Source of the DNA: Escherichia coli
GTDB taxonomy: Bacteria > Pseudomonadota > Gammaproteobacteria > Enterobacterales > Enterobacteriaceae
Length of the DNA: 64,000 bases
Direction: 5' to 3' (one strand)
Assembly: GCF_003018255.1 (NCBI RefSeq)
Contig: NZ_CP027440.1
Shown: positions 1-64,000 of the stretch, piece after piece
Position numbering within the stretch: the first letter of the stretch is position 1
How the letters are laid out: each line of letters starts with the position of its first letter
Notes under the pieces: model-generated
The model's input: only the letters and a program-made list of their open reading frames with translations
Told to the model about the DNA's origin: nothing
Databases searched by the model: none
Made by a program: the position numbers and the translations under genes

Positions 1-2073
1 GCGGGCAGTGGTAAGACGCGCGTACTGGTGCATCGTATCGCCTGGCTGATGAGCGTGGAAAACTGCTCGCCATACTCGATTATGGCGGTGACGTTTACCA
101 ACAAAGCGGCGGCGGAGATGCGTCATCGTATCGGGCAACTGATGGGCACCAGCCAGGGCGGCATGTGGGTCGGCACCTTCCACGGGCTGGCGCACCGTCT
201 GCTGCGTGCGCACCATATGGACGCCAATCTGCCGCAGGATTTTCAGATCCTCGACAGCGAGGACCAGCTACGCCTGCTCAAACGCCTAATCAAGGCGATG
301 AACCTCGACGAGAAGCAGTGGCCGCCGCGCCAGGCAATGTGGTACATCAACAGCCAGAAAGATGAAGGCCTGCGTCCACATCATATTCAAAGCTACGGTA
401 ATCCGGTGGAGCAGACCTGGCAGAAGGTGTATCAGGCGTATCAGGAAGCGTGTGACCGCGCGGGCCTGGTGGACTTCGCCGAGCTGCTGCTACGTGCTCA
501 CGAGTTGTGGCTTAACAAGCCGCATATCCTTCAGCACTATCGCGAACGGTTTACCAATATCCTGGTGGATGAATTCCAGGATACCAACAACATTCAGTAT
601 GCGTGGATCCGCCTGCTGGCGGGCGATACCGGCAAAGTGATGATCGTTGGCGATGACGACCAGTCAATCTACGGCTGGCGTGGGGCGCAGGTCGAGAATA
701 TTCAGCGTTTCCTCAATGATTTCCCCGGTGCTGAAACTATCCGTCTGGAGCAGAACTACCGCTCTACCAGCAATATTCTGAGCGCCGCTAACGCCCTGAT
801 TGAAAACAATAACGGGCGTCTGGGTAAAAAACTGTGGACCGATGGCGCGGACGGTGAGCCTATTTCCCTCTATTGCGCTTTTAACGAACTCGACGAAGCG
901 CGTTTTGTGGTTAACCGTATCAAGACCTGGCAGGACAATGGCGGGGCGCTTGCCGAGTGCGCCATTCTCTACCGCAGCAACGCCCAGTCGCGTGTACTGG
1001 AAGAAGCACTGTTGCAGGCGAGTATGCCGTACCGTATTTACGGCGGGATGCGCTTCTTCGAACGCCAGGAAATCAAAGATGCGCTCTCGTATCTGCGCCT
1101 GATTGCCAACCGTAATGACGACGCGGCGTTTGAGCGCGTGGTGAATACACCAACGCGGGGTATTGGTGACCGGACGCTGGACGTGGTACGTCAGACATCG
1201 CGCGATCGCCAGTTAACACTCTGGCAGGCATGTCGTGAACTGTTGCAGGAAAAAGCCCTCGCCGGACGTGCTGCCAGTGCCTTACAGCGGTTTATGGAAC
1301 TGATCGACGCCTTAGCGCAGGAAACTGCCGATATGCCGCTGCATGTACAGACTGACCGGGTAATTAAAGACTCCGGCCTGCGCACAATGTACGAGCAGGA
1401 GAAAGGCGAAAAAGGCCAGACGCGTATCGAAAACTTAGAGGAACTGGTAACGGCGACGCGCCAGTTCAGCTACAACGAAGAAGACGAAGATTTAATGCCG
1501 CTGCAGGCGTTCCTCTCCCATGCGGCACTGGAAGCGGGCGAGGGGCAGGCGGATACCTGGCAGGATGCGGTGCAGTTGATGACGCTACACTCGGCGAAAG
1601 GTCTGGAATTCCCGCAGGTGTTTATCGTTGGTATGGAAGAGGGCATGTTCCCAAGCCAGATGTCGCTGGATGAAGGCGGGCGTCTGGAAGAAGAACGCCG
1701 TCTGGCCTACGTTGGCGTAACCCGCGCGATGCAGAAACTGACGCTGACCTACGCGGAAACCCGCCGTCTATATGGCAAAGAGGTTTACCATCGCCCGTCG
1801 CGCTTTATCGGTGAGTTGCCGGAAGAGTGTGTGGAAGAGGTGCGCCTGCGCGCCACGGTAAGCCGCCCGGTCAGCCATCAACGGATGGGGACGCCGATGG
1901 TCGAGAACGACAGCGGCTACAAGCTCGGCCAGCGCGTACGCCACGCTAAGTTTGGTGAAGGCACCATCGTCAATATGGAAGGCAGCGGTGAGCATAGCCG
2001 TTTGCAGGTGGCGTTCCAGGGCCAGGGTATTAAATGGCTGGTGGCGGCTTACGCCCGGTTGGAGACGGTGTGA
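1..2073 (+). CDS. uvrD: DNA helicase II UvrD, 5' end truncated by window start
   Basis: Frame 1 from base 1 reads AGSGKTRVLVHRIAWLM (Walker A GSGKT) continuous with the 28..2073 ORF; UvrD/Rep helicase motifs (DEFQD, helicase C-terminal region); position upstream of corA as in K-12. Confidence 0.95.
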   Translation, partial: AGSGKTRVLVHRIAWLMSVENCSPYSIMAVTFTNKAAAEMRHRIGQLMGTSQGGMWVGTFHGLAHRLLRAHHMDANLPQDFQILDSEDQLRLLKRLIKAMNLDEKQWPPRQAMWYINSQKDEGLRPHHIQSYGNPVEQTWQKVYQAYQEACDRAGLVDFAELLLRAHELWLNKPHILQHYRERFTNILVDEFQDTNNIQYAWIRLLAGDTGKVMIVGDDDQSIYGWRGAQVENIQRFLNDFPGAETIRLEQNYRSTSNILSAANALIENNNGRLGKKLWTDGADGEPISLYCAFNELDEARFVVNRIKTWQDNGGALAECAILYRSNAQSRVLEEALLQASMPYRIYGGMRFFERQEIKDALSYLRLIANRNDDAAFERVVNTPTRGIGDRTLDVVRQTSRDRQLTLWQACRELLQEKALAGRAASALQRFMELIDALAQETADMPLHVQTDRVIKDSGLRTMYEQEKGEKGQTRIENLEELVTATRQFSYNEEDEDLMPLQAFLSHAALEAGEGQADTWQDAVQLMTLHSAKGLEFPQVFIVGMEEGMFPSQMSLDEGGRLEEERRLAYVGVTRAMQKLTLTYAETRRLYGKEVYHRPSRFIGELPEECVEEVRLRATVSRPVSHQRMGTPMVENDSGYKLGQRVRHAKFGEGTIVNMEGSGEHSRLQVAFQGQGIKWLVAAYARLETV

Positions 2074-2117
2074 CGTTGCGGGATGCGGTGCGCCACACCG
2101 CATTCCGCATCAGCACC

Positions 2118-3020
2118 TTACTTAGCGCACTTCTTCACATCAATATTCCAGTCAGCACCAGACGCAACCTGATGTTTCTGCGCAAAATTATCCATATTCA
2201 GCGCCACGGAAACATTCAATAAGCTGTTCAGATACACCATCGGCTGGCCTTCCGGCACATCGCCGAAGCTTGCGACATACGGCATTTTCCCTGCGTATTT
2301 TTGCTGGGAACCTTCGGAAATGGTCACACACAACGTGTCGTTGAGTTTGATTCCTGCCTGTTTCAGCAACTCGTCGCTGATATTGCTCCAGACGTTGCCG
2401 TACTGAATATCGAGAATCGGGATATTGCCCTTCACTTCACCTTTTGTTGCTTTTGCTTTCTGATAAGAAAGTTCGACAACTTTTGCAGGAAGCTCTGGCC
2501 CCACCTGTTCGAACGTAATCGCTCCGGAAGCCAGACGCGCACCAGTGTAGGCATATACATCGCGACCATGGAAGGTATATGACTTTTCAGAACCTTTCAG
2601 GCGGTTAGCTTTTTCGTCGATTTCCCGGACGCTATCAATACCCAGAGTTTGTGCCACCAAAGTGAGCGTACCGTTATCTGGTGAAACGAAGTATTGACCG
2701 TTTTTGGTTTTCAGCACTACCGATTTACGGTCAGTGCCTACGCCCGGATCGACCACGCTAACAAACACCGAACCTTGCGGCCAGTAACTGGCAGTCTGAT
2801 ACAGGCGATAAGCGCCTTCCCAGATGTTATACGGTGGAATTTCGTGTGTTAAATCAAAGATTTTAAGATTATGGTCAACGCCGAATGCGACCCCTTTCAT
2901 CGCCGAGACGGCACCATCTTTCAGGCTAAAATCCGTTTGTAAAATCAAAGCGTTATCCGCATAAGCGGATGATGACCCCAGACAGGTTAATAAAAATAAT
3001 GTTGCGAGCGTTTTTTTCAT
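2118..3020 (-). CDS. DUF62 family SAM hydroxide adenosyltransferase (SAM hydrolase)-like protein with N-terminal signal peptide
   Basis: 300 aa ORF; N-terminus MKKTLATLFLLTCLGSSSAYA is signal-peptide-like; recalled DUF62 motifs present (LTHEIP, VVDPGVGT, YGNVWSNI, FGDVPEGQPMVYLNS); not recalled as present at this position in K-12. Confidence 0.75.
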   Translation of the reverse strand: MKKTLATLFLLTCLGSSSAYADNALILQTDFSLKDGAVSAMKGVAFGVDHNLKIFDLTHEIPPYNIWEGAYRLYQTASYWPQGSVFVSVVDPGVGTDRKSVVLKTKNGQYFVSPDNGTLTLVAQTLGIDSVREIDEKANRLKGSEKSYTFHGRDVYAYTGARLASGAITFEQVGPELPAKVVELSYQKAKATKGEVKGNIPILDIQYGNVWSNISDELLKQAGIKLNDTLCVTISEGSQQKYAGKMPYVASFGDVPEGQPMVYLNSLLNVSVALNMDNFAQKHQVASGADWNIDVKKCAK

Positions 3021-3102
3021 TTTTGTTTCCCTTCATTTATCTGATGATTTTCCAGCTGTGTAGCCAGCCCCAGTTTGTCTGGCCTCCTCGAGTGTACAAT
3101 GT

Positions 3103-3867
3103 TTAACCTTTCTGCTCGACGGAAATCATGGTGACAAAAGGATAGCGTTGCCACGGGATTGCCTCGCCTTTCATATACATATGTGAAATTGTGCCATCAA
3201 GATAAAGCAGCTGCCCAACGTTCAGTTTCGCTTTGGCATAACAGGCAAAATCATAAAAATTTGTCGCCTGCTGGCTCAACAAAAACACGGCGTTCCCATG
3301 TTTATTAATCCCAACACCGTTACGAATTTTACGTGAGGCGACGTTGGGATGAATACGCGGATTAATTACACCGTTTTCCATCAACAATGGCCCTGACTGC
3401 ACCGCAAACTGAATCTCTTTACTGGTTTTAAAGGCATCCAGACGAACGATGCCGACTTTATCTCCCGCGACATAAAACACTCCGCCAGGACGAATAAAGA
3501 AATTCCCTTCACCTGAAGCGAGATTTAACGCCACCTTCTGCTGACCGTTTTCGATGTACAAACCGAGCGGCGCATAGCTTTCATCATAGATGCCGCCGTT
3601 CATCGCCATCTGCACCTGACCCTGACTATTAATATCCGCCAGCAGAGCATGTAACGTTCCCCACGCTTCGCCATTGGCTTTTTGCCAGTACATTTTCACC
3701 CGCTCTGTTTGAGGATTAACGGTATACGCCTGTACGGTCAGCGTCGGATCTGAGGGTGCGCAATCATCAGCGGCAACAGCAAACAAGGGAAGTAAGGTGA
3801 GGGTGAGAAAAATCCGTTTGAGATTCAAGGTGATCATTCCTTTACCAATGAATAGCCGATGCGCCAT
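3103..3867 (-). CDS. yigE: DUF2233 family protein YigE
   Basis: 254 aa ORF with N-terminal signal-like segment; length and position next to corA match K-12 yigE from memory. Confidence 0.8.
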   Translation of the reverse strand: MAHRLFIGKGMITLNLKRIFLTLTLLPLFAVAADDCAPSDPTLTVQAYTVNPQTERVKMYWQKANGEAWGTLHALLADINSQGQVQMAMNGGIYDESYAPLGLYIENGQQKVALNLASGEGNFFIRPGGVFYVAGDKVGIVRLDAFKTSKEIQFAVQSGPLLMENGVINPRIHPNVASRKIRNGVGINKHGNAVFLLSQQATNFYDFACYAKAKLNVGQLLYLDGTISHMYMKGEAIPWQRYPFVTMISVEQKG

Positions 3868-4236
3868 TATAGGCCCTGGATGTGGGATTTTTTTATCCTG
3901 TTAGCGACCTTGACGAGTACCAAAAAGCGCGAAGTTCAACTATTGTTCTGTGGTGTTCTGTTGCGTGTTGACGGCAAAATTTTGCTGGCGTAACATGCGC
4001 GCACGATCACTCTAAGAGGACATTCGCCTTGGACACACCCAGTAGATACTGGCTCACTATCCTGTCATCCAGGATCAACTCCTAAGGCTATCCCTTTTTG
4101 CTGATAGCCTTAGCGGTTGTCAGCGACCTCAATTTTTCCCGTCGCGCTGAGTCAGGCTGTTTAATGGTCTGAAACCCAATTTGTTTCTGTGTGCCCACCG
4201 AACTGTCCGATATTTTAAGCATTGGGAGTCCCGGTC

Positions 4237-5187
4237 ATGCTGAGCGCATTTCAACTGGAAAATAACCGACTGACCCGGCTGGAAGTCGAAGAGTCACAAC
4301 CCCTTGTAAATGCAGTATGGATTGATCTTGTCGAACCGGACGACGACGAGCGACTGCGCGTACAATCTGAACTTGGTCAGAGCCTGGCAACCCGCCCGGA
4401 ACTGGAAGACATCGAAGCATCGGCACGTTTCTTTGAAGACGATGACGGCCTGCATATTCACTCCTTCTTCTTCTTTGAAGATGCGGAAGATCACGCCGGT
4501 AACTCTACTGTGGCATTTACCATCCGTGATGGTCGTCTGTTTACTCTGCGTGAGCGTGAACTGCCTGCATTCCGTCTGTATCGTATGCGCGCCCGTAGCC
4601 AGTCAATGGTGGACGGTAACGCCTACGAGCTGCTGTTGGATCTGTTCGAAACCAAAATCGAACAGTTGGCGGATGAAATTGAAAACATCTACAGCGATCT
4701 GGAGCAGTTGAGCCGGGTGATTATGGAAGGGCATCAGGGCGATGAGTACGACGAGGCGCTCTCCACGCTGGCGGAACTGGAAGATATCGGCTGGAAAGTT
4801 CGCCTGTGTCTGATGGATACCCAGCGTGCGCTCAACTTCCTGGTACGTAAAGCACGCTTACCGGGTGGGCAACTGGAGCAGGCGCGTGAAATCCTGCGAG
4901 ATATCGAATCCCTGCTGCCGCATAACGAATCCCTGTTCCAGAAGGTGAACTTCCTGATGCAGGCGGCGATGGGCTTTATCAATATCGAGCAGAACCGCAT
5001 CATCAAAATCTTCTCGGTGGTATCCGTGGTGTTCCTGCCACCGACGCTGGTCGCTTCCAGCTACGGGATGAACTTTGAGTTTATGCCGGAACTGAAGTGG
5101 AGCTTCGGCTACCCAGGCGCGATTATCTTTATGATCCTCGCGGGCCTGGCACCGTATCTGTACTTTAAGCGGAAGAACTGGTTGTAA
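4237..5187 (+). CDS. corA: Magnesium/cobalt transport protein CorA
   Basis: C-terminal two TM helices with YGMNF motif and KRKNWL tail; start set at the internal Met ([10 protein letters not shown]) giving 316 aa as in K-12; the ORF track start at 4222 is probably an upstream extension. Confidence 0.95.
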
Positions 5188-5222
5188 TATAAATGCCGGG
5201 TAAAGATTGTTCTTTATCCGGC

Positions 5223-5720
5223 TTATTGCTGAAAATTGTCTTTTTCAAAGTCATGCGGGTTGAACACTCGCTCTATCTTATTTTCCTGGGTTAGTTGATA
5301 CTCATTGTTATCAGCAATAAAAAAATGAGTATTACGGTAAGGATATTCATTAATAACCATTAAATAGTTTTTTACGATGCAATTATCATTGCTCTTAATC
5401 GTCGGGAAACAGTAGAGATCTTCATACGGCCCTTCGATATATTTTTTATAGTCAGTGAAGCCATTACCGATATCAATAACATACCAGGTATGCCAACTAC
5501 CTTCTGGTAGGGGATGTTGATTTTTAATTTCATTCTGACGCTTCAGATACCAATTTATTTTATCGCTGTCAGTCCATGGCAGATGATCAACGACCAGAAA
5601 GACTGAATTGCCAGCATCAGAGTATGTATACAAAATCTGTACAGGACGCAATGTCCATAAATTATAGATGCAGCATAGAAGAAATAAACATAATATAATT
5701 TTCTGGAGTTTGCTTTTCAT
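5223..5720 (-). CDS. Hypothetical protein with N-terminal signal peptide/membrane anchor, candidate immunity protein
   Basis: 165 aa ORF; hydrophobic N-terminus KIILCLFLLCCIYNLW; start overlaps stop of the upstream 282 aa gene by 4 bp (ATGA); visibly AT-rich. Confidence 0.55.
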   Translation of the reverse strand: MKSKLQKIILCLFLLCCIYNLWTLRPVQILYTYSDAGNSVFLVVDHLPWTDSDKINWYLKRQNEIKNQHPLPEGSWHTWYVIDIGNGFTDYKKYIEGPYEDLYCFPTIKSNDNCIVKNYLMVINEYPYRNTHFFIADNNEYQLTQENKIERVFNPHDFEKDNFQQ

Positions 5721-6565
5721 AGATAATTTTCGATTCTTTCTATAGTGTTAAAATTGGTGAAAAAAGGTTTGAAAGCAAAGTCTTTATGCCGTTGTAAAAA
5801 GAACCATATGCGAAAAAATCTATATTTGCTATAAGTCTTGTTTTTGATATCAGTTACATCAAGACCGAAGTGGTCCTGTGCTACAAAATGAATTGTTGCA
5901 CTCCATCCTATAGCGTATTTTTGAAAACTTAAAAGAGATATTTTTTGAGCTGAAATATCATGAACACTGATTCCTAAGCCATTAAAACTGTCCTCGAAGT
6001 CATTAAATTTATTTAGTCTTGATGAAAGTAATTCGGTCTTAATCTTTTGTAGGAGAAGAGGCCGGTATCCTATCGTAGGTGTTGAAGAAATATCATTTTC
6101 GATACATTCTTTGATTACACGTATTGGGCTATTATAATCATATTTGTTTATTCGTTCATGAAAAGATAAGTTCAATTCCTGGCTATGGAAACTGTTGCCA
6201 TTTCCATATCTAAAATGATCAATCAGATCCTGGATGAGTGTTTTGTATTGTCCAAAAAAGGAAAACATTTTTGCCAGATCTTTCATTTCTGCAAATAAAA
6301 TATCAATACATTCACTTTGTGATATTTTTGTTCCAGAAGTTGGAACACTAAAAGCACCATAAGTAGAATTCGGCCCAGGAAAATGGTATTTAATGAGGCG
6401 GTAAGGATCAACTTTTGCAGAGATGTCGCTCAAGCCGAGTGAGAGAAAATCTTGTTCTTCCATATCCCCATATTGCATATCATCAGCAGAAAAATCATCG
6501 AATAAAGTAATAGTTTCGAAAAGTGTACAGGGCATATTAATTGATGAGCCTAATATGTTGTTCAT
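5717..6565 (-). CDS. Hypothetical protein, candidate toxin/effector, family not recognised
   Basis: 282 aa ORF without signal peptide, AT-rich codon usage; translationally coupled to the downstream secreted 165 aa ORF; occupies the corA-rarD gap. Confidence 0.55.
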   Translation of the reverse strand: MNNILGSSINMPCTLFETITLFDDFSADDMQYGDMEEQDFLSLGLSDISAKVDPYRLIKYHFPGPNSTYGAFSVPTSGTKISQSECIDILFAEMKDLAKMFSFFGQYKTLIQDLIDHFRYGNGNSFHSQELNLSFHERINKYDYNSPIRVIKECIENDISSTPTIGYRPLLLQKIKTELLSSRLNKFNDFEDSFNGLGISVHDISAQKISLLSFQKYAIGWSATIHFVAQDHFGLDVTDIKNKTYSKYRFFRIWFFLQRHKDFAFKPFFTNFNTIERIENYL

Positions 6566-6875
6566 TTATATTCTCCTTTCTTATAATTAAGGGCAATGTT
6601 AATTTGATAAGAAATAATAGGCTAAAAAAATTTTAAAAAAGAAATGCACTTCACATTTTTCATTACATTCTGAAGAGAACTTGGTTAATGATTGGTCTTG
6701 CTCATCGCTAATAACATAATGCTGAATTTACCAAAAATGAAATTTATTAAAGCAAATGAAAATATACAACGACGTCTGGAAATTCTGCCTTTCCTTATGT
6801 GAGTCTCCTGTCAGCATGGCAATATGCCCACTCTCATGCAAGAGTCGGCATATTTTTTCAGAATATATTTATTTT

Positions 6876-7766
6876 TTATTTGGCCGTTCTACGCTGCGTA
6901 TAAATCGCATCCATCACAAAAATTGCCAGCGCCACCCAAATAAAGGTGAAAGTCACCATCTTATCGGCACCCGGTTTTTCACCATAAAACGTCACTGCCA
7001 ACAGGAACATTAGCGTCGGCCCAATGTACTGGAAAAAGCCTAATGTTGAGAGTCGTAAGCGTGTAGCTGCTGCGGTAAAACATAACAGTGGCACGGTGGT
7101 GACAATACCGGCGGCGATCAGCAGTAAATTCAGCGACATCGGGTTTTGCCCCATATGGCTGGTTGAGCTGTCGGCAATAGCAAACAGGTAAATCGCCGCC
7201 ACGGGCAGCAGCCACATGGTTTCGATTAACATGCCGGTTTGCGCTTCAACGGCAATTTTCTTGCGTACCAGGCCGTAGAAGGCAAAACTAAACGCCAGCC
7301 CCAGCGCGATGATTGGCAGCGAACCAAAAGTCCAGAGCTGGACCAATACACCACATATCGCCAGAATCACCGCCAGCCATTGCATCCGGCGGAATCGCTC
7401 GCCGAGGAAAATCATCCCCAGCACAATGTTCACCAGCGGGTTAATAAAGTAACCAAGGCTCGCTTCCAGCATATGGTGATTGTTCACCGCCCAGATAAAC
7501 AGTAGCCAGTTGCCACCAATCAGCACGGCAGAGACTGCCAGCATGAAGATTTTCTTTGGTGTCTGAATCAGCGTTTTTAAATAGGACCACTGGCGGCAAA
7601 TGCTCATCAGCACCACCATAAAGAAAAACGACCAGATCACGCGATGCGTCAGGATCTCATCGGCGGGCACGTAGTAAATCAGCTTGAAGTACGCTGGCGC
7701 AATACCCCAAATAAAATAAGCGGCAAGAGCGAGTAATACGCCCTGCCGCGTTTGTTTGGTGTCCAT
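6876..7766 (-). CDS. rarD: Chloramphenicol-sensitivity protein RarD (DMT superfamily permease)
   Basis: Polytopic membrane protein with EamA-like repeats; start chosen at MDTKQTRQG; the ORF track gives an alternative start two codons upstream at 7772. Confidence 0.9.
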   Translation of the reverse strand: MDTKQTRQGVLLALAAYFIWGIAPAYFKLIYYVPADEILTHRVIWSFFFMVVLMSICRQWSYLKTLIQTPKKIFMLAVSAVLIGGNWLLFIWAVNNHHMLEASLGYFINPLVNIVLGMIFLGERFRRMQWLAVILAICGVLVQLWTFGSLPIIALGLAFSFAFYGLVRKKIAVEAQTGMLIETMWLLPVAAIYLFAIADSSTSHMGQNPMSLNLLLIAAGIVTTVPLLCFTAAATRLRLSTLGFFQYIGPTLMFLLAVTFYGEKPGADKMVTFTFIWVALAIFVMDAIYTQRRTAK

Positions 7767-7817
7767 TGGCAAAACTCATTTTTTATTGGTAAAAGCAGTT
7801 TACCTGCTTTTACGTTA

Positions 7818-8285
7818 TCAACCTACCATATAGGTGGCGGTGGCACTGGCTATATAAAGCTGTTCTTCATTGTGTAATTCAACGCGGGCAACGGCGACTT
7901 TATTGCCTGCACGCAACAGACTACTGGTAGCAGTAAAACGCTCGCCCCTGCCTGGGCGCAGATAATCGACGCGAAGATCAATGGTCCCCATCCGCGATAG
8001 CCGCTGGCGTAGTTCATCTTCACTGATGGTTTCGTGGCGGGTTAAGGTACTTCCCACGCACACCAGACCTGCGGCGACATCCAGCGCCGACGCAATGACC
8101 CCGCCGTGCAAAATGCTTTGCGCCCAGTTACCCACCATCATTGGCTGATTTTTAAAGGCCAGCTGTGCGAACTCTTTTTCGTAACGCTCCAGTTCCATCC
8201 CCAATGCGCGGTTAAATGGCATGTGATAAACAAACATCTCACCCACTAATTTCAGGGCTTGTTCAGCGGTCAGTACGGCAGACAT
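7818..8285 (-). CDS. yigI: PaaI/hotdog-fold thioesterase YigI
   Basis: ORF 7818..8303 trimmed to start [12 protein letters not shown] (155 aa); hotdog thioesterase-like sequence; K-12 synteny. Confidence 0.85.
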
Positions 8286-8449
8286 ATCATCCTTACACCT
8301 CATTGGTTAATGAAATGTTGATTTTATGCTTCTTAATTGTGGTTTTCTACTTTAGGAAGGGATAACTAACGGCAAAGGAGTTAAGTATGTAAAATAGCCC
8401 GCAGAAAAATATTCATCTAATCAATAATTCGTTACGGAGAACACGACCG

Positions 8450-9319
8450 ATGCGGACTCTGCAGGGCTGGTTGTTGCCGGTGTTTATGTTGCCAATGGCA
8501 GTGTATGCGCAAGAGGCAACGGTAAAAGAGGTGCATGACGCGCCTGCGGTGCGTGGCAGTATTATTGCGAATATGCTGCAGGAGCATGACAATCCTTTCA
8601 CGCTCTATCCTTATGACACCAACTACCTCATCTACACCCAAACCAGCGATCTGAACAAAGAAGCGATCGCCAGTTATGACTGGGCGGAAAACGCGCGTAA
8701 GGATGAAGTGAAATTCCAGTTGAGCCTGGCATTTCCGCTGTGGCGCGGAATATTGGGGCCAAACTCGGTGTTGGGGGCTTCTTACACGCAAAAATCCTGG
8801 TGGCAACTGTCCAATAGCGAAGAGTCTTCACCGTTTCGTGAAACCAACTACGAACCGCAATTGTTCCTTGGTTTTGCCACCGATTACCGCTTTGCTGGCT
8901 GGACGCTGCGCGATGTGGAGATGGGTTATAACCACGACTCTAACGGGCGTTCAGACCCGACTTCCCGCAGCTGGAACCGCCTTTATACCCGTCTGATGGC
9001 AGAAAACGGTAACTGGCTGGTAGAGGTGAAGCCGTGGTATGTGGTGGGGAATACTGACGATAACCCAGATATCACCAAATATATGGGTTACTACCAGCTT
9101 AAAATCGGCTATCACCTGGGTGATGCGGTGCTGAGTGCGAAAGGACAGTACAACTGGAACACCGGTTACGGTGGTGCGGAGTTAGGCTTAAGTTACCCGA
9201 TCACCAGGCATGTGCGCCTTTATACCCAGGTTTACAGCGGTTATGGCGAATCGCTCATCGACTATAACTTTAACCAGACCCGTGTGGGTGTGGGGGTTAT
9301 GCTGAACGACTTGTTCTAA
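8450..9319 (+). CDS. pldA: Outer membrane phospholipase A
   Basis: 289 aa, signal peptide MRTLQGWLLPVFMLPMAVYA, beta-barrel-like alternating pattern, YTQ...HDSNGR motif region recalled for OMPLA. Confidence 0.93.
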   Translation: MRTLQGWLLPVFMLPMAVYAQEATVKEVHDAPAVRGSIIANMLQEHDNPFTLYPYDTNYLIYTQTSDLNKEAIASYDWAENARKDEVKFQLSLAFPLWRGILGPNSVLGASYTQKSWWQLSNSEESSPFRETNYEPQLFLGFATDYRFAGWTLRDVEMGYNHDSNGRSDPTSRSWNRLYTRLMAENGNWLVEVKPWYVVGNTDDNPDITKYMGYYQLKIGYHLGDAVLSAKGQYNWNTGYGGAELGLSYPITRHVRLYTQVYSGYGESLIDYNFNQTRVGVGVMLNDLF

Positions 9320-9401
9320 TGTGAGTTGATTGAAAGGCAAAACTGGAATCCAGTATCCAGGATTACCCTCTCAGAGACTAAAAGCATTGCAGTTTCTCGC
9401 G

Positions 9402-9430
9402 CAGGCGCTGAAAATAGCGCCTGTTTTTAT
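9402..9430 (+). terminator. Rho-independent terminator downstream of pldA
   Basis: Hairpin caggcgct-gaaaata-gcgcctg followed by tttttat. Confidence 0.6.
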
Positions 9431-9450
9431 TTCAGGCAATCGGGGTTAAT

Positions 9451-11280
9451 GTGGCGCAGGCGGAAGTGTTGAATCTGGAGTCCGGAGCTAAACAGGTTTT
9501 ACAAGAAACCTTTGGCTACCAACAGTTTCGCCCCGGCCAGGAAGAGATTATCGACACCGTACTTTCCGGTCGCGATTGCCTGGTCGTCATGCCCACTGGT
9601 GGCGGAAAATCCCTTTGCTATCAAATTCCTGCCTTACTGCTAAACGGTCTTACCGTGGTTGTTTCACCACTGATTTCGTTGATGAAAGATCAGGTGGATC
9701 AGCTACAGGCCAACGGTGTGGCGGCGGCGTGCCTTAACTCGACGCAAACCCGCGAGCAGCAGCTTGAAGTGATGACAGGCTGTCGCACCGGGCAAATTCG
9801 TCTGCTTTATATCGCCCCGGAACGCCTGATGCTGGATAACTTTCTTGAGCATCTGGCGCACTGGAATCCGGTGTTATTAGCCGTTGATGAAGCGCACTGT
9901 ATCTCCCAATGGGGCCACGATTTCCGCCCGGAATATGCCGCGCTCGGTCAGTTGCGCCAGCGGTTCCCGACGCTGCCGTTTATGGCGCTAACCGCCACCG
10001 CCGACGACACCACGCGGCAGGATATCGTGCGCCTGCTGGGGCTGAACGATCCGCTGATTCAAATTAGCAGTTTTGACCGTCCGAATATTCGCTACATGCT
10101 GATGGAGAAATTCAAACCGCTCGATCAGTTGATGCGTTATGTACAGGAACAACGCGGTAAGTCGGGGATTATTTACTGTAATAGTCGTGCGAAAGTAGAA
10201 GACACCGCCGCGCGTCTGCAAAGCAAGGGTATCAGCGCAGCGGCTTATCACGCCGGGCTTGAAAACGATGTCCGTGCGGACGTGCAGGAAAAATTCCAGC
10301 GTGATGACCTGCAAATTGTGGTGGCGACGGTAGCGTTCGGCATGGGCATCAACAAGCCTAACGTCCGCTTCGTGGTTCACTTTGATATTCCACGCAATAT
10401 CGAATCCTATTATCAGGAAACCGGTCGCGCCGGGCGTGATGGCCTGCCCGCGGAAGCGATGCTGTTTTACGATCCGGCTGATATGGCGTGGCTGCGCCGT
10501 TGTCTGGAAGAGAAGCCGCAGGGGCAGTTGCAGGATATCGAGCGCCATAAACTCAATGCGATGGGCGCTTTTGCCGAAGCGCAAACTTGCCGTCGTCTGG
10601 TGCTGCTGAACTACTTTGGCGAAGGGCGGCAGGAGCCGTGCGGGAACTGCGATATCTGCCTCGATCCGCCGAAACAATACGATGGTTCAACCGATGCGCA
10701 GATTGCGCTTTCCACCATTGGTCGTGTGAATCAGCGTTTTGGGATGGGCTATGTAGTGGAAGTGATTCGCGGCGCCAATAACCAGCGAATCCGCGACTAT
10801 GGTCATGACAAACTGAAAGTCTACGGCATGGGCCGCGATAAAAGTCATGAGCACTGGGTGAGCGTAATCCGCCAGTTGATTCATCTCGGTCTGGTGACGC
10901 AAAACATCGCCCAGCATTCGGCATTACAACTGACAGAAGCCGCACGCCCGGTGTTGCGCGGCGAATCCTCTTTACAACTTGCCGTGCCGCGTATTGTGGC
11001 GCTCAAACCGAAAGCAATGCAGAAATCTTTCGGTGGCAATTACGATCGCAAACTGTTCGCCAAATTACGCAAACTGCGTAAATCGATTGCCGATGAAAGT
11101 AATGTCCCGCCGTATGTGGTGTTTAACGATGCGACCTTGATTGAGATGGCGGAACAGATGCCGATCTCCGCCAGCGAAATGCTCAGCGTTAACGGCGTTG
11201 GGATGCGCAAGCTGGAACGCTTTGGCAAACCGTTTATGGCGCTAATTCGTGCGCATGTCGATGGCGATGACGAAGAGTAG
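9451..11280 (+). CDS. recQ: ATP-dependent DNA helicase RecQ
   Basis: 609 aa; GTG start; helicase motifs (PTGGGKS, DEAH), RecQ zinc-binding Cys cluster ([12 protein letters not shown]...CGNCDIC) and HRDC region. Confidence 0.96.
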
Positions 11281-11343
11281 TCAGCAGCATAAAAAAGTGC
11301 CAGGATGAAGACTCCGTAAACGATTTCTCCGCGAGTCAATTGA

Positions 11344-11964
11344 ATGTTGATGTTATTCCTCACCGTTGCCATGGTGCACATTGTGGCGCTTATGAGCCCC
11401 GGTCCCGATTTCTTCTTTGTTTCTCAGACCGCTGTCAGTCGTTCCCGTAAAGAGGCGATGATGGGCGTGCTGGGCATTACCTGCGGCGTAATGGTCTGGG
11501 CAGGGATCGCGTTGCTTGGCCTGCATTTGATTATCGAAAAAATGGCCTGGCTGCATACGCTGATTATGGTGGGCGGTGGCCTGTATCTCTGCTGGATGGG
11601 TTATCAGATGCTGCGTAGCGCACTGAAAAAAGAGGTCGTTTCTGCGCCTGCGCCACAGGTAGAACTGGCAAAAAGCGGGCGCAGTTTCCTGAAAGGCTTA
11701 CTGACCAATCTCGCCAATCCGAAAGCAATTATCTACTTTGGTTCGGTATTCTCGCTGTTTGTCGGCGATAACGTCGGCACCACTGAGCGCTGGGGCATTT
11801 TCGCGTTGATTATTATCGAAACACTGGCATGGTTTACGGTGGTTGCCAGCCTGTTTGCTCTACCGCAAATGCGCCGTGGTTATCAACGTCTGGCGAAGTG
11901 GATTGATGGTTTTGCCGGGGCGTTATTTGCCGGATTTGGCATTCATTTGATTATTTCTCGTTGA
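11344..11964 (+). CDS. rhtC: Threonine efflux protein RhtC (LysE family)
   Basis: 206 aa LysE/RhtB-family membrane protein; K-12 synteny after recQ. Confidence 0.9.
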   Translation: MLMLFLTVAMVHIVALMSPGPDFFFVSQTAVSRSRKEAMMGVLGITCGVMVWAGIALLGLHLIIEKMAWLHTLIMVGGGLYLCWMGYQMLRSALKKEVVSAPAPQVELAKSGRSFLKGLLTNLANPKAIIYFGSVFSLFVGDNVGTTERWGIFALIIIETLAWFTVVASLFALPQMRRGYQRLAKWIDGFAGALFAGFGIHLIISR

Positions 11965-11987
11965 TGCCAAACGCTTCATCAGAGTAA

Positions 11988-12017
11988 GTCGGATAAGGCG
12001 TTTATGCCGCATCCGAC
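11988..12017. repeat. REP (repetitive extragenic palindromic) element between convergent rhtC and rhtB
   Basis: Imperfect palindrome gtcggataaggcgtttatgccgcatccgac typical of enterobacterial REP units. Confidence 0.7.
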
Positions 12018-12025
12018 ATTATTTT

Positions 12026-12646
12026 TCACGCATGCCTCGCCGATGCCAACAACGCTCCTACCAGCATAAACAGCGAGCCAAAAATCTTATTCAATGCCTT
12101 CATCTGTTTCGGCCCTTTTATCCATAACGCAATCCGTTGAGCAAGTGTGGCGTAACCGATCATCACAATAATATCGACCACAATAGTGGTGACGCCGAGC
12201 ACGATATACTGCATCAGTTGTGGCTGCTGCGGCATGATGAATTGCGGAAATAGCGCCGCCAGAAACACAATACTTTTGGGATTGGTGAGATTGACAAAAA
12301 CTGCGCGCTGGAACAAATGTCGACGCGATTGAGTAGAGGCCAGCGGTTTAAGATCAATTGCGCCAGCGGCGCGCCACTGCTGGATCCCAAGCCAAATCAA
12401 GTAAGCTGCGCCTGCCCACTTCAACACTTCAAACGCAATCACTGAGCGGGAAAATAGCGTCCCCAACCCCACGCCAACCAGCACAATATGAATCGCCAGT
12501 CCGGTCTGAAGCCCAGCAATAGACGCCACCGCGCCGCGATAACCGTGGTTGAGCGAGGTGGTCATGGTGTTGATTGCACCAGAGCCTGGCGACAGGCTTA
12601 AAATGATCGATGTCAGCAGGTAGGCAAACCACCATTCTAAGGTCAT
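12026..12646 (-). CDS. rhtB: Homoserine/homoserine lactone efflux protein RhtB (LysE family)
   Basis: 206 aa LysE-family membrane protein; K-12 synteny. Confidence 0.9.
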
Positions 12647-12756
12647 GATGAACTCCCGGTGTGTCTATTTTTGTGCCACAATACGCTACTGTCGAAGCGT
12701 TGTGTCAGGCACGCTTAAAAAAACGATTTTACGTGGTTTAAGAGGCAGATTACCCG

Positions 12757-13779
12757 ATGTTTCAGCAGCAAAAAGACTGGGAAACAAGAGAAAACGCGTT
12801 TGCTGCTTTTACCATGGGACCGCTGACTGATTTCTGGCGTCAGCGTGATGAAGCAGAGTTTACTGGTGTAGATGACATTCCGGTGCGCTTTGTCCGTTTT
12901 CGCGCACAGCACCATGACCGGGTGATAGTCATCTGCCCGGGGCGTATTGAGAGCTACGTAAAATATGCGGAACTGGCCTACGACCTGTTCCATTTGGGGT
13001 TTGATGTCTTAATCATCGACCATCGCGGGCAGGGACGTTCCGGTCGCCTGTTAGCCGATCCGCATCTTGGGCATGTTAATCGCTTTAATGATTATGTCGA
13101 TGACCTGGCGGCATTCTGGCAACAGGAGGTCCAGCCTGGTCCGTGGCGTAAGCGCTATATACTGGCACATTCGATGGGCGGTGCGATCTCCACGTTATTT
13201 CTGCAACGCCATCCAGGTGTATGTGACGCCATTGCGCTAACTGCGCCAATGTTTGGGATCGTGATTCGTATGCCGTCATTTATGGCGCGGCAGATCCTTA
13301 ACTGGGCCGAAGCGCATCCACGTTTCCGTGATGGCTATGCAATAGGCACCGGGCGCTGGCGCGCGTTGCCGTTTGCTATCAACGTACTGACCCACAGCAG
13401 ACAGCGATATCGACGTAACTTACGCTTTTATGCTGATGACCCAACGATTCGCGTCGGTGGGCCGACCTACCATTGGGTACGCGAAAGTATTCTGGCTGGT
13501 GAACAGGTGTTAGCCGGTGCGGGTGATGACGCCACGCCAACGCTTCTCTTGCAGGCTGAAGAGGAACGCGTGGTGGATAACCGCATGCACGACCGTTTTT
13601 GTGAACTCCGCACCGCTGCGGGCCATCCTGTCGAAGGGGGACGACCGCTGGTAATTAAAGGTGCGTACCATGAGATCCTTTTTGAAAAGGACGCAATGCG
13701 CTCAGTCGCGCTCCACGCCATTGTTGATTTTTTCAACAGGCATAACTCACCCAGCGGAAACCGCTCTACAGAGGTTTAA
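12757..13779 (+). CDS. pldB: Lysophospholipase L2
   Basis: 340 aa alpha/beta hydrolase with HSMGG nucleophile elbow; K-12 synteny. Confidence 0.92.
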   Translation: MFQQQKDWETRENAFAAFTMGPLTDFWRQRDEAEFTGVDDIPVRFVRFRAQHHDRVIVICPGRIESYVKYAELAYDLFHLGFDVLIIDHRGQGRSGRLLADPHLGHVNRFNDYVDDLAAFWQQEVQPGPWRKRYILAHSMGGAISTLFLQRHPGVCDAIALTAPMFGIVIRMPSFMARQILNWAEAHPRFRDGYAIGTGRWRALPFAINVLTHSRQRYRRNLRFYADDPTIRVGGPTYHWVRESILAGEQVLAGAGDDATPTLLLQAEEERVVDNRMHDRFCELRTAAGHPVEGGRPLVIKGAYHEILFEKDAMRSVALHAIVDFFNRHNSPSGNRSTEV

Positions 13780-13786
13780 ATTTCTT

Positions 13787-14587
13787 ATGTACCAGGTTGT
13801 TGCGTCTGATTTAGATGGCACGTTACTTTCTCCCGACCATACGTTATCCCCTTACGCCAAAGAAACTCTGAAGCTGCTCACCGCGCGCGGCATTAACTTT
13901 GTGTTTGCGACCGGTCGCCACCACGTTGATGTAGGGCAAATTCGCGATAATCTGGAGATTAAGTCTTACATGATTACCTCCAATGGCGCGCGTGTTCACG
14001 ATCTGGATGGCAATCTGATTTTTGCTCATAACCTGGATCGCGACATTGCCAGCGATCTGTTTGGCGTGGTCAACGACAACCCGGACATCATTACTAACGT
14101 TTATCGCGACGACGAATGGTTTATGAATCGCCACCGCCCGGAAGAGATGCGCTTTTTTAAAGAAGCAGTGTTCAAATATGCGCTGTATGAGCCAGGATTA
14201 CTGGAGCCGGAAGGCGTCAGCAAAGTGTTCTTCACCTGCGATTCTCATGAGCAACTGCTGCCGCTGGAGCAGGCAATCAACGCTCGTTGGGGCGATCGCG
14301 TCAACGTCAGCTTCTCTACCCTAACTTGTCTGGAAGTGATGGCGGGCGGCGTTTCAAAAGGCCATGCCCTGGAAGCGGTGGCGAAGAAACTGGGCTACAG
14401 TCTGAAAGATTGTATTGCCTTTGGTGACGGGATGAACGACGCCGAAATGCTGTCGATGGCAGGTAAAGGCTGCATTATGGGCAGTGCGCACCAGCGTCTG
14501 AAAGATCTGCATCCGGAGCTGGAAGTGATTGGTACTAATGCCGAAGACGCGGTGCCGCATTATCTGCGTAAACTCTATTTATCGTAA
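13787..14587 (+). CDS. yigL: HAD-superfamily (Cof-type) sugar phosphatase YigL
   Basis: Start set at MYQVVASDLDGTLL (HAD motif I DxDGT) at 13787, just after the pldB stop; ORF track start at 13661 is an upstream in-frame extension overlapping pldB. Confidence 0.9.
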   Translation: MYQVVASDLDGTLLSPDHTLSPYAKETLKLLTARGINFVFATGRHHVDVGQIRDNLEIKSYMITSNGARVHDLDGNLIFAHNLDRDIASDLFGVVNDNPDIITNVYRDDEWFMNRHRPEEMRFFKEAVFKYALYEPGLLEPEGVSKVFFTCDSHEQLLPLEQAINARWGDRVNVSFSTLTCLEVMAGGVSKGHALEAVAKKLGYSLKDCIAFGDGMNDAEMLSMAGKGCIMGSAHQRLKDLHPELEVIGTNAEDAVPHYLRKLYLS

Positions 14588-14662
14588 TCGTTCTTTATTT
14601 GGTCAGTTGTCAACCTGATACTTCGCTACAATGGATACTCGTTAATCAAAGAGTTTTCCATT

Positions 14663-15562
14663 GTGGCGCTACTTATCATCACCACGATTCTGTGGGCCTT
14701 CTCCTTTAGCTTTTATGGCGAGTACCTTGCGGGGCACGTCGATAGCTATTTTGCAGTGCTGGTGCGCGTTGGCCTGGCGGCACTCGTGTTTCTGCCGTTT
14801 CTGCGTACCCGTGGCAATAGCCTGAAAACGGTTGGCCTGTATATGCTGGTGGGCGCGATGCAGCTCGGTGTGATGTATATGCTGAGTTTTCGCGCCTATC
14901 TCTACCTGACGGTCTCCGAACTGTTGCTGTTCACCGTACTGACTCCGCTCTACATCACGCTGATTTATGACATCATGAGTAAGCGCCGTCTGCGCTGGGG
15001 CTATGCTTTTAGCGCCTTGTTGGCGGTGATTGGTGCCGGAATTATTCGCTATGATCAGGTCACCGACCACTTCTGGACTGGCCTGCTGCTGGTGCAACTC
15101 TCCAATATCACTTTTGCCATCGGCATGGTGGGTTACAAACGCCTGATGGAAACTCGTCCGATGCCACAGCATAACGCCTTTGCGTGGTTCTATCTTGGTG
15201 CGTTCCTGGTGGCGGTGATTGCATGGTTTTTGCTGGGAAATGCGCAGAAAATGCCGCAAACCACGCTGCAATGGGGCATTCTGGTGTTTCTTGGCGTGGT
15301 GGCTTCCGGTATTGGCTACTTTATGTGGAACTACGGCGCGACTCAGGTGGACGCCGGAACGCTGGGCATTATGAATAATATGCACGTTCCGGCAGGGCTG
15401 TTGGTTAACCTGGCTATCTGGCACCAACAGCCGCACTGGCCAACGTTTATTACAGGCGCGCTGGTGATCCTGGCCTCACTGTGGGTGCATCGTAAGTGGG
15501 TCGCTCCGCGCTCTTCACAAACGGCAGATGATCGCAGGCGTGATTGCGCGCTGAACGAATAA
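14663..15562 (+). CDS. yigM: Inner membrane DMT-family transporter YigM (biotin transporter BioP)
   Basis: 299 aa polytopic membrane protein, GTG start; 3' end overlaps metR convergently. Confidence 0.85.
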
Positions 15563-16403
15563 ACGCTTCTGTAATCGGCTGACGCTGCTCGCCATCGCGC
15601 ACGGCGGCGTACAGTCGGCTCCACAAGCCTTCGCCCAGGGTTTTGGTGACCACCAGACCCTGGCGTTCAAAACTCTCCACCACCCAATGCGGTAGCGCAG
15701 CGATGCCCATCCGCGCGGCAACCATCTGAATCAACAACAAGGTGTTATCGACGCTTTTCAGTGACGGGCTAACGCCTGCGGGCTGAAGAAAATGCCGCCA
15801 GACATCCAGTCGGCTACGCTGCACCGGATAAATCAACAGCGTTTCGCTGGCGAGGTCTTCCGGCGTGATTCGCGTTTTCGCCGCCAGTGGATGGTCAGGT
15901 GCCAACACCAGACGCACTTCATAATCGAACATCGGCGAATAATGCAGGCCACTGCGCGGCAGAATATCGGAGGTCATCACCAGATCCAGCTCACCCTGCT
16001 GCAACGCGGGCTGCGGGTCAAACGTCACGCCCGATTTAAAATCCATCTCCACCTGCGGCCAGTTCTTATGGAAATTTTCTAACGCGGGCGTCAGCCACTG
16101 AATACAGCTATGGCACTCAATGGCAATGCGCAGGCGCGTCTGCTGCGGTTCATTGCAGGCTTGCAGTGCCTGGCTGATTTGAGGCAGCACCTGATTCGCC
16201 AGTTGCAACAGGATTTCTCCCTGCGGTGTAAACCGAAGCGGCTGGCTTTTACGCACAAATAGCCGGAAGCCAAGGCGTTGTTCCAGATCGCTAAACTGGT
16301 GAGACAGGGCGGATTGCGTTTGATGCAACGTCGCCGCAGCGGCTGCGAGTGAGCCGCAGTTCCGCAACGCTTGTAGCGTTTTCAGGTGTTTTACTTCGAT
16401 CAT
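15450..16403 (-). CDS. metR: LysR-family transcriptional activator MetR
   Basis: 317 aa; N-terminal LysR HTH ([20 protein letters not shown]); divergent from metE. Confidence 0.95.
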
Positions 16404-16520
16404 GAAAGTCCTTCACTTCGGCATGAATAATTTGCGCTTGAGGAATATACAGTAACCGCCAATTATGGATGTGTAAACATCTGGACGGCTAAATACTAAA
16501 AATTCCATAAGGGGCATATA

Positions 16521-18782
16521 ATGACAATTCTTAATCACACCCTCGGTTTCCCTCGCGTTGGCCTGCGTCGCGAGCTGAAAAAAGCGCAAGAGAGTTATTG
16601 GGCGGGGAACTCCACGCGTGAAGAACTGCTGGCTGTTGGGCGTGAATTACGTGCCCGTCACTGGGATCAACAAAAGCAGGCGGGTATCGACCTGCTGCCG
16701 GTGGGCGATTTTGCCTGGTACGATCATGTACTGACCACCAGTCTGCTGCTGGGTAACGTTCCGCCACGTCATCAGAACAAAGATGGTTCGGTAGATATCG
16801 ACACCCTGTTCCGTATTGGTCGTGGACGTGCACCGACTGGCGAACCTGCGGCGGCAGCGGAAATGACCAAATGGTTTAACACCAACTATCACTACATGGT
16901 GCCGGAGTTCGTTAAAGGCCAACAGTTCAAACTGACCTGGACGCAGCTGCTGGAGGAAGTGGACGAGGCGCTGGCGCTGGGCCACAAGGTCAAGCCCGTG
17001 CTGCTGGGGCCGGTTACCTACCTGTGGCTGGGTAAAGTGAAAGGTGAACAGTTTGATCGCCTGAGCCTGCTGAACGACATTCTGCCGGTTTATCAGCAAG
17101 TGTTGGCAGAACTGGCAAAACGCGGCATTGAGTGGGTACAGATCGACGAACCAGCGCTGGTACTGGAACTACCGCAGGCGTGGCTGGACGCATACAAACC
17201 CGCTTACGACGCGCTCCAGGGCCAGGTGAAACTGCTGCTGACTACCTATTTTGAAGGCGTAACGCCAAATCTCGACACGATTACTGCGCTGCCTGTTCAG
17301 GGGCTGCATGTGGACCTTGTACATGGTAAAGATGACGTTGCTGAACTGCACAAGCGTCTGCCTTCTGACTGGCTACTGTCTGCGGGTCTGATCAATGGTC
17401 GTAACGTCTGGCGCGCCGATCTTACCGAGAAATATGCGCAAATTAAGGACATTGTCGGCAAACGCGATTTGTGGGTGGCATCTTCCTGCTCGTTGCTGCA
17501 CAGCCCCATCGACCTGAGCGTGGAAACGCGTCTTGATGCAGAAGTGAAAAGCTGGTTTGCCTTCGCCCTACAAAAATGCCATGAACTGGCACTGCTGCGC
17601 GATGCGCTGAACAGTGGTGATACGGCGGCTCTGGCAGAATGGAGCGCTCCGATTCAGGCGCGTCGTCACTCTACCCGTGTCCATAATCCGGCGGTAGAAA
17701 AGCGTCTTGCAGCCATTACCGCCCAGGACAGTCAGCGTGCGAATGTCTATGAAGTGCGTGCTGAAGCCCAGCGTGCGCGTTTTAAACTGCCCGCGTGGCC
17801 GACTACCACGATTGGTTCCTTCCCGCAAACCACGGAAATTCGTACACTGCGTCTGGATTTCAAAAAGGGTAATCTCGACGCCAACAACTACCGCACGGGC
17901 ATTGCGGAACATATCAAGCAGGCCATTGTCGAGCAGGAACGTTTGGGACTGGATGTGCTGGTACATGGCGAGGCCGAGCGTAATGACATGGTGGAATACT
18001 TTGGCGAGCATCTGGATGGCTTTGTCTTTACGCAAAACGGTTGGGTACAGAGCTACGGTTCCCGCTGCGTGAAGCCACCGATTGTCATTGGTGACGTTAG
18101 CCGCCCGGCACCAATTACCGTGGAGTGGGCGAAATATGCACAATCGCTGACCGACAAACCGGTGAAAGGGATGCTGACGGGGCCGGTAACCATACTCTGC
18201 TGGTCATTCCCGCGTGAAGATGTCAGCCGTGAAACCATCGCCAAACAAATTGCGCTGGCGCTGCGTGATGAAGTGGCGGACCTGGAAGCCGCTGGAATTG
18301 GCATCATCCAGATTGATGAACCGGCACTGCGCGAAGGTTTACCGCTGCGTCGCAGCGACTGGGATGCCTATCTCCAGTGGGGCGTGGAGGCTTTCCGTAT
18401 CAACGCCGCCGTGGCGAAAGATGACACACAAATCCACACTCACATGTGTTACTGCGAGTTCAACGACATCATGGATTCGATTGCGGCGCTGGACGCAGAC
18501 GTCATCACCATCGAAACCTCGCGTTCCGACATGGAGTTGCTGGAGTCGTTTGAAGAGTTTGATTATCCAAATGAAATTGGTCCAGGCGTCTATGACATTC
18601 ACTCGCCAAACGTACCGAGCGTGGAATGGATTGAAGCCCTGCTGAAGAAAGCGGCAAAACGCATTCCGGCAGAGCGTCTGTGGGTAAACCCGGACTGTGG
18701 CCTGAAAACGCGCGGCTGGCCAGAAACCCGCGCGGCACTGGCGAACATGGTGCAGGCGGCGCAGAATTTGCGTCGGGGATGA
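16521..18782 (+). CDS. metE: Cobalamin-independent methionine synthase
   Basis: 753 aa; duplicated UroD-like barrel, C-terminal zinc-binding His/Cys/Glu region (HMCYCEF...); divergent from metR. Confidence 0.97.
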
Positions 18783-18821
18783 TGAGTATTAACGAGTCAT
18801 TGTAAATTGCAGTACGATAAT

Positions 18822-18847
18822 GGCTTCCAGTACTGGAAGCCATTTTG
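18822..18847 (+). terminator. Rho-independent terminator downstream of metE (possibly bidirectional)
   Basis: Inverted repeat ggcttccag/ctggaagcc followed by attttgc. Confidence 0.6.
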
Positions 18848-18950
18848 CATGAGTGCCAGATTGAAGCAGATCTTCAGGAGTAGAAATAACCGAATCGTTT
18901 TTTTCGCAAAACACAGTTTTGAGTGATTCCGTTCAGTAATCAACGCTACG

Positions 18951-19211
18951 TTATTTATTCTCACGTTGCACGAGATTGTATCCCTTTTCACTAACGTGGT
19001 AGTGAGGCATAGACTTATGCCCGCTATCCTCAATAATAACCAAACCTTCGTTAGCTAATTTGTTAACAATATTAACAATATTACCGAATCCTGGTATTTG
19101 CCTTATGGATAGTGTGCGATCGAGATTCATCCAGTTCCAGTTTATATCTTTCTCAGTCATAACGTTCAGCACGTTAAGTTCATTTTTAGTGATCACGATA
19201 TTCTGTACCAA
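18951..19211 (-). CDS. Candidate immunity protein, paralog 2 (distal copy)
   Basis: 86 aa; clearly paralogous to the 19271..19528 ORF (shared NVL.VM.EKDI.W.WM.LDRTL.IR.IPGFGN..NIV.KL...GLV); AT-rich; downstream of the Hcp-fusion gene. Confidence 0.6.
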   Translation of the reverse strand: MVQNIVITKNELNVLNVMTEKDINWNWMNLDRTLSIRQIPGFGNIVNIVNKLANEGLVIIEDSGHKSMPHYHVSEKGYNLVQRENK

Positions 19212-19270
19212 AATTGATGAGTATCTTATTGAAAGATCACAATGTAAATCATGCTCCTGTAATGGCTGGA

Positions 19271-19528
19271 TCAGAAGAGGTTGTCTTGTTGTTCTTTGAT
19301 AAGATTCAATCCATATTGAGAAACTCTGTAGCGTGGTTTAGAGTTGCCCTCACCATTTACGATATCAACCAACCCATGATTAACCAGCTTTGTTACGATA
19401 TTCGCTACGTTGCCAAATCCTGGAATATTTCGTATAGCTAAAGTACGATCCAGCACCATCCAGCTCCAGTCAATATCTTTCTCAGCCATAACTTTCAGCA
19501 CGTTAAATTCAACTATCGTAATCGTCAT
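19271..19528 (-). CDS. Candidate immunity protein, paralog 1 (proximal copy)
   Basis: 85 aa; start codon overlaps stop of the Hcp-fusion gene by 4 bp (ATGA at 19525-19528), i.e. translationally coupled; paralog of the 18951..19211 ORF. Confidence 0.65.
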   Translation of the reverse strand: MTITIVEFNVLKVMAEKDIDWSWMVLDRTLAIRNIPGFGNVANIVTKLVNHGLVDIVNGEGNSKPRYRVSQYGLNLIKEQQDNLF

Positions 19529-20658
19529 TTTTTTGCATCCGGATGAAATAAGTCAGTATCTTTAATTTTAAAGTCTTCTAGAGTTGCAGTATGTACATTA
19601 TTCCATAATTCATATCCATCTAAACCTTTCGGTTCACCTGTTTCCCATCCTAAATTACAATAACGCTGATACTCGCGACATTCATGAGTATAGTAGTTCA
19701 GATCGTATTTTTCAGGAAGCAATTCTTTATTTGCTATTTTCTTTAGCCTTGAAATCATTACATCATTAGCTGGATCATGATCAAATCTGGAGATATGCTT
19801 TTCAACAATAGCGATACCTTCCCTGTTGATTGTTACGCCATCTATCGTCAGGTTTTCAATTGGACCACCGGCAAGGTCGGGATTAAATGGTCTTCCTGAT
19901 ACTGCTCCTCTGGCTCCGAAATGCTCAAGTGATTCCAAATCAGGGAATCTCATTCTTCCCAGAACAACTCCAGCAACTATTGAAGCACCAGCGATGAGTA
20001 ACCCTTTGTTATCCATAACTTGATCGTAACCAGCAGGTGCATCTCCTCCCAACTTGTTTGCTGTTTCCCTGAATCCTTCGATATTCCCATTGTATATGCC
20101 GCCAGCAGCAAGCAGTCTGCCAACCGCTTTACTATTGAGTGTTTTGAGGCCATTATCATCTTTAGTTTTTGGCCGTGGTATAAACAGACGGTTGTAGTTA
20201 TCGGGAAATGCCAAATAACTAAATTCAGTATTAGCAATCAGATGCCTGGAGAGTATATATTCATAACTGGCAGTGATGGTTTCTGTATCCAGATTGTTCT
20301 CAGTAAACAGGTGATTGATTGCTGATAAGAGCGCGCCGCGGAGTTGAATGTTGTAATATTTCTCCCATCGACCAAATCTATTGATCCGATAGAAGTCAAA
20401 CTCCATGAACAACTGCTCGTTATTGTTAATAGCGTTAATAAGTAACGGGGAGCTTTTGTCAATCAACTTACAGAAACTAAGGCCATGTAATTGTGACCCT
20501 TTGCCTGTATTCGTAATACTATTAGATAGCGAGAACGCGAAGATTTCATCTTCATGGCCAATCTGCCAGCGATTACCTATTGATGCGCTCGTTCCGCAAC
20601 GAGAGGAAATACATCCTTGTTGTTCTCCGGTTATGGTCAGGTAAATAATATCACTCAT
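19525..20658 (-). CDS. Hcp (T6SS tube protein) domain fused to C-terminal extension of unknown function: candidate Hcp-ET type effector
   Basis: 377 aa; first ~165 aa resemble enterobacterial Hcp from memory (YLTITGEQQGCISSRCGTSASIGNRWQIGHEDEIFAF...KLIDKSSPLLINAI...EFDFYRI); ~210 aa C-terminal extension with GxxxG-rich hydrophobic segment and His/Glu/Tyr-rich tail (YYTHECREYQRY); AT-rich. Confidence 0.75.
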   Translation of the reverse strand: MSDIIYLTITGEQQGCISSRCGTSASIGNRWQIGHEDEIFAFSLSNSITNTGKGSQLHGLSFCKLIDKSSPLLINAINNNEQLFMEFDFYRINRFGRWEKYYNIQLRGALLSAINHLFTENNLDTETITASYEYILSRHLIANTEFSYLAFPDNYNRLFIPRPKTKDDNGLKTLNSKAVGRLLAAGGIYNGNIEGFRETANKLGGDAPAGYDQVMDNKGLLIAGASIVAGVVLGRMRFPDLESLEHFGARGAVSGRPFNPDLAGGPIENLTIDGVTINREGIAIVEKHISRFDHDPANDVMISRLKKIANKELLPEKYDLNYYTHECREYQRYCNLGWETGEPKGLDGYELWNNVHTATLEDFKIKDTDLFHPDAKK

Positions 20659-21049
20659 CCTTGAAAAACCTTTTGTTAATTCTTTTGTGAAAGAAAAATA
20701 GTATTGTTATTTTTTACCTTTATTTACGCCCAAAAGGGATGAACTAAAATGTGAAAAACAAAATGTTTCACTTTAATATCTTTTTATCAGGAAGGTCTGA
20801 GATAATTTATAATTAATGTGAATGTGTTGATAATAATTAATGTTTGTTTGAGAATGGGAGTTGATGGTAAATCTCTAAGGTGTCTGCCAGTGAAGAGACT
20901 CATTTATGACTATGACTTGCCGACTTTCTTAAGGTCAAATAGCGGAGTCGTGCTCTCCAATCAATTCATACTGATTATTTTTTGGGGGACAGAGATGGCA
21001 GCAAAATGCACTCGTTCACTCACCATCTCAAATATAGACTAAGAGGAAA
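20659..21049 (-). promoter_or_regulatory. AT-rich upstream/promoter region of the Hcp-fusion operon
   Basis: About 390 bp strongly AT-rich non-coding DNA upstream of the Hcp-fusion start; no precise -35/-10 assigned. Confidence 0.4.
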
Positions 21050-21862
21050 CTAATTCCGCTTCCCACCATACTGCTTAAACCACTCCAGCATACGCTGCCA
21101 GCCATCTTTCGCAGATTCGGCATGATAGCTCGGGCGATAATCGGCGTTGAATGCATGCCCGGCATCCGGGTAGACGATAATCTCTGCTTTCGCATTAGCA
21201 GCCCGCAGCGCCTGGCGCATGGTTTCAACGCTCTCCTGCGGAATGCTGTTATCCTGACCACCATATAAGCCGAGAACCGGCGCGTTAAGATCGGTTGCGA
21301 TATCAACAGGTTGTTTCGGTGAATTCAGCGACTTGTCGCCCGTCAGTTTGCCGTACCACGCCACTGCGGCTTTTAGCTGTGGATTATGCGCGGCATACAG
21401 CCAGGTGATACGTCCACCCCAGCAGAATCCGGTGATCATTAAACGATGAACATCGCCGCCGTTGCGGGAAGCCCAACTGGCGACATGATCGAGATCGGCC
21501 AGCACCTGCGAGTCAGGCACTTTTGCTACCAGACCGCTAAGCAACGTGGGGATATCGGCAAAATCATTCGGATCGCCTTCGCGGAAGTAAAGTTCAGGTG
21601 CAATAGCCAGATACCCCTCCAGCGCCAGACGGCGACAAATGTCGCGGATATGTTCATGCACGCCAAAAATTTCCTGCACTACAATGACCACTGGCAGTGG
21701 GCCATCGCTTTGCTTTGGTCTGGCATGGTAAGCAGGCATGTTATCCCCTTGTGAAGGGATAGAGGTGAAGCCCGCCACAATCGCGTCGTCCGGAGTCTGA
21801 ACGATGGTCGAAGCGAGAGGCGATGCCGCAGGTGCAAATCCAGATTGTTGTGTTGTTGCCAT
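21050..21862 (-). CDS. ysgA: Dienelactone hydrolase family protein YsgA
   Basis: alpha/beta hydrolase with dienelactone hydrolase-like sequence (GFCWGG nucleophile region); start chosen at MATTQQSGF; ORF track start at 21928 is a longer alternative. Confidence 0.85.
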   Translation of the reverse strand: MATTQQSGFAPAASPLASTIVQTPDDAIVAGFTSIPSQGDNMPAYHARPKQSDGPLPVVIVVQEIFGVHEHIRDICRRLALEGYLAIAPELYFREGDPNDFADIPTLLSGLVAKVPDSQVLADLDHVASWASRNGGDVHRLMITGFCWGGRITWLYAAHNPQLKAAVAWYGKLTGDKSLNSPKQPVDIATDLNAPVLGLYGGQDNSIPQESVETMRQALRAANAKAEIIVYPDAGHAFNADYRPSYHAESAKDGWQRMLEWFKQYGGKRN

Positions 21863-21982
21863 GGTATTCTCCGTACCCTTATAAAAATGTTGCGCAATGT
21901 TAACTATAGTCAGCATGCAACAAATCACATTGCCTGAATCGGCTCATCTTTTATGCAGTCCTGCAGAATGAAGAGTGATTTA

Positions 21983-21998
21983 TGTGATTTGCATCACT
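21983..21998. promoter_or_regulatory. Candidate CRP binding site in the udp promoter region
   Basis: tgtgatttgcatcact matches TGTGA-N6-TCACA consensus closely; udp is known to be CRP/CytR regulated. Confidence 0.6.
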
Positions 21999-22123
21999 TT
22001 TGATGGGTAAATTTATGCAACGCATTTGCGTCATGGTGATGAGTATCACGAAAAAATGTTAAACCCTTCGGTAAAGTGTCTTTTTGCTTCTTCTGACTAA
22101 ACCGATTCACAGAGGAGTTGTAT

Positions 22124-22888
22124 ATGTCCAAGTCTGATGTTTTTCATCTCGGCCTCACTAAAAACGATTTACAAGGGGCTACGCTTGCCATCGTCCCTGG
22201 CGACCCGGATCGTGTGGAAAAGATCGCCGCGCTGATGGATAAGCCGGTTAAGCTGGCATCTCACCGCGAATTCACCACCTGGCGTGCAGAGCTGGATGGT
22301 AAACCTGTTATCGTCTGCTCTACCGGTATCGGCGGCCCGTCTACCTCTATTGCTGTTGAAGAGCTGGCACAGCTGGGCATTCGCACCTTCCTGCGTATCG
22401 GTACAACGGGCGCTATTCAGCCGCATATTAATGTGGGTGATGTCCTGGTTACCACGGCGTCTGTTCGTCTGGACGGCGCGAGCCTGCACTTCGCACCGCT
22501 GGAATTCCCGGCTGTCGCTGATTTCGAATGTACGACTGCGCTGGTTGAAGCGGCGAAGTCAATTGGTGCCACCACTCACGTTGGTGTGACGGCTTCTTCT
22601 GATACCTTCTACCCGGGTCAGGAACGTTACGATACTTACTCTGGTCGCGTAGTTCGTCACTTTAAAGGTTCTATGGAAGAGTGGCAGGCGATGGGCGTAA
22701 TGAACTATGAAATGGAATCTGCAACCCTGCTGACCATGTGTGCAAGTCAGGGCCTGCGTGCCGGTATGGTAGCGGGGGTTATCGTTAACCGCACCCAGCA
22801 AGAGATCCCGAATGCTGAGACGATGAAACAAACCGAGAGCCATGCGGTGAAAATCGTGGTGGAAGCGGCGCGTCGTCTGCTGAAATAA
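22124..22888 (+). CDS. udp: Uridine phosphorylase
   Basis: Start at [11 protein letters not shown] (253 aa); PNP/UDP phosphorylase family motifs; K-12 synteny. Confidence 0.95.
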
Positions 22889-22914
22889 AAAACGCTCCCC
22901 AACTTCGGGGAGCG
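22886..22914. terminator. Bidirectional rho-independent terminator between udp and the convergent tctA-like gene
   Basis: Hairpin cgctcccc-aacttc-ggggagcg; A-run on + strand 5' side gives a T-run on the minus strand. Confidence 0.6.
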
Positions 22915-22921
22915 ATATCAG

Positions 22922-24412
22922 TTACTGACGCCGTAAACGCATTATTTTGCGGATTATTGGCGTCAGTAGCGTAAAGGCTGCCAGAGTTAGCAATGCCAGA
23001 GTGATCGGTCGGGTATACAGAAAGTCCAGTGAACCCCCTGAAAGCGACAGCGCACGGCGAAAATTACTTTCTGCCATCGGGCCCATAATCAATGCCAGCA
23101 CTACGGGTGATGCCGGATATCCTCCTTTCTGCATGAAATAGCCCACCACGCCTGCAATCAGCATAATGCCAACATCAAACAGGCTATTGTTCAACGCATA
23201 AGTCCCGACCACACAAAGTGCGAGGATCATCGGTGTGAGAATATTGCCGGGGATCTTCACCACGTTACCGATGACTTTCAAAGAGAGCAGTCCAAGAACT
23301 AGCAGCATGAAGTAACAAAAGATCATGCCGACAAACAGTGTATAAACCATATCGCCGTGGTCGGTAAACATCAGCGGGCCTGGTTGCATTCCCTGTAACG
23401 TTAACGCGCCCAGCATGATGGCGGTTACCGCATCGCCAGGGATCCCCAGCGTCAGCATAGGTAACAATGCGCCACCGGTGCAGCCATTCGCGCCTGCCTC
23501 ACAGGAGGCCACAGCTTTAATTTCACCCTTACCAAAGTTTTCTGGTGTCTTACTGAAACGACGAGTTTCGTTATAGGCAACAAAAGCTGCAATATCCGCC
23601 CCCGCACCGGGGATCATGCCGATAAAAACCCCTAATCCTGATGAGCGCAAAATGGTTAATGCAATGCGGCGTAGTGTTTGCCAGGGCAGTAACAGACTGC
23701 CGATAGCCACCTTCGCCCCCTGACGAATTTGCTGGTTTTGCTCCATAGAGCGGAATGCTTCTGAAGCAGCAAATAAACCAATCATCACCGGGATAAATGG
23801 CACATTCATCAGCTCCACAAATCCACCTGTAAACCGTGGAAAACCGCCCATTGGATCAAGGCCTATCGTTGCGATCAGCAATCCGCCAACCCCGGCAATC
23901 AGCCCTTTAATCAGCGACTCACCGGAAATACTGGCAATAATACTCAGTCCGAAGGTTGCCAGGGCGAAGGACTCCGAGGCACTAAATTTCAGCGCCCAAC
24001 TGGCAAGTACCGGAGAGAGAAACATCAGCACGATAATGCTGAGCGTTCCGCCACTAAAGGAAGAGAACGTGGCGGCACTCAATGCCAGCCCTGCTTTTCC
24101 CTGTTTCGTCAGCTCATAACCATCAATAGCGGTGGCTGCGGCGGCAGGCGTTCCGGGAATTTTGAGCAAAATTGCGGTGATAGAACCACCGTAGACGCCA
24201 CCAAAAAAGACGCCGCAAATCATCAACAAGCCAGAAACAGGCTCCATGCCGTAGGTGAAAGGCAGCAAAATCGCCACACCCATGGTCGCTGTCAGACCAG
24301 GCAAAGCGCCAATCACAATACCCAGCATCACCCCAAAAGTGGCAAACAGCAGCGCCTGAGGATTATTGAGTAATGTCGAAAAACCCTGAGTTAAAAGTTC
24401 ACTTTCAAACAT
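22922..24412 (-). CDS. Tripartite tricarboxylate transporter large permease, TctA family
   Basis: 496 aa polytopic membrane protein with internal duplication typical of TctA; follows tctB/tctC-like genes. Confidence 0.8.
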   Translation of the reverse strand: MFESELLTQGFSTLLNNPQALLFATFGVMLGIVIGALPGLTATMGVAILLPFTYGMEPVSGLLMICGVFFGGVYGGSITAILLKIPGTPAAAATAIDGYELTKQGKAGLALSAATFSSFSGGTLSIIVLMFLSPVLASWALKFSASESFALATFGLSIIASISGESLIKGLIAGVGGLLIATIGLDPMGGFPRFTGGFVELMNVPFIPVMIGLFAASEAFRSMEQNQQIRQGAKVAIGSLLLPWQTLRRIALTILRSSGLGVFIGMIPGAGADIAAFVAYNETRRFSKTPENFGKGEIKAVASCEAGANGCTGGALLPMLTLGIPGDAVTAIMLGALTLQGMQPGPLMFTDHGDMVYTLFVGMIFCYFMLLVLGLLSLKVIGNVVKIPGNILTPMILALCVVGTYALNNSLFDVGIMLIAGVVGYFMQKGGYPASPVVLALIMGPMAESNFRRALSLSGGSLDFLYTRPITLALLTLAAFTLLTPIIRKIMRLRRQ

Positions 24413-24424
24413 TGCTGGCCCCTG

Positions 24425-24934
24425 TTATTCGAAAAATGTGCCGACAGGCAATGGCACCTGTAACGCTTCGACAAACAGCAACCAGAGGATTGCCGTTAAC
24501 AGCAGCGCAATACCCGGTGTGAGTACCCATCGCCTGTAGCCCATCAACGTCATAATGACGATGAGGAAAACAGGAGTAGTAATGAGATAACCGCAGTAGC
24601 TCATCGCCACAATATAAAACGCGGTTGCCGCAATTCCTGTTGCTGTTTTCCTGAATGCCGGTTTTTCCTGTGCGTTGGCGCAAGAGGCTGGTTTTGCCTG
24701 CAAAAGATCGCGTATCACCAGCAAGACAGCGAGCACAATCAGGGCACAGGCATAGAAGGTAGGGAAGGCACTTGCACCGGGATCCGTTTCAATGGCAGTT
24801 GCTGGAAAATCAGCGGCATTAATCATCACCGCGCCAGCAACCACACAAAGTAACAGCGCCACCACCATCGTTGATGAAAGGCGCTTGCGGTGCGGTACGG
24901 CGAGTTGAGCAACAGACTGTTTTGTGTTCATCAA
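24425..24934 (-). CDS. Tripartite tricarboxylate transporter small subunit, TctB family
   Basis: 169 aa with about four hydrophobic helices, located between TctC-like and TctA-like genes. Confidence 0.7.
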   Translation of the reverse strand: MMNTKQSVAQLAVPHRKRLSSTMVVALLLCVVAGAVMINAADFPATAIETDPGASAFPTFYACALIVLAVLLVIRDLLQAKPASCANAQEKPAFRKTATGIAATAFYIVAMSYCGYLITTPVFLIVIMTLMGYRRWVLTPGIALLLTAILWLLFVEALQVPLPVGTFFE

Positions 24935-24947
24935 CCGTACCTCAGGT

Positions 24948-25922
24948 TTATTTTTTCAGGCCCAGGCGAGTCAGCAACTCGTCAAAGTACTTTTCCTGTT
25001 CGCTGATTTGGGTCTGGAAGCTGGCAGCGTCAAGCCATGCATAGTTGAGATTCAACTTTTGCAGTGCATCCTGGAATGCAGGCTCTTCAGCCGTCTCTTT
25101 TGCTGCCTTTGCCAGAACATCCACCACATCCTGCGGCGTTTTTTGCGACACAATCAGGCCGCGCCAGGTGCCGATGGAGAGATCAACGCCTTTCTCTTTT
25201 AACGTCGGGACGTCAGGCATGGTTTTCATTCGCTCATCCGCCATCACTACCAGTGTCTTCAGCTTGCCGCCATTCACATGGTTGATAACTTCTCCTGGGC
25301 TTACGGAAACCGCTTCAATATGCCCGCCTAACAGGCCTGTAATGGCAGGGGCTGCGCCGTCATACGGGACATGAGAAAACTTTGTGCCCGTTTTGTCTTC
25401 CAGTGCAGCTGCCGCCAGATGCCAGATAGCTCCGGTGCCTGAGTTACCAATGCGTACTTTTCCGGGATTCGCTTTGGAGTAAGCCATAAATTCTTCATAG
25501 CTATTCCACGGCGCATCGGCACGGACTGTGATAGCAGCCGGATCCGCATTCAGACGGGCAATGGGTTTAAAGTCGCTGGTTTTAAAACGCACCATTCCGA
25601 GGCTGGGAAGGGTGGTCAGTTCAACCGTGCCTAAACCAATTTTGTAACCGTTAGGGCGGGCAGCGGCGATTTCACTCAGGCCGATAGCACCGCCTCCGCC
25701 AGGTTTATTGATAACCCCGATGCTGACGGGTAAATGGTTTTTGGCGGCATCAGCAAAGGCACGGGCAACCAGATCCGTACCGCCTCCGGCAGCGTAGGGA
25801 ACGACTAACTCGATCTGTTTGGTTGGGTAGGAGGCAGCCTGTACAGGCGCAATGCTGAGGGCAGCGCCTGCAAGAAGTACCATTGCAGCCATTTTTTTCG
25901 GTAAGGTAAGATGTTTTATCAT
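24948..25922 (-). CDS. Tripartite tricarboxylate transporter periplasmic substrate-binding protein, TctC/Bug family
   Basis: 324 aa with signal peptide; Bug-family signature near N-terminus (YPTKQIELVVPYAAGGGTDLVAR). Confidence 0.8.
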   Translation of the reverse strand: MIKHLTLPKKMAAMVLLAGAALSIAPVQAASYPTKQIELVVPYAAGGGTDLVARAFADAAKNHLPVSIGVINKPGGGGAIGLSEIAAARPNGYKIGLGTVELTTLPSLGMVRFKTSDFKPIARLNADPAAITVRADAPWNSYEEFMAYSKANPGKVRIGNSGTGAIWHLAAAALEDKTGTKFSHVPYDGAAPAITGLLGGHIEAVSVSPGEVINHVNGGKLKTLVVMADERMKTMPDVPTLKEKGVDLSIGTWRGLIVSQKTPQDVVDVLAKAAKETAEEPAFQDALQKLNLNYAWLDAASFQTQISEQEKYFDELLTRLGLKK

Positions 25923-25946
25923 TGCTTTTATATCCTTATTTATCAG

Positions 25947-26576
25947 TTAGTTGCTATTTAAATTGTTCCATGCGTTCATAAACAGTACTGCATTTTCATA
26001 GACTTGCTCTGGCGTCATGCCGGGGCGATATAGCGCAGAACCGAGGCCAAAGCCGTTTGCGCCGTGGCTCAGATAACGCGCCATGGTTTCCGGTGTGATA
26101 CCGCCAACCGGTAACATCGGAACGGATTGTGGAATAACCGCACGCCAGGCTTTGGTAACTTCTGGCGTAATTTGTTCAGCCGGGAACAGCTTGATGGCAT
26201 TAGCACCATGTTCAATGGCAGCAAAGGCTTCGGTGGGCGTGGCGACGCCAGGCGCACAATACATACCCAGCGCACGGGCGCGACGGATCACCGCAGTATC
26301 GCAATGCGGCATCACGATAATCTGGCCCCCAGCCTCTTTAACCGCAACCACCTGCTCTACCGAAAGCACAGTTCCGGCTCCGACCAGGCAGTCCTTAGGC
26401 AGGGCGTCGCGCAGTAAACTGATACTTTGCAACGCCTCCGGCGAGTTCATAGGAATCTCAATCAGGCGGAATCCGGCGGCGTACAGTTTTTCACCGATGG
26501 CGACAATCTCATCCGGTTTCACGCCGCGTAAAATGGCGACTAACCCGGTTTTTTGCAAAAGTGTATTAAATGGCAT
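25947..26576 (-). CDS. 2-dehydro-3-deoxy-6-phosphogalactonate / KDPG aldolase family protein (DgoA-like)
   Basis: Aligns by eye with E. coli DgoA (LVAILRGVKPDE...IEIPMNSP...GAGTVL...GGITPE); start chosen at MPFNTLLQ (209 aa); ORF track start at 26651 is an upstream extension. Confidence 0.8.
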   Translation of the reverse strand: MPFNTLLQKTGLVAILRGVKPDEIVAIGEKLYAAGFRLIEIPMNSPEALQSISLLRDALPKDCLVGAGTVLSVEQVVAVKEAGGQIIVMPHCDTAVIRRARALGMYCAPGVATPTEAFAAIEHGANAIKLFPAEQITPEVTKAWRAVIPQSVPMLPVGGITPETMARYLSHGANGFGLGSALYRPGMTPEQVYENAVLFMNAWNNLNSN

Positions 26577-27570
26577 GGGTACATTCCCTGGCGTTGGTGG
26601 ACAGTAACCCGGCAGCGTGGGCGATTCGCCATAATCCATGTTCAGTGGCATTAGGAATGGCGTGTATCTGTCTGTCGGGAAAAACGTGGCTGAATGCTTG
26701 TGAATAGCGGCTGTTCAGATTTGCGCTACCGATTAAGGCGATCGGTGTTGTGGCGGGTAAATCACGTAGCAAACTGGATGCCAGACCACATAATTCATGG
26801 CCTATCAGTAATCCGGAAAGGTAATCCCCCTGCGAGGACGACGTAAGATTACTGGTCAGCAGGCGCGAACGGGTCGAAAACAGCGTCGATAATAATCCGG
26901 TCTGATGATGCTCTTGTGCTGCTGTCAGCCCGTGGGTGAAGGCATCCCAGTGCGGTTCATCTCCAGGATGCATGGTGGCACCGAGAATCGAATGGCGGGA
27001 TAAAACATCAAATAACTCGCCCGTCATAAAGGTTCGGAAATCGGTAATGGTGTTGTTTTCAACTACTGCCCATTTCGCATGTGTGCCGGGTAAGCCTATC
27101 AGCACTGGCATACCCTGATGGATCGCGTTTTGCAGGGCCGGTTCCATCGAGATAGCACCGAAGATTTGTGTCTCTTCGCCACGCATCACTTCGGGCATTT
27201 CACCTTCTTTAATCACGCCAGGAATGATGTGCAGCATTGTCTGCTGCTGGTGGATAACAGGCGTCAACTGCTTCGCCAGACCCTCGAGAGTGACCGGGCA
27301 AGGTAAATAAGCTGCTGATTGCCACCCTTGCGCACTGCCGAGCATGCCGCAAGCCAGTACCGGGCATGGGGTTTGTGCCAGCCAGTCGCCGCAGACACGT
27401 AAAAACGTATCGTGGAAAGCGTCCTCACGTGTTGCTGCCTGGGAGGGTAATTTCATGATCCCCCAGGGGAATTCACGTTTTTCTTGTGGATTTGGTGATT
27501 CGCCAAAACGCCATGCCCGAAGCGATGACGTTCCCCAGTCCAGGGCAATAAATGAGGGTGCTCCCGGCAT
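26566..27570 (-). CDS. 2-dehydro-3-deoxygalactonokinase family protein (DgoK-like)
   Basis: 334 aa; N-terminal IALDWGTSSLRAW and internal VMRGEETQIFG and PGTHAKW motifs resemble DgoK as recalled; 3' end overlaps aldolase start by 11 nt. Confidence 0.8.
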   Translation of the reverse strand: MPGAPSFIALDWGTSSLRAWRFGESPNPQEKREFPWGIMKLPSQAATREDAFHDTFLRVCGDWLAQTPCPVLACGMLGSAQGWQSAAYLPCPVTLEGLAKQLTPVIHQQQTMLHIIPGVIKEGEMPEVMRGEETQIFGAISMEPALQNAIHQGMPVLIGLPGTHAKWAVVENNTITDFRTFMTGELFDVLSRHSILGATMHPGDEPHWDAFTHGLTAAQEHHQTGLLSTLFSTRSRLLTSNLTSSSQGDYLSGLLIGHELCGLASSLLRDLPATTPIALIGSANLNSRYSQAFSHVFPDRQIHAIPNATEHGLWRIAHAAGLLSTNARECTHAI

Positions 27571-27593
27571 TAGTCGTTTCCTTTAATCATGGT

Positions 27594-28361
27594 TTATTTA
27601 TCTTTGCGGACGTGCTTACCCCAGCCCAGTTCAGCGGATATCTCTTCTGCACAGGATTTGACGTAAGGTGCCAGTTCTTCCAGACGCGCCAGCGACATAT
27701 ACGTGGTGGTACTGGCGACAGAAATAGCCGCCACAATTTCATCCCGGGCGTTGTAAACCGGCGCTGCAACGCAACGGATAGTCGGCTCGTTCTCTTCCAG
27801 ATCAAAAGCAAAACCACTGGCGGCATAACGACGCATGTTCTGAATAAATGCGCCCAGTTTTGTTTCATCACCACAGGTCTTAAACAGCGTGCGCCACTCT
27901 TCTTCTGTTCGGTTGAGGATCAATGCCTTGCCGATGCCGGTGATTGCCAGTGGCATGCGATGGCCTGGGCGTGAGCGCATTTCCAGCCCGCGCTGACTGT
28001 TGATCTTCTCCAGATACAGCACTTCGTCGCCTTCAACGATCCCCAGATGCACGGTGTCCAGGGTGTAACGGGCAAGGCGTTGCAAAACGGGCTGGGCAAT
28101 TTCGTACAGTGAGGTGCTTTCCAGTGCTCTGGCACCGAATTCGATCAGTTTGGCACCCAGTTGGTAGCCCTGCGTTGGGACATGGCGCAGGTAGCGTTGT
28201 TCCACCAGAACGGTGACTAAACGATGGGTTGTGCTCCGGGTCGTGCCGGTGAACTCGCCGATACTTTTTAGGTCATGGCAGCCGTTATAAACAGCATTAA
28301 GAACCGCCAGTCCACGTAATAACGTTTGTGCGCCTGCGGTGGTTGAAGAGGTTTCTGCCAT
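27594..28361 (-). CDS. IclR-family transcriptional regulator
   Basis: Start chosen at MAETSSTTAG (ATG 28361, RBS-like aggag upstream) giving about 255 aa; N-terminal wHTH plus C-terminal IclR effector-binding domain; 23 bp upstream of the kinase gene. Confidence 0.8.
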   Translation of the reverse strand: MAETSSTTAGAQTLLRGLAVLNAVYNGCHDLKSIGEFTGTTRSTTHRLVTVLVEQRYLRHVPTQGYQLGAKLIEFGARALESTSLYEIAQPVLQRLARYTLDTVHLGIVEGDEVLYLEKINSQRGLEMRSRPGHRMPLAITGIGKALILNRTEEEWRTLFKTCGDETKLGAFIQNMRRYAASGFAFDLEENEPTIRCVAAPVYNARDEIVAAISVASTTTYMSLARLEELAPYVKSCAEEISAELGWGKHVRKDK

Positions 28362-28421
28362 ACGTTTCTCCTGATGATATTGCTGAAGTGTTCCACATAA
28401 TGACGTGGGGAAAAGGTGATA

Positions 28422-28459
28422 TATCCCACAATATAAACTCCATCTCATATTGTGGGATA
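28422..28459. promoter_or_regulatory. Perfect 13-bp inverted repeat, candidate operator
   Basis: tatcccacaatat (28422-28434) and atattgtgggata (28447-28459) separated by 12 bp, located upstream of the IclR-family regulator gene and of rmuC. Confidence 0.5.
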
Positions 28460-28577
28460 AAATAATGAAAATTAACGATCGTTTTGCGTAGCGCCTCGCA
28501 GGAAATGCCTTTCCAACTGGACGTTTGTACAGCACAATTCTATTTTGTGCGGGTAAGTTGTTGCGTCAGGAGGCGTT

Positions 28578-30005
28578 GTGGATTTCTCAATCATGGTTTA
28601 CGCAGTTATTGCATTGGTGGGTGTGGCAATTGGCTGGCTGTTTGCCAGTTATCAACATGCGCAGCAAAAAGCCGAGCAATTAGCTGAACGTGAAGAGATG
28701 GTCGCGGAGTTAAGCGCGGCAAAACAACAAATTACTCAAAGCGAGCACTGGCGCGCTGAGTGCGAGTTACTCAATAACGAAGTGCGCAGCCTGCAAAGTA
28801 TTAACACCTCTCTGGAGGCCGATCTGCGTGAAGTAACCACGCGGATGGAAGCCGCACAGCAACATGCTGACGATAAAATTCGCCAGATGATCAACAGCGA
28901 GCAGCGCCTCAGTGAGCAGTTTGAAAACCTCGCCAACCGTATTTTTGAGCACAGCAATCGCCGGGTTGATGAGCAAAACCGTCAGAGTCTGAACAGCCTG
29001 TTGTCGCCGCTACGTGAACAACTGGACGGTTTCCGCCGTCAGGTTCAGGACAGCTTCGGTAAAGAAGCACAGGAACGTCATACCCTGACCCACGAAATTC
29101 GCAATCTCCAGCAGCTCAACGCGCAAATGGCTCAGGAGGCGATCAACCTGACGCGCGCGCTGAAAGGCGACAATAAAACCCAGGGCAACTGGGGCGAGGT
29201 GGTATTGACGCGGGTGCTGGAGGCTTCCGGTCTGCGTGAAGGGTATGAATATGAAACTCAGGTCAGCATCGAAAATGACGCCCGCTCGCGGATGCAGCCG
29301 GATGTCATCGTGCGGTTGCCGCAGGGAAAAGATGTGGTGATCGACGCCAAAATGACGCTGGTCGCCTATGAACGCTATTTCAACGCCGAAGATGACTACA
29401 CCCGCGAAAGCGCGCTACAGGAACATATCGCGTCGGTGCGTAACCATATCCGTTTGCTGGGACGCAAAGATTATCAACAGCTGCCGGGGCTGCGAACCCT
29501 GGATTACGTGCTGATGTTTATTCCCGTTGAACCCGCTTTTTTACTGGCGCTTGACCGCCAGCCGGAGCTGATCACCGAAGCGTTGAAAAACAATATCATG
29601 CTGGTTAGCCCGACTACGCTGCTGGTGGCGCTGCGCACTATCGCCAACCTGTGGCGTTATGAGCATCAAAGCCGCAACGCCCAGCAAATCGCCGATCGTG
29701 CCAGCAAGCTGTACGACAAGATGCGTTTGTTCGTCGATGACATGTCAGCGATTGGTCAAAGTCTCGACAAAGCGCAGGATAACTACCGCCAGGCAATGAA
29801 AAAACTCTCTTCAGGTCGCGGAAATGTGCTGGCGCAGGCAGAAGCGTTTCGCGGTTTAGGGGTAGAAATTAAACGCGAGATTAATCCTGATTTGGCTGAA
29901 CAGGCGGTGAGCCAGGATGAAGAGTATCGACTGCGGTCGGTTCCGGAGCAGCCGAATGATGAAGCTTATCAACGCGATGATGAATATAATCAGCAGTCGC
30001 GCTAG
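28578..30005 (+). CDS. rmuC: DNA recombination protein RmuC
   Basis: 475 aa, N-terminal TM helix then long coiled-coil and RmuC nuclease-like C-terminal domain; GTG start; K-12 synteny before ubiE. Confidence 0.92.
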   Translation: MDFSIMVYAVIALVGVAIGWLFASYQHAQQKAEQLAEREEMVAELSAAKQQITQSEHWRAECELLNNEVRSLQSINTSLEADLREVTTRMEAAQQHADDKIRQMINSEQRLSEQFENLANRIFEHSNRRVDEQNRQSLNSLLSPLREQLDGFRRQVQDSFGKEAQERHTLTHEIRNLQQLNAQMAQEAINLTRALKGDNKTQGNWGEVVLTRVLEASGLREGYEYETQVSIENDARSRMQPDVIVRLPQGKDVVIDAKMTLVAYERYFNAEDDYTRESALQEHIASVRNHIRLLGRKDYQQLPGLRTLDYVLMFIPVEPAFLLALDRQPELITEALKNNIMLVSPTTLLVALRTIANLWRYEHQSRNAQQIADRASKLYDKMRLFVDDMSAIGQSLDKAQDNYRQAMKKLSSGRGNVLAQAEAFRGLGVEIKREINPDLAEQAVSQDEEYRLRSVPEQPNDEAYQRDDEYNQQSR

Positions 30006-30099
30006 CCCATTGGGGGTAGTTAAGCCGGGTAGAAATCTAGGGCATCGACGCCCAATCTGTTACACTTCTGGAACAATTTTTTGATGAGCAGGCATTGAG

Positions 30100-30855
30100 A
30101 TGGTGGATAAGTCACAAGAAACGACGCACTTTGGTTTTCAGACCGTCGCGAAGGAACAAAAAGCGGATATGGTCGCTCACGTTTTCCATTCCGTGGCATC
30201 AAAATACGATGTCATGAATGATTTGATGTCATTCGGTATTCATCGTTTGTGGAAGCGATTCACGATTGATTGCAGCGGCGTACGCCGTGGGCAGACCGTG
30301 CTGGATCTGGCTGGTGGCACCGGCGACCTGACAGCGAAATTCTCTCGCCTGGTCGGAGAAACTGGCAAAGTGGTCCTTGCTGATATCAATGAATCCATGC
30401 TCAAAATGGGCCGCGAGAAGCTGCGTAATATCGGTGTGATTGGCAACGTTGAGTATGTTCAGGCGAACGCTGAGGCGCTGCCGTTCCCGGATAACACCTT
30501 TGATTGCATCACCATTTCGTTTGGTCTGCGTAACGTCACCGACAAAGATAAAGCACTGCGTTCAATGTATCGCGTGCTGAAACCCGGCGGCCGCCTGCTG
30601 GTGCTTGAGTTCTCGAAGCCAATTATCGAGCCGCTGAGCAAAGCCTATGATGCATACTCCTTCCATGTGCTGCCGCGTATTGGCTCACTGGTCGCGAACG
30701 ACGCCGACAGCTACCGTTATCTGGCAGAATCCATCCGTATGCATCCCGATCAGGATACCCTGAAAACCATGATGCAGGATGCCGGATTCGAAAGTGTCGA
30801 CTACTACAATCTGACGGCAGGGGTTGTGGCGCTGCATCGTGGTTATAAGTTCTGA
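30100..30855 (+). CDS. ubiE: Ubiquinone/menaquinone biosynthesis C-methyltransferase UbiE
   Basis: 251 aa class I SAM methyltransferase ([10 protein letters not shown] motif). Confidence 0.96.
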
Positions 30856-30868
30856 CAGGAGACCGGAA

Positions 30869-33111
<2,243 letters not shown>

Positions 33112-33189
33112 TTTTTTCATCGCTCAAGGCGGGCCGTGTAACGTATAATGCGGCCTTGTTTAATCATCATCTACCACAGAGGAACATGT

Positions 33190-33459
33190 ATGGGTGGTAT
33201 CAGTATTTGGCAGTTATTGATTATTGCCGTCATCGTTGTACTGCTTTTTGGCACCAAAAAGCTCGGCTCCATCGGTTCCGATCTTGGTGCGTCGATCAAA
33301 GGCTTTAAAAAAGCAATGAGCGATGATGAACCAAAGCAGGATAAAACCAGTCAGGATGCTGATTTTACTGCGAAAACTATCGCCGATAAGCAGGCGGATA
33401 CGAATCAGGAACAGGCTAAAACAGAAGACGCGAAGCGCCACGATAAAGAGCAGGTGTAA
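33190..33459 (+). CDS. tatA: Sec-independent translocase TatA
   Basis: Start at [29 protein letters not shown] (89 aa); ORF track start at 33148 is an upstream extension. Confidence 0.95.
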
Positions 33460-33462
33460 TCC

Positions 33463-33978
33463 GTGTTTGATATCGGTTTTAGCGAACTGCTATTGGTATT
33501 CATCATCGGCCTCGTCGTTCTGGGGCCGCAACGACTGCCTGTGGCGGTAAAAACGGTCGCGGGCTGGATTCGCGCGTTGCGTTCACTGGCGACAACGGTG
33601 CAGAACGAACTGACCCAGGAGTTAAAACTCCAGGAGTTTCAGGACAGTCTGAAAAAGGTTGAAAAGGCGAGCCTCACTAACCTGACGCCCGAACTGAAAG
33701 CGTCGATGGATGAACTACGCCAGGCCGCGGAGTCGATGAAGCGTTCCTACGTTGCAAACGATCCTGAAAAGGCGAGCGATGAAGCGCACACCATCCACAA
33801 CCCGGTGGTGAAAGACAATGAAGCTGCGCATGAAGGCGTAACGCCTGCTGCTGCACAAACGCAAGCCAGTTCGCCGGAACAGAAGCCAGAAACCACGCCA
33901 GAGCCGGTGGTAAAACCTGCTGCGGACGCTGAACCGAAAACCGCTGCACCTTCCCCTTCGTCGAGTGATAAACCGTAA
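33463..33978 (+). CDS. tatB: Sec-independent translocase TatB
   Basis: 171 aa, [27 protein letters not shown]-terminus, GTG start. Confidence 0.95.
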
Positions 33979-33980
33979 AC

Positions 33981-34757
33981 ATGTCTGTAGAAGATACTCA
34001 ACCGCTTATCACGCATCTGATTGAGCTGCGTAAGCGTCTGCTGAACTGCATTATCGCGGTGATCGTGATATTCCTGTGTCTGGTCTATTTCGCCAATGAC
34101 ATCTATCACCTGGTATCCGCGCCATTGATCAAGCAGTTGCCGCAAGGTTCAACGATGATCGCCACCGACGTGGCCTCGCCGTTCTTTACGCCGATCAAGC
34201 TGACCTTTATGGTGTCGCTGATTCTGTCAGCGCCGGTGATTCTCTATCAGGTGTGGGCGTTTATCGCCCCAGCGCTGTATAAGCATGAACGTCGCCTGGT
34301 GGTGCCGCTGCTGGTTTCCAGCTCTCTGTTGTTTTATATCGGCATGGCGTTCGCCTACTTTGTGGTCTTTCCGCTGGCATTTGGCTTCCTTGCCAATACC
34401 GCGCCGGAAGGGGTACAGGTATCCACCGACATCGCCAGCTATTTAAGCTTCGTTATGGCGCTGTTTATGGCGTTTGGTGTCTCCTTTGAAGTGCCGGTGG
34501 CAATAGTGCTGCTGTGCTGGATGGGAATTACCTCGCCAGAAGACTTACGCAAAAAACGTCCGTATGTGCTGGTTGGCGCATTTGTTGTCGGGATGCTGCT
34601 GACGCCGCCGGATGTCTTCTCGCAAACGCTGCTGGCGATCCCGATGTATTGCCTGTTTGAAATCGGTGTCTTCTTCTCACGCTTTTACGTTGGTAAAGGG
34701 CGAAATCGGGAAGAGGAAAACGACGCTGAAGCAGAAAGCGAAAAAACTGAAGAATAA
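33981..34757 (+). CDS. tatC: Sec-independent translocase TatC
   Basis: 258 aa six-TM protein immediately after tatB. Confidence 0.96.
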
Positions 34758-34798
34758 ATTCAACCGCCCGTCAGGGCGGTTGTCATATGGAGTACAGG

Positions 34799-36111
<1,313 letters not shown>

Positions 36112-36232
36112 TTACGCTAAGTTAATTATATTCCCCGGTTTGCGTTATACCGTCAGAGTTCACGCTAATTTAACAAATTTACAGCATCGCAAAGATGAAC
36201 GCCGTATAATGGGCGCAGATTAAGAGGCTACA

Positions 36233-37726
36233 ATGGACGCCATGAAATATAACGATTTACGCGACTTCTTGACGCTGCTTGAACAGCAGGGTGAGCTAAA
36301 ACGTATCACGCTCCCGGTGGATCCGCACCTGGAAATCACTGAAATTGCTGACCGCACTTTGCGTGCCGGTGGGCCTGCGCTGTTGTTCGAAAACCCTAAA
36401 GGCTACTCAATGCCGGTGCTGTGCAACCTGTTCGGTACGCCAAAGCGCGTGGCGATGGGCATGGGGCAGGAAGATGTTTCGGCGCTGCGTGAAGTTGGTA
36501 AATTATTGGCGTTTCTGAAAGAGCCGGAGCCGCCAAAAGGTTTCCGCGACCTGTTTGATAAACTGCCGCAGTTTAAGCAAGTATTGAACATGCCGACAAA
36601 GCGGCTGCGTGGTGCGCCTTGCCAACAAAAAATCGTCTCTGGCGATGACGTCGATCTCAATCGTATTCCCATTATGACCTGCTGGCCGGAAGATGCCGCG
36701 CCGCTGATTACCTGGGGGCTCACCGTAACGCGCGGCCCGCATAAAGAGCGGCAGAATCTGGGCATTTATCGCCAGCAGCTAATTGGTAAAAACAAACTGA
36801 TTATGCGCTGGCTGTCGCATCGCGGCGGCGCGTTGGATTATCAGGAGTGGTGTGCGGCGCATCCGGGCGAACGTTTCCCGGTTTCTGTGGCGCTGGGTGC
36901 CGATCCCGCCACGATTCTCGGTGCAGTCACCCCCGTTCCGGATACGCTTTCAGAGTATGCGTTTGCCGGATTGCTGCGCGGCACCAAGACCGAAGTGGTG
37001 AAGTGTATCTCCAATGACCTTGAAGTGCCCGCCAGTGCGGAGATTGTGCTGGAAGGGTATATCGAACAAGGCGAAACTGCGCCGGAAGGGCCGTATGGCG
37101 ACCACACCGGTTACTATAACGAAGTCGATAGTTTTCCGGTATTTACCGTGACGCATATTACCCAGCGTGAAGATGCGATTTATCATTCCACCTATACCGG
37201 GCGTCCGCCAGATGAACCTGCGGTACTGGGTGTAGCACTGAACGAAGTGTTCGTGCCGATTCTGCAAAAACAGTTCCCGGAAATTGTCGATTTTTATCTG
37301 CCGCCGGAAGGCTGTTCTTATCGTCTGGCGGTAGTGACGATCAAAAAACAGTATGCCGGACACGCGAAGCGCGTCATGATGGGCGTCTGGTCGTTCTTAC
37401 GCCAGTTTATGTACACTAAATTTGTGATCGTTTGCGATGATGACGTCAACGCCCGCGACTGGAACGATGTGATTTGGGCGATTACCACCCGTATGGACCC
37501 GGCGCGGGATACCGTTCTGGTAGAAAATACGCCTATTGATTATCTGGATTTTGCCTCCCCTGTCTCCGGGCTGGGTTCAAAAATGGGGCTGGATGCCACG
37601 AATAAATGGCCGGGGGAAACCCAGCGTGAATGGGGACGTCCCATCAAAAAAGATCCAGATGTTGTCGCGCATATTGACGCCATTTGGGATGAACTGGCTA
37701 TTTTTAACAACGGTAAAAGCGCCTGA
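36233..37726 (+). CDS. ubiD: 3-octaprenyl-4-hydroxybenzoate decarboxylase UbiD
   Basis: 497 aa UbiD family sequence; K-12 synteny. Confidence 0.96.
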
Positions 37727-37771
37727 TGCGCGTTTGTTTTGCCCTATTTATCGATCCGACAGAGAAAGCGC

Positions 37772-38473
37772 ATGACAACCTTAAGCTGTAAAGTGACCTC
37801 GGTAGAAGCTATCACGGATACCGTATATCGTGTCCGCATCGTGCCAGACGCGGCCTTTTCTTTTCGTGCTGGTCAGTATTTGATGGTAGTGATGGATGAG
37901 CGCGACAAACGTCCGTTCTCAATGGCTTCGACGCCAGATGAAAAAGGGTTTATCGAGCTGCATATTGGCGCTTCTGAAATCAACCTTTACGCGAAAGCAG
38001 TCATGGACCGCATCCTCAAAGATCATCAAATCGTGGTCGATATTCCCCACGGAGAAGCGTGGCTGCGCGATGATGAAGAGCGTCCGATGATTTTGATTGC
38101 GGGCGGCACCGGGTTCTCTTATGCCCGCTCGATTTTGCTGACAGCGTTGGCGCGTAACCCAAACCGTGATATCACCATTTACTGGGGCGGGCGTGAAGAG
38201 CAGCATCTGTATGATCTCTGCGAGCTTGAGGCGCTTTCGTTGAAGCATCCTGGTCTACAAGTGGTGCCGGTGGTTGAACAACCGGAAGCGGGCTGGCGTG
38301 GGCGTACTGGCACCGTGTTAACGGCGGTATTGCAGGATCATGGTACGCTGGCAGAGCATGATATCTATATTGCCGGACGTTTTGAGATGGCGAAAATTGC
38401 CCGTGACCTGTTTTGCAGCGAGCGTAATGCGCGGGAAGATCGCCTGTTTGGCGATGCGTTTGCATTTATCTGA
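37772..38473 (+). CDS. fre: NAD(P)H-flavin reductase Fre
   Basis: Start chosen at [21 protein letters not shown] (233 aa); ferredoxin-NADP reductase fold motifs (RPFSMAS, GGTGFS). Confidence 0.94.
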
Positions 38474-38479
38474 GATATA

Positions 38480-38503
38480 AAAAACCCGCCCCTGACAGGC
38501 GGG
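38480..38503. terminator. Rho-independent terminator (fadBA operon end, possibly bidirectional with fre)
   Basis: aaaaa-cccgcc-cctgaca-ggcggg hairpin; T-run on minus strand. Confidence 0.6.
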
Positions 38504-38544
38504 AAGAACGGCAACTAAAACTTTATACAGTGGCATTTAGATCT

Positions 38545-38660
38545 ATGTCGCATCCGGCATTCGGCACACGCTGCCTGATGCGACGCTGGCGCGTCTTATC
38601 AGGCCTACAATTGGTGCAGGATCGGTAGACCGGATAAGGCGTTCACGCCGCATCTGGCAA
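38545..38660. repeat. Cluster of REP elements (BIME-like) between fre and fadA
   Basis: Multiple copies of REP-type palindromes e.g. gcctgatgcgacgctggcgcgtcttatcaggcctac and ccggataaggcgttcacgccgcatctgg. Confidence 0.8.
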
Positions 38661-38664
38661 GTGG

Positions 38665-39837
<1,173 letters not shown>

Positions 39838-42027
39838 TTAAGCCGTTTTCAGGTCGCCAACCGGACGGGCTGGCTCAACCGGGGGATAGTACGGTTCGTT
39901 ATGACGCGCTTTATTACGCAGACCTTCCGGCACTTCATACAGCGGGCCGAGGTGCTGATATTGTTGTGCCATATCGAGGTATTTTGCGCTACCGAGGGTG
40001 TCCAGCCAGCGGAACGCACCACCGTGGAACGGAGGGAAGCCCAGGCCGTAGACCAGCGCCATATCCGCTTCTGCTGGAGTGGCGATAATGCCTTCTTCCA
40101 GACAGCGCACCACTTCGTTGACCATCGGGATCATCATGCGGGCGATAATCTCTTCTTCGCGGAAATCGCGCTTCGGCTGGCTCACTTCTGCCAGCAGGTC
40201 GTCAACAGCGGCGTCTTCTTCTTTCTTCGGCTTACCTTTGCTGTCTTCTTTATAACGCCAGAAACCGAGGCCGTTCTTCTGACCAAAGCGGTTGGCATCA
40301 AACAGCGCGTCGATGGCATCGCGATAATCTTTCTGCATCCGCTGCGGGAAGCCTGCTGCCATGACAGCCTGGGCATGATGCGCGGTGTCAATGCCCACAA
40401 CGTCCAGCAGATATGCCGGACCCATAGGCCAGCCAAACTGTTTTTCCATCACTTTGTCGATCTTGCGGAAATCCGCGCCGTCGCGCAGCAGCTGGCTGAA
40501 ACCGGCGAAATACGGGAACAGCACGCGGTTAACAAAGAAGCCGGGGCAGTCGTTAACCACAATCGGCGTCTTGCCCATCTTGCTCGCCCAGGCGACAACT
40601 TTCGCGATGGTTTCGTCGGAGCTTTTCTCGCCGCGAATAATTTCCACCAACGGCATTCGGTGGACCGGGTTAAAGAAGTGCATCCCGCAGAAGTTTTCCG
40701 GACGCTCCAGCGCGTTGGCCAGTTCGCTGATAGGAATGGTTGAAGTGTTAGACGCCAGCACGGTATCCGGGCGTACTTTTTGTTCGGTTTCTGCCAGTAC
40801 GGCTTTTTTCACTTTCGGGTTTTCAACAACCGCTTCTACCACAATATCCACGCGGTCAAACCCGGCGTAGTCGAGCGTTGGGTGGATTGTAGAGATCACG
40901 CCAGCCAGTTTCAGACCATCGATCTTGCCGCGCTCAAGCTGCTTGTTCAGCAGTTTCGCTGCTTCGGTCATGCCGAGGGTTAACGACTTGTCGTTAATAT
41001 CTTTCATGACAACCGGCACGCCTTTCCACGCAGACTGGTAAGCGATGCCGCCGCCCATAATGCCTGCGCCCAGCACAGCGGCCTGTTTCGGCGTTTCAAC
41101 GTCTTTGGTGAGTTTCTTCGCTTTGCCTTTTACATATTGATCGTTAAGGAATATGCCGACCAGTGCGCGAGCTTCGTTGGTATGCGCCAGCGGGACAAAA
41201 CTTTTGTTTTCCAGGTTTAGGGCTTCTTCACGACCAAAACGGGCCGCAGCTTCAATGGTTTTTACTGCGGTGATGGGGGCCGGATAATGTTTCCCCGCCG
41301 TTTGTGCGACCATCCCTTTAGCGATGGTGAAGCTCATGGTGGCTTCAATCTTGCTCAGTTTTAGCGGTTCCAGCTTCGGCTGACGTTTCGCTTTCCAGTC
41401 GAGGTCGCCGTTAATGGCCTGGCGTAAAATCGCCATCGCCCCTTCAATCAGTTTTTCTGCTTTGACTACGCCATCCACCAGACCGATTTTCAGCGCTTGA
41501 TCCGCGCCGACATCTTTACCGGCGGCAATGATTTCCAGCGCACTGTCAGCGCCCAGCATACGTGGCATACGTACAGAACCGCCAAAGCCCGGCATGATGC
41601 CCAGTTTGGTTTCCGGCAGACCGATGCGCAGATCCGGCGTCGCCAGACGATAATCGGTCGCCAGCACGCATTCGCAGCCACCGCCCAGCGCATAGCCGTT
41701 GACGGCAGCAATGGTCGGCACCGGCAGATCTTCCAGGCGATTAAACACGCTATTGGCAAAATGTAGCCACTGGCTTAACTGTTCTTCAGGAACGAGGAAC
41801 AGGGACAAAAATTCGGTGATATCAGCACCGACGATAAAGGCTGCTTTGTTCGAACGCAGCAGCAGCCCTTTTAGATCTGATTGCTGTTCCAGCACGCCGA
41901 TGGCCTCGCCGAGGCTGGCGACGGTGGCAGTGTCGAGTTTATTAACTGAACCTGGGGCATCAAATACCAGTTCGGCAATGCCATCTTCCAGCCAGTCAAG
42001 GTACAGGGTGTCGCCTTTGTAAAGCAT
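39838..42027 (-). CDS. fadB: Fatty acid oxidation complex alpha subunit FadB (enoyl-CoA hydratase / 3-hydroxyacyl-CoA dehydrogenase)
   Basis: Start chosen at [23 protein letters not shown] (729 aa); crotonase and 3HCDH domains; ORF track start at 42153 is an upstream extension that would run through the FadR operator. Confidence 0.95.
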
Positions 42028-42052
42028 GTCAGTCTCCTGAATCCGCAAGGTG

Positions 42053-42069
42053 ATCTGGTCGTACCAGAT
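42053..42069 (-). promoter_or_regulatory. FadR operator of the fadBA promoter
   Basis: Minus-strand reading atctggtacgaccagat, identical to the fadB FadR operator sequence as I recall it; lies 26-42 bp upstream of the fadB start. Confidence 0.8.
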
Positions 42070-42216
42070 GCATCGAAGTGTGTATTTTGTGTTAAAAATA
42101 TGCAAATAAAAGATTAAAGAAATGCCGATCTGATCACGCTCGGCAGAAATCACGCTCTGGATGAACGATGTGCTAAGATGCGGAGACTTAAGGTCAAAAA
42201 AACAGAAGGGTAAAAA

Positions 42217-43548
42217 ATGGAATCACTGGCCTCGCTCTATAAAAATCATATAGCTACCTTACAGGAACGGACTCGCGATGCGCTGGCGCGCTTCAAGCTG
42301 GATGCGTTACTTATTCACTCCGGCGAACTGTTCAACGTTTTTCTCGACGATCATCCCTATCCGTTTAAAGTGAATCCGCAATTCAAAGCGTGGGTGCCGG
42401 TAACTCAGGTGCCAAACTGCTGGCTGCTGGTGGATGGCGTGAACAAGCCGAAACTGTGGTTTTATCTGCCGGTTGATTACTGGCACAACGTCGAACCGCT
42501 GCCGACCTCCTTCTGGACTGAAGATGTAGAAGTGATCGCGCTGCCGAAAGCCGATGGCATTGGTAGCCTGCTGCCTGCTGCGCGCGGGAATATCGGTTAT
42601 ATCGGTCCGGTGCCGGAGCGTGCGCTGCAACTGGGTATTGAGGCCAGCAATATCAACCCGAAAGGGGTGATCGACTACCTGCATTACTACCGCTCCTTCA
42701 AAACCGAGTACGAACTGGCCTGTATGCGTGAAGCGCAGAAAATGGCGGTCAACGGTCATCGCGCGGCAGAAGAAGCGTTCCGTTCTGGCATGAGCGAGTT
42801 CGATATCAATATTGCCTATCTGACCGCGACCGGTCATCGTGATACCGACGTACCTTACAGCAACATTGTGGCGCTTAACGAACACGCTGCGGTGTTGCAT
42901 TACACCAAACTGGACCACCAGGCACCGGAAGAGATGCGCAGCTTCCTGCTGGATGCCGGGGCCGAATATAACGGCTATGCGGCTGACCTGACCCGTACCT
43001 GGTCGGCAAAAAGCGACAACGACTACGCACAGCTGGTGAAAGACGTAAATGATGAGCAACTGGCGCTGATCGCCACCATGAAAGCAGGCGTCAGCTATGT
43101 GGATTACCATATCCAGTTCCATCAGCGCATCGCCAAACTGCTGCGTAAACATCAAATCATCACCGATATGAGTGAAGAAGCGATGGTCGAAAACGATCTC
43201 ACCGGACCGTTTATGCCGCACGGTATCGGCCATCCGCTGGGCCTGCAGGTGCATGACGTAGCCGGTTTCATGCAGGATGATAGCGGTACGCACCTCGCGG
43301 CACCGGCAAAATATCCGTACCTGCGCTGCACCCGTATTCTCCAGCCGGGCATGGTGTTAACCATCGAGCCGGGTATCTACTTCATCGAATCGCTACTGGC
43401 ACCGTGGCGTGAAGGGCAGTTCAGTAAACACTTTAACTGGCAGAAAATTGAAGTACTGAAACCGTTCGGCGGCATTCGTATCGAAGACAACGTGGTGATC
43501 CACGAAAACAACGTGGAGAACATGACCCGGGATCTGAAACTGGCGTGA
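42217..43548 (+). CDS. pepQ: Xaa-Pro dipeptidase PepQ
   Basis: 443 aa M24B metallopeptidase ([13 protein letters not shown] metal-binding region). Confidence 0.96.
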
Positions 43549-44162
43549 TGGAAAGCTGGTTAATTCCTGCGGCACCGGTCACGGTCGTTGAAGAGATTAA
43601 AAAGAGCCGCTTCATTACGCTGTTGGCGCATACCGATGGCGTTGAGGCGGCGAAAGCGTTTGTTGAATCGGTGCGAGCAGAACACCCCGATGCCCGCCAC
43701 CATTGCGTGGCGTGGGTGGCGGGTGCGCCTGACGATTCACAACAGCTGGGTTTCTCTGACGACGGGGAGCCGACGGGAACGGCAGGTAAACCGATGCTCG
43801 CCCAACTAATGGGCAGCGGCGTCGGGGAAATTACCGCTGTGGTGGTGCGCTACTACGGCGGCATATTGCTTGGCACCGGTGGGTTAGTGAAAGCGTATGG
43901 CGGCGGCGTGAATCAGGCGCTGCGCCAGCTAACGACCCAACGCAAGACACCATTAACCGAATATACTTTGCAATGTGAATATAGTCAGTTAACCGGCATT
44001 GAAGCGTTGCTGGGGCAGTGTGACGGCAAAATTATCAACAGTGATTATCAGGCATTCGTTCTGCTGCGGGTGGCGCTTCCGGCGGCGAAAGTGGCTGAAT
44101 TTTCCGCAAAGCTGGCGGATTTTAGCCGTGGTTCATTGCAATTGTTAGCGATTGAAGAATAA
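43548..44162 (+). CDS. yigZ: IMPACT-family protein YigZ
   Basis: 204 aa; start chosen at [10 protein letters not shown]; conserved IMPACT-family residues; overlaps pepQ stop. Confidence 0.9.
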   Translation: MESWLIPAAPVTVVEEIKKSRFITLLAHTDGVEAAKAFVESVRAEHPDARHHCVAWVAGAPDDSQQLGFSDDGEPTGTAGKPMLAQLMGSGVGEITAVVVRYYGGILLGTGGLVKAYGGGVNQALRQLTTQRKTPLTEYTLQCEYSQLTGIEALLGQCDGKIINSDYQAFVLLRVALPAAKVAEFSAKLADFSRGSLQLLAIEE

Positions 44163-44200
44163 TCCCCACTTCGTTTTGCAGAACTAAGGAAGCGGCAGAG

Positions 44201-45652
44201 ATGCATTTTCGCGCCATTACCCGAATCGTTGGACTACTGGTCATCTTATTTTCAGGGACCATGATTATCCCTGGGCTGGTAGCACTCATCTACCGGGATG
44301 GAGCGGGCCGCGCTTTTACCCAGACCTTTTTTGTCGCCCTCGCCATTGGCTCTATGCTGTGGTGGCCGAACCGCAAAGAGAAGGGCGAACTGAAATCCCG
44401 TGAGGGGTTTCTGATAGTGGTGCTGTTCTGGACCGTGCTGGGTAGCGTCGGTGCGCTCCCTTTTATCTTCTCGGAAAGCCCGAACCTCACGATTACCGAT
44501 GCGTTTTTTGAATCTTTCTCTGGCCTGACCACCACGGGGGCCACTACGCTAGTGGGGCTGGATTCGCTCCCTCACGCCATCCTCTTTTATCGCCAGATGC
44601 TGCAATGGTTTGGCGGGATGGGGATCATCGTGTTAGCGGTTGCGATACTGCCTATCCTCGGCGTGGGTGGGATGCAGCTCTATCGCGCAGAAATGCCCGG
44701 CCCGCTGAAAGATAACAAAATGCGCCCGCGAATTGCGGAAACGGCGAAAACCCTGTGGTTGATTTATGTCTTGCTGACCGTCGCCTGTGCGCTGGCGTTG
44801 TGGTTTGCCGGAATGGATGCCTTTGATGCCATCGGCCATAGCTTTGCGACTATCGCTATTGGCGGCTTCTCGACACATGATGCCAGTATCGGTTATTTCG
44901 ACAGCCCGACTATTAACACTATCATTGCTATCTTCCTGCTGATCTCCGGCTGTAACTACGGTCTGCACTTTTCACTGTTAAGTGGGCGTAGTCTGAAGGT
45001 TTATTGGCGCGATCCGGAATTTCGCATGTTTATCGGCGTACAGTTTACGCTGGTGGTTATTTGTACACTCGTACTGTGGTTTCATAATGTCTACAGTTCG
45101 GCGCTGATGACAATTAACCAGGCGTTTTTCCAGGTGGTATCGATGGCGACAACCGCCGGGTTTACGACTGACAGCATTGCCCGCTGGCCGCTCTTTTTGC
45201 CGGTACTGCTCTTATGTTCAGCTTTTATCGGCGGTTGCGCCGGGTCAACGGGCGGTGGCCTGAAAGTGATCCGCATCCTGCTGCTGTTTAAGCAGGGGAA
45301 CCGTGAGCTGAAACGACTGGTGCATCCGAACGCCGTCTATAGCATTAAGCTGGGGAATCGCGCACTGCCGGAACGTATCCTCGAAGCCGTGTGGGGATTT
45401 TTCTCCGCCTATGCATTGGTGTTTATTGTCAGTATGCTGGCGATTATCGCCACGGGCGTGGATGACTTTTCTGCCTTTGCCTCGGTTGTTGCGACATTGA
45501 ATAACCTGGGGCCAGGGCTTGGTGTGGTTGCTGATAACTTTACCAGTATGAACCCGGTGGCTAAATGGATCCTGATTGCCAACATGCTGTTTGGTCGTCT
45601 CGAGGTCTTTACATTGCTGGTGCTCTTTACCCCGACTTTCTGGCGTGAATGA
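44201..45652 (+). CDS. trkH: Potassium uptake protein TrkH
   Basis: 483 aa polytopic membrane protein of Trk/Ktr family. Confidence 0.95.
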   Translation: MHFRAITRIVGLLVILFSGTMIIPGLVALIYRDGAGRAFTQTFFVALAIGSMLWWPNRKEKGELKSREGFLIVVLFWTVLGSVGALPFIFSESPNLTITDAFFESFSGLTTTGATTLVGLDSLPHAILFYRQMLQWFGGMGIIVLAVAILPILGVGGMQLYRAEMPGPLKDNKMRPRIAETAKTLWLIYVLLTVACALALWFAGMDAFDAIGHSFATIAIGGFSTHDASIGYFDSPTINTIIAIFLLISGCNYGLHFSLLSGRSLKVYWRDPEFRMFIGVQFTLVVICTLVLWFHNVYSSALMTINQAFFQVVSMATTAGFTTDSIARWPLFLPVLLLCSAFIGGCAGSTGGGLKVIRILLLFKQGNRELKRLVHPNAVYSIKLGNRALPERILEAVWGFFSAYALVFIVSMLAIIATGVDDFSAFASVVATLNNLGPGLGVVADNFTSMNPVAKWILIANMLFGRLEVFTLLVLFTPTFWRE

Positions 45653-45663
45653 TGGAGTAATAC

Positions 45664-46209
45664 GTGAAAACATTAATTCTTTTCTCAACAAGGGACGGAC
45701 AAACGCGCGAGATTGCCTCCTACCTGGCTTCGGAACTGAAAGAACTGGGGATCCAGGCGGATGTCGCCAATGTGCACCGCATTGAAGAACCACAGTGGGA
45801 AAACTACGACCGTGTGGTCATTGGTGCTTCTATTCGCTATGGTCACTACCACTCTGCGTTCCAGGAGTTTGTCAAAAAGCATGCGACGCGACTGAATTCG
45901 ATGCCGAGCGCCTTTTACTCCGTAAACCTGGTGGCGCGTAAACCGGAGAAGCGTACTCCACAGACCAACAGCTACGCGCGGAAGTTTCTGATGAGTTCAC
46001 AATGGCGTCCCGATCGCTGTGCCGTCATTGCCGGGGCGCTGCGTTACCCACGTTATCGCTGGTACGACCGTTTTATGATCAAGCTGATTATGAAGATGTC
46101 AGGCGGTGAAACGGATACGCGCAAAGAAGTTGTCTATACCGATTGGGAGCAGGTGGCGAATTTCGCCCGAGAAATCGCCCATTTAACCGACAAACCGACG
46201 CTGAAATAA
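45664..46209 (+). CDS. hemG: Protoporphyrinogen IX dehydrogenase (menaquinone) HemG
   Basis: 181 aa flavodoxin-like protein ([18 protein letters not shown]). Confidence 0.95.
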
Positions 46210-46224
46210 GCATAAAGAATAAAA

Positions 46225-46295
46225 AATGTGCGGTCAGAAAATTATTTTAAATTTCCTCTTGTCAGGCCGGAATAACTCCCTATAATGCGCCACCA
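46225..46295 (+). promoter_or_regulatory. rrn P1 promoter with AT-rich UP element
   Basis: -35 ttgtca (46259-46264), 16-bp spacer, -10 tataat (46281-46286), AT-rich UP element upstream. Confidence 0.8.
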
Positions 46296-46376
46296 CTGAC
46301 ACGGAACAACGGCAAACACGCCGCCGGGTCAGCGGGGTTCTCCTGAGAATCTCAACAGAGAAAAGCAAAAAAATGC

Positions 46377-46410
46377 TTGACTCTGTAGCGGGAAGGCGTA
46401 TTATGCACAC
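46377..46410 (+). promoter_or_regulatory. rrn P2 promoter
   Basis: -35 ttgact (46377-46382), 16-bp spacer, -10 tattat (46399-46404). Confidence 0.75.
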
Positions 46411-46585
46411 CCCGCGCCGCTGAGAAAAAGTGAAGCGGCACTGCTCTTTAACAATTTATCAGACAATCTGTGTGGGCACTCGAAGATACGGATTCTTAAC
46501 GTCGCAAGACGAAAAATGAATACCAAGTCTCAAGAGTGAACACGTAATTCATTACGAAGTTTAATTCTTTGAGCATCAAACTTTT

Positions 46586-48127
<1,542 letters not shown>

Positions 48128-48195
48128 CCTTAAAGAAGCGTACTTTGCAGTGCTCACACAGATTGTCTGATGAAAATGAGCAGTAAAACCTCTAC

Positions 48196-48272
<77 letters not shown>

Positions 48273-48314
48273 AATTTGCACGGCAAATTTGAAGAGGTTT
48301 TAACTACATGTTAT

Positions 48315-48390
48315 GGGGCTATAGCTCAGCTGGGAGAGCGCCTGCTTTGCACGCAGGAGGTCTGCGGTTCGATCCCGCATAGCTCCACCA
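48315..48390 (+). tRNA. alaT: tRNA-Ala (anticodon TGC) in 16S-23S spacer
   Basis: ggggctatagctcagctgggagagcgcctgctttgcacgcaggaggtctgcggttcgatcccgcatagctccacca; G3:U70 Ala identity pair and TGC anticodon. Confidence 0.95.
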
Positions 48391-48564
48391 TCTCTGTAGT
48401 GATTAAATAAAAAATACTTCAGAGTGTACCTGCAAAGGTTCACTGCGAAGTTTTGCTCTTTAAAAATCTGGATCAAGCTGAAAATTGAAACACTGAACAA
48501 CGAAAGTTGTTCGTGAGTCTCTCAAATTTTCGCAACTCTGAAGTGAAACATCTTCGGGTTGTGA

Positions 48565-51468
<2,904 letters not shown>

Positions 51469-51567
51469 TTACAACGCCGAAGATGTTTTGGCGGATGAGA
51501 GAAGATTTTCAGCCTGATACAGATTAAATCGACATGTCATAACGAGACGTGTTGATAAAACAGAATT

Positions 51568-51687
51568 TGCCTGGCGGCCTTAGCGCGGTGGTCCCACCTG
51601 ACCCCATGCCGAACTCAGAAGTGAAACGCCGTAGCGCCGATGGTAGTGTGGGGTCTCCCCATGCGAGAGTAGGGAACTGCCAGGCAT
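51568..51687 (+). rRNA. rrfA: 5S ribosomal RNA
   Basis: tgcctggcggcc...aactgccaggcat, 120 nt. Confidence 0.97.
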
Positions 51688-51744
51688 CAAATTAAGCAGA
51701 AGGCTATCCGTCAGGATGGCCTTTTTGCGCTGGAGCAGAATAAA

Positions 51745-51782
51745 TACCGGATGCGACGCTGGCGCGTCTTATCCAGCCTACT
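51745..51782. repeat. REP element downstream of the rrn operon
   Basis: ccggatgcgacgctggcgcgtcttatccagcctac REP-type palindrome. Confidence 0.7.
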
Positions 51783-51787
51783 TTTGC

Positions 51788-52315
51788 TTATCCGTCCTGC
51801 TTTTGCATCCACTCCACCACAAAATCAGCCAGCCCCTCAACATCATTAATATCCATTAACGCGACATCAAGATTAAGCGGCACATCACTGGCTACAGCAA
51901 TAACATGTCTGTCTATCACTAATTCTTCCGGTCGATGTCCGGCTCCATCGCGAAACAGCACAATCTTTGCGATCTCTTCATGCTTAAACCCTTCGACCAG
52001 AATCAAATCCAGCTTTGAGGTATCCATTCGACTTGCGAGAAAATGTAGATCCAGCTCTTCTTCGTCTGGTGTTTCCGTCATCAAGGCCCATCGTTGCTGG
52101 CTGGCAACGATGGTTTGTGCCGCGCCAGCCTTGCGCAACTCATAGCTATCTTTGCCCGGTTTATCAACATCCATATCATGGTGCGTATGCTTAATCAGTC
52201 CCGGACGGATCCCTCTGGCGCATAATACCGGGATCAGTTTTTTCAGCAGTGTAGTTTTTCCAGTACCACTCCACGCGGCAAAGGCGAGTAACGGTATCAT
52301 CGTTTTTCCTGCCAT
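51788..52315 (-). CDS. mobB: Molybdopterin-guanine dinucleotide biosynthesis adapter protein MobB
   Basis: P-loop GTPase (AWSGTGKTT); overlaps mobA stop; an alternative start at MIPLL (52300) is possible. Confidence 0.92.
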
Positions 52316-52881
52316 CGGGCAAGCTCCTCTGGCGTATTCACGTTTATAAATGCCTCTTTACGATCGCTGAAATCAACCGCATGACCGCCAGCCAGACGCA
52401 TAAATGCCATAACCCGGCGTTCTCCTGCTTGCAGATATTCCAGTAATAAAGGCTCAATTGCGCGGTTTACCAGAGCAATAGTCGGGTGATCGCGTTCACC
52501 GTCGTGGATCCACACGACAGGCGCATCTTTGCGCTGATGATTAAGCCGGGCGGCTAAATCATGGGGAATGTAAGGCGTATCGCACGGACAAAACAAAAAC
52601 CACTCACCCGCTTCCTGCTGCATTACTGAAAGCATTCCTGCCAGAGGGCCTGGGTAATCCGCCAGTGAATCTTCAATCACTTTCAGACCGCTTGCCTGAT
52701 AGATTTCCTGATGACGATTAGCATTAACCACGACGTGAGAGAGCTGCGTCATAAGCGCGTCAGCGACATGTTGCCATAATGGTTTGCCGTTTAATTCAAG
52801 CAATCCTTTATCTACGCCGCCCATTCGTCTGGCTTTACCGCCTGCCAGCACAACGCCTGTTATCGTCGTCATCAGATTCAC
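52297..52881 (-). CDS. mobA: Molybdenum cofactor guanylyltransferase MobA
   Basis: 194 aa, N-terminal [20 protein letters not shown] nucleotide-binding motif. Confidence 0.95.
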
Positions 52882-52950
52882 CGATATCGCCTCTTTTATT
52901 GTGGGATTGACCCTGCTAACGTGTCTGTCTCAAGAGTAAGGAGCATTACT

Positions 52951-53220
52951 ATGAAATGTAAACGTCTGAATGAAGTTATTGAACTCCTCCAGCCAGCCTG
53001 GCAAAAAGAGCCAGACCTTAACCTGCTGCAATTTTTGCAGAAACTGGCGAAAGAGTCAGGTTTTGACGGCGAACTGGCGGATTTGACGGATGACATTCTG
53101 ATCTATCACCTGAAAATGCGTGATTCCGCGAAAGATGCGGTGATCCCGGGTTTGCAGAAAGATTATGAAGAAGACTTCAAAACGGCGCTGTTACGCGCTC
53201 GCGGCGTAATTAAAGAGTAA
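52951..53220 (+). CDS. yihD: DUF1040 protein YihD
   Basis: Start chosen at [14 protein letters not shown] (89 aa); K-12 synteny divergent from mobA. Confidence 0.85.
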
Positions 53221-53296
53221 AAGCTTGTAAGCGGTGCCACCAAAATCATCGTGAAATGATATCCTTCATCATTCGTAATGTTTTCCGGATGATGGG

Positions 53297-54283
53297 ATGA
53301 ACAACAGCGCTTTTACTTTCCAGACACTACACCCGGATACCATCATGGATGCTCTGTTTGAGCAAGGGATCCGGGTGGATTCCGGTCTTACCCCGCTTAA
53401 CAGCTATGAAAACCGTGTCTATCAATTTCAGGACGAAGATCGTCGACGTTTTGTCGTCAAATTTTATCGTCCTGAACGTTGGACACCCGATCAAATCCTC
53501 GAAGAACATCAATTTGCGTTGCAGTTGGTAAATGATGAAGTTCCGGTCGCAGCACCTGTGGCCTTTAACGGTCAGACTTTATTGAATCATCAGGGATTTT
53601 ATTTCGCTGTTTTTCCAAGCGTCGGTGGTCGCCAGTTCGAAGCTGATAATATCGATCAGATGGAAGCGGTTGGGCGTTATTTAGGGCGTATGCACCAGAC
53701 GGGGCGCAAACAGCTTTTTATCCATCGCCCGACCATCGGTCTGAATGAATATCTCATTGAGCCTCGCAAGCTGTTTGAGGACGCTACACTGATACCTTCC
53801 GGGTTGAAAGCGGCATTTCTGAAAGCGACAGATGAGCTGATCGCCGCCGTTACAGCACACTGGCGGGAAGATTTCACCGTTCTGCGGCTACATGGAGACT
53901 GCCACGCCGGGAATATTCTCTGGCGCGATGGTCCAATGTTTGTTGATCTGGATGATGCACGTAATGGTCCGGCTATTCAGGATTTGTGGATGTTGCTCAA
54001 TGGCGATAAAGCCGAGCAGCGGATGCAACTGGAAACTATTATTGAAGCTTATGAAGAATTTAGCGAGTTCGACACCGCTGAAATCGGACTGATTGAACCT
54101 TTACGCGCCATGCGTTTGGTTTATTATCTTGCCTGGCTAATGCGGCGTTGGGCTGATCCCGCGTTCCCGAAAAATTTCCCGTGGTTAACCGGGGAAGATT
54201 ACTGGCTGCGACAGACGGCGACTTTTATAGAACAGGCAAAAGTTCTACAAGAACCCCCTTTGCAATTAACACCTATGTATTAA
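53297..54283 (+). CDS. srkA: Stress response Ser/Thr kinase SrkA (RdoA/YihE)
   Basis: 328 aa; aminoglycoside-phosphotransferase-like kinase fold motifs (HGDCHAGNILW, DLDD). Confidence 0.93.
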   Translation: MNNSAFTFQTLHPDTIMDALFEQGIRVDSGLTPLNSYENRVYQFQDEDRRRFVVKFYRPERWTPDQILEEHQFALQLVNDEVPVAAPVAFNGQTLLNHQGFYFAVFPSVGGRQFEADNIDQMEAVGRYLGRMHQTGRKQLFIHRPTIGLNEYLIEPRKLFEDATLIPSGLKAAFLKATDELIAAVTAHWREDFTVLRLHGDCHAGNILWRDGPMFVDLDDARNGPAIQDLWMLLNGDKAEQRMQLETIIEAYEEFSEFDTAEIGLIEPLRAMRLVYYLAWLMRRWADPAFPKNFPWLTGEDYWLRQTATFIEQAKVLQEPPLQLTPMY

Positions 54284-54299
54284 TCGGAGAGAGTAGATC

Positions 54300-54926
54300 A
54301 TGAAAAAGATTTGGCTGGCGCTGGCTGGTTTAGTTTTAGCGTTTAGCGCATCGGCGGCGCAGTATGAAGATGGTAAACAGTACACTACCCTGGAAAAACC
54401 AGTTGCTGGCGCGCCGCAAGTGCTGGAGTTTTTCTCTTTCTTCTGCCCGCACTGCTATCAGTTTGAAGAAGTTCTGCATATTTCTGATAACGTGAAGAAA
54501 AAACTGCCGGAAGGCGTGAAGATGACTAAATACCACGTCAACTTCATGGGGGGTGACCTGGGCAAAGATCTGACTCAGGCATGGGCAGTGGCGATGGCAC
54601 TGGGCGTGGAAGACAAAGTCACTGTTCCGCTGTTTGAAGGCGTACAGAAAACCCAGACCATTCGTTCAGCATCTGATATCCGCGATGTATTTATCAACGC
54701 AGGTATTAAAGGTGAAGAGTACGACGCAGCGTGGAACAGCTTCGTGGTGAAATCCCTGGTCGCTCAGCAGGAAAAAGCTGCAGCTGACGTGCAATTGCGT
54801 GGCGTTCCGGCGATGTTTGTTAACGGTAAATATCAGCTGAATCCGCAGGGTATGGATACCAGCAATATGGATGTTTTTGTTCAGCAGTATGCTGATACTG
54901 TGAAATATCTGTCCGAGAAAAAATAA
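54300..54926 (+). CDS. dsbA: Periplasmic thiol:disulfide oxidoreductase DsbA
   Basis: 208 aa, signal peptide, CPHC active site ([13 protein letters not shown]). Confidence 0.97.
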
Positions 54927-54945
54927 TTCAATGTAAATTACATAA

Positions 54946-54974
54946 AGCCCGTGAATATTCACGGGCTTTTTTTA
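54946..54974 (+). terminator. Rho-independent terminator downstream of dsbA
   Basis: agcccgtgaatattcacgggct hairpin followed by ttttttt. Confidence 0.75.
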
Positions 54975-55080
54975 TTATTTAATAAATATAAATACATTCT
55001 GATAATGCGTCCTGCCGCTGGACATTATTTCAGCATAAGTGGATATTCAAAGTTTTGCTGTTTTATCAGGGAATATTTAT

Positions 55081-56511
55081 ATGATACGTAAGTCAGCTAC
55101 AGGTGTTATTGTTGCGTTAGCCGTAATCTGGGGTGGTGGCACATGGTACACAGGTACGCAAATTCAGCCTGGTATCGAAAAGTTTATTAAAGATTTTAAC
55201 GATGCTAAAAAGAAAGGTGAACATGCCTACGATATGACGTTAAGTTATAAAAATTTTGACAAAGGCTTTTTTAATTCTCGTTTTCAAATGCAAATGACAT
55301 TTGATAACGGTGCACCTGATCTCAATATCAAACCTGGCCAGAAAGTTGCGTTTGATGTGGATGTTGAGCACGGTCCGTTACCCATCACAATGTTAATGCG
55401 TGGTAATGTCATCCCCGCACTGGCAGCGGCAAAAGTGAAATTAGTGGATAATGAACTGACACAACCGCTATTTATCGCCGCAAAAAATAAATCTCCTATG
55501 GAAGCGACATTGCGATTCGCGTTTGGTGGCTCATTCTCCACGACATTAGATGTTGCCCCTGCAAAATATGGAAAGTTTTCTTTTGGTGAGGGCCAGTTTA
55601 CTTTTAATGGTGATGGTAGTTCATTGTCTAATCTGGATATTGAAGGCAAAGTCGAAGATCTTGTTCTGGAATTATCGCCATTGAATAAAGTAACGGCGAA
55701 AAGTTTTACCATTGATTCTCTAACGCGATTAGAAGAAAAGAAATTTCCGGTTGGCGAAAGCGAGTCGAAATTCAATCAGATTAACATTATCAATCAGGGA
55801 GAAGACGTTGCCCAAATCGATGCTTTCGTTGCAAAAACCAGGCTGGATCGCGTTAAAGACAAAGATTATATCAATGTCAATCTGACCTACGAACTTGATA
55901 AGTTAACAAAAGGGAATCAGCAACTCGGTAGTGGTGAGTGGTCATTGATTGCTGAATCTATTGATCCCTCAGCGGTGCGCCAATTTGTCATCCAGTATAA
56001 CATTGCGATGCAGAAGCAGCTTGCTGCACACCCTGAGTTAGCAAACGATGAAGTTGCTCTGCAAGAAGTGAATGCTGCATTGTTCAAAGAGTATTTACCG
56101 TTATTACAAAAAAGTGAGCCGACCATTAAACAACCGGTAAGATGGAAGAATGCACTCGGCGAACTAAATGCCAATCTGGATATCAGTATTGCCGACCCAG
56201 CCAAATCCTCATCATCCACAAACAAAGATATTAAATCGCTCATTTTTGATGTGAAGTTACCGCTTAATGTTGTCACAGAAACCGCAAAACAGCTTAATTT
56301 ATCTGAAGGAATGGATGCTGAAAAAGCGCAAAAGCGGGCTGATAAACAAATCAGCGGGATGATGACATTAGGTCAGATGTTTCAGTTAATCACGATTGAC
56401 AACAATACCGCCTCGCTGCAACTGCGTTATACACCGGGTAAAGTTGTTTTTAACGGACAGGAGATGAGCGAAGAAGAATTTATGTCTCGTGCCGGACGTT
56501 TTGTTCATTAA
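55081..56511 (+). CDS. yihF: DUF945 family protein YihF
   Basis: Start chosen at MIRKSATGVIVALAVIWGGGTWYTG (476 aa) with N-terminal TM anchor; K-12 synteny. Confidence 0.85.
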   Translation: MIRKSATGVIVALAVIWGGGTWYTGTQIQPGIEKFIKDFNDAKKKGEHAYDMTLSYKNFDKGFFNSRFQMQMTFDNGAPDLNIKPGQKVAFDVDVEHGPLPITMLMRGNVIPALAAAKVKLVDNELTQPLFIAAKNKSPMEATLRFAFGGSFSTTLDVAPAKYGKFSFGEGQFTFNGDGSSLSNLDIEGKVEDLVLELSPLNKVTAKSFTIDSLTRLEEKKFPVGESESKFNQINIINQGEDVAQIDAFVAKTRLDRVKDKDYINVNLTYELDKLTKGNQQLGSGEWSLIAESIDPSAVRQFVIQYNIAMQKQLAAHPELANDEVALQEVNAALFKEYLPLLQKSEPTIKQPVRWKNALGELNANLDISIADPAKSSSSTNKDIKSLIFDVKLPLNVVTETAKQLNLSEGMDAEKAQKRADKQISGMMTLGQMFQLITIDNNTASLQLRYTPGKVVFNGQEMSEEEFMSRAGRFVH

Positions 56512-56551
56512 AATACTCACTCGCCTCTGCTCATTCAGAGGCGAGCAAAAT

Positions 56552-57484
56552 TTACTTGTCCTGCCGCTGTGATGACATCAACGACATCAGAAGCCGGTCT
56601 TTTTCCTGCCACAGTGAGTTCAGCCATTGCTGAAAATGGCGCTTAAAGCTTTTGTCATTGATGTAGTCGCCATGTAACTCATCGGAAATAGGCTGCAAAT
56701 CCACATGTACGACAATTCGCGTCAGTTTACCGCTTAACATATCGAAGAACGGCTGACGGTTATTGTCCGGATAACACAGCGTAACATTAAGCAGTTTATC
56801 GAATTGTTTACCCAGTACATTTAGCGCCATCGCAATGCCTGCCGCCTTTGGTGGCAACAAGTTTTGAAAAGTGGAGTGCGTTTGCTGATGTTTTTCTTGC
56901 GTGAAACGGGAGCCTTCAACGAAATTGACAATGGTGGTGGGGTGCAGGCGAAACTTTTCACAAGAACGCCGGGTGGTTTCAACATCTTTACCACGTCGTT
57001 CCGGATGACGTAATAAATAAGCGCGGGAATAACGCTTCATAAACGGCATATCCAGCGCCCAGCATGCCAGGCCAAGAAATGGCACCCAGGCAAGCTGCTG
57101 CTTGAGGAAATATTTATTCATCGGAATGTGCTTACGAAACAGCACGCACAGTACGACAATATCTGCCCAACTACGGTGGTTACAAATAAGCAGATACCAG
57201 TTCTTCTTACTTAACCCTTCCAGCCCGTGAACTTCCCATTGCAGGTGTGGGTTCAGATGCAGTAATACCGCCAGACTTTCACACCAGCAATACATCATAA
57301 AATCACAAAAACGCGAAACCTTTCGCCAAATGACTGGCACAGGTAGCAATAGTTTTACAATCCCGGCAATGATGATCGGGACGGAGCAAAAAATAGTGAC
57401 CAAAATGGTCAATACGATACTCAGCAAAAGGGTTATCGCAGCGAGTATTCTCGTCATAATGAATTTATTCAAAAGGTTAGCCAT
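56552..57484 (-). CDS. yihG: PlsC-family acyltransferase YihG
   Basis: Start chosen at [10 protein letters not shown] (310 aa); acyltransferase HX4D-like motif ([10 protein letters not shown]); K-12 synteny. Confidence 0.88.
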
Positions 57485-57847
57485 AGACAGTGCGCTAAAG
57501 AAGCGCAAGGCGCCGATTTTAGCAGAAAACGCCCCAAATAACGGATGATCCTTAAGGAGAAAAATAATTCATATATATCCACATTAGAAAAAATCCCATT
57601 ATCACAATTATTAGGGATGGCTTTATATTTAACTGTATGAAAAGCAAAGACAAATATCATGCTGTAAAAAGCATGATAATAAATTAAAAGCGATGTAAAT
57701 AATTTATGCACAAAGTTATCCACATGACGATTTGCGAGCGATCCAGAAGATCTACAAAAGATTTTCACGAAAAGCGGTGAAAAACTCATGTTTTCATCCT
57801 GTCTGTGGCATCCTTTACCCATAATCTGATAAACAGGCACGGACATT

Positions 57848-60634
57848 ATGGTTCAGATCCCCCAAAATCCACTTATCCTTGTAGATGGTTCATCTTATCT
57901 TTATCGCGCATATCACGCGTTTCCCCCGCTGACTAACAGCGCAGGCGAGCCGACCGGTGCGATGTATGGTGTCCTCAACATGCTGCGCAGTCTAATCATG
58001 CAATATAAACCGACGCATGCAGCGGTGGTCTTTGACGCCAAGGGAAAAACCTTTCGTGATGAACTGTTTGAACATTACAAATCACATCGCCCGCCAATGC
58101 CGGACGATCTGCGTGCACAAATCGAACCCTTGCACGCGATGGTTAAAGCGATGGGACTGCCGCTGCTGGCGGTTTCTGGCGTAGAAGCGGACGACGTTAT
58201 CGGTACTCTGGCGCGGGAAGCCGAAAAAGCCGGGCGTCCGGTGCTGATAAGCACAGGCGATAAAGATATGGCGCAGCTGGTGACGCCAAATATTACGCTT
58301 ATCAATACCATGACGAATACCATCCTCGGCCCGGAAGAGGTGGTGAATAAGTACGGCGTGCCGCCAGAACTGATCATCGACTTCCTGGCGCTGATGGGTG
58401 ACTCCTCTGATAACATCCCTGGCGTACCGGGCGTTGGTGAAAAAACCGCGCAAGCATTGCTACAAGGTCTTGGCGGACTGGATACGCTGTATGCCGAGCC
58501 AGAAAAAATTGCTGGGTTGAGCTTCCGTGGCGCGAAAACAATGGCGGCGAAGCTCGAGCAAAACAAAGAAGTGGCTTATCTCTCTTACCAGCTGGCGACG
58601 ATTAAAACCGACGTTGAACTGGAGCTGACCTGTGAACAACTGGAAGTGCAGCCACCGGTGGCAGAAGAGTTGTTAGGGCTGTTCAAAAAGTATGAGTTCA
58701 AACGCTGGACTGCTGATGTCGAAGCGGGCAAATGGTTACAGGCCAAAGGGGCAAAACCAGCCGCGAAGCCGCAGGAAACCAGTGTTGTAGACGAAGCGCC
58801 AGAAGTGACGGCAACGGTGATTTCTTATGACAACTACGTCACCATCCTTGATGAAGAAACACTGAAAGCGTGGATTGCGAAGCTGGAAAAAGCGCCGGTA
58901 TTTGCATTTGATACCGAAACCGACAGCCTTGATAACATCTCTGCTAACCTGGTCGGGCTTTCTTTTGCTATCGAGCCAGGCGTAGCGGCATATATTCCGG
59001 TTGCTCATGATTATCTTGATGCGCCCGATCAAATCTCTCGCGAGCGTGCACTCGAGTTGCTAAAACCGCTGCTGGAAGATGAAAAGGCGCTGAAGGTTGG
59101 GCAAAACCTGAAATACGATCGCGGTATTCTGGCGAATTACGGCATTGAGCTGCGTGGGATTGCGTTTGATACCATGCTGGAGTCCTACATTCTCAATAGC
59201 GTTGCCGGGCGTCACGATATGGACAGCCTCGCGGAACGTTGGTTGAAGCACAAAACCATCACTTTTGAAGAGATTGCGGGTAAAGGCAAAAATCAACTGA
59301 CCTTTAACCAGATTGCCCTCGAAGAGGCCGGACGTTACGCCGCCGAAGATGCAGATGTCACCTTGCAGTTGCATCTGAAAATGTGGCCGGATCTGCAAAA
59401 ACACAAAGGGCCGTTGAACGTCTTCGAGAATATCGAAATGCCGCTAGTGCCGGTGCTTTCACGCATTGAACGTAACGGTGTGAAGATCGATCCGAAAGTG
59501 CTGCACAATCATTCTGAAGAGCTCACTCTTCGTCTGGCTGAGCTGGAAAAGAAAGCGCATGAAATTGCAGGTGAAGAATTTAACCTTTCCTCCACCAAGC
59601 AGTTGCAAACCATTCTGTTTGAAAAACAGGGAATTAAACCGCTGAAGAAAACGCCGGGTGGCGCGCCGTCAACGTCGGAAGAGGTACTGGAAGAACTGGC
59701 GCTGGACTATCCGTTGCCAAAAGTGATTCTGGAGTATCGTGGTCTGGCGAAGCTGAAATCGACTTACACCGACAAGCTGCCGCTGATGATCAACCCGAAA
59801 ACCGGGCGTGTGCATACCTCTTATCACCAGGCAGTAACTGCAACGGGACGTTTATCGTCAACCGATCCTAACCTGCAAAACATTCCGGTGCGTAACGAAG
59901 AAGGTCGTCGTATCCGCCAGGCGTTTATTGCGCCAGAGGATTATGTGATTGTCTCGGCGGACTACTCGCAGATTGAACTGCGCATTATGGCGCATCTCTC
60001 GCGTGACAAAGGCTTGCTGACCGCATTCGCGGAAGGAAAAGATATCCACCGGGCTACGGCGGCAGAAGTGTTTGGTTTGCCACTGGAAACCGTAACCAGC
60101 GAGCAACGCCGTAGCGCGAAAGCGATCAACTTTGGTCTGATTTATGGCATGAGTGCTTTCGGTCTGGCGCGGCAATTGAACATTCCACGTAAAGAAGCGC
60201 AGAAGTACATGGACCTTTACTTCGAACGCTACCCTGGCGTGCTGGAGTATATGGAACGCACCCGTGCTCAGGCGAAAGAGCAGGGCTACGTTGAAACGCT
60301 GGACGGACGCCGTCTGTATCTGCCGGATATCAAATCCAGCAATGGGGCTCGTCGTGCAGCGGCTGAACGTGCAGCCATTAACGCGCCAATGCAGGGAACC
60401 GCCGCCGACATTATCAAACGGGCGATGATTGCCGTTGATGCGTGGCTACAGGCTGAGCAACCGCGTGTGCGTATGATCATGCAGGTACACGATGAACTGG
60501 TATTTGAAGTTCATAAAGATGATGTCGATGCCGTCGCGAAGCAGATTCATCAACTGATGGAAAACTGTACCCGTCTGGATGTGCCGCTGCTGGTGGAAGT
60601 GGGGAGTGGCGAAAACTGGGATCAGGCGCACTAA
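57848..60634 (+). CDS. polA: DNA polymerase I
   Basis: 928 aa; 5' nuclease, 3'-5' exonuclease and polymerase domains (motif A DYSQIELR, motif [15 protein letters not shown], motif C QVHDE). Confidence 0.98.
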
Positions 60635-60781
60635 GATTCGCCTGAACATGCCCTTTTTTCGTAAGTAAGCAACATAAGCTGTCACGTTTTGTGATGGCTA
60701 TTAGAAATTCCTATGCAACAACTGAAAAAAAATTACAAAAAATGCTTTCTGAACTGAACAAAAAAGAGTAAAGTTAGTCGC

Positions 60782-60890
60782 GTAGGGTACAGAGGTAAGA
60801 TGTTCTATCTTTCAGACCTTTTACTTCACGTAATCGGATTTGGCTGAATATTTTAGCCGCCCCAGTCAGTAATGACTGGGGCGTTTTTTA
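60782..60890 (+). ncRNA. spf: Spot 42 small regulatory RNA
   Basis: Sequence gtagggtacagaggtaagatgttctatctttcagacc... ending in intrinsic terminator gccgccccagtcagtaatgactggggcgtttttta matches Spot 42 as recalled; immediately downstream of polA. Confidence 0.9.
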
Positions 60891-60957
60891 TTGGGCGAAA
60901 GAAAAGATCCGTAATGCCTGATACGCCACATCCGGCACAAGCATTAAGGCAAGAAAA

Positions 60958-61590
60958 TTATTCGCCGTCCTGCGTTTCTTCTACAGGCTGCATCTCGCTA
61001 AACCAGGTATCCAGTTTCTGCCGCAGCTTGTCCACGCCTTGTTTCTTCAGCGAAGAAAACGTTTCAACCTGCACATCACCGTTAAACGCCAGCACCGCTT
61101 CACGCACCATATTCAATTGCGCTTTACGTGCGCCGCTTGCCAGTTTGTCCGCTTTGGTCAGCAGTACCAGCACGGCGATATTGCTGTCTACCGCCCACTC
61201 AATCATCTGCTGATCCAAATCTTTCAGCGGATGGCGAATATCCATTAGCACCACCAGACCTTGCAGGCTCTGACGTTTTTCGAGGTACTCGCCGAGCGCG
61301 CGCTGCCATTTGCGCTTCATCTCTTCCGGGACTTCCGCATAACCGTACCCAGGCAAGTCAACCAGACGCTTGCCGTCAGCCACTTCAAACAGGTTGATAA
61401 GCTGGGTGCGCCCCGGGGTTTTTGAGGTACGAGCCAGGCTTTTCTGGTTAGTCAGCGTGTTCAGCGCGCTGGATTTACCTGCGTTGGAACGGCCTGCAAA
61501 AGCCACTTCAATTCCGGTATCGGAAGGTAGGTGGCGAATATCAGGCGCACTCATCACAAAATGCGTCTGTTGATAATTCAAATTAGTCAA
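60958..61590 (-). CDS. yihA: Ribosome biogenesis GTPase EngB (YihA)
   Basis: GTPase motifs ([20 protein letters not shown]); start likely a TTG codon giving 210 aa; ORF track start at 61605 is a slightly longer alternative. Confidence 0.9.
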
Positions 61591-61860
61591 AGCGGTCGTC
61601 TCCATCAGTCAAAGCTTTGCGGCGATTATACCTGAACCATAATAAAAGGCGGATTTTTCGGCGTGAGCGTTGTAAGTAAAAGCCATATGCTTTGTGAGAC
61701 ATTGCCGATAGTCTTTATGCGAAATAGCAGAGAAAATTCTGCGACGTATGTCAAATAAGCTATATAAATCAGTGAATTGCTTTTATATAAAACTCTGAAA
61801 ATGTGCAAATACTGATGGCGGTTGATTGTTTATTTAAAGCAAAGGCGTAAAGTAGCACCC

Positions 61861-62103
61861 ATAGAGCGAGGACGCTAACAGGAACAATGACTCAGGATGA
61901 GGGTCAGGAGCGCCAGGAGGCGAAGACAGAGGATTGTCAGGAAGATAAACGTCCGGAGACGTAATTAAACGGAAATGGAATCAACACGGATTGTTCCGGC
62001 TAATGGAAAAACAGGGTGTGTTGGCGGCCTGCAAGGATTGTAAGACCCGTTAAGGGTTATGAGTCAGGAAAAAAGGCGACAGAGTAATCTGTCGCCTTTT
62101 TTC
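61861..62103 (+). ncRNA. csrC: CsrC small RNA (CsrA-sequestering)
   Basis: About 240 nt non-coding stretch between yihA and yihI with many GGA-containing motifs (aggacg, caggaa, aggatga, caggag, aggagg, aggatt, caggaa...) and terminal hairpin aggcgacagagtaatctgtcgcc followed by ttttttc; ends approximate. Confidence 0.8.
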
Positions 62104-62171
62104 TTTGCTTGCTTTCTGTTAGATTCCGCCGCAAATCTATACTGAATAAAACGGCTAAAAGACGAACCATT

Positions 62172-62681
62172 ATGAAACCATCATCTTCAAACTCACGCAG
62201 CAAAGGTCATGCAAAAGCGCGTCGAAAAACACGCGAGGAGCTGGATCAGGAAGCTCGTGACCGTAAGCGTCAGAAAAAACGTCGTGGTCATGCGCCGGGC
62301 AGCCGCGCAGCGGGCGGTAACACCACGTCAGGCAGCAAAGGCCAGAACGCACCGAAAGATCCACGTATTGGCAGTAAAACCCCTATTCCATTGGGCGTGA
62401 CTGAAAAAGTCACCAAACAGCACAAACCGAAGAGTGAGAAACCTATGCTTTCACCGCAGGCGGAGTTGGAGTTACTGGAAACGGATGAGCGTCTGGATGC
62501 GCTGCTGGAACGTCTGGAAGCAGGCGAAACCCTGAGCGCCGAAGAGCAATCCTGGGTGGATGCCAAACTGGATCGTATTGATGAGTTGATGCAGAAACTC
62601 GGCCTCTCTTATGACGATGACGAAGAAGAGGAAGAAGACGAGAAGCAAGAAGACATGATGCGTCTGCTGCGGGGCAACTAA
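62172..62681 (+). CDS. yihI: Der GTPase-activating protein YihI
   Basis: Start chosen at [19 protein letters not shown] (169 aa); basic N-terminus, acidic C-terminus; ORF track start at 62109 is an upstream extension. Confidence 0.88.
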
Positions 62682-62869
62682 CGGATTGCCGCCGTGGGCC
62701 TTCCCGTTCTGCTGATAACCCTTCCGGTTATATGTTATCTGGTGTGGTTATTCGTTAAACTACAGCGGTTGTCGCGGCGACAAAAGTGGCTGCGCAACCG
62801 GCTGATGACTCGAAACGGGCATCCGCCGGTACGCCGTAGCCGCCAGAGACGCCATCGGAAGGAGTGAGC

Positions 62870-64000
62870 ATGTCTGTACAGCAAATCGACTGGGATCTGG
62901 CCCTGATCCAGAAATATAACTATTCCGGGCCACGATACACCTCGTACCCGACCGCGCTGGAGTTTTCAGAAGACTTCGGCGAACAGGCGTTTTTACAAGC
63001 CGTGGCGCGCTATCCTGAGCGTCCATTATCTCTCTACGTACATATTCCGTTCTGCCATAAGCTTTGTTACTTCTGCGGTTGCAATAAGATAGTTACTCGC
63101 CAGCAGCACAAGGCCGATCAGTATCTGGACGCGCTGGAGCAAGAAATCGTCCATCGTGCACCGCTGTTCGCCGGGCGTCACGTCAGCCAATTGCACTGGG
63201 GCGGCGGAACGCCGACGTATCTGAATAAAGCGCAAATCAGCCGTCTGATGAAGCTGCTGCGCGAAAACTTCCAGTTCAATGCCGATGCGGAGATCTCGAT
63301 CGAAGTCGATCCGCGGGAAATCGAACTGGATGTACTCGATCATTTACGCGCCGAAGGCTTTAATCGCCTGAGCATGGGCGTGCAGGACTTCAACAAAGAA
63401 GTGCAACGTCTGGTTAACCGCGAGCAGGATGAAGAGTTCATCTTTGCACTGCTTAACCATGCGCGTGAGATTGGCTTTACCTCCACCAACATCGACCTGA
63501 TTTACGGCCTGCCGAAACAGACGCCGGAGAGTTTCGCCTTTACCCTGAAACGTGTGGCGGAGCTGAACCCCGATCGTCTGAGTGTCTTTAACTACGCGCA
63601 TCTGCCGACCATTTTTGCTGCTCAGCGCAAAATCAAAGATGCTGACCTGCCGAGTCCGCAGCAAAAACTCGATATCCTGCAGGAAACCATCGCCTTCCTG
63701 ACACAATCGGGCTATCAGTTTATCGGTATGGATCACTTTGCCCGTCCGGATGACGAGCTGGCGGTGGCCCAGCGTGAAGGCGTGCTGCATCGTAACTTCC
63801 AGGGCTACACCACTCAGGGCGATACCGATCTGCTGGGGATGGGCGTTTCCGCCATCAGCATGATTGGCGACTGCTACGCGCAGAACCAGAAAGAGTTGAA
63901 GCAGTACTATCAGCAAGTGGATGAACAAGGCAATGCGCTGTGGCGTGGTATTGCGCTAACGCGTGATGACTGTATTCGCCGCGATGTGATTAAGTCGCTC
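62870..64000 (+). CDS. hemN: Oxygen-independent coproporphyrinogen III oxidase HemN, 3' end truncated by window end
   Basis: ATG at 62870 with ggaaggag RBS; MSVQQIDWDLALIQKYNYSGPRYTSYPTA N-terminus; radical SAM CxxxCxxC motif (HIPFCHKLCYFCGCN); open to window end so absent from the ORF track. Confidence 0.92.
   Translation, partial: MSVQQIDWDLALIQKYNYSGPRYTSYPTALEFSEDFGEQAFLQAVARYPERPLSLYVHIPFCHKLCYFCGCNKIVTRQQHKADQYLDALEQEIVHRAPLFAGRHVSQLHWGGGTPTYLNKAQISRLMKLLRENFQFNADAEISIEVDPREIELDVLDHLRAEGFNRLSMGVQDFNKEVQRLVNREQDEEFIFALLNHAREIGFTSTNIDLIYGLPKQTPESFAFTLKRVAELNPDRLSVFNYAHLPTIFAAQRKIKDADLPSPQQKLDILQETIAFLTQSGYQFIGMDHFARPDDELAVAQREGVLHRNFQGYTTQGDTDLLGMGVSAISMIGDCYAQNQKELKQYYQQVDEQGNALWRGIALTRDDCIRRDVIKSL

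What the first reader, a model, noticed from the sequence alone, without database searches (positions are those of the whole stretch)
20659..21049. Long AT-rich leader upstream of the Hcp-fusion operon, possibly a silenced promoter
About 390 bp of strongly AT-rich non-coding DNA (runs such as ttaattaatgtgaatgtgttgataataattaatgtttgtttg) lies between the ysgA stop and the Hcp-fusion start. Such tracts in horizontally acquired enterobacterial DNA are commonly bound and silenced by H-NS, so the module may be expressed only under specific conditions.
Basis: inference. Interest (0 to 1): 0.4.

Follow-up and report, generated by a model that had tools for sequence, protein, structure and literature searches.

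The report
AT-rich upstream region of Hcp-toxin cassette
The 391-bp gap is the upstream control region of a horizontally acquired type VI secretion toxin cassette; its AT-rich half next to the gene is a conserved module shared with E. coli K-12 yhhZ, and published ChIP-seq shows the silencer H-NS on the equivalent cassette in strain CFT073, so it is an ordinary silenced-island promoter region.

Summary
Window 20659-21049 is a 391-bp unannotated spacer between the ysgA stop and the start of a 377-aa Hcp-toxin fusion, with 33% GC against 50.8% for the window.

The spacer has two parts. The 200 bp next to the gene have 25.7% GC. They form a conserved cis-module that travels with this Hcp-toxin clade and is also found upstream of K-12 yhhZ, Salmonella and Citrobacter relatives (profile E 1e-6 to 1e-11, although synonymous sites are saturated). 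The far 190 bp have 41% GC, occur only in this lineage, and tolerate an IS3 insertion or replacement by the 16-kb tkt1 island.

The H-NS idea is supported indirectly. Published CFT073 ChIP-seq lists the orthologous cassette genes (c4754, c4755, hcp_2) and the paralogue yhhZ as H-NS/StpA-bound.

Several things are not shown:
- No transcription start is known.
- The conserved module contains no canonical sigma-70 promoter.
- Derepression in an hns mutant is untested.

A perfect CpxR box (20713-20727) is specific to this lineage. I found no Rfam family, RNA structure, Fur box, ops element or coding potential.

Verdict: a new member of a known kind. Interest is low to moderate.

The parts
20659..21049 (-). 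Whole 391-bp intergenic region between the ysgA stop and the Hcp-toxin start (33.0% GC)
   Evidence: no annotation in the E. coli genomes that hold it; no Rfam hit
20659..20850 (-). Proximal, extremely AT-rich half (about 26% GC). This is the conserved cis-regulatory module of the Hcp-toxin cassette. It is homologous at about 71-73% to the B2/CFT073 leader and detectable by profile in the K-12 yhhZ, Salmonella and Citrobacter leaders.
   Evidence: (nhmmer E 1.5e-6 in the window; reciprocal E 1e-9 to 1e-11)
20781..20799 (-). Conserved block 1, CAGACCTTCCTGATAAAAA (family consensus cAGAyyTtcCTcA.aAAA). It lies in the -35 region of the candidate promoter CAGACC-18-TAAAGT.
   Evidence: alignment of nine leader sequences representing several lineages; promoter scoring
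20756..20775 (-). Conserved block 2, TAAAGTGAAACATTTTGTTT, the best-conserved element. Its 16-mer TAAAGTGAAACATTTT is identical in the window, CFT073 and Citrobacter NCU1. It is either a weak -10 (TAAAGT) or an operator for an unidentified factor.
20713..20730 (-). Conserved block 3, GGCGTAAATAAA, which overlaps a perfect CpxR consensus GTAAATAAAGGTAAA (20713-20727). Only the first half-site is conserved outside this lineage.
   Evidence: P of about 0.003 for a perfect box in shuffles of the leader
20669..20674 (-). Likely Shine-Dalgarno sequence AAAAGG, 10 nt upstream of the ATG (20658-20656). It is conserved in position across lineages.
   Evidence: read directly from sequence and alignment
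20851..21049 (-). Distal half (about 41% GC). It is lineage-specific filler, absent from B2 strains where the tkt1 island begins at this point, and interrupted by IS3 in strain 21AH126. It has no homologue in any other fetched locus. It carries the only two sigma-70-like matches on the cassette strand (20938-20909 and 21001-20974).
20784..20813 (+). Best sigma-70 consensus match in the region (TTATCA-18-TATAAT, 10/12). It points away from the cassette, antisense into the 3' end of ysgA, and may be a spurious promoter of the kind common in AT-rich DNA.
19525..20658 (-). Hcp-toxin fusion (Hcp-ET, 377 aa). It has an Hcp domain at residues 1-147 and is 74% identical to K-12 YhhZ over residues 1-230. 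The C-terminal toxin domain is unclassified.
18951..19528 (-). Two tandem paralogous small ORFs (85 and 86 aa, 58% identical to each other), inferred to be immunity genes.
18783..21058 (.). The whole islet, inserted in the metE/ysgA convergent spacer. It replaced the shared terminator hairpin and the last codons of both genes.

Best explanation
The region is the 5' control region of an orphan, horizontally acquired Hcp-toxin/immunity cassette, and it has two parts.

The 170-200 bp next to the start codon are a conserved, extremely AT-rich promoter-operator module. This module belongs to the 'constant' 5' part of a polymorphic toxin family: module, then Hcp domain and linker, followed by variable toxin and immunity genes. 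The remaining 190 bp or so are lineage-specific junction DNA with no sign of function.

The AT-rich module and the AT-rich cassette behind it are coated by an H-NS/StpA filament. This keeps an intrinsically weak, non-canonical promoter off under ordinary growth, and expression would need counter-silencing or an activator.

What is shown: composition, acquisition by horizontal transfer, conservation of the module, and H-NS/StpA occupancy of the orthologous and paralogous cassettes in other strains. What is inferred: occupancy in this strain, the position of the promoter, and the silencing itself.
For: AT-richness and lack of coding.

Horizontal acquisition: empty site in most genomes, 38% GC islet.

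Conserved module:
- A profile built only from yhhZ-type leaders hits the 64-kb window solely at 20705-20801 on the - strand (E 1.5e-6). The reciprocal searches give E 1e-9 to 1e-11.
- The module occurs in three different chromosomal contexts: metE-ysgA, yhhY-ggt, and a Citrobacter locus.
- Synonymous sites of the adjacent Hcp domain are saturated (pS 0.78-0.90), yet leader blocks remain nearly identical. This indicates purifying selection on those blocks.

H-NS:
- CFT073 ChIP-seq lists c4754, c4755 and hcp_2 as H-NS- and StpA-bound (0.45, 0.35, 0.58; signal lost in the hns stpA mutant) and yhhZ at 0.79.
- K-12 yhhZ and yrhA are reported H-NS-bound.
- The hcp2B operon in APEC is H-NS-repressed.
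- More distant Hcp-toxin genes in five other contexts also have 26-32% GC in the 200 bp upstream.

Weak promoter: there is no 9/12 sigma-70 match on the cassette strand within the conserved module, none at all in the K-12 or Citrobacter NCU1 leaders, and no positionally conserved prediction.
Against: There are no ChIP, transcription-start or expression data for this strain or this leader allele. The CFT073 leader is only about 71-73% identical, and its Hcp gene is a pseudogene. The published ChIP values are per gene, so the leader itself is not scored. No match of 8/10 or better to the reported high-affinity H-NS motif TCGATAAATT was found. The islet removed the native terminator of ysgA, and no terminator-like site lies in the spacer. 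Read-through from ysgA could therefore contribute to expression regardless of any local promoter. H-NS binding does not by itself prove silencing.
Confidence: 0.62

Rival explanations
1. The module is primarily a target of a specific regulator. In this lineage that would be CpxR~P, through the perfect tandem box GTAAATAAAGGTAAA at 20713-20727. It would link toxin expression to envelope stress, either as an activator/counter-silencer or, given the box's position close to the start codon, as a repressor. This can coexist with H-NS silencing.
For: The box is perfect. The 64-kb window holds 2 perfect matches against 0.06 expected, and the probability of one in shuffles of the leader is about 0.003. 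It is 9/10 conserved in CFT073. In APEC, CpxR~P binds the hcp2B promoter of T6SS2 and activates it (PMC6534853).
Against: The second half-site is not conserved in the K-12 yhhZ, Salmonella or Citrobacter leaders; only GTAAA within block 3 is. Six motifs were tried, so the corrected significance is modest. The box ends only 54 nt before the ATG and would overlap any nearby promoter, which is an unusual position for activation. No binding data exist.
Confidence: 0.2
2. The spacer has no promoter of its own. The cassette is expressed by read-through from ysgA, because the islet deleted the shared metE/ysgA terminator. The spacer is then just an untranslated linker, possibly subject to Rho termination.
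For: The empty site has a terminator hairpin that the islet replaced. No terminator-like site lies on the - strand in 20659-21060, and the region has no stable structure (z-score 0.24). The RNA strand is C-rich relative to G (GC skew +0.24 on the + strand). The module contains no canonical sigma-70 promoter.
Against: The same module precedes the gene in unrelated contexts: after yhhY in K-12 and Salmonella, after a different gene in Citrobacter, and after the divergently oriented hxlB in B2 strains, where no upstream gene reads toward it. Its blocks are under purifying selection. This argues for an autonomous promoter/operator.
Confidence: 0.12
3. The region encodes something else: a small RNA, a riboswitch-like leader, or a small protein.
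For: ORFs of 74 aa (+ strand, 20818-21042) and 38 aa (- strand, 20903-20787) exist. A strong sigma-70-like site lies on the + strand at 20784-20813.
Against: No Rfam match at E<=1. Folding energies are no better than shuffles (z-scores 0.24 and 0.84). The ORFs have no family hit, are not annotated in any genome and are not conserved in the other leader lineages.
Confidence: 0.04

Closest known systems
E. coli K-12 yhhY-yhhZ intergenic region and the yhhZ-yrhA locus
   Same: yhhZ encodes an Hcp-toxin fusion that is 74% identical over residues 1-230. Its leader shares the conserved module, is equally AT-rich (27-30% GC), and the locus is reported H-NS-bound in K-12 and CFT073.
   Different: It sits at a different chromosomal site (yhhY-ggt) and has a different C-terminal toxin and immunity genes. 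Leader identity is only about 56%, so it is found by profile search and not by blastn. It has no CpxR tandem box.
CFT073 / B2 cassette c4754-c4755-hcp_2 at the metE end of the 16-kb tkt1 island (PMC3349570)
   Same: It occupies the same insertion site. The immunity genes and coding sequence are 98-100% identical. The proximal leader is homologous. H-NS/StpA occupancy has been measured by ChIP-seq.
   Different: The Hcp gene is a pseudogene with an internal stop. The leader is a different allele (about 73% identical), with a sharp breakpoint at codons 4-5. The distal 190 bp are replaced by the tkt1 island.
APEC hcp2B-vgrG2 operon promoter (T6SS2)
   Same: It is an hcp operon outside the main T6SS transcription unit that is repressed by H-NS in rich medium and bound and activated by CpxR~P through a GTAAA-N(4-8)-GTAAA site (PMC5874247 and PMC6534853).
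   Different: No sequence homology was tested or is claimed. The hcp2B protein is a plain Hcp followed by vgrG and PAAR-effector genes, not a fusion. Regulation of the present cassette is untested.
EAEC sci1 / APEC T6SS1 promoters (Fur-repressed, Dam-sensitive)
   Same: They are AT-rich T6SS promoters held off by a global repressor.
   Different: The best Fur-box match here is only 12/19, and I saw no GATC in the leader by eye. The Fur model is not supported.

Membership tests
H-NS-silenced xenogeneic DNA | AT content well above the genome average | tested here: met
   33.0% GC (25.7% in the proximal half) against 50.8% for the window; 1.4th percentile of 391-bp windows. The islet is 38% GC.
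H-NS-silenced xenogeneic DNA | Horizontally acquired (presence/absence polymorphism, insertion into a conserved backbone) | tested here: met
   841 of 5426 genomes carry it. The empty site is a 38-bp metE/ysgA spacer.
H-NS-silenced xenogeneic DNA | H-NS occupancy of the orthologous or paralogous locus by ChIP | tested here: met
   Published CFT073 ChIP-seq gives c4754 0.45, c4755 0.35, hcp_2 0.58 and yhhZ 0.79, all flagged bound, with StpA likewise. K-12 yhhZ/yrhA are reported bound. The data are per gene and from another strain.
H-NS-silenced xenogeneic DNA | H-NS occupancy of this leader in this strain, and derepression in an hns mutant | not testable with these tools
   No data exist for this strain or allele. 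The RNAP/class sheet of the CFT073 data set is truncated in the stored copy.
H-NS-silenced xenogeneic DNA | High-affinity nucleation motif TCGATAAATT (not obligatory) | tested here: not met
   No match of 8/10 or better on either strand.
CpxR regulon promoter | Tandem GTAAA-N5-GTAAA box | tested here: met
   Perfect box at 20713-20727 on the - strand. The window has 2 matches against 0.06 expected; P of about 0.003 in leader shuffles.
CpxR regulon promoter | Box conserved in related leaders | tested here: not met
   9/10 in CFT073. No box within one mismatch at the homologous position in K-12, Salmonella or Citrobacter.
CpxR regulon promoter | CpxR~P binding and Cpx-dependent expression | not testable with these tools
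   This needs an EMSA and nlpE/cpxR genetics.
Canonical sigma-70 promoter | -35/-10 hexamers matching at least 9/12 on the cassette strand within the conserved module | tested here: not met
   The only - strand matches are in the non-conserved distal half (20938-20909 and 21001-20974). There are none in the K-12 or Citrobacter NCU1 leaders. The best match in the module is CAGACC-18-TAAAGT, at 4.3 bits.
Fur-repressed T6SS promoter | Fur box close to GATAATGATAATCATTATC | tested here: not met
   Best match is 12/19.
RfaH-dependent (ops) operon leader | ops element GGCGGTAGnnTG | tested here: not met
   No match within 2 mismatches inside 20659-21049.
Structured RNA leader / Rfam family | Covariance-model hit or unusually stable fold | tested here: not met
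   No Rfam hit at E<=1. Fold z-scores are 0.24 and 0.84.
Polymorphic Hcp-ET toxin cassette (constant 5' region) | N-terminal Hcp domain, variable C-terminal toxin, downstream immunity gene(s) | tested here: met
   TIGR03344 and PF05638 match residues 1-147. Identity to YhhZ is 74% up to residue 230 and then nil. The O145 and B25FEP variants share the leader but carry a different toxin. The immunity function is inferred.

The most novel reading that the evidence does not exclude
The conserved module of about 170 bp is a dedicated regulatory cassette that moves with a whole family of orphan Hcp-toxin genes. Of 5426 E. coli genomes, 4440 carry at least one cassette, and some carry three. Its invariant core, TAAAGTGAAACATTTT together with the flanking blocks, would be the operator of a still unidentified factor that counter-silences H-NS and synchronises the scattered toxin cassettes with T6SS firing. 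The metE-ysgA lineage would additionally have gained a CpxR input.
Probability: 0.2. Interest if true: 0.5.

Novelty: new member of a known kind. Interest (0 to 1): 0.25.

Why it matters
Orphan Hcp-toxin cassettes are common antibacterial weapons in E. coli, and how they are switched on is essentially unstudied. Three results make that question easier to approach:
- The cassette carries its own conserved upstream module.
- The module is shared with K-12 yhhZ, which makes K-12 a tractable model for it.
- The equivalent loci are H-NS/StpA-coated in published data.

Together these give a concrete 200-bp fragment and three short blocks to mutate. Otherwise this is a textbook case of xenogeneic silencing, and no new principle is involved.

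Tried and rejected
- Rfam search of 18000-22500 at E<=1 found nothing.
- RNA folding of both halves of the leader gave structures no more stable than shuffles.
- Intrinsic terminator for ysgA inside the spacer: none found. A hairpin I saw by eye in the K-12 yhhY-yhhZ spacer fails the scan's terminator criteria, so I did not use it as evidence.
- Motif scans with Fur, CRP, FNR, sigma-54 and the H-NS high-affinity consensus gave only weak matches: Fur at most 12/19 and one FNR-like 13/14 in a non-conserved AT run.
- RfaH ops element: absent.
- Positionally conserved sigma-70 promoter across nine leader sequences: none.
- Motif shared between the module and the non-homologous leaders of five more distant Hcp-toxin genes: the best 12-mer score of 46 equals the null mean of 46.1. 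nhmmer found nothing either.
- Homologues of the distal half in any other fetched locus: none.
- The genome-contig scan with the Hcp domain returned only 3 loci.
- The original Hcp-ET paper (Ma et al. 2017, Virulence) and the Kahramanoglou supplement are not held.
- The cap on papers stopped me from reading the K-12 TSS paper that mentions yhhY.
- The C-terminal toxin domain has no Pfam, NCBIfam or PDB sequence match. I did not predict its structure.

Full report
**1. What is there**

On the - strand, ysgA occupies 21928-21050. A 377-aa ORF starts at 20658 and ends at 19525, followed by ORFs of 85 and 86 aa (19528-19271 and 19211-18951). metE (+ strand) ends at 18782.

The 377-aa protein has an Hcp/TssD domain at residues 1-147 (TIGR03344 at 124 bits; PF05638). 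RefSeq annotates it as tssD.

The spacer 20659-21049 is 391 bp with 33.0% GC, against 50.8% for the window. Only 1.4% of 391-bp windows in the 64 kb are as AT-rich.

Nothing is annotated in this spacer in any listed E. coli genome that carries it (385 genomes hold at least 80% of it). The spacer has no Rfam match, no unusually stable RNA fold, and no ORF with a family hit.

**2. The cassette is an inserted islet**

Most E. coli have only a 38-bp metE/ysgA spacer containing a shared hairpin (L003). In this window, 2.27 kb of 38%-GC DNA (18783 to about 21058) replaces that hairpin and the last codons of both genes.

The islet is present in 841 of 5426 complete genomes. In phylogroup B2 strains such as CFT073 and UTI89, the same cassette sits at the metE end of the known 16-kb tkt1 island (PMC3349570). 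In those strains the Hcp gene carries an internal stop.

**3. The spacer is composite**

The proximal part, 20659-20860, has 25.7% GC. The distal part, 20861-21049, has 40.7% GC.

Across E. coli, 385 genomes hold at least 80% of the spacer (387 match it at 95% identity or more). A further 461 genomes, of which every listed record is a B2-type strain, hold only window 20690-20848, at about 71% identity. Upstream of that point the B2 sequence is unrelated and leads into hxlB of the tkt1 island. In strain 21AH126 an IS3 element sits in the distal part. The distal half matches nothing else that I fetched. I regard it as junction DNA that tolerates disruption.

**4. The proximal half is a conserved module of the toxin family**

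Relatives of the Hcp domain were recovered from several places:
- two Citrobacter genomes, in a different chromosomal context;
- the yhhY-ggt locus of E. coli and Salmonella, which in K-12 is yhhZ.

A profile built only from the 200 bp upstream of yhhZ-type genes, with coding sequence excluded, finds one significant place in the 64-kb window: 20705-20801 on the - strand, E = 1.5e-6. The reciprocal profile finds the K-12, E. coli and Salmonella leaders at E 1.6e-9 to 2.2e-11. In every case the hit lies at the equivalent distance from the start codon.

Nine leader sequences align into three blocks plus a Shine-Dalgarno sequence:
- cAGAyyTtcCTcA.aAAA at window 20799-20781;
- TAAAGTGAAACATTTTrTTT at 20775-20756;
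- GGCGTAAATAAA at 20730-20719.

Between the window and the intact relatives (K-12, Citrobacter NCU1, Salmonella), synonymous sites of the adjoining Hcp domain are saturated (pS 0.78-0.90). Despite that, the blocks persist, which indicates selection on the blocks rather than shared recent ancestry.

The protein is 74% identical to YhhZ up to residue 230 and unrelated beyond it. The O145 and B25FEP variants keep this leader at about 96% identity but carry another toxin. The module therefore belongs to the constant 5' part of a polymorphic toxin locus.

More distant Hcp-toxin genes (57-68% identity), found in five further contexts, also have 26-32% GC upstream. They show no homology to the module and share no motif with it beyond chance.

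**5. Mosaicism**

The window and CFT073 are 98-100% identical from metE through the immunity genes and the toxin gene (18700-20640). Identity then falls to about 73% from codons 4-5 outward. This points to an exchange of the leader allele by recombination, not to drift.

**6. H-NS**

Data set S1E of Hustmyer et al. 2022 (PMC9765446) reports H-NS and StpA ChIP-seq in CFT073. In its list of H-NS-bound genes, three entries follow directly after rarD:

| Gene | Length | H-NS occupancy |
|---|---|---|
| c4754 | 258 bp | 0.45 |
| c4755 | 690 bp | 0.35 |
| hcp_2 | 294 bp | 0.58 |

- StpA values are similar for all three genes.
- The signal falls to 0.02-0.04 in the hns stpA double mutant.
- The next entry in the rows seen is c4760, so c4757-c4759 do not appear among them.
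- By length and position, these three genes are the 85-aa immunity-like ORF and the two fragments of the Hcp pseudogene. The hcp_2 fragment abuts the leader and scores highest.
- The paralogues yhhZ and yrhA score 0.79.
- In K-12, segments inside yhhZ and yrhA are classed as H-NS-bound 'promoter islands' (PMC3661553).
- H-NS repression of an orphan hcp operon has a published precedent in APEC (PMC5874247).

H-NS/StpA coating of the equivalent loci is therefore documented. Occupancy of this allele in this strain, and its effect on transcription, remain inferences.

**7. The promoter**

On the cassette strand, the only consensus-level sigma-70 matches lie in the non-conserved distal half: TTGACC-18-CATAGT at 20938-20909 and CTGCCA-16-AATAAT at 21001-20974.

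Within the conserved module, the best candidate is the weak CAGACC-18-TAAAGT. Its -10 is the start of block 2 and keeps A at position 2 and T at position 6 in all lineages. The K-12 and Citrobacter NCU1 leaders have no 9/12 match at all. A weak promoter that depends on an activator or on counter-silencing fits these results, but the transcription start is unknown.

The best match in the whole region lies on the opposite strand (TTATCA-18-TATAAT, 20784-20813) and points into the 3' end of ysgA.

The islet removed the ysgA terminator, and no terminator-like site follows. Read-through from ysgA is therefore possible. However, the module also occurs where no gene reads into it, which argues that it works on its own.

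**8. Specific regulators**

A perfect CpxR consensus, GTAAATAAAGGTAAA, lies at 20727-20713. The window contains two such sites against 0.06 expected, and the probability in shuffles of the leader is about 0.003. CpxR~P activates hcp2B in APEC (PMC6534853).

Against this, the second half-site is conserved only in CFT073 (9/10) and is missing from the K-12, Salmonella and Citrobacter leaders. I treat it as a lineage-specific lead.

The Fur, CRP, FNR, sigma-54, H-NS high-affinity and ops patterns gave nothing convincing.

**9. Verdict**

What the tools add:
- the two-part anatomy of the spacer;
- the conserved module shared with K-12 yhhZ;
- the breakpoint at the start codon;
- the lineage-specific CpxR box.

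This is a new member of a well-known kind, an H-NS-coated promoter region of a horizontally acquired toxin islet. Interest is low to moderate.

Noticed in passing
window 5150-6610 (ORFs 5223-5720 and 5717-6565, - strand): This is the lowest-GC stretch of the window (down to 29% GC). It lies between corA and rarD and encodes DUF943 and YPO3983-family proteins. By gene length and order these appear to be c4738 and c4739 of CFT073, which have H-NS occupancy 0.63 and 0.64 in the published ChIP-seq. That is higher than the values for the Hcp cassette.
   Followed up: partly
window 7799-7813 (- strand): A second perfect CpxR consensus, GTAAAAGCAGGTAAA, lies in the short gap between the rarD start (7772) and the stop of the upstream 161-aa ORF (7818). 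Two perfect sites in 64 kb compare with 0.06 expected.
   Followed up: no
window 18819-18844: A perfect 26-bp palindrome, AATGGCTTCCAGT/ACTGGAAGCCATT, sits at the left end of the islet, 37 bp after the metE stop. It may replace the lost bidirectional terminator, but it lacks a clear U-tract on either strand.
   Followed up: no
window 18783 and about 21050-21058; empty site L003:1583-1622: The islet replaced the shared metE/ysgA terminator hairpin and rewrote the last codons and stop codons of both flanking genes.
   Followed up: yes
window 20640-20660 compared with L005 (CFT073): There is a sharp mosaic boundary. The cassette is 98-100% identical to CFT073 over 18700-20640, but the leader is only about 73% identical from codons 4-5 outward. 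This implies that the leader allele was exchanged by recombination.
   Followed up: yes
window 19525-19960 (C-terminal 145 aa or so of the Hcp fusion): The toxin domain has no Pfam, NCBIfam or PDB sequence match and is unrelated to the C-terminus of YhhZ. Homologues at 71-77% identity are labelled 'colicin' or 'HNH endonuclease' in NCBI records. The linker (residues 171-237) matches two PHROG families of unknown function.
   Followed up: partly
window 18951-19528: Two tandem small ORFs (85 and 86 aa) are 58% identical to each other and unrelated to the K-12 yrhA product. They are presumably duplicated immunity genes.
   Followed up: partly
E. coli genome collection: Of 5426 complete E. coli genomes, 4440 carry at least one Hcp-toxin gene of this clade, mostly at the yhhZ site. 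The genome closest to the window (JNE23-011) has three places, so several cassettes with related leaders coexist in one cell.
   Followed up: partly
L006 (strain 21AH126), equivalent to window position about 21024: An IS3-family element is inserted in the distal part of the spacer, between the conserved module and ysgA.
   Followed up: partly

What the first reader, a model, noticed from the sequence alone, without database searches (positions are those of the whole stretch)
22922..28361. Six-gene accessory operon between udp and rmuC: IclR regulator, DgoK-like kinase, DgoA-like aldolase and TctCBA transporter, no dehydratase
udp and rmuC are adjacent in K-12 as I recall, but here about 5.5 kb carrying a co-oriented minus-strand operon separates them. 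The kinase and aldolase resemble the galactonate-pathway DgoK and DgoA, yet no DgoD-type dehydratase or MFS DgoT is present and uptake is by a tripartite tricarboxylate transporter, a family K-12 lacks. This suggests direct uptake of a 2-keto-3-deoxy sugar acid, phosphorylation, then cleavage to pyruvate plus glyceraldehyde-3-phosphate. The regulator is IclR-type like KdgR rather than GntR-type like DgoR.
Basis: partly seen in the sequence, partly recalled or inferred. Interest (0 to 1): 0.6.

Follow-up and report, generated by a model that had tools for sequence, protein, structure and literature searches.

The report
Accessory keto-deoxy sugar-acid uptake operon
About a quarter of E. coli strains carry a six-gene operon between udp and rmuC (regulator, kinase, aldolase, three-part transporter) that most likely lets them import and burn a ready-made 2-keto-3-deoxy sugar acid; it is already annotated but has never been tested, and its substrate is still open.

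Summary
A tightly packed minus-strand operon, iclR-DGOK kinase-DgoA-type aldolase-tctC-tctB-tctA, lies at 22922-28361. It sits inside 5.6 kb of island-specific DNA (22883-28481) that replaces about 45 bp between udp and rmuC.

- **Distribution:** 1,452 of 5,426 complete E. coli genomes carry it. It co-exists with the core dgoRKADT operon.
- **Family calls:** all six hold up on profile search. The aldolase has the KDPGal-type catalytic and stereochemical residues.
- **No dehydratase:** none lies in the window or near about 26 orthologous modules from alpha-, beta- and gammaproteobacteria.
- **New findings:** the six genes are a widely conserved cassette with congruent kinase and aldolase trees. 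A conserved palindromic operator lies upstream of iclR. Firmicute versions pair the same binding protein with a KdgK/Eda-type kinase and aldolase. Most non-enteric versions add an SDR 55-72% identical to a DEH (alginate monomer) reductase, and often a lactonase-like gene. E. coli has neither.

**Best reading (0.45):** direct uptake of D-2-keto-3-deoxygalactonate, then phosphorylation and aldol cleavage.

**Rivals:** D-galactonate uptake relying on core DgoD, which has been published as a prediction for a similar cluster, or KDG/DEH-type substrates.

The locus has been noted in the literature and annotated, but is uncharacterised. Interest is moderate.

The parts
22883..28481 (.). Island-specific DNA (5,599 bp). 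It replaces about 45 bp, including the udp stop codon and terminator, of the empty K-12-type site.
   Evidence: Comparison of the window junctions with the empty site in L002. No flanking repeats. GC 52% and GC3 similar to the flanking core genes.
22893..22914 (-). Intrinsic terminator of the operon: 9-bp stem with 7 G-C pairs, followed by a T-run.
   Evidence: It lies 8 nt after the tctA stop codon.
22922..24412 (-). tctA: large permease subunit of a tripartite tricarboxylate transporter (496 aa).
   Evidence: Pfam TctA PF01970, 1.2e-151, full length. RefSeq annotation.
24425..24931 (-). tctB: small membrane subunit (168 aa).
   Evidence: Pfam TctB PF07331, 1.9e-21. RefSeq start codon.
24948..25922 (-). 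tctC: periplasmic substrate-binding protein (324 aa). It has a signal peptide ending ...APVQA|AS.
   Evidence: Pfam TctC PF03401, 4.2e-55. Closest solved structures are 4X9T (apo, ligand unknown, 4e-100) and 25HK (binds unsaturated alginate oligosaccharides, 7e-64).
25947..26576 (-). DgoA-type class I aldolase (209 aa), with the KDPGal-aldolase signature.
   Evidence: NF006600 scores 321.6 bits against a cut-off of 207; the eda model scores below its cut-off. 46% identical to K-12 DgoA. Glu37, Lys126, Ala11, Ile12 and Val154 equivalents are conserved (residue roles from PMC4915726).
26566..27570 (-). DGOK-family sugar-acid kinase (334 aa).
   Evidence: Pfam DGOK PF05035, 5.3e-89, full length. 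35% identical to K-12 DgoK, with the DWG(T/S), MRGEETQ and PGTH.KW motifs aligned. PDB hits 3R1X and 3T69.
27594..28361 (-). IclR-family transcriptional regulator (255 aa) and first gene of the operon.
   Evidence: Pfam HTH_IclR plus IclR_C. All named NCBIfam equivalog models score below their cut-offs.
28422..28459 (.). Candidate operator: a perfect 13-nt inverted repeat with a 12-nt spacer, made of two boxes of the type TCCCACAATAT, 62-98 nt upstream of the iclR ATG.
   Evidence: I16. The box C[CT]CAC[TA]AT.TG[GA][GA] recurs at the same position upstream of iclR in about 17 orthologous modules.

Best explanation
The six genes form one autoregulated operon. It is a self-contained salvage pathway for an exogenous six-carbon 2-keto-3-deoxy sugar acid, most likely D-2-keto-3-deoxygalactonate (D-KDGal).

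**Proposed steps**
1. The periplasmic TctC-like protein captures the acid.
2. TctB and TctA carry it across the inner membrane.
3. The DGOK-family kinase phosphorylates C6.
4. The DgoA-type class I aldolase splits the product into pyruvate and D-glyceraldehyde-3-phosphate.
5. The IclR-type protein binds the palindromic operator upstream of its own gene and releases it when the sugar acid, or its phosphate, is present.

**Shown here:** gene content, family membership, operon layout, catalytic and stereochemical residues, the conserved operator motif, and the absence of a dehydratase.

**Inferred:** the ligand, the direction of regulation, and the physiological source of the substrate.

The enteric version is a reduced form of a wider cassette that usually also encodes a reductase.
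For: **Family and residue evidence**
- All six family assignments are confirmed.
- The aldolase keeps the Schiff-base Lys, the catalytic Glu and the three KDPGal-type stereochemistry residues (PMC4915726).

**No dehydratase**
- No DgoD-like or Edd/IlvD-like ORF lies in the 64-kb window or in the roughly 20 kb held for each of 44 loci, L092 and L093. The one exception is a distant Vibrio locus whose binding protein is only 42% identical.
- The Pfam tables of nine loci show none either.

**The cassette behaves as one unit**
- The gene order IclR-DGOK-aldolase-TctCBA is conserved in alpha-, beta- and gammaproteobacteria at 57-84% binding-protein identity.
- Kinase and aldolase trees are congruent and sit beside canonical DgoK and DgoA.

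**Kinase type and aldolase stereo-type co-vary**
- DGOK kinases pair with Val154-type aldolases. PfkB kinases pair with Thr161-type aldolases in the clearest Firmicute versions (L006, L019, L046, L034, L027), although at least one PfkB locus (L040) has a Val-type aldolase. All of these also lack a dehydratase.
- The layout matches B. subtilis kdgRKAT (regulator, kinase, aldolase, KDG permease). That comparison is from my own knowledge.

**Regulation and physiology**
- The operator box is conserved upstream of iclR.
- Per a review (PMC11219438), external 2-keto-3-deoxyhexonates do not induce their own uptake in E. coli. A dedicated transporter with its own regulator would therefore add a capability.
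Against: - No natural extracellular source of free D-KDGal is established.
- In 17 of 26 orthologous modules an SDR 55-72% identical to a proven DEH reductase is adjacent, and 11 also carry an SMP-30 lactonase-like gene. This suggests the ancestral cassette starts from a different imported compound.
- A published reconstruction predicted D-galactonate for a similar cluster (PMC5507952).
- Every island-bearing E. coli genome also has core dgoD, so dependence on DgoD cannot be excluded.
- No ligand, kinetic or expression data exist for any member.
Confidence: 0.45

Rival explanations
1. **D-galactonate uptake.** The TTT system imports D-galactonate with high affinity. An unlinked dehydratase, core DgoD in E. 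coli, makes D-KDGal, and the island kinase and aldolase then process it. In the longer non-enteric modules the SDR and the SMP-30 protein would be galactose 1-dehydrogenase and galactonolactonase, the upper De Ley-Doudoroff steps. Enterics would have dropped them.
For: - Leyn et al. 2017 predicted this for an IclR ('GalR')-dgoK-TTT cluster in Salinivirga, and named COG3386 lactonases 'DgoL' (PMC5507952).
- It explains why an SDR and a lactonase pair accompany a KDPGal-type kinase and aldolase.
- The nearest curated SDR families are sugar 1-dehydrogenases.
- None of the roughly 1,452 island-bearing E. coli genomes lacks dgoD. The closest genome has both loci.
Against: - The committed enzyme, the dehydratase, is never linked in about 26 modules from three proteobacterial classes, although the kinase and aldolase always are.
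- The only TTT locus with DgoD-like genes has a distant binding protein (42% identity) and canonical-type DgoK and DgoA.
- The SDR is 55-72% identical to three enzymes shown to reduce DEH, not to any known galactose dehydrogenase (PMC13390454).
- The link with dgoD in E. coli is confounded. The O157:H7 clone has dgoRKADT deleted and also lacks the island.
Confidence: 0.25
2. **KDG or unsaturated-uronate (DEH/DKI) scavenging.** The cassette takes up monomers released by alginate or pectin degraders. In the long versions the SDR reduces the 4-deoxy-5-hexosulose uronate to 2-keto-3-deoxygluconate. The DGOK-family kinase and DgoA-family aldolase then act on KDG and KDPG despite their family names. 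E. coli, which lacks the reductase, would import KDG itself.
For: - The module-linked SDRs are 55-72% identical to Sphingomonas A1-R and A1-R'. One that is 72% identical is divergently transcribed from a full module.
- A Vibrio alginate locus combines a TTT system, an A1-R'-like reductase shown to be active, a kinase and an aldolase (PMC13390454).
- That Vibrio binding protein (25HK) is the second-closest solved relative of the E. coli TctC. Six of its seven essential binding residues are identical and the seventh is a Phe-to-Tyr change.
- Firmicute orthologous modules use a KdgK-like kinase and an Eda-type aldolase.
Against: - All DGOK modules have the KDPGal-type (4R) aldolase signature, whereas DEH reduction gives the 4S product (stereochemistry reasoned from established structures).
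- No DGOK-family KDG kinase is known.
- K-12 DgoK and DgoA group beside the module clades.
- E. coli already has KdgT, KdgK and Eda for KDG (my own knowledge), and has no A1-R-like SDR in the window.
Confidence: 0.2
3. **Decaying remnant.** The operon is a non-functional leftover of an ancestral cassette, kept in some lineages only by drift.
For: - It has lost the SDR and lactonase genes present in most relatives.
- It is absent from 73% of complete genomes.
Against: - All six ORFs are intact, with conserved catalytic residues.
- The operator palindrome is perfect.
- Identity across phylogenetically distant E. coli strains is 98.8-99.8%, with all-or-none presence.
- Phytobacter keeps the same six genes at the same site.
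Confidence: 0.05

Closest known systems
E. coli dgoRKADT (D-galactonate / De Ley-Doudoroff lower pathway)
   Same: Both have a DGOK-family kinase directly followed by, and overlapping, a DgoA-type aldolase. The aldolase shares the Lys/Glu catalytic pair and the Ala11/Ile12/Val154 stereochemistry residues. The predicted end products are pyruvate and G3P.
   Different: - No DgoD dehydratase.
- A TTT transporter in place of the MFS DgoT.
- An IclR regulator in place of the GntR-type DgoR.
- Only 35% (kinase) and 46% (aldolase) identity.
- It co-exists with the canonical operon in the same genomes.
Bacillus subtilis kdgRKAT and E. coli KdgT/KdgK/Eda (direct uptake and catabolism of 2-keto-3-deoxygluconate)
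   Same: The logic is the same: regulator, kinase, aldolase and a transporter for the preformed keto-deoxy acid, with no dehydratase in the unit. Firmicute orthologues of the island's binding protein sit next to exactly this kinase and aldolase type.
   Different: - Non-homologous kinase (PfkB versus DGOK).
- Opposite aldolase stereo-type.
- A single-component permease versus a binding-protein-dependent TTT system.
- A LacI-type versus an IclR-type regulator.

The comparison with kdgRKAT rests on my own knowledge and was not tested here.
Vibrio sp. C42 alginate-locus TTT (TTT-C, PDB 25HK; AEM 2026, PMC13390454)
   Same: It is a TTT system dedicated to a sugar acid and encoded with a reductase, a kinase and an aldolase. 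TTT-C is the second-closest solved relative of the island's TctC (7e-64), and most of its essential binding residues are shared.
   Different: - TTT-C binds unsaturated oligosaccharides.
- Its locus has lyases, KdgF, a PfkB-type KdgK and Eda, and GntR regulators.
- The E. coli operon has no lyase and no reductase.
Salinivirga fredricksonii HL-109 'GalR'-dgoK-TTT cluster (Leyn et al. 2017, prediction only)
   Same: It combines an IclR-family regulator, dgoK and a TTT transporter.
   Different: It was predicted, without experiment, to take up D-galactonate. I did not retrieve its sequence, so orthology with the island is not tested.
Polaromonas TctC, PDB 4X9T (Bpro_3516)
   Same: It is the closest solved structure (3.8e-100, about 60% identical over residues 29-323) and is probably an orthologue of the binding protein.
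   Different: The structure is apo and the ligand is unknown (PMC5812351), so it gives no substrate information.

Membership tests
DGOK (2-keto-3-deoxygalactonokinase, PF05035) | Full-length match to the family profile | tested here: met
   PF05035, 5.3e-89, model positions 1-281 of 281
DGOK (2-keto-3-deoxygalactonokinase, PF05035) | Conserved sequence blocks shared with the characterised E. coli DgoK (DWG[ST], MRGEETQ, PGTH.KW) | tested here: met
   BLASTP alignment with K-12 DgoK, 35% identity, blocks aligned
DGOK (2-keto-3-deoxygalactonokinase, PF05035) | ATP-dependent phosphorylation of D-KDGal, with preference over KDG | not testable with these tools
   Needs enzyme assays
KDPGal aldolase (DgoA, NCBIfam NF006600) | Score above the curated cut-off, and better than the KDPG-aldolase (Eda) models | tested here: met
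   NF006600 scores 321.6 bits against a cut-off of 207. TIGR01182 (eda) scores 135.3, below its cut-off of 156.
KDPGal aldolase (DgoA, NCBIfam NF006600) | Schiff-base Lys126 and catalytic Glu37 | tested here: met
   Both are conserved in the alignment with K-12 DgoA and Eda
KDPGal aldolase (DgoA, NCBIfam NF006600) | Stereochemistry residues Ala11, Ile12 and Val154 (Eda has Pro19, Val20 and Thr161) | tested here: met
   The island has L-V-A-I-L ... P-V-G-G. Residue roles are from PMC4915726.
KDPGal aldolase (DgoA, NCBIfam NF006600) | Cleavage of KDPGal (4R) in preference to KDPG | not testable with these tools
   Needs enzyme assays
Tripartite tricarboxylate transporter (TTT, TctCBA) | Three adjacent genes matching the TctC, TctB and TctA profiles | tested here: met
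   PF03401 4.2e-55, PF07331 1.9e-21, PF01970 1.2e-151
Tripartite tricarboxylate transporter (TTT, TctCBA) | Secreted binding protein with an N-terminal signal peptide | tested here: met
   Read from the sequence: a hydrophobic N-terminus ending AxA (…APVQA|AS). No predictor was run.
Tripartite tricarboxylate transporter (TTT, TctCBA) | Citrate or tricarboxylate as substrate, and TctDE two-component control, as in the founding Salmonella system | tested here: not met
   No two-component genes are adjacent; the regulator is IclR-type. The substrate is untested, and the context points to a sugar acid.
Canonical dgo (D-galactonate) operon | DgoD dehydratase in the cluster | tested here: not met
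   No DgoD or Edd/IlvD homologue in the window or in the orthologous modules
Canonical dgo (D-galactonate) operon | GntR-type DgoR and MFS DgoT | tested here: not met
   The regulator is IclR-type and the transporter is TTT
IclR family regulators | An N-terminal HTH_IclR domain plus a C-terminal IclR effector domain | tested here: met
   PF09339 9e-08 and PF01614 7.2e-38
KdgR (NF011671 equivalog) | Score above the curated cut-off | tested here: not met
   129.7 bits against a cut-off of 275. The resemblance is at family level only.
DEH (alginate monomer) reductive pathway | An A1-R-type DEH reductase encoded with the transporter, kinase and aldolase | tested here: not met
   None in the 64-kb window. 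It is present in 17 of 26 orthologous modules elsewhere.

The most novel reading that the evidence does not exclude
The cassette is a cross-feeding pathway for polysaccharide-lyase products, in which a DEH-type reductase feeds a DGOK-family kinase and a DgoA-family aldolase. That would mean one of two things:
- These two 'galactonate' families include unrecognised KDG- and KDPG-specific members, so many genome annotations are wrong.
- A galacto-configured (D-threo) 4-deoxy-hexosulose uronate or free D-KDGal is a real, so far unrecognised, exchanged metabolite in gut and rhizosphere communities. In that case E. coli's version would be the first TTT transporter for a keto-deoxy sugar acid.
Probability: 0.2. 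Interest if true: 0.65.

Novelty: new variant of a known kind. Interest (0 to 1): 0.42.

Why it matters
**What would be new.** If direct uptake of a keto-deoxy sugar acid is right, this would be the first characterised TTT transporter in E. coli and the first TTT system for a 2-keto-3-deoxy sugar acid.

**Strain biology.** It would be a strain-variable nutritional trait present in about 27% of complete genomes, including E. coli B, ATCC 25922 and, according to the literature, B2 ExPEC strains. It could bear on gut or urinary niche partitioning.

**An open question made testable.** A 2024 review notes that E. coli consumes exogenous KDGal only when another substrate induces transport, and that the route is unknown (PMC11219438).

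**Ready-made experiments.** The conserved operator and the cassette's wide distribution give direct handles for EMSA, binding screens and complementation of K-12.

**If the galactonate rival is right,** the locus is an ordinary second uptake system for a known substrate.

Tried and rejected
**Searches that found nothing or little**
- NCBIfam gave no hit for the kinase or for TctA, TctB or TctC, so I used Pfam instead.
- Literature searches for a direct characterisation found only three things: a 2012 mention of an 'islet of 6 ORFs of unknown function', a 2010 table lumping it with neighbouring genes as 'Entner-Doudoroff pathway', and a 2017 prediction for a similar cluster.
- An exact look-up of the A1-R' gene context failed. 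The closest A1-R homologue that has a contig (83% identity) is not next to a module, so I could not show that A1-R itself belongs to such a cassette.
- The sigma-70 scan found no promoter on the operon strand upstream of iclR, so I assign no promoter.

**Methods I had to redo**
- My first crude gene caller lost genes in high-GC loci. I redid it with homology and codon-position weighting. A few kinase ORFs were still miscalled and were recovered from the all-ORF searches.

**Readings considered and rejected**
- *Mobile-element insertion.* No integrase, IS, tRNA or flanking repeats at the junctions, and no compositional anomaly. Phytobacter has the module at the same udp-side site. Old residence with lineage-specific loss is therefore at least as likely as recent gain.
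- *Island-dgoD co-occurrence as evidence of dependence.* The observed overlap is complete, but it is confounded by the O157:H7 clone, which lacks both loci.
- *L-KDGal or pectin-derived DKI as substrate.* Reducing DKI gives the 4S,5S acid, whose cleavage would give L-glyceraldehyde-3-phosphate, and 4S does not fit a 4R-type aldolase. This is reasoning from established stereochemistry, not a test.

Full report
**1.

- tctA 22922-24412
- tctB 24425-24931
- tctC 24948-25922
- an aldolase 25947-26576
- a kinase 26566-27570
- an IclR-type regulator 27594-28361

Intergenic gaps are 12-24 nt, and the aldolase start overlaps the kinase stop by 11 nt. A strong terminator (22914-22893) follows tctA. This is therefore one transcription unit with the regulator as its first gene.

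udp ends at 22888 and rmuC starts at 28578. In K-12-type genomes the two genes are 140 bp apart. Aligning the two alleles puts island-specific DNA at 22883-28481. The left junction falls in the udp stop codon, so Udp gains a C-terminal Lys, and the island supplies a new terminator.

Nothing marks the junctions as a mobile element. There are no flanking direct or inverted repeats, no integrase and no IS. GC and GC3 match the flanking core genes.

**2. Distribution**

Of 5,426 complete E. coli genomes, 1,452 carry the whole island at 98.8-99.8% identity. The rest show only the flanks, so presence is all-or-none. Carriers include an E. coli B derivative and ATCC 25922.

RefSeq already annotates all six genes. 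Two papers mention the locus:
- A 2010 synteny survey lumps CFT073 genes c4760-c4780 as 'Entner-Doudoroff pathway' (PMC2831201).

I found no experimental characterisation.

Phytobacter massiliensis has the same six genes next to udp and ysgA, with ubiE on the other side. The cassette may therefore be old at this site and lost in many E. coli lineages, rather than recently gained.

**3. What the proteins are**

*Kinase.* It is a full-length DGOK-family protein (PF05035, 5e-89). It is 35% identical to K-12 DgoK, with the family's conserved blocks aligned.

*Aldolase.* It passes NCBI's KDPGal-aldolase model (321.6 bits against a cut-off of 207) and fails the Eda models. It is 46% identical to K-12 DgoA. 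It keeps the Schiff-base lysine, the catalytic glutamate and the three positions shown experimentally to set 4R versus 4S stereochemistry: Ala11, Ile12 and Val154 in DgoA, against Pro19, Val20 and Thr161 in Eda (PMC4915726).

*Transporter.* TctA, TctB and TctC match their Pfam families.

*Regulator.* It has HTH_IclR and IclR_C domains but reaches no named equivalog. KdgR scores 129.7 bits against a cut-off of 275.

*Dehydratase.* No DgoD-like or Edd/IlvD-like ORF exists anywhere in the 64-kb window.

*Core operon.* The closest genome also has an intact core dgoRKADT operon about 155 kb away. The island genes are therefore a second, divergent kinase and aldolase pair.

**4. The cassette elsewhere**

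Orthologues of the binding protein (57-84% identity) occur in Enterobacteriaceae, Rhodoferax, Azospirillum, Uliginosibacterium, Skermanella, Acetobacteraceae, Photobacterium, Pasteurellaceae and others.

- *Gene order.* In about 26 loci the order IclR-DGOK-aldolase-TctC-TctB-TctA is conserved or nearly so.
- *No dehydratase.* None has a dehydratase in the roughly 20 kb held. The only TTT locus with DgoD-like genes is a Vibrio sonorensis locus whose binding protein is 42% identical and whose kinase and aldolase are of the canonical type.
- *Co-evolution.* Neighbour-joining trees of kinase and aldolase are congruent. The enteric modules form one subclade, and K-12 DgoK and DgoA sit beside the module clades. 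The genes have evolved as a unit within the Dgo families.
- *Operator.* A box C[CT]CAC[TA]AT.TG[GA][GA] lies just upstream of iclR in about 17 of these loci. It is scattered at chance level elsewhere in 3.2 Mb scanned. E. coli has two inverted copies forming a perfect 13-nt palindrome with a 12-nt spacer at 28422-28459. This is a phylogenetic footprint of the regulator's operator.

**5. Two further patterns**

*Kinase type and aldolase type co-vary.* Every proteobacterial module with a DGOK kinase has a Val154-type aldolase. In Firmicute loci the clearest cases with a PfkB kinase (L006, L019, L046, L034, L027) have a Thr161-type aldolase, though the match is not perfect there: L040 pairs a PfkB kinase with a Val-type aldolase. 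In Brevibacillus, whose binding protein is 66-67% identical to E. coli's, the kinase resembles KDG/KDGal kinases and the aldolase passes the Eda model. This binding-protein clade is thus repeatedly wired to 'phosphorylate a 2-keto-3-deoxyhexonate and cleave it' with no dehydratase. That is the layout of B. subtilis kdgRKAT (from my own knowledge).

*Extra genes in non-enteric modules.* In 17 of 26 modules an SDR 55-72% identical to Sphingomonas A1-R and A1-R' is adjacent. Those enzymes reduce the alginate monomer DEH to KDG. Eleven modules also carry an SMP-30/gluconolactonase-like gene. On the A. brasilense Sp7 megaplasmid the eight genes form one array. The enteric modules (E. coli, Phytobacter, Brenneria, K. 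oxytoca) lack both genes, and K. oxytoca instead has an extra DGOK paralogue and an Fe-alcohol dehydrogenase.

*Solved relatives of the binding protein.* The closest, 4X9T, is apo with an unknown ligand. The second, 25HK, binds unsaturated alginate oligosaccharides. Six of its seven essential binding residues are identical in the E. coli protein, and the seventh is a Phe-to-Tyr change. I read this from the alignment against the residue list.

**6. Interpretation**

*The intermediate.* The kinase family, the aldolase family and its stereochemical residues, and the co-variation above all point to D-KDGal 6-phosphate. The products would be pyruvate and D-glyceraldehyde-3-phosphate. I put this at about 0.75-0.8.

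*What is imported.* This is less certain.
It matches the KDG precedent. It would also add a real capability, since external keto-deoxy-hexonates do not induce their own uptake in E. coli (PMC11219438). I rate it 0.45.
- D-galactonate uptake relying on an unlinked dehydratase was predicted for a similar cluster (PMC5507952). It would explain the SDR and lactonase pair as the upper De Ley-Doudoroff steps. Against it, the dehydratase is always missing, and the SDR resembles proven DEH reductases, not galactose dehydrogenases. I rate it 0.25.
- A KDG or DEH-type substrate fits the SDR and the 25HK relationship. It conflicts with the 4R-type aldolase, because DEH reduction gives the 4S acid. I rate it 0.2.

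*Co-occurrence with dgoD.* No island-bearing E. coli genome lacks dgoD. The union of tctA-positive and dgoD-positive genomes equals the dgoD-positive set, 5,020. This is weak evidence, because the O157:H7 clone has dgoRKADT deleted and also lacks the island.

*Unresolved.* No single reading explains the reductase, the lactonase-like gene, the 4R aldolase and the missing dehydratase together. I record this as unexplained.

**7. Verdict**

The finding is real and the annotation-level interpretation is correct. The locus is already annotated and has been noted in the literature, but it has no experimental characterisation.

It is best filed as a variant of the Dgo/Kdg sugar-acid operons: the lower pathway only, with a TTT transporter and an IclR regulator. 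It is not a new kind of system.

Interest is moderate. It is strain-variable in an important species, would be the first TTT system in E. coli, has a plausible unrecognised substrate, and can be tested directly with binding screens and complementation of K-12.

Noticed in passing
window 18951-20658 (-): A tssD/Hcp gene with a long C-terminal extension (377 aa) and two small ORFs lie between metE and ysgA, in a low-GC stretch (35-43%). This looks like an orphan type VI Hcp-effector islet. The same intergenic site holds the 16-kb tkt1 island in APEC O1 (PMC3349570).
   Followed up: no
window 22880-22888: The island's left junction lies in the udp stop codon. Udp ends ...LLK in island-bearing strains and ...LL in K-12-type strains, and the native udp terminator is replaced by the hairpin that terminates tctA.
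   Followed up: partly
L093 (A. brasilense Sp7 plasmid p2) 6377-13932; also L004, L011-L014, L016, L017, L021-L024, L026, L041, L092: Most non-enteric versions of the cassette carry an SDR 55-72% identical to the DEH reductase A1-R, and often an SMP-30/gluconolactonase-like gene. In Sp7 the lactonase-like gene's start overlaps the tctA stop. Their role next to a KDPGal-type aldolase with no dehydratase is unexplained.
   Followed up: partly
L003 (Klebsiella oxytoca) 5079-7258 and 13239-14003: This module is flanked by a second, very divergent DGOK paralogue plus an Fe-dependent alcohol dehydrogenase (divergently transcribed), and by a second IclR regulator downstream.
   Followed up: no
L020 (Phytobacter massiliensis) 6546-14881: The same six genes sit at the same udp/ysgA-adjacent site as in E. 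coli. ubiE lies directly on the other side, and no RmuC homologue was found in the locus.
   Followed up: partly
L095 (E. coli O157:H7 NE122) 22777-23023: The whole dgoRKADT operon is deleted between yidX and cbrA, leaving a 114-nt pseudogene remnant. This clone also lacks the udp-rmuC island.
   Followed up: partly
window about 5223-6565 (-): A DUF943-family gene and a YPO3983-family gene are annotated as a pair between corA and rarD in the closest genome. I did not check whether K-12 has them.
   Followed up: no
window 24607-24618: A third copy of the operator half-site (CCACAATATAAA) lies inside the tctB coding sequence. It is probably chance.
   Followed up: no

What the first reader, a model, noticed from the sequence alone, without database searches (positions are those of the whole stretch)
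26566..26576. 11-nt overlap between kinase stop and aldolase start suggests translational coupling
With the aldolase start placed at MPFNTLLQ by alignment to DgoA, the kinase stop codon lies 11 nt inside the aldolase coding region, an arrangement that usually couples translation. The ORF track's longer aldolase start at 26651 would instead create an 86-nt overlap, which is less plausible.
Basis: seen in the sequence. Interest (0 to 1): 0.25.

Follow-up and report, generated by a model that had tools for sequence, protein, structure and literature searches.

The report
Ordinary 11-base kinase–aldolase gene overlap
Two neighbouring sugar-acid genes in an optional E. coli operon really do overlap by 11 bases, exactly as public annotation already records; this is a routine layout that may link their translation modestly, which has not been tested.

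Summary
On the minus strand the DgoK-like kinase (27570..26566) ends with TAA at 26568..26566. The DgoA-like aldolase starts at ATG 26576, so the two genes overlap out of frame by 11 nt (ATGCCATTTAA). RefSeq/PGAP annotates exactly these coordinates.

The short start is well supported:
- It has the only Shine-Dalgarno-like site (AGGGAA, -5.1 kcal/mol, against +0.4 for the ATGs at 26639 and 26651).
- The 209-aa product spans the whole KDPGal-aldolase family model.
- Orthologues at about 62-65% nucleotide identity start at the same column, and a stop codon closes the upstream frame in them.

The -11 junction, with an identical core, is kept in two of three deep lineages. The third has stop and start abutting (0 nt).

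Translational coupling is plausible but not shown. -11 lies just outside the -8..+6 window regarded as efficient for termination-reinitiation, and published measurements put re-initiation at about -11 at roughly one third of the -4 value. I found no inhibitory RNA structure, and the aldolase has its own ribosome-binding site.

This is an ordinary, already annotated feature. The surrounding six-gene cluster (IclR, kinase, aldolase, TctCBA) is accessory (1456 of 5426 complete genomes). My literature searches found no paper describing it, and it is more interesting than the overlap itself.

The parts
26566..27570 (-). DgoK-like 2-dehydro-3-deoxygalactonokinase CDS (334 aa), stop TAA at 26568..26566
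   Evidence: Pfam PF05035 DGOK at 298.5 bits, covering the full profile 1-281 on residues 11-316. It is 35% identical to K-12 DgoK. PGAP gives the same coordinates. The last 18 residues, which include the overlap, lie outside the Pfam domain.
25947..26576 (-). [quoted passage not shown]
   Evidence: NCBIfam NF006600 at 321.9 bits (cut-off 207), with profile positions 5-208 of 210 on residues 4-207. It is 46% identical to K-12 DgoA, and the alignment begins at DgoA residue 9. Orthologue N-termini align at this Met. PGAP gives the same coordinates.
26566..26576 (-). 11-nt out-of-frame overlap, ATGCCATTTAA (aldolase M-P-F-N over kinase H-A-I-stop)
   Evidence: Seen directly in the sequence. The core ATGC[C/A]ATTTAA is kept in Buttiauxella and two related metagenomic loci whose kinase-aldolase span is about 62-65% identical at the nucleotide level.
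26584..26589 (-). Shine-Dalgarno-like AGGGAA, 7 nt upstream of ATG 26576, inside the kinase tail
   Evidence: The duplex with the 16S 3' tail is -5.1 kcal/mol, similar to the other genes of the cluster (-5.6 to -7.4) and against +0.4 for the two upstream ATGs. GGGAA/GGGGAA/GGGAAA is retained in all orthologues although the kinase residues it encodes differ (R-E, G-K, G-E). About 15% of kinase-internal 20-mers score as well, so the motif alone is weak evidence.
26637..26651 (-). Two in-frame upstream ATGs (26651, 26639) that create the longer 234-aa ORF; judged not to be used
   Evidence: Neither has a Shine-Dalgarno match (+0.4 kcal/mol). ATG 26639 is AGG in other E. coli alleles. In orthologues the aldolase frame is closed by TAG 16 codons upstream of the start, or by TGA directly before it. 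None of the 120 best homologues listed covers the extra 25 residues.
27594..28361 (-). IclR-family regulator (255 aa by PGAP), 23 nt upstream of the kinase, same strand
   Evidence: Pfam HTH_IclR plus IclR_C. The nearest NCBIfam models are BhcR and KdgR, both below cut-off. Coordinates from PGAP.
22922..25922 (-). TctC (25922..24948), TctB (24931..24425) and TctA (24412..22922): a tripartite tricarboxylate transporter downstream in the same operon
   Evidence: Pfam PF03401, PF07331 and PF01970. The gaps are 24, 16 and 12 nt. The scan found no strong terminator-like site inside the cluster.
22893..22914 (-). Terminator-like hairpin (9-bp stem, 7 GC, T-run) just after tctA
   Evidence: Consensus scan. 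It lies between the convergent genes tctA and udp.

Best explanation
The aldolase is translated from ATG 26576, using a moderate Shine-Dalgarno element (AGGGAA) embedded in the poorly conserved C-terminal tail of the kinase. The kinase frame simply runs on through the aldolase ribosome-binding site and start until it meets the first out-of-frame stop (TAA, formed by aldolase codons 3-4), which gives an 11-nt overlap.

Both genes lie on one transcript, in the order iclR-kinase-aldolase-tctCBA. Ribosomes that terminate at UAA sit with the AUG only 5 nt behind their P site and with the SD in reach of the anti-SD. Some of them can therefore re-initiate on the aldolase, and passing ribosomes keep the site unfolded. 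Because the site is accessible and has its own SD, most aldolase initiation is probably de novo, with a modest coupled component.

Shown: the coordinates, the start-site choice, conservation of the junction, the presence of the SD, and the absence of predicted structure. Inferred: the single transcript, and the existence and size of any coupling.
For: - Junction and annotation.
- Start site: SD -5.1 against +0.4 kcal/mol. The family model is 210 positions long and is covered by the 209-aa form. Orthologues start at the same column. The upstream frame is closed by stops in orthologues.
- Conservation: -11 in E. coli and in the Buttiauxella group (L003, L006/7, L017); 0 nt in L004/5. The SD-like GGGAA is kept while the kinase residues change.
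- Family-wide, the DgoK-to-aldolase junction is tight: median -4, quartiles -7 and +3, n=231 (PMC10666635 Table S4). K-12 dgoK/dgoA overlap by 17 nt.
- The scan found no promoter-like site and only weak terminator-like matches (5-bp stems) near the junction.
- Re-initiation at d=-11 is measurable, about 0.007, roughly as at 0..+25 nt (PMC4538824).
Against: - There is no experimental N-terminus, ribosome-profiling or reporter data for this locus.
- -11 is outside the -8..+6 window treated as diagnostic of termination-reinitiation (PMC10666635), and the re-initiation coefficient there is about a third of that at -4 (PMC4538824).
- No RBS-sequestering structure is predicted: z-score 0.03; mean unpaired probability 0.45-0.60 across orthologues, with no conserved hairpin. 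The classical unfolding route to strong coupling therefore has no support.
- More distant dgoK-dgoA pairs have spacers of +15 to +51 nt, so tight juxtaposition is not required for the pathway.
- Kinase and aldolase are not known to form a complex, which is the class of gene pairs most enriched for coupling.
Confidence: 0.8

Rival explanations
1. Strong, obligatory translational coupling. The aldolase is translated essentially only by ribosomes that have just finished the kinase, and the -11 junction plus internal SD is a selected device that fixes the kinase:aldolase ratio.
For: The 11-nt core and the SD-like motif are conserved at about 62-65% overall nucleotide identity, while the kinase tail residues vary. 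The third lineage keeps a 0-nt junction. The family-wide median spacing is -4. Native overlapping E. coli pairs tested by Huber et al. were tightly coupled (PMC10666635, PMC6728339). A terminating ribosome would need to move back only 5 nt (geometry read from the sequence).
Against: The pairs tested by Huber et al. had -4 or -1 nt overlaps, not -11. Coupling falls with increasing overlap (PMC12548453, PMC4538824). The RBS is accessible and has an SD comparable to those of independently initiated neighbours. Relatives work with +15..+51 nt spacers.
Confidence: 0.15
2. The overlap is a neutral by-product with no coupling. The kinase stop drifted downstream into the aldolase (or an earlier stop was lost), and the aldolase is initiated wholly independently from its own SD.
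For: The kinase tail beyond the Pfam domain is unconserved and varies in length: K-12 DgoK stops right after the homologous AHA motif, whereas this kinase is 15 residues longer. One lineage has a different stop position. The aldolase has its own SD and an accessible site. Phase-1 overlaps (-8, -11, -14...) persist partly because they are hard to shorten by mutation (PMC10666635).
Against: Any ribosome terminating 5 nt from an SD-flanked AUG is expected to re-initiate at a non-zero rate (PMC4538824). The tight junction is retained in all three deep lineages of this cluster.
Confidence: 0.3
3. The aldolase starts at ATG 26651 (or 26639), giving a 234-aa (230-aa) protein and an 86-nt (74-nt) overlap.
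For: The frame is open in E. coli, and ATG 26651 is present in all five E. coli alleles inspected.
Against: There is no SD. ATG 26639 is not conserved within E. coli. The extension is absent from all homologues listed, and the frame is closed by stop codons in orthologues. The extension lies outside the Pfam and NCBIfam models. These ATGs arise from kinase codons N-A / H-G (AAT GCC, CAT GGA).
Confidence: 0.04
4. A kinase-aldolase fusion protein is made by +1 frameshifting at AUU-UAA (or, in the L004 lineage, by read-through of the in-frame TGA).
For: The aldolase frame is +1 relative to the kinase at a stop codon with an upstream SD-like element. In L004/5 the two genes are in the same frame, separated by a single TGA. 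Aldolase/sugar-kinase fusion proteins exist as a family (NF041633, listed).
Against: There is no slippery motif of the RF2 type (CUU UGA C), and the SD is 12 nt from the P-site codon rather than about 3. UAA-U is a strong terminator context (own knowledge). The frame relation differs between lineages, so no fusion product is conserved. The known fusions are in the opposite domain order.
Confidence: 0.01

Closest known systems
E. coli K-12 dgoK-dgoA junction in the dgoRKADT (D-galactonate) operon
   Same: It has the same two enzyme families in the same order and overlaps in the same reading phase (17 nt against 11 nt). In both, the aldolase ATG is embedded in a kinase His-Ala codon pair (CAT GCx) and the SD lies inside the kinase 3' end.
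   Different: The proteins are only 35% (kinase) and 46% (aldolase) identical. K-12 has a much stronger SD (AAGGAG, -8.5 kcal/mol). The kinase here has a 15-residue longer tail, so the two overlaps are not positionally homologous. The K-12 operon has GntR-type DgoR, the dehydratase DgoD and the MFS transporter DgoT; this cluster has an IclR regulator, no dehydratase, and a TctCBA transporter.
Termination-reinitiation coupled gene pairs with -4/-1/-8 nt spacing (Huber et al. 2019, 2023; review by Brown & Wade 2025)
   Same: The genes are co-directional and adjacent in one operon, the downstream start lies just upstream of the upstream stop, and the SD is inside the upstream gene.
   Different: The spacing is -11, just outside the -8..+6 window used to predict coupling. 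The pair does not encode subunits of a known complex. Coupling has not been measured here.
Long 'phase-1' overlaps (-8, -11, -14, ...) described by Huber et al. 2023
   Same: -11 belongs to this series, which is several-fold commoner than the other phase among long overlaps.
   Different: No difference: this locus is a typical member.

Membership tests
KDPGal aldolase (DgoA; NCBIfam NF006600 / Pfam PF01081) | Whole-protein HMM score above the curated cut-off, with full-length coverage | tested here: met
   NF006600 scores 321.9 bits against a cut-off of 207, with profile 5-208/210 on residues 4-207 of the 209-aa form. PF01081 scores 106.9 bits against 27.8. The best solved relative is E. coli DgoA, 2V81 (E 3e-50).
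KDPGal aldolase (DgoA; NCBIfam NF006600 / Pfam PF01081) | Catalytic Schiff-base Lys and general-base Glu, plus the Val that distinguishes KDPGal from KDPG aldolases (K126, E37, V154 in E. coli DgoA; residue roles from my own knowledge of the 2V81/2V82 work) | tested here: met
   The ungapped alignment has an offset of 28. E65, K154 and V182 of the 234-aa numbering (E40, K129, V157 of the 209-aa protein) are invariant columns in the 20-sequence alignment, which includes K-12 DgoA.
KDPGal aldolase (DgoA; NCBIfam NF006600 / Pfam PF01081) | Enzymatic cleavage of KDPGal to pyruvate and glyceraldehyde-3-phosphate | not testable with these tools
   No biochemical data were found for this paralogue.
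2-dehydro-3-deoxygalactonokinase (DgoK, PF05035) | Full-length match to the DGOK model | tested here: met
   298.5 bits against a cut-off of 25, with profile 1-281/281. There was no NCBIfam hit at E<=1e-5, so naming rests on Pfam and PGAP.
Translationally coupled gene pair (termination-reinitiation type) | Co-directional neighbours on one transcript, with no promoter or terminator between them | tested here: inconclusive
   The genes overlap, so there is no intergenic space. The consensus scan finds no promoter-like site and only weak terminator-like matches (5-bp stems) inside the genes. The transcript itself has not been observed.
Translationally coupled gene pair (termination-reinitiation type) | Stop-start spacing within the efficient window (-8..+6 nt; best at -4/-1) | tested here: not met
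   The spacing is -11. The window is as defined in PMC10666635. The re-initiation coefficient begins to decline below -10 (PMC4538824).
Translationally coupled gene pair (termination-reinitiation type) | Downstream translation depends on translation of the upstream gene | not testable with these tools
   This needs reporter fusions with premature stops in the kinase, or ribosome profiling.
Translationally coupled gene pair (RNA-unfolding type) | Stable structure that sequesters the downstream SD/start and is opened by upstream ribosomes | tested here: not met
   The 150-nt fold has z = 0.03 against shuffles. Unpaired probability over -15..+5 is 0.45-0.60, about the same as the whole segment, and no hairpin is shared among orthologues.

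The most novel reading that the evidence does not exclude
The -11 junction with its nucleotide-level conserved SD is a selected coupling device inside an uncharacterised, ancestrally syntenic enterobacterial operon (IclR-DgoK'-DgoA'-TctCBA, lost from K-12). That operon would scavenge a free 2-keto-3-deoxy sugar acid such as KDGal through a tripartite tricarboxylate transporter. Coupling would keep aldolase production in step with the kinase so that the phosphorylated intermediate does not accumulate.
Probability: 0.2. Interest if true: 0.3.

Novelty: already known. Interest (0 to 1): 0.08.

Why it matters
The practical value is annotation hygiene. The longest-ORF call (26651) is wrong and the 209-aa product is right, and this matters for anyone who clones or models the enzyme. 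The overlap itself adds one more example to a well-catalogued class and opens no new question. If coupling were measured here, it would be a useful natural data point for -11 spacing, which lies at the edge of the range tested experimentally. The more worthwhile lead is the operon. It is a DgoK/DgoA pair with no dehydratase, joined to a TTT transporter. It is present in about 27% of complete E. coli genomes, including BL21 and ST131, and its substrate is unknown.

Tried and rejected
- RNA structure as a coupling device: the 150-nt fold has z = 0.03, and per-orthologue accessibility shows no conserved occlusion of the RBS. Rejected.
- Known RNA elements around the operon: Rfam at gathering thresholds over 18700..29000 found nothing.
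- Internal promoter or terminator between the kinase and aldolase: the scan found no promoter-like site and only weak terminator-like matches.
- Within-species polymorphism to discriminate the starts: five alleles were compared. ATG 26639 is lost in four of them, but ATG 26651 is kept in all, so this was only partly informative. Cross-genus comparison was needed.
- Alternative downstream start, TTG at codon 7 (26558): there is no SD, the codon is CTG or TTA in orthologues, and it would remove the conserved N-terminal Phe/Leu positions. Rejected.
- Literature on this particular cluster: four full-text searches found nothing describing it. The BL21 metabolic-model paper does not mention it.
- I did not run the expensive genome contigs or metagenome scans. 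Targeted contig look-ups and the published COG-pair table gave enough junctions.
- I could not count -11 overlaps in the E. coli K-12 table of Huber et al., because the text search does not accept terms that begin with a minus sign.

Full report
**What is there**

The window is E. coli chromosome. Between udp (22118..22888, +) and rmuC (28578..30005, +) lies a six-gene minus-strand cluster (Pfam; PGAP coordinates):

| Gene | Coordinates (minus strand) |
|---|---|
| IclR-family regulator | 28361..27594 |
| DgoK-family kinase | 27570..26566 |
| DgoA-family aldolase | 26576..25947 |
| TctC | 25922..24948 |
| TctB | 24931..24425 |
| TctA | 24412..22922 |

A strong terminator-like hairpin follows at 22914..22893. 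The kinase-aldolase segment occurs in 1456 of 5426 complete E. coli genomes, including B/BL21 derivatives and ST131. K-12 has only 43 nt where the window has 22887..28481.

**Checking the observation**

The minus-strand sequence reads ...CCAGGGAATGTACCCATGCCATTTAATACA....
- In the kinase frame this is R-E-C-T-H-A-I-stop, with TAA at 26568..26566.
- In the aldolase frame ATG 26576 opens M-P-F-N-T-L-L-Q.
- The shared stretch is 26566..26576, 11 nt, and the aldolase frame is +1 relative to the kinase.
- The longest ORF begins at ATG 26651 and would overlap by 86 nt. A third in-frame ATG lies at 26639. There are no GTG or TTG codons between them.

RefSeq/PGAP annotates exactly the 11-nt arrangement in an identical genome and in three other alleles.

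**Which start is real**

Five independent lines favour ATG 26576.
1. **Shine-Dalgarno pairing.** The 20 nt upstream of 26576 pair with the 16S 3' tail at -5.1 kcal/mol (AGGGAA, 7-nt spacing). This is comparable with the kinase, tctC, tctB, tctA and iclR sites (-5.6 to -7.4). ATG 26639 and ATG 26651 give +0.4. About 15% of kinase-internal 20-mers do as well, so this evidence is supportive but not decisive.
2. **Family models.** The NCBIfam KDPGal-aldolase model NF006600 is 210 positions long and aligns at positions 5-208 to residues 4-207 of the 209-aa form. In the 234-aa form, Pfam PF01081 begins only at residue 31.
3. **Homologue lengths.** The 120 best homologues listed are mostly 202-222 aa, and none covers the first 25 residues of the long ORF. 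The closest orthologues begin at the same alignment column: MQFNTLLKETG, MDFKTTLQQSG, MQFNRLLKETG.
4. **Orthologue DNA.** In three Buttiauxella-group loci (L003, L006/7, L017) the aldolase frame is closed by TAG 16 codons upstream of the start. In L004/5 it is closed by the kinase TGA immediately before the ATG. The upstream ATGs in E. coli are by-products of kinase codons (AAT GCC; CAT GGA).
5. **Variation within E. coli.** ATG 26639 is AGG in four other alleles.

I put the 26576 start at about 0.95.

**Conservation of the junction**

The kinase-aldolase span falls into three deep lineages at 62-65% nucleotide identity: E. coli, the Buttiauxella group (83-85% among its members), and L004/5. 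All keep the rmuC/ubiE...udp neighbourhood and the TctCBA genes wherever the contig reaches that far.
- Two lineages keep the -11 overlap with the core ATGC[C/A]ATTTAA. The single difference is synonymous for the kinase (Ala) and changes Pro to Gln in the aldolase.
- The third lineage has stop and start abutting (TGA ATG, 0 nt, same frame).
- An SD-like GGGAA/GGGGAA/GGGAAA lies 6-7 nt upstream of the ATG in all of them, although the kinase residues it encodes differ (R-E, G-K, G-E).
- The overlap lies in the 18-residue kinase tail beyond the Pfam domain.

Junction spacing in wider relatives and in this cluster:

| Locus | Kinase stop to aldolase start |
|---|---|
| K-12 dgoK-dgoA | -17 |
| E. 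coli cluster, L003, L006/7, L017 | -11 |
| L004/5 | 0 |
| Pseudomonas cichorii (L010) | +1 |
| L019 | +15 |
| L018 | +21 |
| Collimonas arenae (L009) | +27 |
| L008 | +51 |

A published survey of 231 DgoK-to-Eda-family pairs gives a median of -4 with quartiles -7 and +3 (PMC10666635 Table S4). Tight junctions are therefore typical of this gene pair, and -11 and -17 lie on the long-overlap tail.

**Does it couple translation?**

No tool here can show this directly, so I weighed it against the literature and the local anatomy.
- **Spacing and efficiency.** Coupling is most efficient between -4 and +3, and increasing overlap reduces it faster than increasing spacing does (review PMC12548453).
- **Predictive window.** Huber et al. 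treat -8..+6(+10) as predictive of termination-reinitiation. They note that -8 is already less efficient, and that the -8/-11/-14 phase persists partly because such overlaps are hard to shorten by mutation (PMC10666635).
- **Measured re-initiation.** Tian & Salis use the same distance convention. They measured a re-initiation coefficient of about 0.0072 for 0..+25 nt, declining by 0.0004 per nt below -10, against 0.022 at -4 (PMC4538824). At -11 re-initiation is thus expected to be present but about a third of the ATGA optimum, and small in absolute terms unless an inhibitory structure makes the downstream site depend on upstream ribosomes.
- **No such structure here.** The 150-nt fold is no more stable than shuffles (z = 0.03). 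The SD-to-start region is about as accessible as its surroundings in E. coli and in six relatives, and no hairpin is shared.
- **Geometry favours some re-initiation.** With UAA in the A site, the P-site codon AUU starts 5 nt downstream of the AUG, and the SD lies 12 nt upstream of that P-site codon. This is an inference from the sequence.

My reading is that initiation is mostly de novo from the aldolase's own SD, with a modest coupled component. I put strong obligatory coupling at about 0.15 and purely neutral overlap with no coupling at about 0.3.

**Comparison with known systems**

The closest analogue is the K-12 dgoK-dgoA junction. It has the same enzymes, order and overlap phase, and its ATG is likewise embedded in a His-Ala codon pair. 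However, its SD is stronger (AAGGAG, -8.5 kcal/mol) and the stop is at a non-homologous position, because this kinase carries a 15-residue longer tail.

The aldolase passes the family tests: the HMM cut-off, and the catalytic Lys, Glu and discriminating Val columns. The kinase passes Pfam.

As a 'coupled pair', the defining functional test cannot be done here. The spacing criterion is narrowly missed and the structural criterion is not met.

**Verdict**

The finding is real, correctly placed, correctly reasoned as to the start codon, and already present in RefSeq. The coupling inference is reasonable but overstated and remains untested. Interest is low.

**Side observations**

The cluster lacks a dehydratase and an MFS transporter, and couples DgoK/DgoA paralogues to a TTT transporter and a KdgR/BhcR-like IclR regulator. 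This suggests uptake of a ready-made 2-keto-3-deoxy sugar acid. No paper describing it was found. A TTT system for uronate-derived oligosaccharides was recently described in Vibrio (PMC13390454), which shows that TTT systems can serve sugar-acid catabolism.

Between metE and ysgA the window carries a 377-aa Hcp-domain protein with a long C-terminal extension, followed by two tandem paralogous ~85-aa ORFs.

Noticed in passing
window 22887..28481: The whole IclR-kinase-aldolase-TctCBA cluster is accessory: 1456 of 5426 complete E. coli genomes carry it (one also has a plasmid copy), including B/BL21 derivatives and ST131. K-12 has 43 nt containing a udp terminator hairpin in its place, and the left boundary falls at the udp stop, so udp here ends ...CTG AAA TAA against ...CTG TAA in K-12. 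The same rmuC/udp synteny is seen in Buttiauxella, which suggests loss in K-12 lineages rather than recent gain.
   Followed up: partly
window 22922..28361: The cluster has DgoK- and DgoA-like enzymes but no dehydratase (DgoD) and no DgoT. Instead it has a tripartite tricarboxylate transporter and an IclR regulator whose nearest models are BhcR and KdgR. The predicted role is uptake and catabolism of a free 2-keto-3-deoxy sugar acid (KDGal?). No publication on it was found in four searches.
   Followed up: partly
window 25947..26576: Outside Enterobacterales, the aldolase's nearest relatives are DgoA proteins of Collimonas, Herbaspirillum and Pseudomonas (60-63% identity), found in canonical dgoK-dgoA-dgoD operons. 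It is only 46% identical to E. coli's own DgoA, so this is an old paralogue or a horizontal acquisition.
   Followed up: partly
window 19525..20658 (-), with 19271..19528 (-) and 18951..19211 (-): A 377-aa ORF between metE and ysgA has an N-terminal Hcp (T6SS) domain and a ~240-aa C-terminal extension with no Pfam hit, which looks like an Hcp-fused toxin effector. It is followed by two tandem paralogous ~85-aa ORFs (candidate immunity genes), the first overlapping the Hcp ORF's stop by 4 nt. Strain 104 carries a different ~14-kb insert (fdrA, arcC, tkt, ptsG-like, hxlB) at the same metE-ysgA position, so this is an insertion hotspot.
   Followed up: partly
window 28361 vs 28535; 24931 vs 24934: Longest-ORF calls also overshoot the PGAP starts of the IclR regulator (GTG 28535 against ATG 28361, 58 extra codons) and of TctB (TTG 24934 against ATG 24931). 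This is the same artefact as the aldolase 26651 start.
   Followed up: partly
L004:5990-6010 and L005:2063-2083: In one orthologous lineage the kinase and aldolase are in the same reading frame, separated only by a single TGA directly followed by ATG. Stop-codon read-through would produce a kinase-aldolase fusion. There is no evidence that this happens.
   Followed up: no
window 46210..51787: This stretch has no ORF of 150 aa or more and is flanked by hemG-like and mobB-like ORFs. In the annotated strain 104, an rRNA operon (16S, tRNA-Ile, tRNA-Ala, 23S, 5S) lies between these genes. I did not check this in the window itself.
   Followed up: no

What the first reader, a model, noticed from the sequence alone, without database searches (positions are those of the whole stretch)
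28422..28459. Perfect 13-bp inverted repeat between the IclR regulator gene and rmuC
tatcccacaatat and atattgtgggata, separated by 12 bp, sit about 60 bp upstream of the IclR-family regulator start (minus strand) and about 120 bp upstream of rmuC. A perfect palindrome of this length is unlikely by chance and is a good candidate operator for the IclR-family regulator. It may also couple island regulation to rmuC expression.
Basis: seen in the sequence. Interest (0 to 1): 0.45.

Follow-up and report, generated by a model that had tools for sequence, protein, structure and literature searches.

The report
Operator of an islet's IclR regulator
The palindrome is real and is most likely the DNA site where the repressor-type regulator of a small, strain-variable E. 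coli sugar-acid gene islet binds its own promoter, an ordinary arrangement for this regulator family; nothing here links it to the neighbouring rmuC gene.

Summary
The 13-bp perfect inverted repeat (28422-28434 / 28447-28459, 12-bp spacer) is confirmed. It is rare by chance: 0.027 such repeats are expected per 64-kb window. It lies in a 5.6-kb islet (IclR-type regulator, dgoK-like kinase, dgoA-like aldolase, tctCBA) inserted between udp and rmuC in 1456 of 5426 complete E. coli genomes. It sits 22 bp inside the islet's right junction and is absent from genomes without the islet.

Upstream regions of 77 orthologous regulators (Phytobacter, Klebsiella, Brenneria, Achromobacter, Bordetella, Collimonas, Burkholderia, Paraburkholderia, Caballeronia) carry two TCYCA-N5-TGRGA boxes. 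The two best boxes are exactly 20 bp apart in 74 of the 77. A matrix built only from those regions ranks 28443-28457 first and 28424-28438 third in the whole window.

The repeat is therefore the outer half-sites and centres of two tandem IclR boxes, 19 bp apart. That is the family's known layout for binding as a tetramer. Hairpin stability is not conserved, and there is no Rfam match, terminator or repeat at the other islet end.

The operator reading is supported. Coupling to rmuC is not: the boxes travel with the regulator, not with rmuC. This is a new member of a known kind and of modest interest.

The parts
28422..28434 (.). Left arm of the perfect inverted repeat (TATCCCACAATAT)
28447..28459 (.). 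Right arm of the perfect inverted repeat (ATATTGTGGGATA). G28452 is A in strains 81009 and TUM14697.
28443..28457 (-). Box A, distal to the regulator gene. It reads TCCCACAATATGAGA on the minus strand. As a 17-mer it is ATCCCAC-AAT-ATGAGAT, with both half-sites (TCCCA and TGAGA) intact. It is the best matrix hit in the whole window (13.7 bits).
28424..28438 (+). Box B, proximal to the regulator gene. It reads TCCCACAATATAAAC, with a good outer half-site and a degenerate inner one. It is the third-best matrix hit in the window (10.8 bits). Its centre is 19 bp from the centre of box A.
28439..28442 (.). The 4-bp spacer between the boxes. Three of its four positions vary among Escherichia lineages, against 2 of 30 box positions.
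28391..28405 (-). Possible third, weaker box (CGTCATTATGTGGAA, 10.7 bits, fifth-best hit in the window), 33 bp from the centre of box B. It is not conserved in Escherichia sp. E1V33 or in other genera, so confidence is low.
28430..28435 (-). Inferred -10 hexamer TATATT (5 of 6) of the islet operon promoter, inside box B. Phytobacter has TATATT and K. spallanzanii has TATAAA at the same place. Inference only; no start-site data.
   Evidence: read by eye; below the threshold of the scan
28453..28458 (-). Inferred weak -35 hexamer ATCCCA (3 of 6), 17 bp upstream of the TATATT. It is the outer half-site of box A. Inference only.
   Evidence: read by eye
27594..28361 (-). IclR-family regulator gene (255 aa, HTH plus effector domain) and first gene of the islet operon. 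Its Shine-Dalgarno sequence AGGAGA lies at 28367-28372.
26566..27570 (-). 2-dehydro-3-deoxygalactonokinase-like gene, 23 bp downstream of the regulator gene
25947..26576 (-). 2-dehydro-3-deoxy-6-phosphogalactonate aldolase gene
22922..25922 (-). tctC (Bug family), tctB and tctA genes of a tripartite tricarboxylate-type transporter
28481..28482 (.). Right junction of the islet. Sequence from 28482 onward is shared with K-12-type genomes. The left junction is at about 22883, in the last codons of udp.

Best explanation
The inverted repeat is the operator of the islet's own IclR-family regulator. It consists of two adjacent IclR-type boxes of the form (A)TCYCA-N5-TGRGA(T). Box A is 28443-28457 and box B is 28424-28438, with centres 19 bp apart, about two helical turns. 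Each box would be bound by one regulator dimer, and the two dimers together would form a tetramer on one face of the DNA.

The perfect 13-bp arms are the two outward-facing half-sites plus the AT-rich box centres. The inward-facing half-sites are TGAGA, which is still a good match, and a degenerate TAAAC.

The boxes lie 70 and 89 nt upstream of the regulator's start codon, in the only non-coding stretch of the islet. They therefore control the single promoter of the six-gene operon (regulator, dgoK-like kinase, dgoA-like aldolase, tctCBA), including autoregulation.

Most likely mode (inferred, about 0.6): repression. The boxes would cover a weak promoter, ATCCCA-17-TATATT, and the repressor would be released by a 2-keto-3-deoxy sugar acid or D-galactonate. 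Activation is the alternative mode.

Shown here: the repeat itself, its islet origin, the family of the regulator, conservation of the motif and its spacing upstream of orthologues, and the specificity of the matrix hit. Inferred: actual binding, oligomeric state, promoter position, direction of regulation and the effector.
For: 1. The adjacent gene encodes a full-length IclR-family protein. NCBIfam matches BhcR and KdgR over the whole length but below their cutoffs. PDB sequence matches include IclR, KdgR and TtgV.
2. The HTH recognition-helix residues (S43 T44 H46 R47 L48) are invariant across orthologues down to 52% identity, so a shared DNA motif is expected.
3. All 80 orthologue loci keep the regulator next to the kinase and aldolase.
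4. Upstream of these regulators the same box recurs: ATCCCACATATAGGGAT-like in Phytobacter, K. spallanzanii, Brenneria, Achromobacter and Bordetella, and TCCCAATATATGA / TCACATATTGGAG in Paraburkholderia, Caballeronia and Burkholderia. An unbiased 15-mer count finds it as the top shared word.
5. The two best boxes are exactly 20 bp apart in 74 of 77 non-Escherichia loci, usually in inverted orientation, as in E. coli.
6. A matrix built without Escherichia sequences ranks 28443-28457 first and 28424-28438 third of 127,972 window positions. The tandem-pair score is 24.5 bits against 12.5 for the runner-up, and none of 200 simulated windows reaches it.
7. Among Escherichia lineages the boxes vary at 2 of 30 columns against 22 of 90 elsewhere in the 120-bp region (Fisher p = 0.026). 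Three of the four spacer columns vary.
8. Published comparative work reports that IclR-family regulators in 94 orthologous groups use tandem palindromes 18-22 bp apart, interpreted as tetramer binding. It gives a 17-bp group-1 layout, WTTYCRYW3RYGRAAW. It also lists a related alphaproteobacterial group (AZC_2273, M446_4911) with ATCCCATATatTGGGAT sites in tandem at 20 bp (PMC8222616).
Against: There is no binding, footprint or expression data for this regulator in any organism.

No confident sigma-70 promoter was found on the regulator strand. The scan found none, and the proposed ATCCCA-17-TATATT matches only 8 of 12 positions, so the geometry behind repression is a guess.

The spacing is 19 bp in Escherichia against 20 bp almost everywhere else. 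Box B has a poor inner half-site.

In Paraburkholderia the boxes sit at about -40 and -60 relative to a TTGGAG-18-TACAAT promoter, which would suit an activator as well as a repressor.

The matrix was trained on the orthologue loci, so site detection there is partly circular. The constant spacing and the E. coli test are not.
Confidence: 0.8

Rival explanations
1. The repeat works as a nucleic-acid hairpin: a 5'-UTR structure, attenuator or terminator in RNA, or a cruciform in DNA. On this reading it is not a protein-binding site.
For: Either strand folds into a stable stem-loop: -16.1 kcal/mol on the plus strand and -20.3 kcal/mol on the minus strand, with z-scores of -3.9 and -5.3.
Against: The stem is AT-rich and is not followed by a U tract, and the terminator scan does not call it. 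There is no Rfam family; the only hit is a spurious miRNA model at E = 0.38.

The long hairpin is weak or absent at the orthologous position in Phytobacter, Achromobacter, Bordetella, Collimonas and Burkholderia, yet the two boxes and their spacing persist there.

Both arm changes seen within E. coli are one-sided with no compensating change: G->A at 28452, and A->T in strain SCPM-O-B-8794.

What is conserved across classes is specific sequence (TCYCA, TGRGA), not pairing. With the inferred -10 inside box B, the full repeat would not even be transcribed into the operon mRNA.
Confidence: 0.05
2. The operator also controls rmuC. The bound regulator would repress or activate the divergent rmuC promoter, or block a read-through transcript that starts inside the islet.
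For: The site lies in a divergent intergenic region, 119-156 nt upstream of the rmuC start codon. One promoter-like match on the plus strand (ATGATA-16-CATAAT, 28374-28401) would send transcripts through the boxes towards rmuC.
Against: That promoter match is at the chance level: 1 found, 0.8 expected.

The 96 bp upstream of rmuC (28482-28577) are nearly identical in K-12-type genomes that lack the islet. There rmuC is insulated from udp by a terminator, so its own promoter is presumably inside that stretch, at least 60 bp from the boxes.

The boxes follow the regulator in genomes where rmuC is not adjacent.
Confidence: 0.08
3. The repeat is a leftover of islet acquisition: a terminal inverted repeat, attachment site or recombination site at the islet's right end.
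For: It lies only 22 bp from the right junction.
Against: No matching direct or inverted repeat of 10 nt or more exists at the left junction. The islet holds no integrase or transposase gene. There is one copy per genome.

The same boxes occur upstream of orthologues in chromosomal contexts that are not islets.
Confidence: 0.02
4. The repeat is the binding site of a different regulator (for example CRP or another IclR paralogue of E. coli), or simply AT-rich promoter DNA that happens to be palindromic.
For: The arm contains TGTGG, which loosely resembles a CRP half-site. E. coli has several IclR-family paralogues.
Against: There is no TGTGA-N6-TCACA arrangement. The motif co-occurs with this orthologous group of regulators in distant genera that lack the E. 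coli paralogues' regulons. Chance is excluded.
Confidence: 0.05

Closest known systems
Tandem palindromic operators of IclR-family regulators (comparative catalogue of Suvorova and Gelfand 2021, PMC8222616)
   Same: Each box is a 17-bp group-1-type site with 5-nt half-sites and an AT-rich centre. Compare WTTYCRYW3RYGRAAW with ATCYCAY-W3-RTGRGAT here. Two boxes lie 18-22 bp apart centre to centre, which the authors interpret as tetramer binding. The site centres are within the usual distance of the regulated gene's start.
   Different: Positions 3 and 15 of the box are C/G here instead of T/A. I did not find the E. coli islet regulator or its sites in the supplementary text that was available, and those files were truncated.
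Predicted sites of the AZC_2273 / M446_4911 / Mnod_6621 / Hbal_2755 group of IclR regulators (alphaproteobacteria; PMC8222616, Supplementary Table 2)
   Same: The box is nearly identical (ATCCCATATatTGGGAT, ATCCCATATTgTGGGAc). It occurs in tandem at exactly 20 bp, often as one strong and one weak site, next to sugar-acid-type genes.
   Different: Different taxa and different regulated genes (SDR dehydrogenase, enolase-superfamily enzyme, MFS transporter). Orthology to the E. coli regulator was not tested. E. coli has 19-bp spacing.
TtgV bound to the ttgGHI operator (tetramer on a 42-bp operator; PDB 2XRO)
   Same: An IclR-family repressor that binds as a tetramer to two adjacent pseudo-palindromes overlapping a promoter. 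The islet regulator matches the TtgV chain by sequence at E = 3.8e-11. The operator details are from my own knowledge and from citations in PMC8222616.
   Different: Different operator sequence, different effectors (aromatic compounds), and an efflux-pump target rather than a catabolic operon.
E. coli IclR, AllR and KdgR operators
   Same: AT-rich palindromes of 15-20 bp recognised by the same fold: TGGAAATNATTTCCA, KTTGGAAWAWTWTTCCAAC and RWWGAAACGNCGTTTCAKKA (Table 1 of PMC8222616). KdgR likewise controls 2-keto-3-deoxy sugar-acid genes.
   Different: The half-site sequence differs (TCYCA). The regulator scores below the curated cutoffs of all these equivalog models.
E. coli DgoR and the dgoRKADT operon
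   Same: An autoregulated operon with the regulator gene first, followed by a 2-dehydro-3-deoxygalactonokinase and a KDPGal aldolase (my own knowledge).
   Different: DgoR belongs to the GntR family and has a different operator. The islet lacks a dehydratase and uses a TctCBA-type transporter instead of DgoT.

Membership tests
IclR-family operator (tandem boxes) | Lies in the promoter region of, or next to, a gene for a full-length IclR-family regulator (HTH plus IclR effector domain) | tested here: met
   BhcR, KdgR, PcaR and IclR models matched over the full length; PDB IclR, KdgR, TtgV; Pfam PF09339 and PF01614 on homologues; annotation
IclR-family operator (tandem boxes) | A (pseudo)palindromic box of 15-17 bp with conserved 5-nt half-sites and an AT-rich centre | tested here: met
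   Matrix consensus TCCCAATATATGAAC, 15.6 bits. Box A is ATCCCAC-AAT-ATGAGAT. The layout matches the group-1 consensus of PMC8222616.
IclR-family operator (tandem boxes) | Two boxes with centres 18-22 bp apart | tested here: met
   19 bp in Escherichia and 20 bp in 74 of 77 other loci. The literature range is 18-22 bp.
IclR-family operator (tandem boxes) | The motif is conserved upstream of orthologous regulators or operons (phylogenetic footprint) | tested here: met
.
IclR-family operator (tandem boxes) | Overlaps or adjoins the regulated promoter | tested here: inconclusive
   No confident sigma-70 match on the regulator strand. There is only an 8-of-12 candidate, ATCCCA-17-TATATT. In Paraburkholderia, box 2 overlaps the -35 of TTGGAG-18-TACAAT.
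IclR-family operator (tandem boxes) | Specific binding by the cognate protein, relieved or enhanced by an effector | not testable with these tools
   Needs EMSA, footprinting or DAP-seq
Intrinsic terminator | GC-rich stem followed by a U tract | tested here: not met
   The AT-rich stem is not called by the scan. The flanking sequence is AAAATAATG on the plus strand and ATATCACC on the minus strand.
Known structured RNA (Rfam) | Match to a covariance model at the gathering score | tested here: not met
   The only hit is mir-2024 at 18.7 bits against a gathering score of 69, E = 0.38
Repetitive extragenic palindrome or other dispersed repeat | Many copies per genome | tested here: not met
   One place per genome in 1456 genomes, and no other copy in the window
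Mobile-element terminal repeat or attachment site | A matching repeat at the other end of the insertion, or a recombinase gene in the element | tested here: not met
   No shared repeat of 10 nt or more at the left junction, and six metabolic, transport or regulatory genes only

The most novel reading that the evidence does not exclude
In islet-bearing E. coli the regulator bound at 28424-28457 would also tune the divergent rmuC promoter, or a read-through transcript, so that availability of a sugar acid modulates a DNA-recombination gene. A variant: the Escherichia-specific 19-bp spacing and perfect long-range symmetry would give the site a second role as a cruciform or hairpin that other genera lack.
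Probability: 0.06. Interest if true: 0.5.

Novelty: new member of a known kind. Interest (0 to 1): 0.25.

Why it matters
The udp-rmuC islet is present in about a quarter of complete E. coli genomes, including BL21 and many extraintestinal pathogenic strains. The only mention I found in the literature describes it as six ORFs of unknown function (PMC3349570).

A defined operator gives a direct handle on it. It provides a probe for binding assays and effector screens, which would reveal the substrate of the kinase-aldolase-transporter module. It also gives a way to build an inducible promoter or biosensor, and a matrix for finding further regulon members.

The result also illustrates a general point. 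A long perfect palindrome in one species can be the accidental sum of two shorter family-typical boxes. Conceptually, though, this is a routine case of an autoregulated IclR-type catabolic operon.

Tried and rejected
- Same motif upstream of the kinase or tctC: the intergenic gaps are only 13-24 bp and no matches were found.
- Part of the conserved rmuC promoter: rejected, because genomes without the islet align only from 28482.
- Terminator or known RNA family: none.
- Conserved hairpin: not conserved outside Escherichia.
- Repeat or attachment site at the islet ends: none.
- A clear sigma-70 promoter for the operon: the scan found none on the minus strand. A CRP-like TGTGG-N6-TCAGC near 28380-28400 was considered by eye and dropped, because it lies too close to the ribosome-binding site to serve any promoter.
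- Third box at 28391-28405: it scores well in E. coli but is not conserved in Escherichia sp. E1V33 or in other genera, so it is kept only as a note.
- A 17-mer consensus search (ATCCCACATATAGGGAT, up to 4 mismatches) missed E. coli and the Burkholderia group because their box centres differ. It was replaced by the matrix approach.
- Literature searches for experimental work on this islet or on IclR-type galactonate regulators found no binding study.
- One locus (L074) showed no boxes within 600 bp. I did not pursue it.

Full report
**Observation**

The window carries a perfect 13-nt inverted repeat, TATCCCACAATAT (28422-28434) and ATATTGTGGGATA (28447-28459), separated by 12 nt. The flanking bases do not extend it. 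In 300 first-order Markov simulations of the window, perfect inverted repeats of at least 13 nt with a loop of at most 30 nt occurred 0.027 times per window. The arm has no other close copy in the 64 kb. The stated distances are right: 61 nt to the regulator's ATG at 28361 on the minus strand, and 119 nt to the rmuC GTG at 28578.

**Context**

The window is Escherichia coli. Between udp and rmuC lies a 5.6-kb islet (about 22883-28481) with six genes, all on the minus strand and separated by only 13-24 bp:
- an IclR-family regulator (27594-28361)
- a 2-dehydro-3-deoxygalactonokinase-like gene
- a KDPGal aldolase gene
- tctC, tctB and tctA

The islet is present in 1456 of 5426 complete E. coli genomes, including BL21 and many urinary and avian isolates. 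Genomes without it, such as K-12 DH1, align only from window 28482 onward. In K-12 the udp terminator occupies the place of the islet. The palindrome is therefore islet DNA, 22 bp inside the right junction, and not part of the conserved rmuC upstream region. The 120 bp from 28362 to 28481 are the only non-coding stretch of the islet, so they must hold the promoter of the whole operon. [quoted passage not shown] 6 ORFs with unknown functions' (PMC3349570).

**The regulator**

It is a full-length IclR-family protein. NCBIfam matches BhcR, KdgR, PcaR/PcaU, IclR and AllR over the whole length, but all below their curated cutoffs. PDB sequence matches include T. maritima IclR, KdgR and TtgV. Homologues at 52-73% identity occur in Phytobacter, Pseudocitrobacter, Klebsiella, Serratia, Brenneria, Pseudomonas and very many Burkholderiales. 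One of them is named 'D-galactonate regulator' by its source. The recognition-helix residues S43 T44 H46 R47 L48 are invariant in a 14-sequence alignment, so a shared DNA motif is expected.

**Comparative test**

A scan of representative genomes returned 80 loci. In every one the regulator sits next to the kinase and aldolase. Upstream of the regulators the same element recurs:
- Phytobacter: TTCCCACATATTGGGAT
- K. spallanzanii: ATCCCATATATAGGGAT
- Brenneria: ATCCCTATATGTGGGAC
- Achromobacter and Bordetella: ATCCCACATA[CT]AGGGAAT
- Paraburkholderia, Caballeronia and Burkholderia: TCCCAATATATGA followed by TCACATATTGGAG

An unbiased count of shared 15-mers finds these as the top words.

I built a 15-bp matrix from the non-Escherichia upstream regions only (152 sites, 54 unique, consensus TCCCAATATATGAAC, 15.6 bits) and scanned the whole window. 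The best of 127,972 positions is 28443-28457 on the minus strand (TCCCACAATATGAGA, 13.7 bits). The third best is 28424-28438 on the plus strand (TCCCACAATATAAAC, 10.8 bits). As a tandem pair they score 24.5 bits against 12.5 for the next pair in the window. None of 200 simulated windows reached that score; the maximum was 23.2.

**Architecture**

In 74 of 77 non-Escherichia loci the two best boxes are exactly 20 bp apart centre to centre. They are usually in inverted orientation, with the TCCCA halves facing outward. K. spallanzanii and Brenneria also have a weaker partner box at 20 bp. In the three Escherichia loci the distance is 19 bp.

The E. coli inverted repeat is therefore the two outward half-sites plus the AT-rich centres of two boxes. 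Written as 17-mers:
- Box A is ATCCCAC-AAT-ATGAGAT, with both halves good.
- Box B is ATCCCAC-AAT-ATAAACT, with a degenerate inner half.

This strong-plus-weak tandem fits what is already described for the family. Suvorova and Gelfand report a 17-bp group-1 layout (WTTYCRYW3RYGRAAW). They find tandem sites 18-22 bp apart in 94 orthologous groups and interpret them as tetramer binding on one DNA face. They also list an alphaproteobacterial group (AZC_2273, M446_4911, Mnod_6621) with ATCCCATATatTGGGAT sites in tandem at 20 bp (PMC8222616). The box centres at -70 and -89 from the start codon fall within the usual range they report.

**Variation within Escherichia**

Five intact islets were compared: the window, strains 81009, TUM14697 and SCPM-O-B-8794, and Escherichia sp. 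E1V33. Variable columns are:

| Region | Variable columns |
|---|---|
| Two boxes | 2 of 30 |
| Spacer between boxes | 3 of 4 |
| Rest of the 120-bp region | 19 of 86 |

Boxes against everything else give a Fisher one-sided p of 0.026. One box change is C->T at box position 6, which is G->A at 28452 on the plus strand. It is found in 81009 and TUM14697, which belong to the identity band that holds 578 genomes. It moves the box towards the cross-genus consensus and breaks the perfect palindrome without any compensating change. The conserved core is 28424-28457, as the box model predicts.

**Rival readings**

*Hairpin.* Both strands can fold: -16.1 and -20.3 kcal/mol. However, the stem is AT-rich with no U tract, and no Rfam family matches. 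The long hairpin is weak or absent at the orthologous sites of Phytobacter, Achromobacter, Bordetella, Collimonas and Burkholderia, where the boxes persist. The changes seen are one-sided.

*Mobility site.* There is no matching repeat at the left junction, no recombinase gene, and one copy per genome.

*rmuC coupling.* rmuC is adjacent to the regulator only in Escherichia and K. spallanzanii. In Phytobacter the divergent neighbour is ubiE, and in Brenneria and the Burkholderiales it is something else. The 96 bp upstream of rmuC are the same as in K-12. The only plus-strand promoter-like match inside the islet is at the chance level. Coupling cannot be excluded, but nothing supports it.

**Mechanism**

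*Shown:* the site, its specificity, its conservation and its family-typical geometry.

*Inferred:*
- A tetramer, as a dimer of dimers, of the islet regulator binds boxes A and B.
- The operon promoter is probably ATCCCA-17-TATATT on the minus strand (-35 at 28453-28458, -10 at 28430-28435). Its -10 is conserved as TATATT in Phytobacter and TATAAA in K. spallanzanii. Binding would then cover both hexamers and repress, with autoregulation because the regulator is the first gene.
- An effector such as 2-keto-3-deoxygalactonate or D-galactonate would relieve repression.

In Paraburkholderia the boxes overlap the -35 of a clear TTGGAG-18-TACAAT promoter and sit at about -40 and -60. That geometry would suit activation as well. 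I put repression at roughly 0.6 and activation at 0.25.

**Verdict**

The operator interpretation is supported and refined to two tandem IclR boxes rather than one long palindrome. The rmuC idea is unsupported. This is a new, uncharacterised member of a well-known kind of element.

Noticed in passing
window 28391-28405 (minus strand): A third matrix hit, CGTCATTATGTGGAA (10.7 bits, fifth best in the window), lies 33 bp (about three helical turns) from box B, between the boxes and the ribosome-binding site. It is present in E. coli but changed at four positions in Escherichia sp. E1V33, and it has no counterpart in other genera.
   Followed up: partly
window 22883-28481 (whole islet): The islet has a KDGal-type kinase, a KDPGal aldolase and a TctCBA transporter but no galactonate dehydratase. 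This suggests direct uptake of a 2-keto-3-deoxy sugar acid, or reliance on the chromosomal DgoD. Paraburkholderia orthologue clusters add an SDR dehydrogenase, which looks like a De Ley-Doudoroff pathway.
   Followed up: partly
window 22880-22915, and L002 2455-2500: The islet replaces the K-12 udp terminator and adds one codon to udp (RRLLK* instead of RRLL*). A new GC-rich hairpin, CGCTCCCCAACTTCGGGGAGCG, sits between the convergent udp and tctA genes and is probably a bidirectional terminator.
   Followed up: no
L001, L003, L004, L084 (other Escherichia genomes): The islet is decaying in several lineages. tctA is frameshifted in strain 14EC047. Escherichia sp. E1V33 lacks tctCBA altogether. 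Strain SCPM-O-B-8794 has an internally deleted regulator (217 aa). Strain HS-02 keeps only a remnant next to rmuC that includes a damaged copy of the operator.
   Followed up: partly
L005 (Phytobacter massiliensis) and L006 (Klebsiella spallanzanii): The same islet with tctCBA sits at the same chromosomal neighbourhood in other Enterobacteriaceae: next to rmuC in K. spallanzanii and directly next to ubiE-ubiJ-ubiB in Phytobacter. The locus may be ancestral and repeatedly lost, or a recurrent insertion hotspot.
   Followed up: no
window about 8400-21000: By collinearity with strain UPEC_U013, the window also holds the tkt1 genomic island described in extraintestinal pathogenic E. coli (PMC3349570). 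Its genes include a ptsG-like gene, tkt, RpiR and LysR regulators, a cytosine permease, arcC and fdrA. It lies just upstream of ysgA and udp.
   Followed up: no
window 18819-18844, 54944-54969 and 62068-62103: Three other perfect inverted repeats turned up in the chance test. Two are 26-bp spacer-less palindromes: AATGGCTTCCAGT/ACTGGAAGCCATT, apparently inside the fdrA-like gene, and AAAGCCCGTGAAT/ATTCACGGGCTTT. The third is a hairpin with 16-17-nt arms starting GAAAAAAGGCGACAGA, which looks like a terminator.
   Followed up: no
L074 (Burkholderia sp. E7m39): This is the only orthologue locus with no recognisable boxes within 600 bp upstream of the regulator.
   Followed up: no

Follow-up and report, generated by a model that had tools for sequence, protein, structure and literature searches.

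FadR acts on the fad promoters as a GntR-family repressor that is released by acyl-CoA (PMC9329746, PMC3592433), and ArcA and, indirectly, CRP also act on the fadBA promoter (PMC9329746, PMC3460868). The FadR consensus is given as aaCTGGTCnGACC(T/A)Gtt in a review, in which the fadBA site is described as overlapping the transcription start site (PMC9329746). The sites of fadL, fadD, fadE, fadIJ, fadH and fadM share with that of fadBA a 17-bp architecture and the half-sites CTGGT and ACCAG, and they lie over the -10/+1 region, where the fadBA site would also lie (PMC9329746); fadBA has a single FadR site, whereas fadL and fadD have two each (PMC3460868). The DNA of the fadBA promoter has been used directly in binding and structural work. 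The fadBA promoter oligonucleotide in a FadR gel shift was ACTTCGACTCATCTGGTACGACCAGATCACCTTGCGG (PMC4259882), and the DNA crystallised with FadR was CATCTGGTACGACCAGATC, in which the protein reads the TGG of each half-site (PMC3592433). Feng and Cronan number the stretch TTGCATATTTTTAACACAA of the fadBA promoter as -36 to -18 (PMC3460868).

Here, we compared with these systems a palindrome found in a 64-kb stretch of E. coli DNA (the window, meaning the whole stretch that was analysed). A sequence-only reading had proposed that this palindrome is a FadR operator and that the program-made ORF covering it, a 771-aa version of fadB, starts too far upstream. Our main reading, to which we assign a probability of about 97%, is that the site lies in the fadB-pepQ intergenic region as the FadR operator before fadBA, that the 771-aa start is wrong, and that the true start of fadB is the ATG at 42027; no data contradicting this account were found in the analysis. 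The features of the region, with the evidence for each in brackets, are as follows.

42217..43548, plus strand: pepQ, the divergent neighbour across the 189-bp intergenic region (ORF list, K-12 and SMS-3-5 annotation).
42028..42153, minus strand: 126 nt of non-coding sequence wrongly placed inside the 771-aa ORF, comprising promoter, operator and 5' UTR (no period-3 conservation; frame broken in relatives).
42100..42105, minus strand: TTGCAT, putative -35-like hexamer of the fadBA promoter (little or no variation among 78 distinct relatives; published numbering).
42077..42082, minus strand: putative -10-like hexamer CACACT, 17 nt after TTGCAT (invariant footprint block; spacing fits the published numbering).
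42069, minus strand: approximate fadBA transcription start, estimated to within a few nt (numbering of PMC3460868 with the overlap statement of PMC9329746).
42053..42069, minus strand: FadR operator of fadBA, ATCTGGTACGACCAGAT (sequence, uniqueness, identity with K-12, gel-shift probe and crystal DNA).
42034..42038, minus strand: Shine-Dalgarno sequence AGGAG, 6 nt before the ATG (sequence; relatives show almost no change in the block GGATTCAGGAGACTGAC).
39838..42027, minus strand: fadB CDS, 729 aa and stop, with ATG at 42027 (equivalent RefSeq position, structures, period-3 pattern).
38665..39828, minus strand: fadA, second gene of the operon, 387 aa (ORF list and RefSeq annotation at the same coordinates).

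A direct read of the window from 42069 to 42053 on the minus strand gave exactly ATCTGGTACGACCAGAT, in agreement with the palindrome that had been claimed. The site consists of two 7-bp inverted arms, ATCTGGT and ACCAGAT, both perfect, around a non-palindromic ACG centre, which makes 14 of its 17 positions self-complementary (a 7+3+7 palindrome), and both half-sites, CTGGT and ACCAG, with their TGG and CCA motifs 5 bp apart, are intact. Direct alignment showed that it is identical to the fadB operator of K-12, and the same 17-mer is contained in both the gel-shift oligonucleotide and the crystallised DNA (PMC4259882, PMC3592433). The operator adjoins genes of fatty-acid degradation, fadB and then fadA lying directly downstream. 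The fadB site of DiRusso et al. 1992 is the one used in the FadR-DNA crystal structures. Judged by its sequence, the palindrome is the classical, well-characterised FadR operator of fadBA, and from the literature FadR would be expected to bind it in the present strain. Compared with the consensus, the site agrees at 13 of the 16 specified positions and departs from it at T2, A8 and A16, although with its perfect 7-bp arms it is more symmetric than most other FadR sites. The description of the site as perfect is thus right with respect to the K-12 operator, but it is too strong for the palindrome (14/17) and for the consensus (13/16).

When both strands of the 64-kb window were searched for the 17-mer with up to three mismatches, this one site was found, and 0.13 sites were expected by chance from shuffled sequence. 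The operator core CTGGTACGACC recurs exactly at 46059-46069 on the plus strand, inside hemG, where it codes for R-W-Y-D-R. This copy was rejected as a FadR site: its right half is ACCGT and not ACCAG (it lacks CCAG), and about 0.5 such 11-mers are expected in 64 kb.

Within E. coli, the region is highly uniform. Of 5426 complete E. coli genomes, 5425 carry the 421 bases that surround the site between fadB and the divergent pepQ, and many E. coli chromosomes match them at 100% identity. In K-12 MG1655, fadB (b3846) has 2190 bases and encodes 729 aa, and its distance from pepQ is 189 bp, as in the window. Alignment with the K-12 fadB promoter, which had been proposed as a check of the operator, revealed three differences in the 189-bp intergenic region; the operator, the hexamers and the Shine-Dalgarno sequence are free of them. 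The window and K-12 also share the C that flanks the 17-mer at either end (as in the crystal 19-mer) and the spacing between operator and ATG. A 46-nt stretch, which begins with the C that precedes the operator and ends with the ATG, showed at least 99% identity in 5413 of the 5420 complete E. coli genomes with a match. The other seven have at least one difference in these 46 nt, and could include variants of the operator or of the start region. No annotated feature covers the operator stretch in the sampled RefSeq records.

Conservation beyond the species was examined in 80 loci whose products are close relatives of FadB. They come from about 25 genera of Enterobacteriaceae, including Escherichia, Salmonella, Citrobacter, Enterobacter, Klebsiella, Raoultella, Kosakonia, Kluyvera, Leclercia and Pluralibacter. 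These loci gave 78 distinct sequences, the window's own included, which were aligned with MAFFT. The operator is exact in 34 of the 80 loci, carries one mismatch in 44 and three mismatches in two, so that 78 loci are within one mismatch of it; in 43 of the 44 one-mismatch operators, the change is C to T at the centre, the 'n' position of the consensus. Upstream of the ATG, the invariant blocks in the alignment are the operator, GGATTCAGGAGACTGAC, TTGCAT (-78 to -73) and CACACT (-55 to -50), and the operator and the Shine-Dalgarno sequence are the most conserved blocks of the intergenic region. As a separate observation, the T-centre operator ATCTGGTATGACCAGAT, found in 43 of the 80 relatives (e.g. 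the Enterobacter-type loci L007, L011 and L013) at about -36 from the ATG, produces together with the 43-nt spacing an in-frame ATG 12 codons upstream of fadB. This ATG has no ribosome-binding site and is not conserved, and it could mislead gene callers in Enterobacter-type genomes.

The start codon of fadB can be placed by several lines of evidence. First, the ATG at 42027-42025 opens the sequence MLYKGD and gives a product of 729 aa, which is the K-12 length, and the RefSeq start of fadB in K-12 and SMS-3-5 is the base equivalent to 42027. Second, the homologous ATG is found in all 80 loci, where the sequence before it is TTCAGGAGACTGAC or differs from that by one base; AGGAG is kept in every one of them and lies 6 nt upstream of the ATG in the window. 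Third, the period-3 pattern of third-position variation among the 78 aligned sequences begins only after this ATG. In addition, the protein is collinear over its full length, from residue 1, with the E. coli FadB structure 6tnm, a K-12-derived chain that differs by a handful of substitutions and has a 14-residue tag before MLYKGD, and its residues 1-714 align to residues 1-714 of Pseudomonas fragi FadB (1wdk), residue 1 to residue 1. From these comparisons, the true start of fadB is assigned to ATG 42027, with the operator 42 to 26 nt upstream of it, and the view that the 771-aa start is over-extended and that the protein begins at MLYKGD is upheld.

The position of the operator relative to the promoter was considered next to the published numbering. 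With TTGCATATTTTTAACACAA at -36 to -18, the transcription start would therefore fall at about the first A of the operator (42069), and the operator would span approximately +1 to +17. The 1992 footprinting paper reportedly places the operator at +9 to +25 instead. Under either numbering, the operator would lie at or just after +1, and the GTG at 42153, the start of the 771-aa ORF, would be upstream of +1. A sigma-70 consensus scan of 41950-42300 called no promoter; this silence fits a weak, activator-dependent promoter and gives no independent support for it. Because the scan called none, the two hexamers were assigned from their conservation and from the published numbering, which put TTGCAT-17-CACACT just upstream of the operator. 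The statement that the operator lies in the promoter is accordingly loosely right, in that occlusion of the start site is as expected for FadR repression, but the site would overlap +1 rather than lie upstream of it.

By analogy with the published systems, the regulation of fadBA at this locus can be pictured as follows. When long-chain acyl-CoA is lacking, a FadR dimer of the GntR family would bind both TGG/CCA half-sites of the operator, which would sit just after a weak promoter (TTGCAT, 17 nt, CACACT) and cover about +1 to +17 of the transcript. The bound FadR would block RNA polymerase at the fadBA start site, and acyl-CoA of at least 14 carbons would free FadR, so that fadBA would be transcribed. 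The operator, the hexamers, the ribosome-binding site, the start codon and full-length fadB and fadA are all present and standard, and FadR binding and its acyl-CoA release in the present strain would be expected from the literature. No fadR gene was found in the 64-kb window, in which tblastn with an approximate FadR sequence as query gave no match better than E = 1.5. Since fadR is outside the window, the intact operator shows an intact cis element only. The earlier suggestion that regulation of the fad operon is intact therefore holds for the cis elements, which are intact and standard, but in its wider form it exceeds the evidence.

Four other explanations of the palindrome or of the start were weighed. 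The one that survives best would add to the operator role: at the RNA level, the palindrome may also fold into a hairpin that would sit at the extreme 5' end of the fadBA message and could protect it from 5'-end-dependent decay. If +1 is at 42069, the first 16-17 nt fold in the minimum-energy structure as a 6-bp stem with a 3-nt loop, and the base that varies among relatives (43 of the 44 one-mismatch loci) sits in the loop. However, the 60-nt fold is only modestly better than that of shuffled sequences (z = -1.9, with 10 of 200 shuffles folding as well), a scan of 41800-42400 matched no Rfam family, and the unvarying arms provide no covariation to support pairing. Moreover, FadR contacts, together with the 'n' at the centre of the consensus (PMC9329746), account fully for how the site is conserved, and the whole proposal depends on the position of +1, which is uncertain. 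We consider such a hairpin unlikely, and the operator role alone is the preferred reading.

A second explanation is that FadB is translated from GTG 42153 as a 771-aa protein, in which case the palindrome would be coding. The mechanical ORF on the program-made list (39838..42153, minus strand, 771 aa) indeed starts at this GTG, and its 42-codon extension, 42153-42028 (VISAERDQ...LRIQETD), spans the palindrome, as had been claimed. No stop interrupts the frame between 42153 and 42027 in the window, and in 16 of the 80 relatives the upstream frame is open for at least 65 codons or to the contig end. However, no purine-rich ribosome-binding site precedes the GTG, and the extension has no period-3 conservation and no counterpart in 6tnm or 1wdk, whereas MLYKGD is the start used by RefSeq and the solved structures. 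The relatives also argue against a coding extension. The operator-to-ATG spacing is 41, 42 and 43 nt in 6, 24 and 50 loci, respectively, and with a spacing of 41 or 43 nt a 1-nt indel puts the operator out of frame with fadB, as is the case in 56 of the 80; an insertion of one base before -17, between operator and ATG, is seen in 57 of the 78 aligned sequences. In 61 of the 80 loci, reading upstream from the ATG meets an in-frame stop within 29 codons, and only 19 have an in-frame ATG, GTG or TTG upstream of the operator before any stop. Furthermore, the estimated +1 is about 84 nt downstream of the GTG, which precedes even the -35 hexamer and thus would not be on the fadBA mRNA. Translation from GTG 42153 is effectively refuted. 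On the comparative evidence, the 42-codon extension is regarded as non-coding, and the 771-aa start is an artefact that arises when the earliest possible start codon following a stop is chosen; the ORF exists because this frame happens to be stop-free in intergenic sequence of the Escherichia/Citrobacter type.

Translation from the in-frame TTG at 42048, seven codons upstream of the ATG, would give a FadB of 736 aa. This codon is within the 5' UTR, downstream of the operator, and is present in the relatives with 42-nt spacing. However, it has no Shine-Dalgarno sequence, the 20 nt before it being the operator itself, and the conserved AGGAG is spaced for the ATG and not for the TTG. Where the spacing is 41 or 43 nt, as in 56 relatives, it is also out of frame, and P. 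fragi FadB aligns from residue 1, which makes initiation at this TTG highly improbable and leaves ATG 42027 as the start. The TTG at 42105 was rejected as a start as well; it is the TTG of the -35 hexamer.

Lastly, that the palindrome is a functionless chance match can be dismissed, given one site observed against 0.13 expected within three mismatches, its near-invariance, against varying intergenic flanks, in E. coli genomes and in about 25 enterobacterial genera, and the experimental binding of the K-12 site by FadR (PMC4259882, PMC3592433).

The value of this result is one of quality control. The longest-ORF track places the fadB start 42 codons too far upstream, and a known regulatory site such as this one can be used to correct over-extended ORF starts. 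The operator and the start are both already known, and nothing beyond the correction of the ORF track is added; the fadBA cis-regulatory elements in the present strain are the standard E. coli set, and no open question is touched.

The only feature that is not yet in textbooks is a dimorphism beside the operator. Two of the three differences from K-12 are at 42071-42072 (-45/-44 from the ATG), just 5' of the operator, where the window has TG and K-12 has CT; the third is at 42107 (-80 from the ATG), where the window has A and K-12 has G. When the 59 nt at 42042-42100 were compared with complete E. coli genomes, 2736 of the 5421 with a match showed at least 99% identity and about 2592 fell in the 95-99% band, in which the sampled rows had 96.6% identity, equal to two mismatches, as the K-12 form has. 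The TG and CT forms thus split the complete E. coli genomes roughly in half, and TG is a common allele. The dimorphism sits at about -3/-2 of the putative fadBA transcription start, and it might alter the start site, the basal strength or the tightness of FadR repression between lineages, which we regard as quite unlikely. The TG allele also creates an out-of-frame ATG (42073-42071), which was rejected as a small upstream ORF: it is upstream of the estimated +1 and has no ribosome-binding site.

Some further observations were made around the locus. SMS-3-5 is identical to the window over the 421-base query, but collinearity between the two starts only at about 21 kb of the window. Between metE and ysgA, SMS-3-5 has an island of about 8.4 kb that the window lacks (window about 18886-21064, compared with L083 12622-21065); its contents include arcC, fdrA and genes for a LysR regulator, a cytosine permease and a DUF1116 protein. 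With the island absent and the remainder of the compared region 96-98% identical, the window strain therefore differs from SMS-3-5. Between the fadBA and pepQ promoters, a direct repeat of GAGCGTGAT is present at 42134-42158 (minus-strand reading) in two copies, 16 nt from start to start. The mechanical GTG start belongs to the first copy, the GTGATC of the second copy is invariant in the 78 relatives, and the repeat may be a site for a regulator. In addition, the conserved block GCATCTTAGCACA at 42169-42181 reads TGTGCTAAGATGC on the plus strand. This resembles an extended -10 element (TGcTAAGAT), lies about 40 nt upstream of the ATG of pepQ (42217) and probably belongs to the pepQ promoter.
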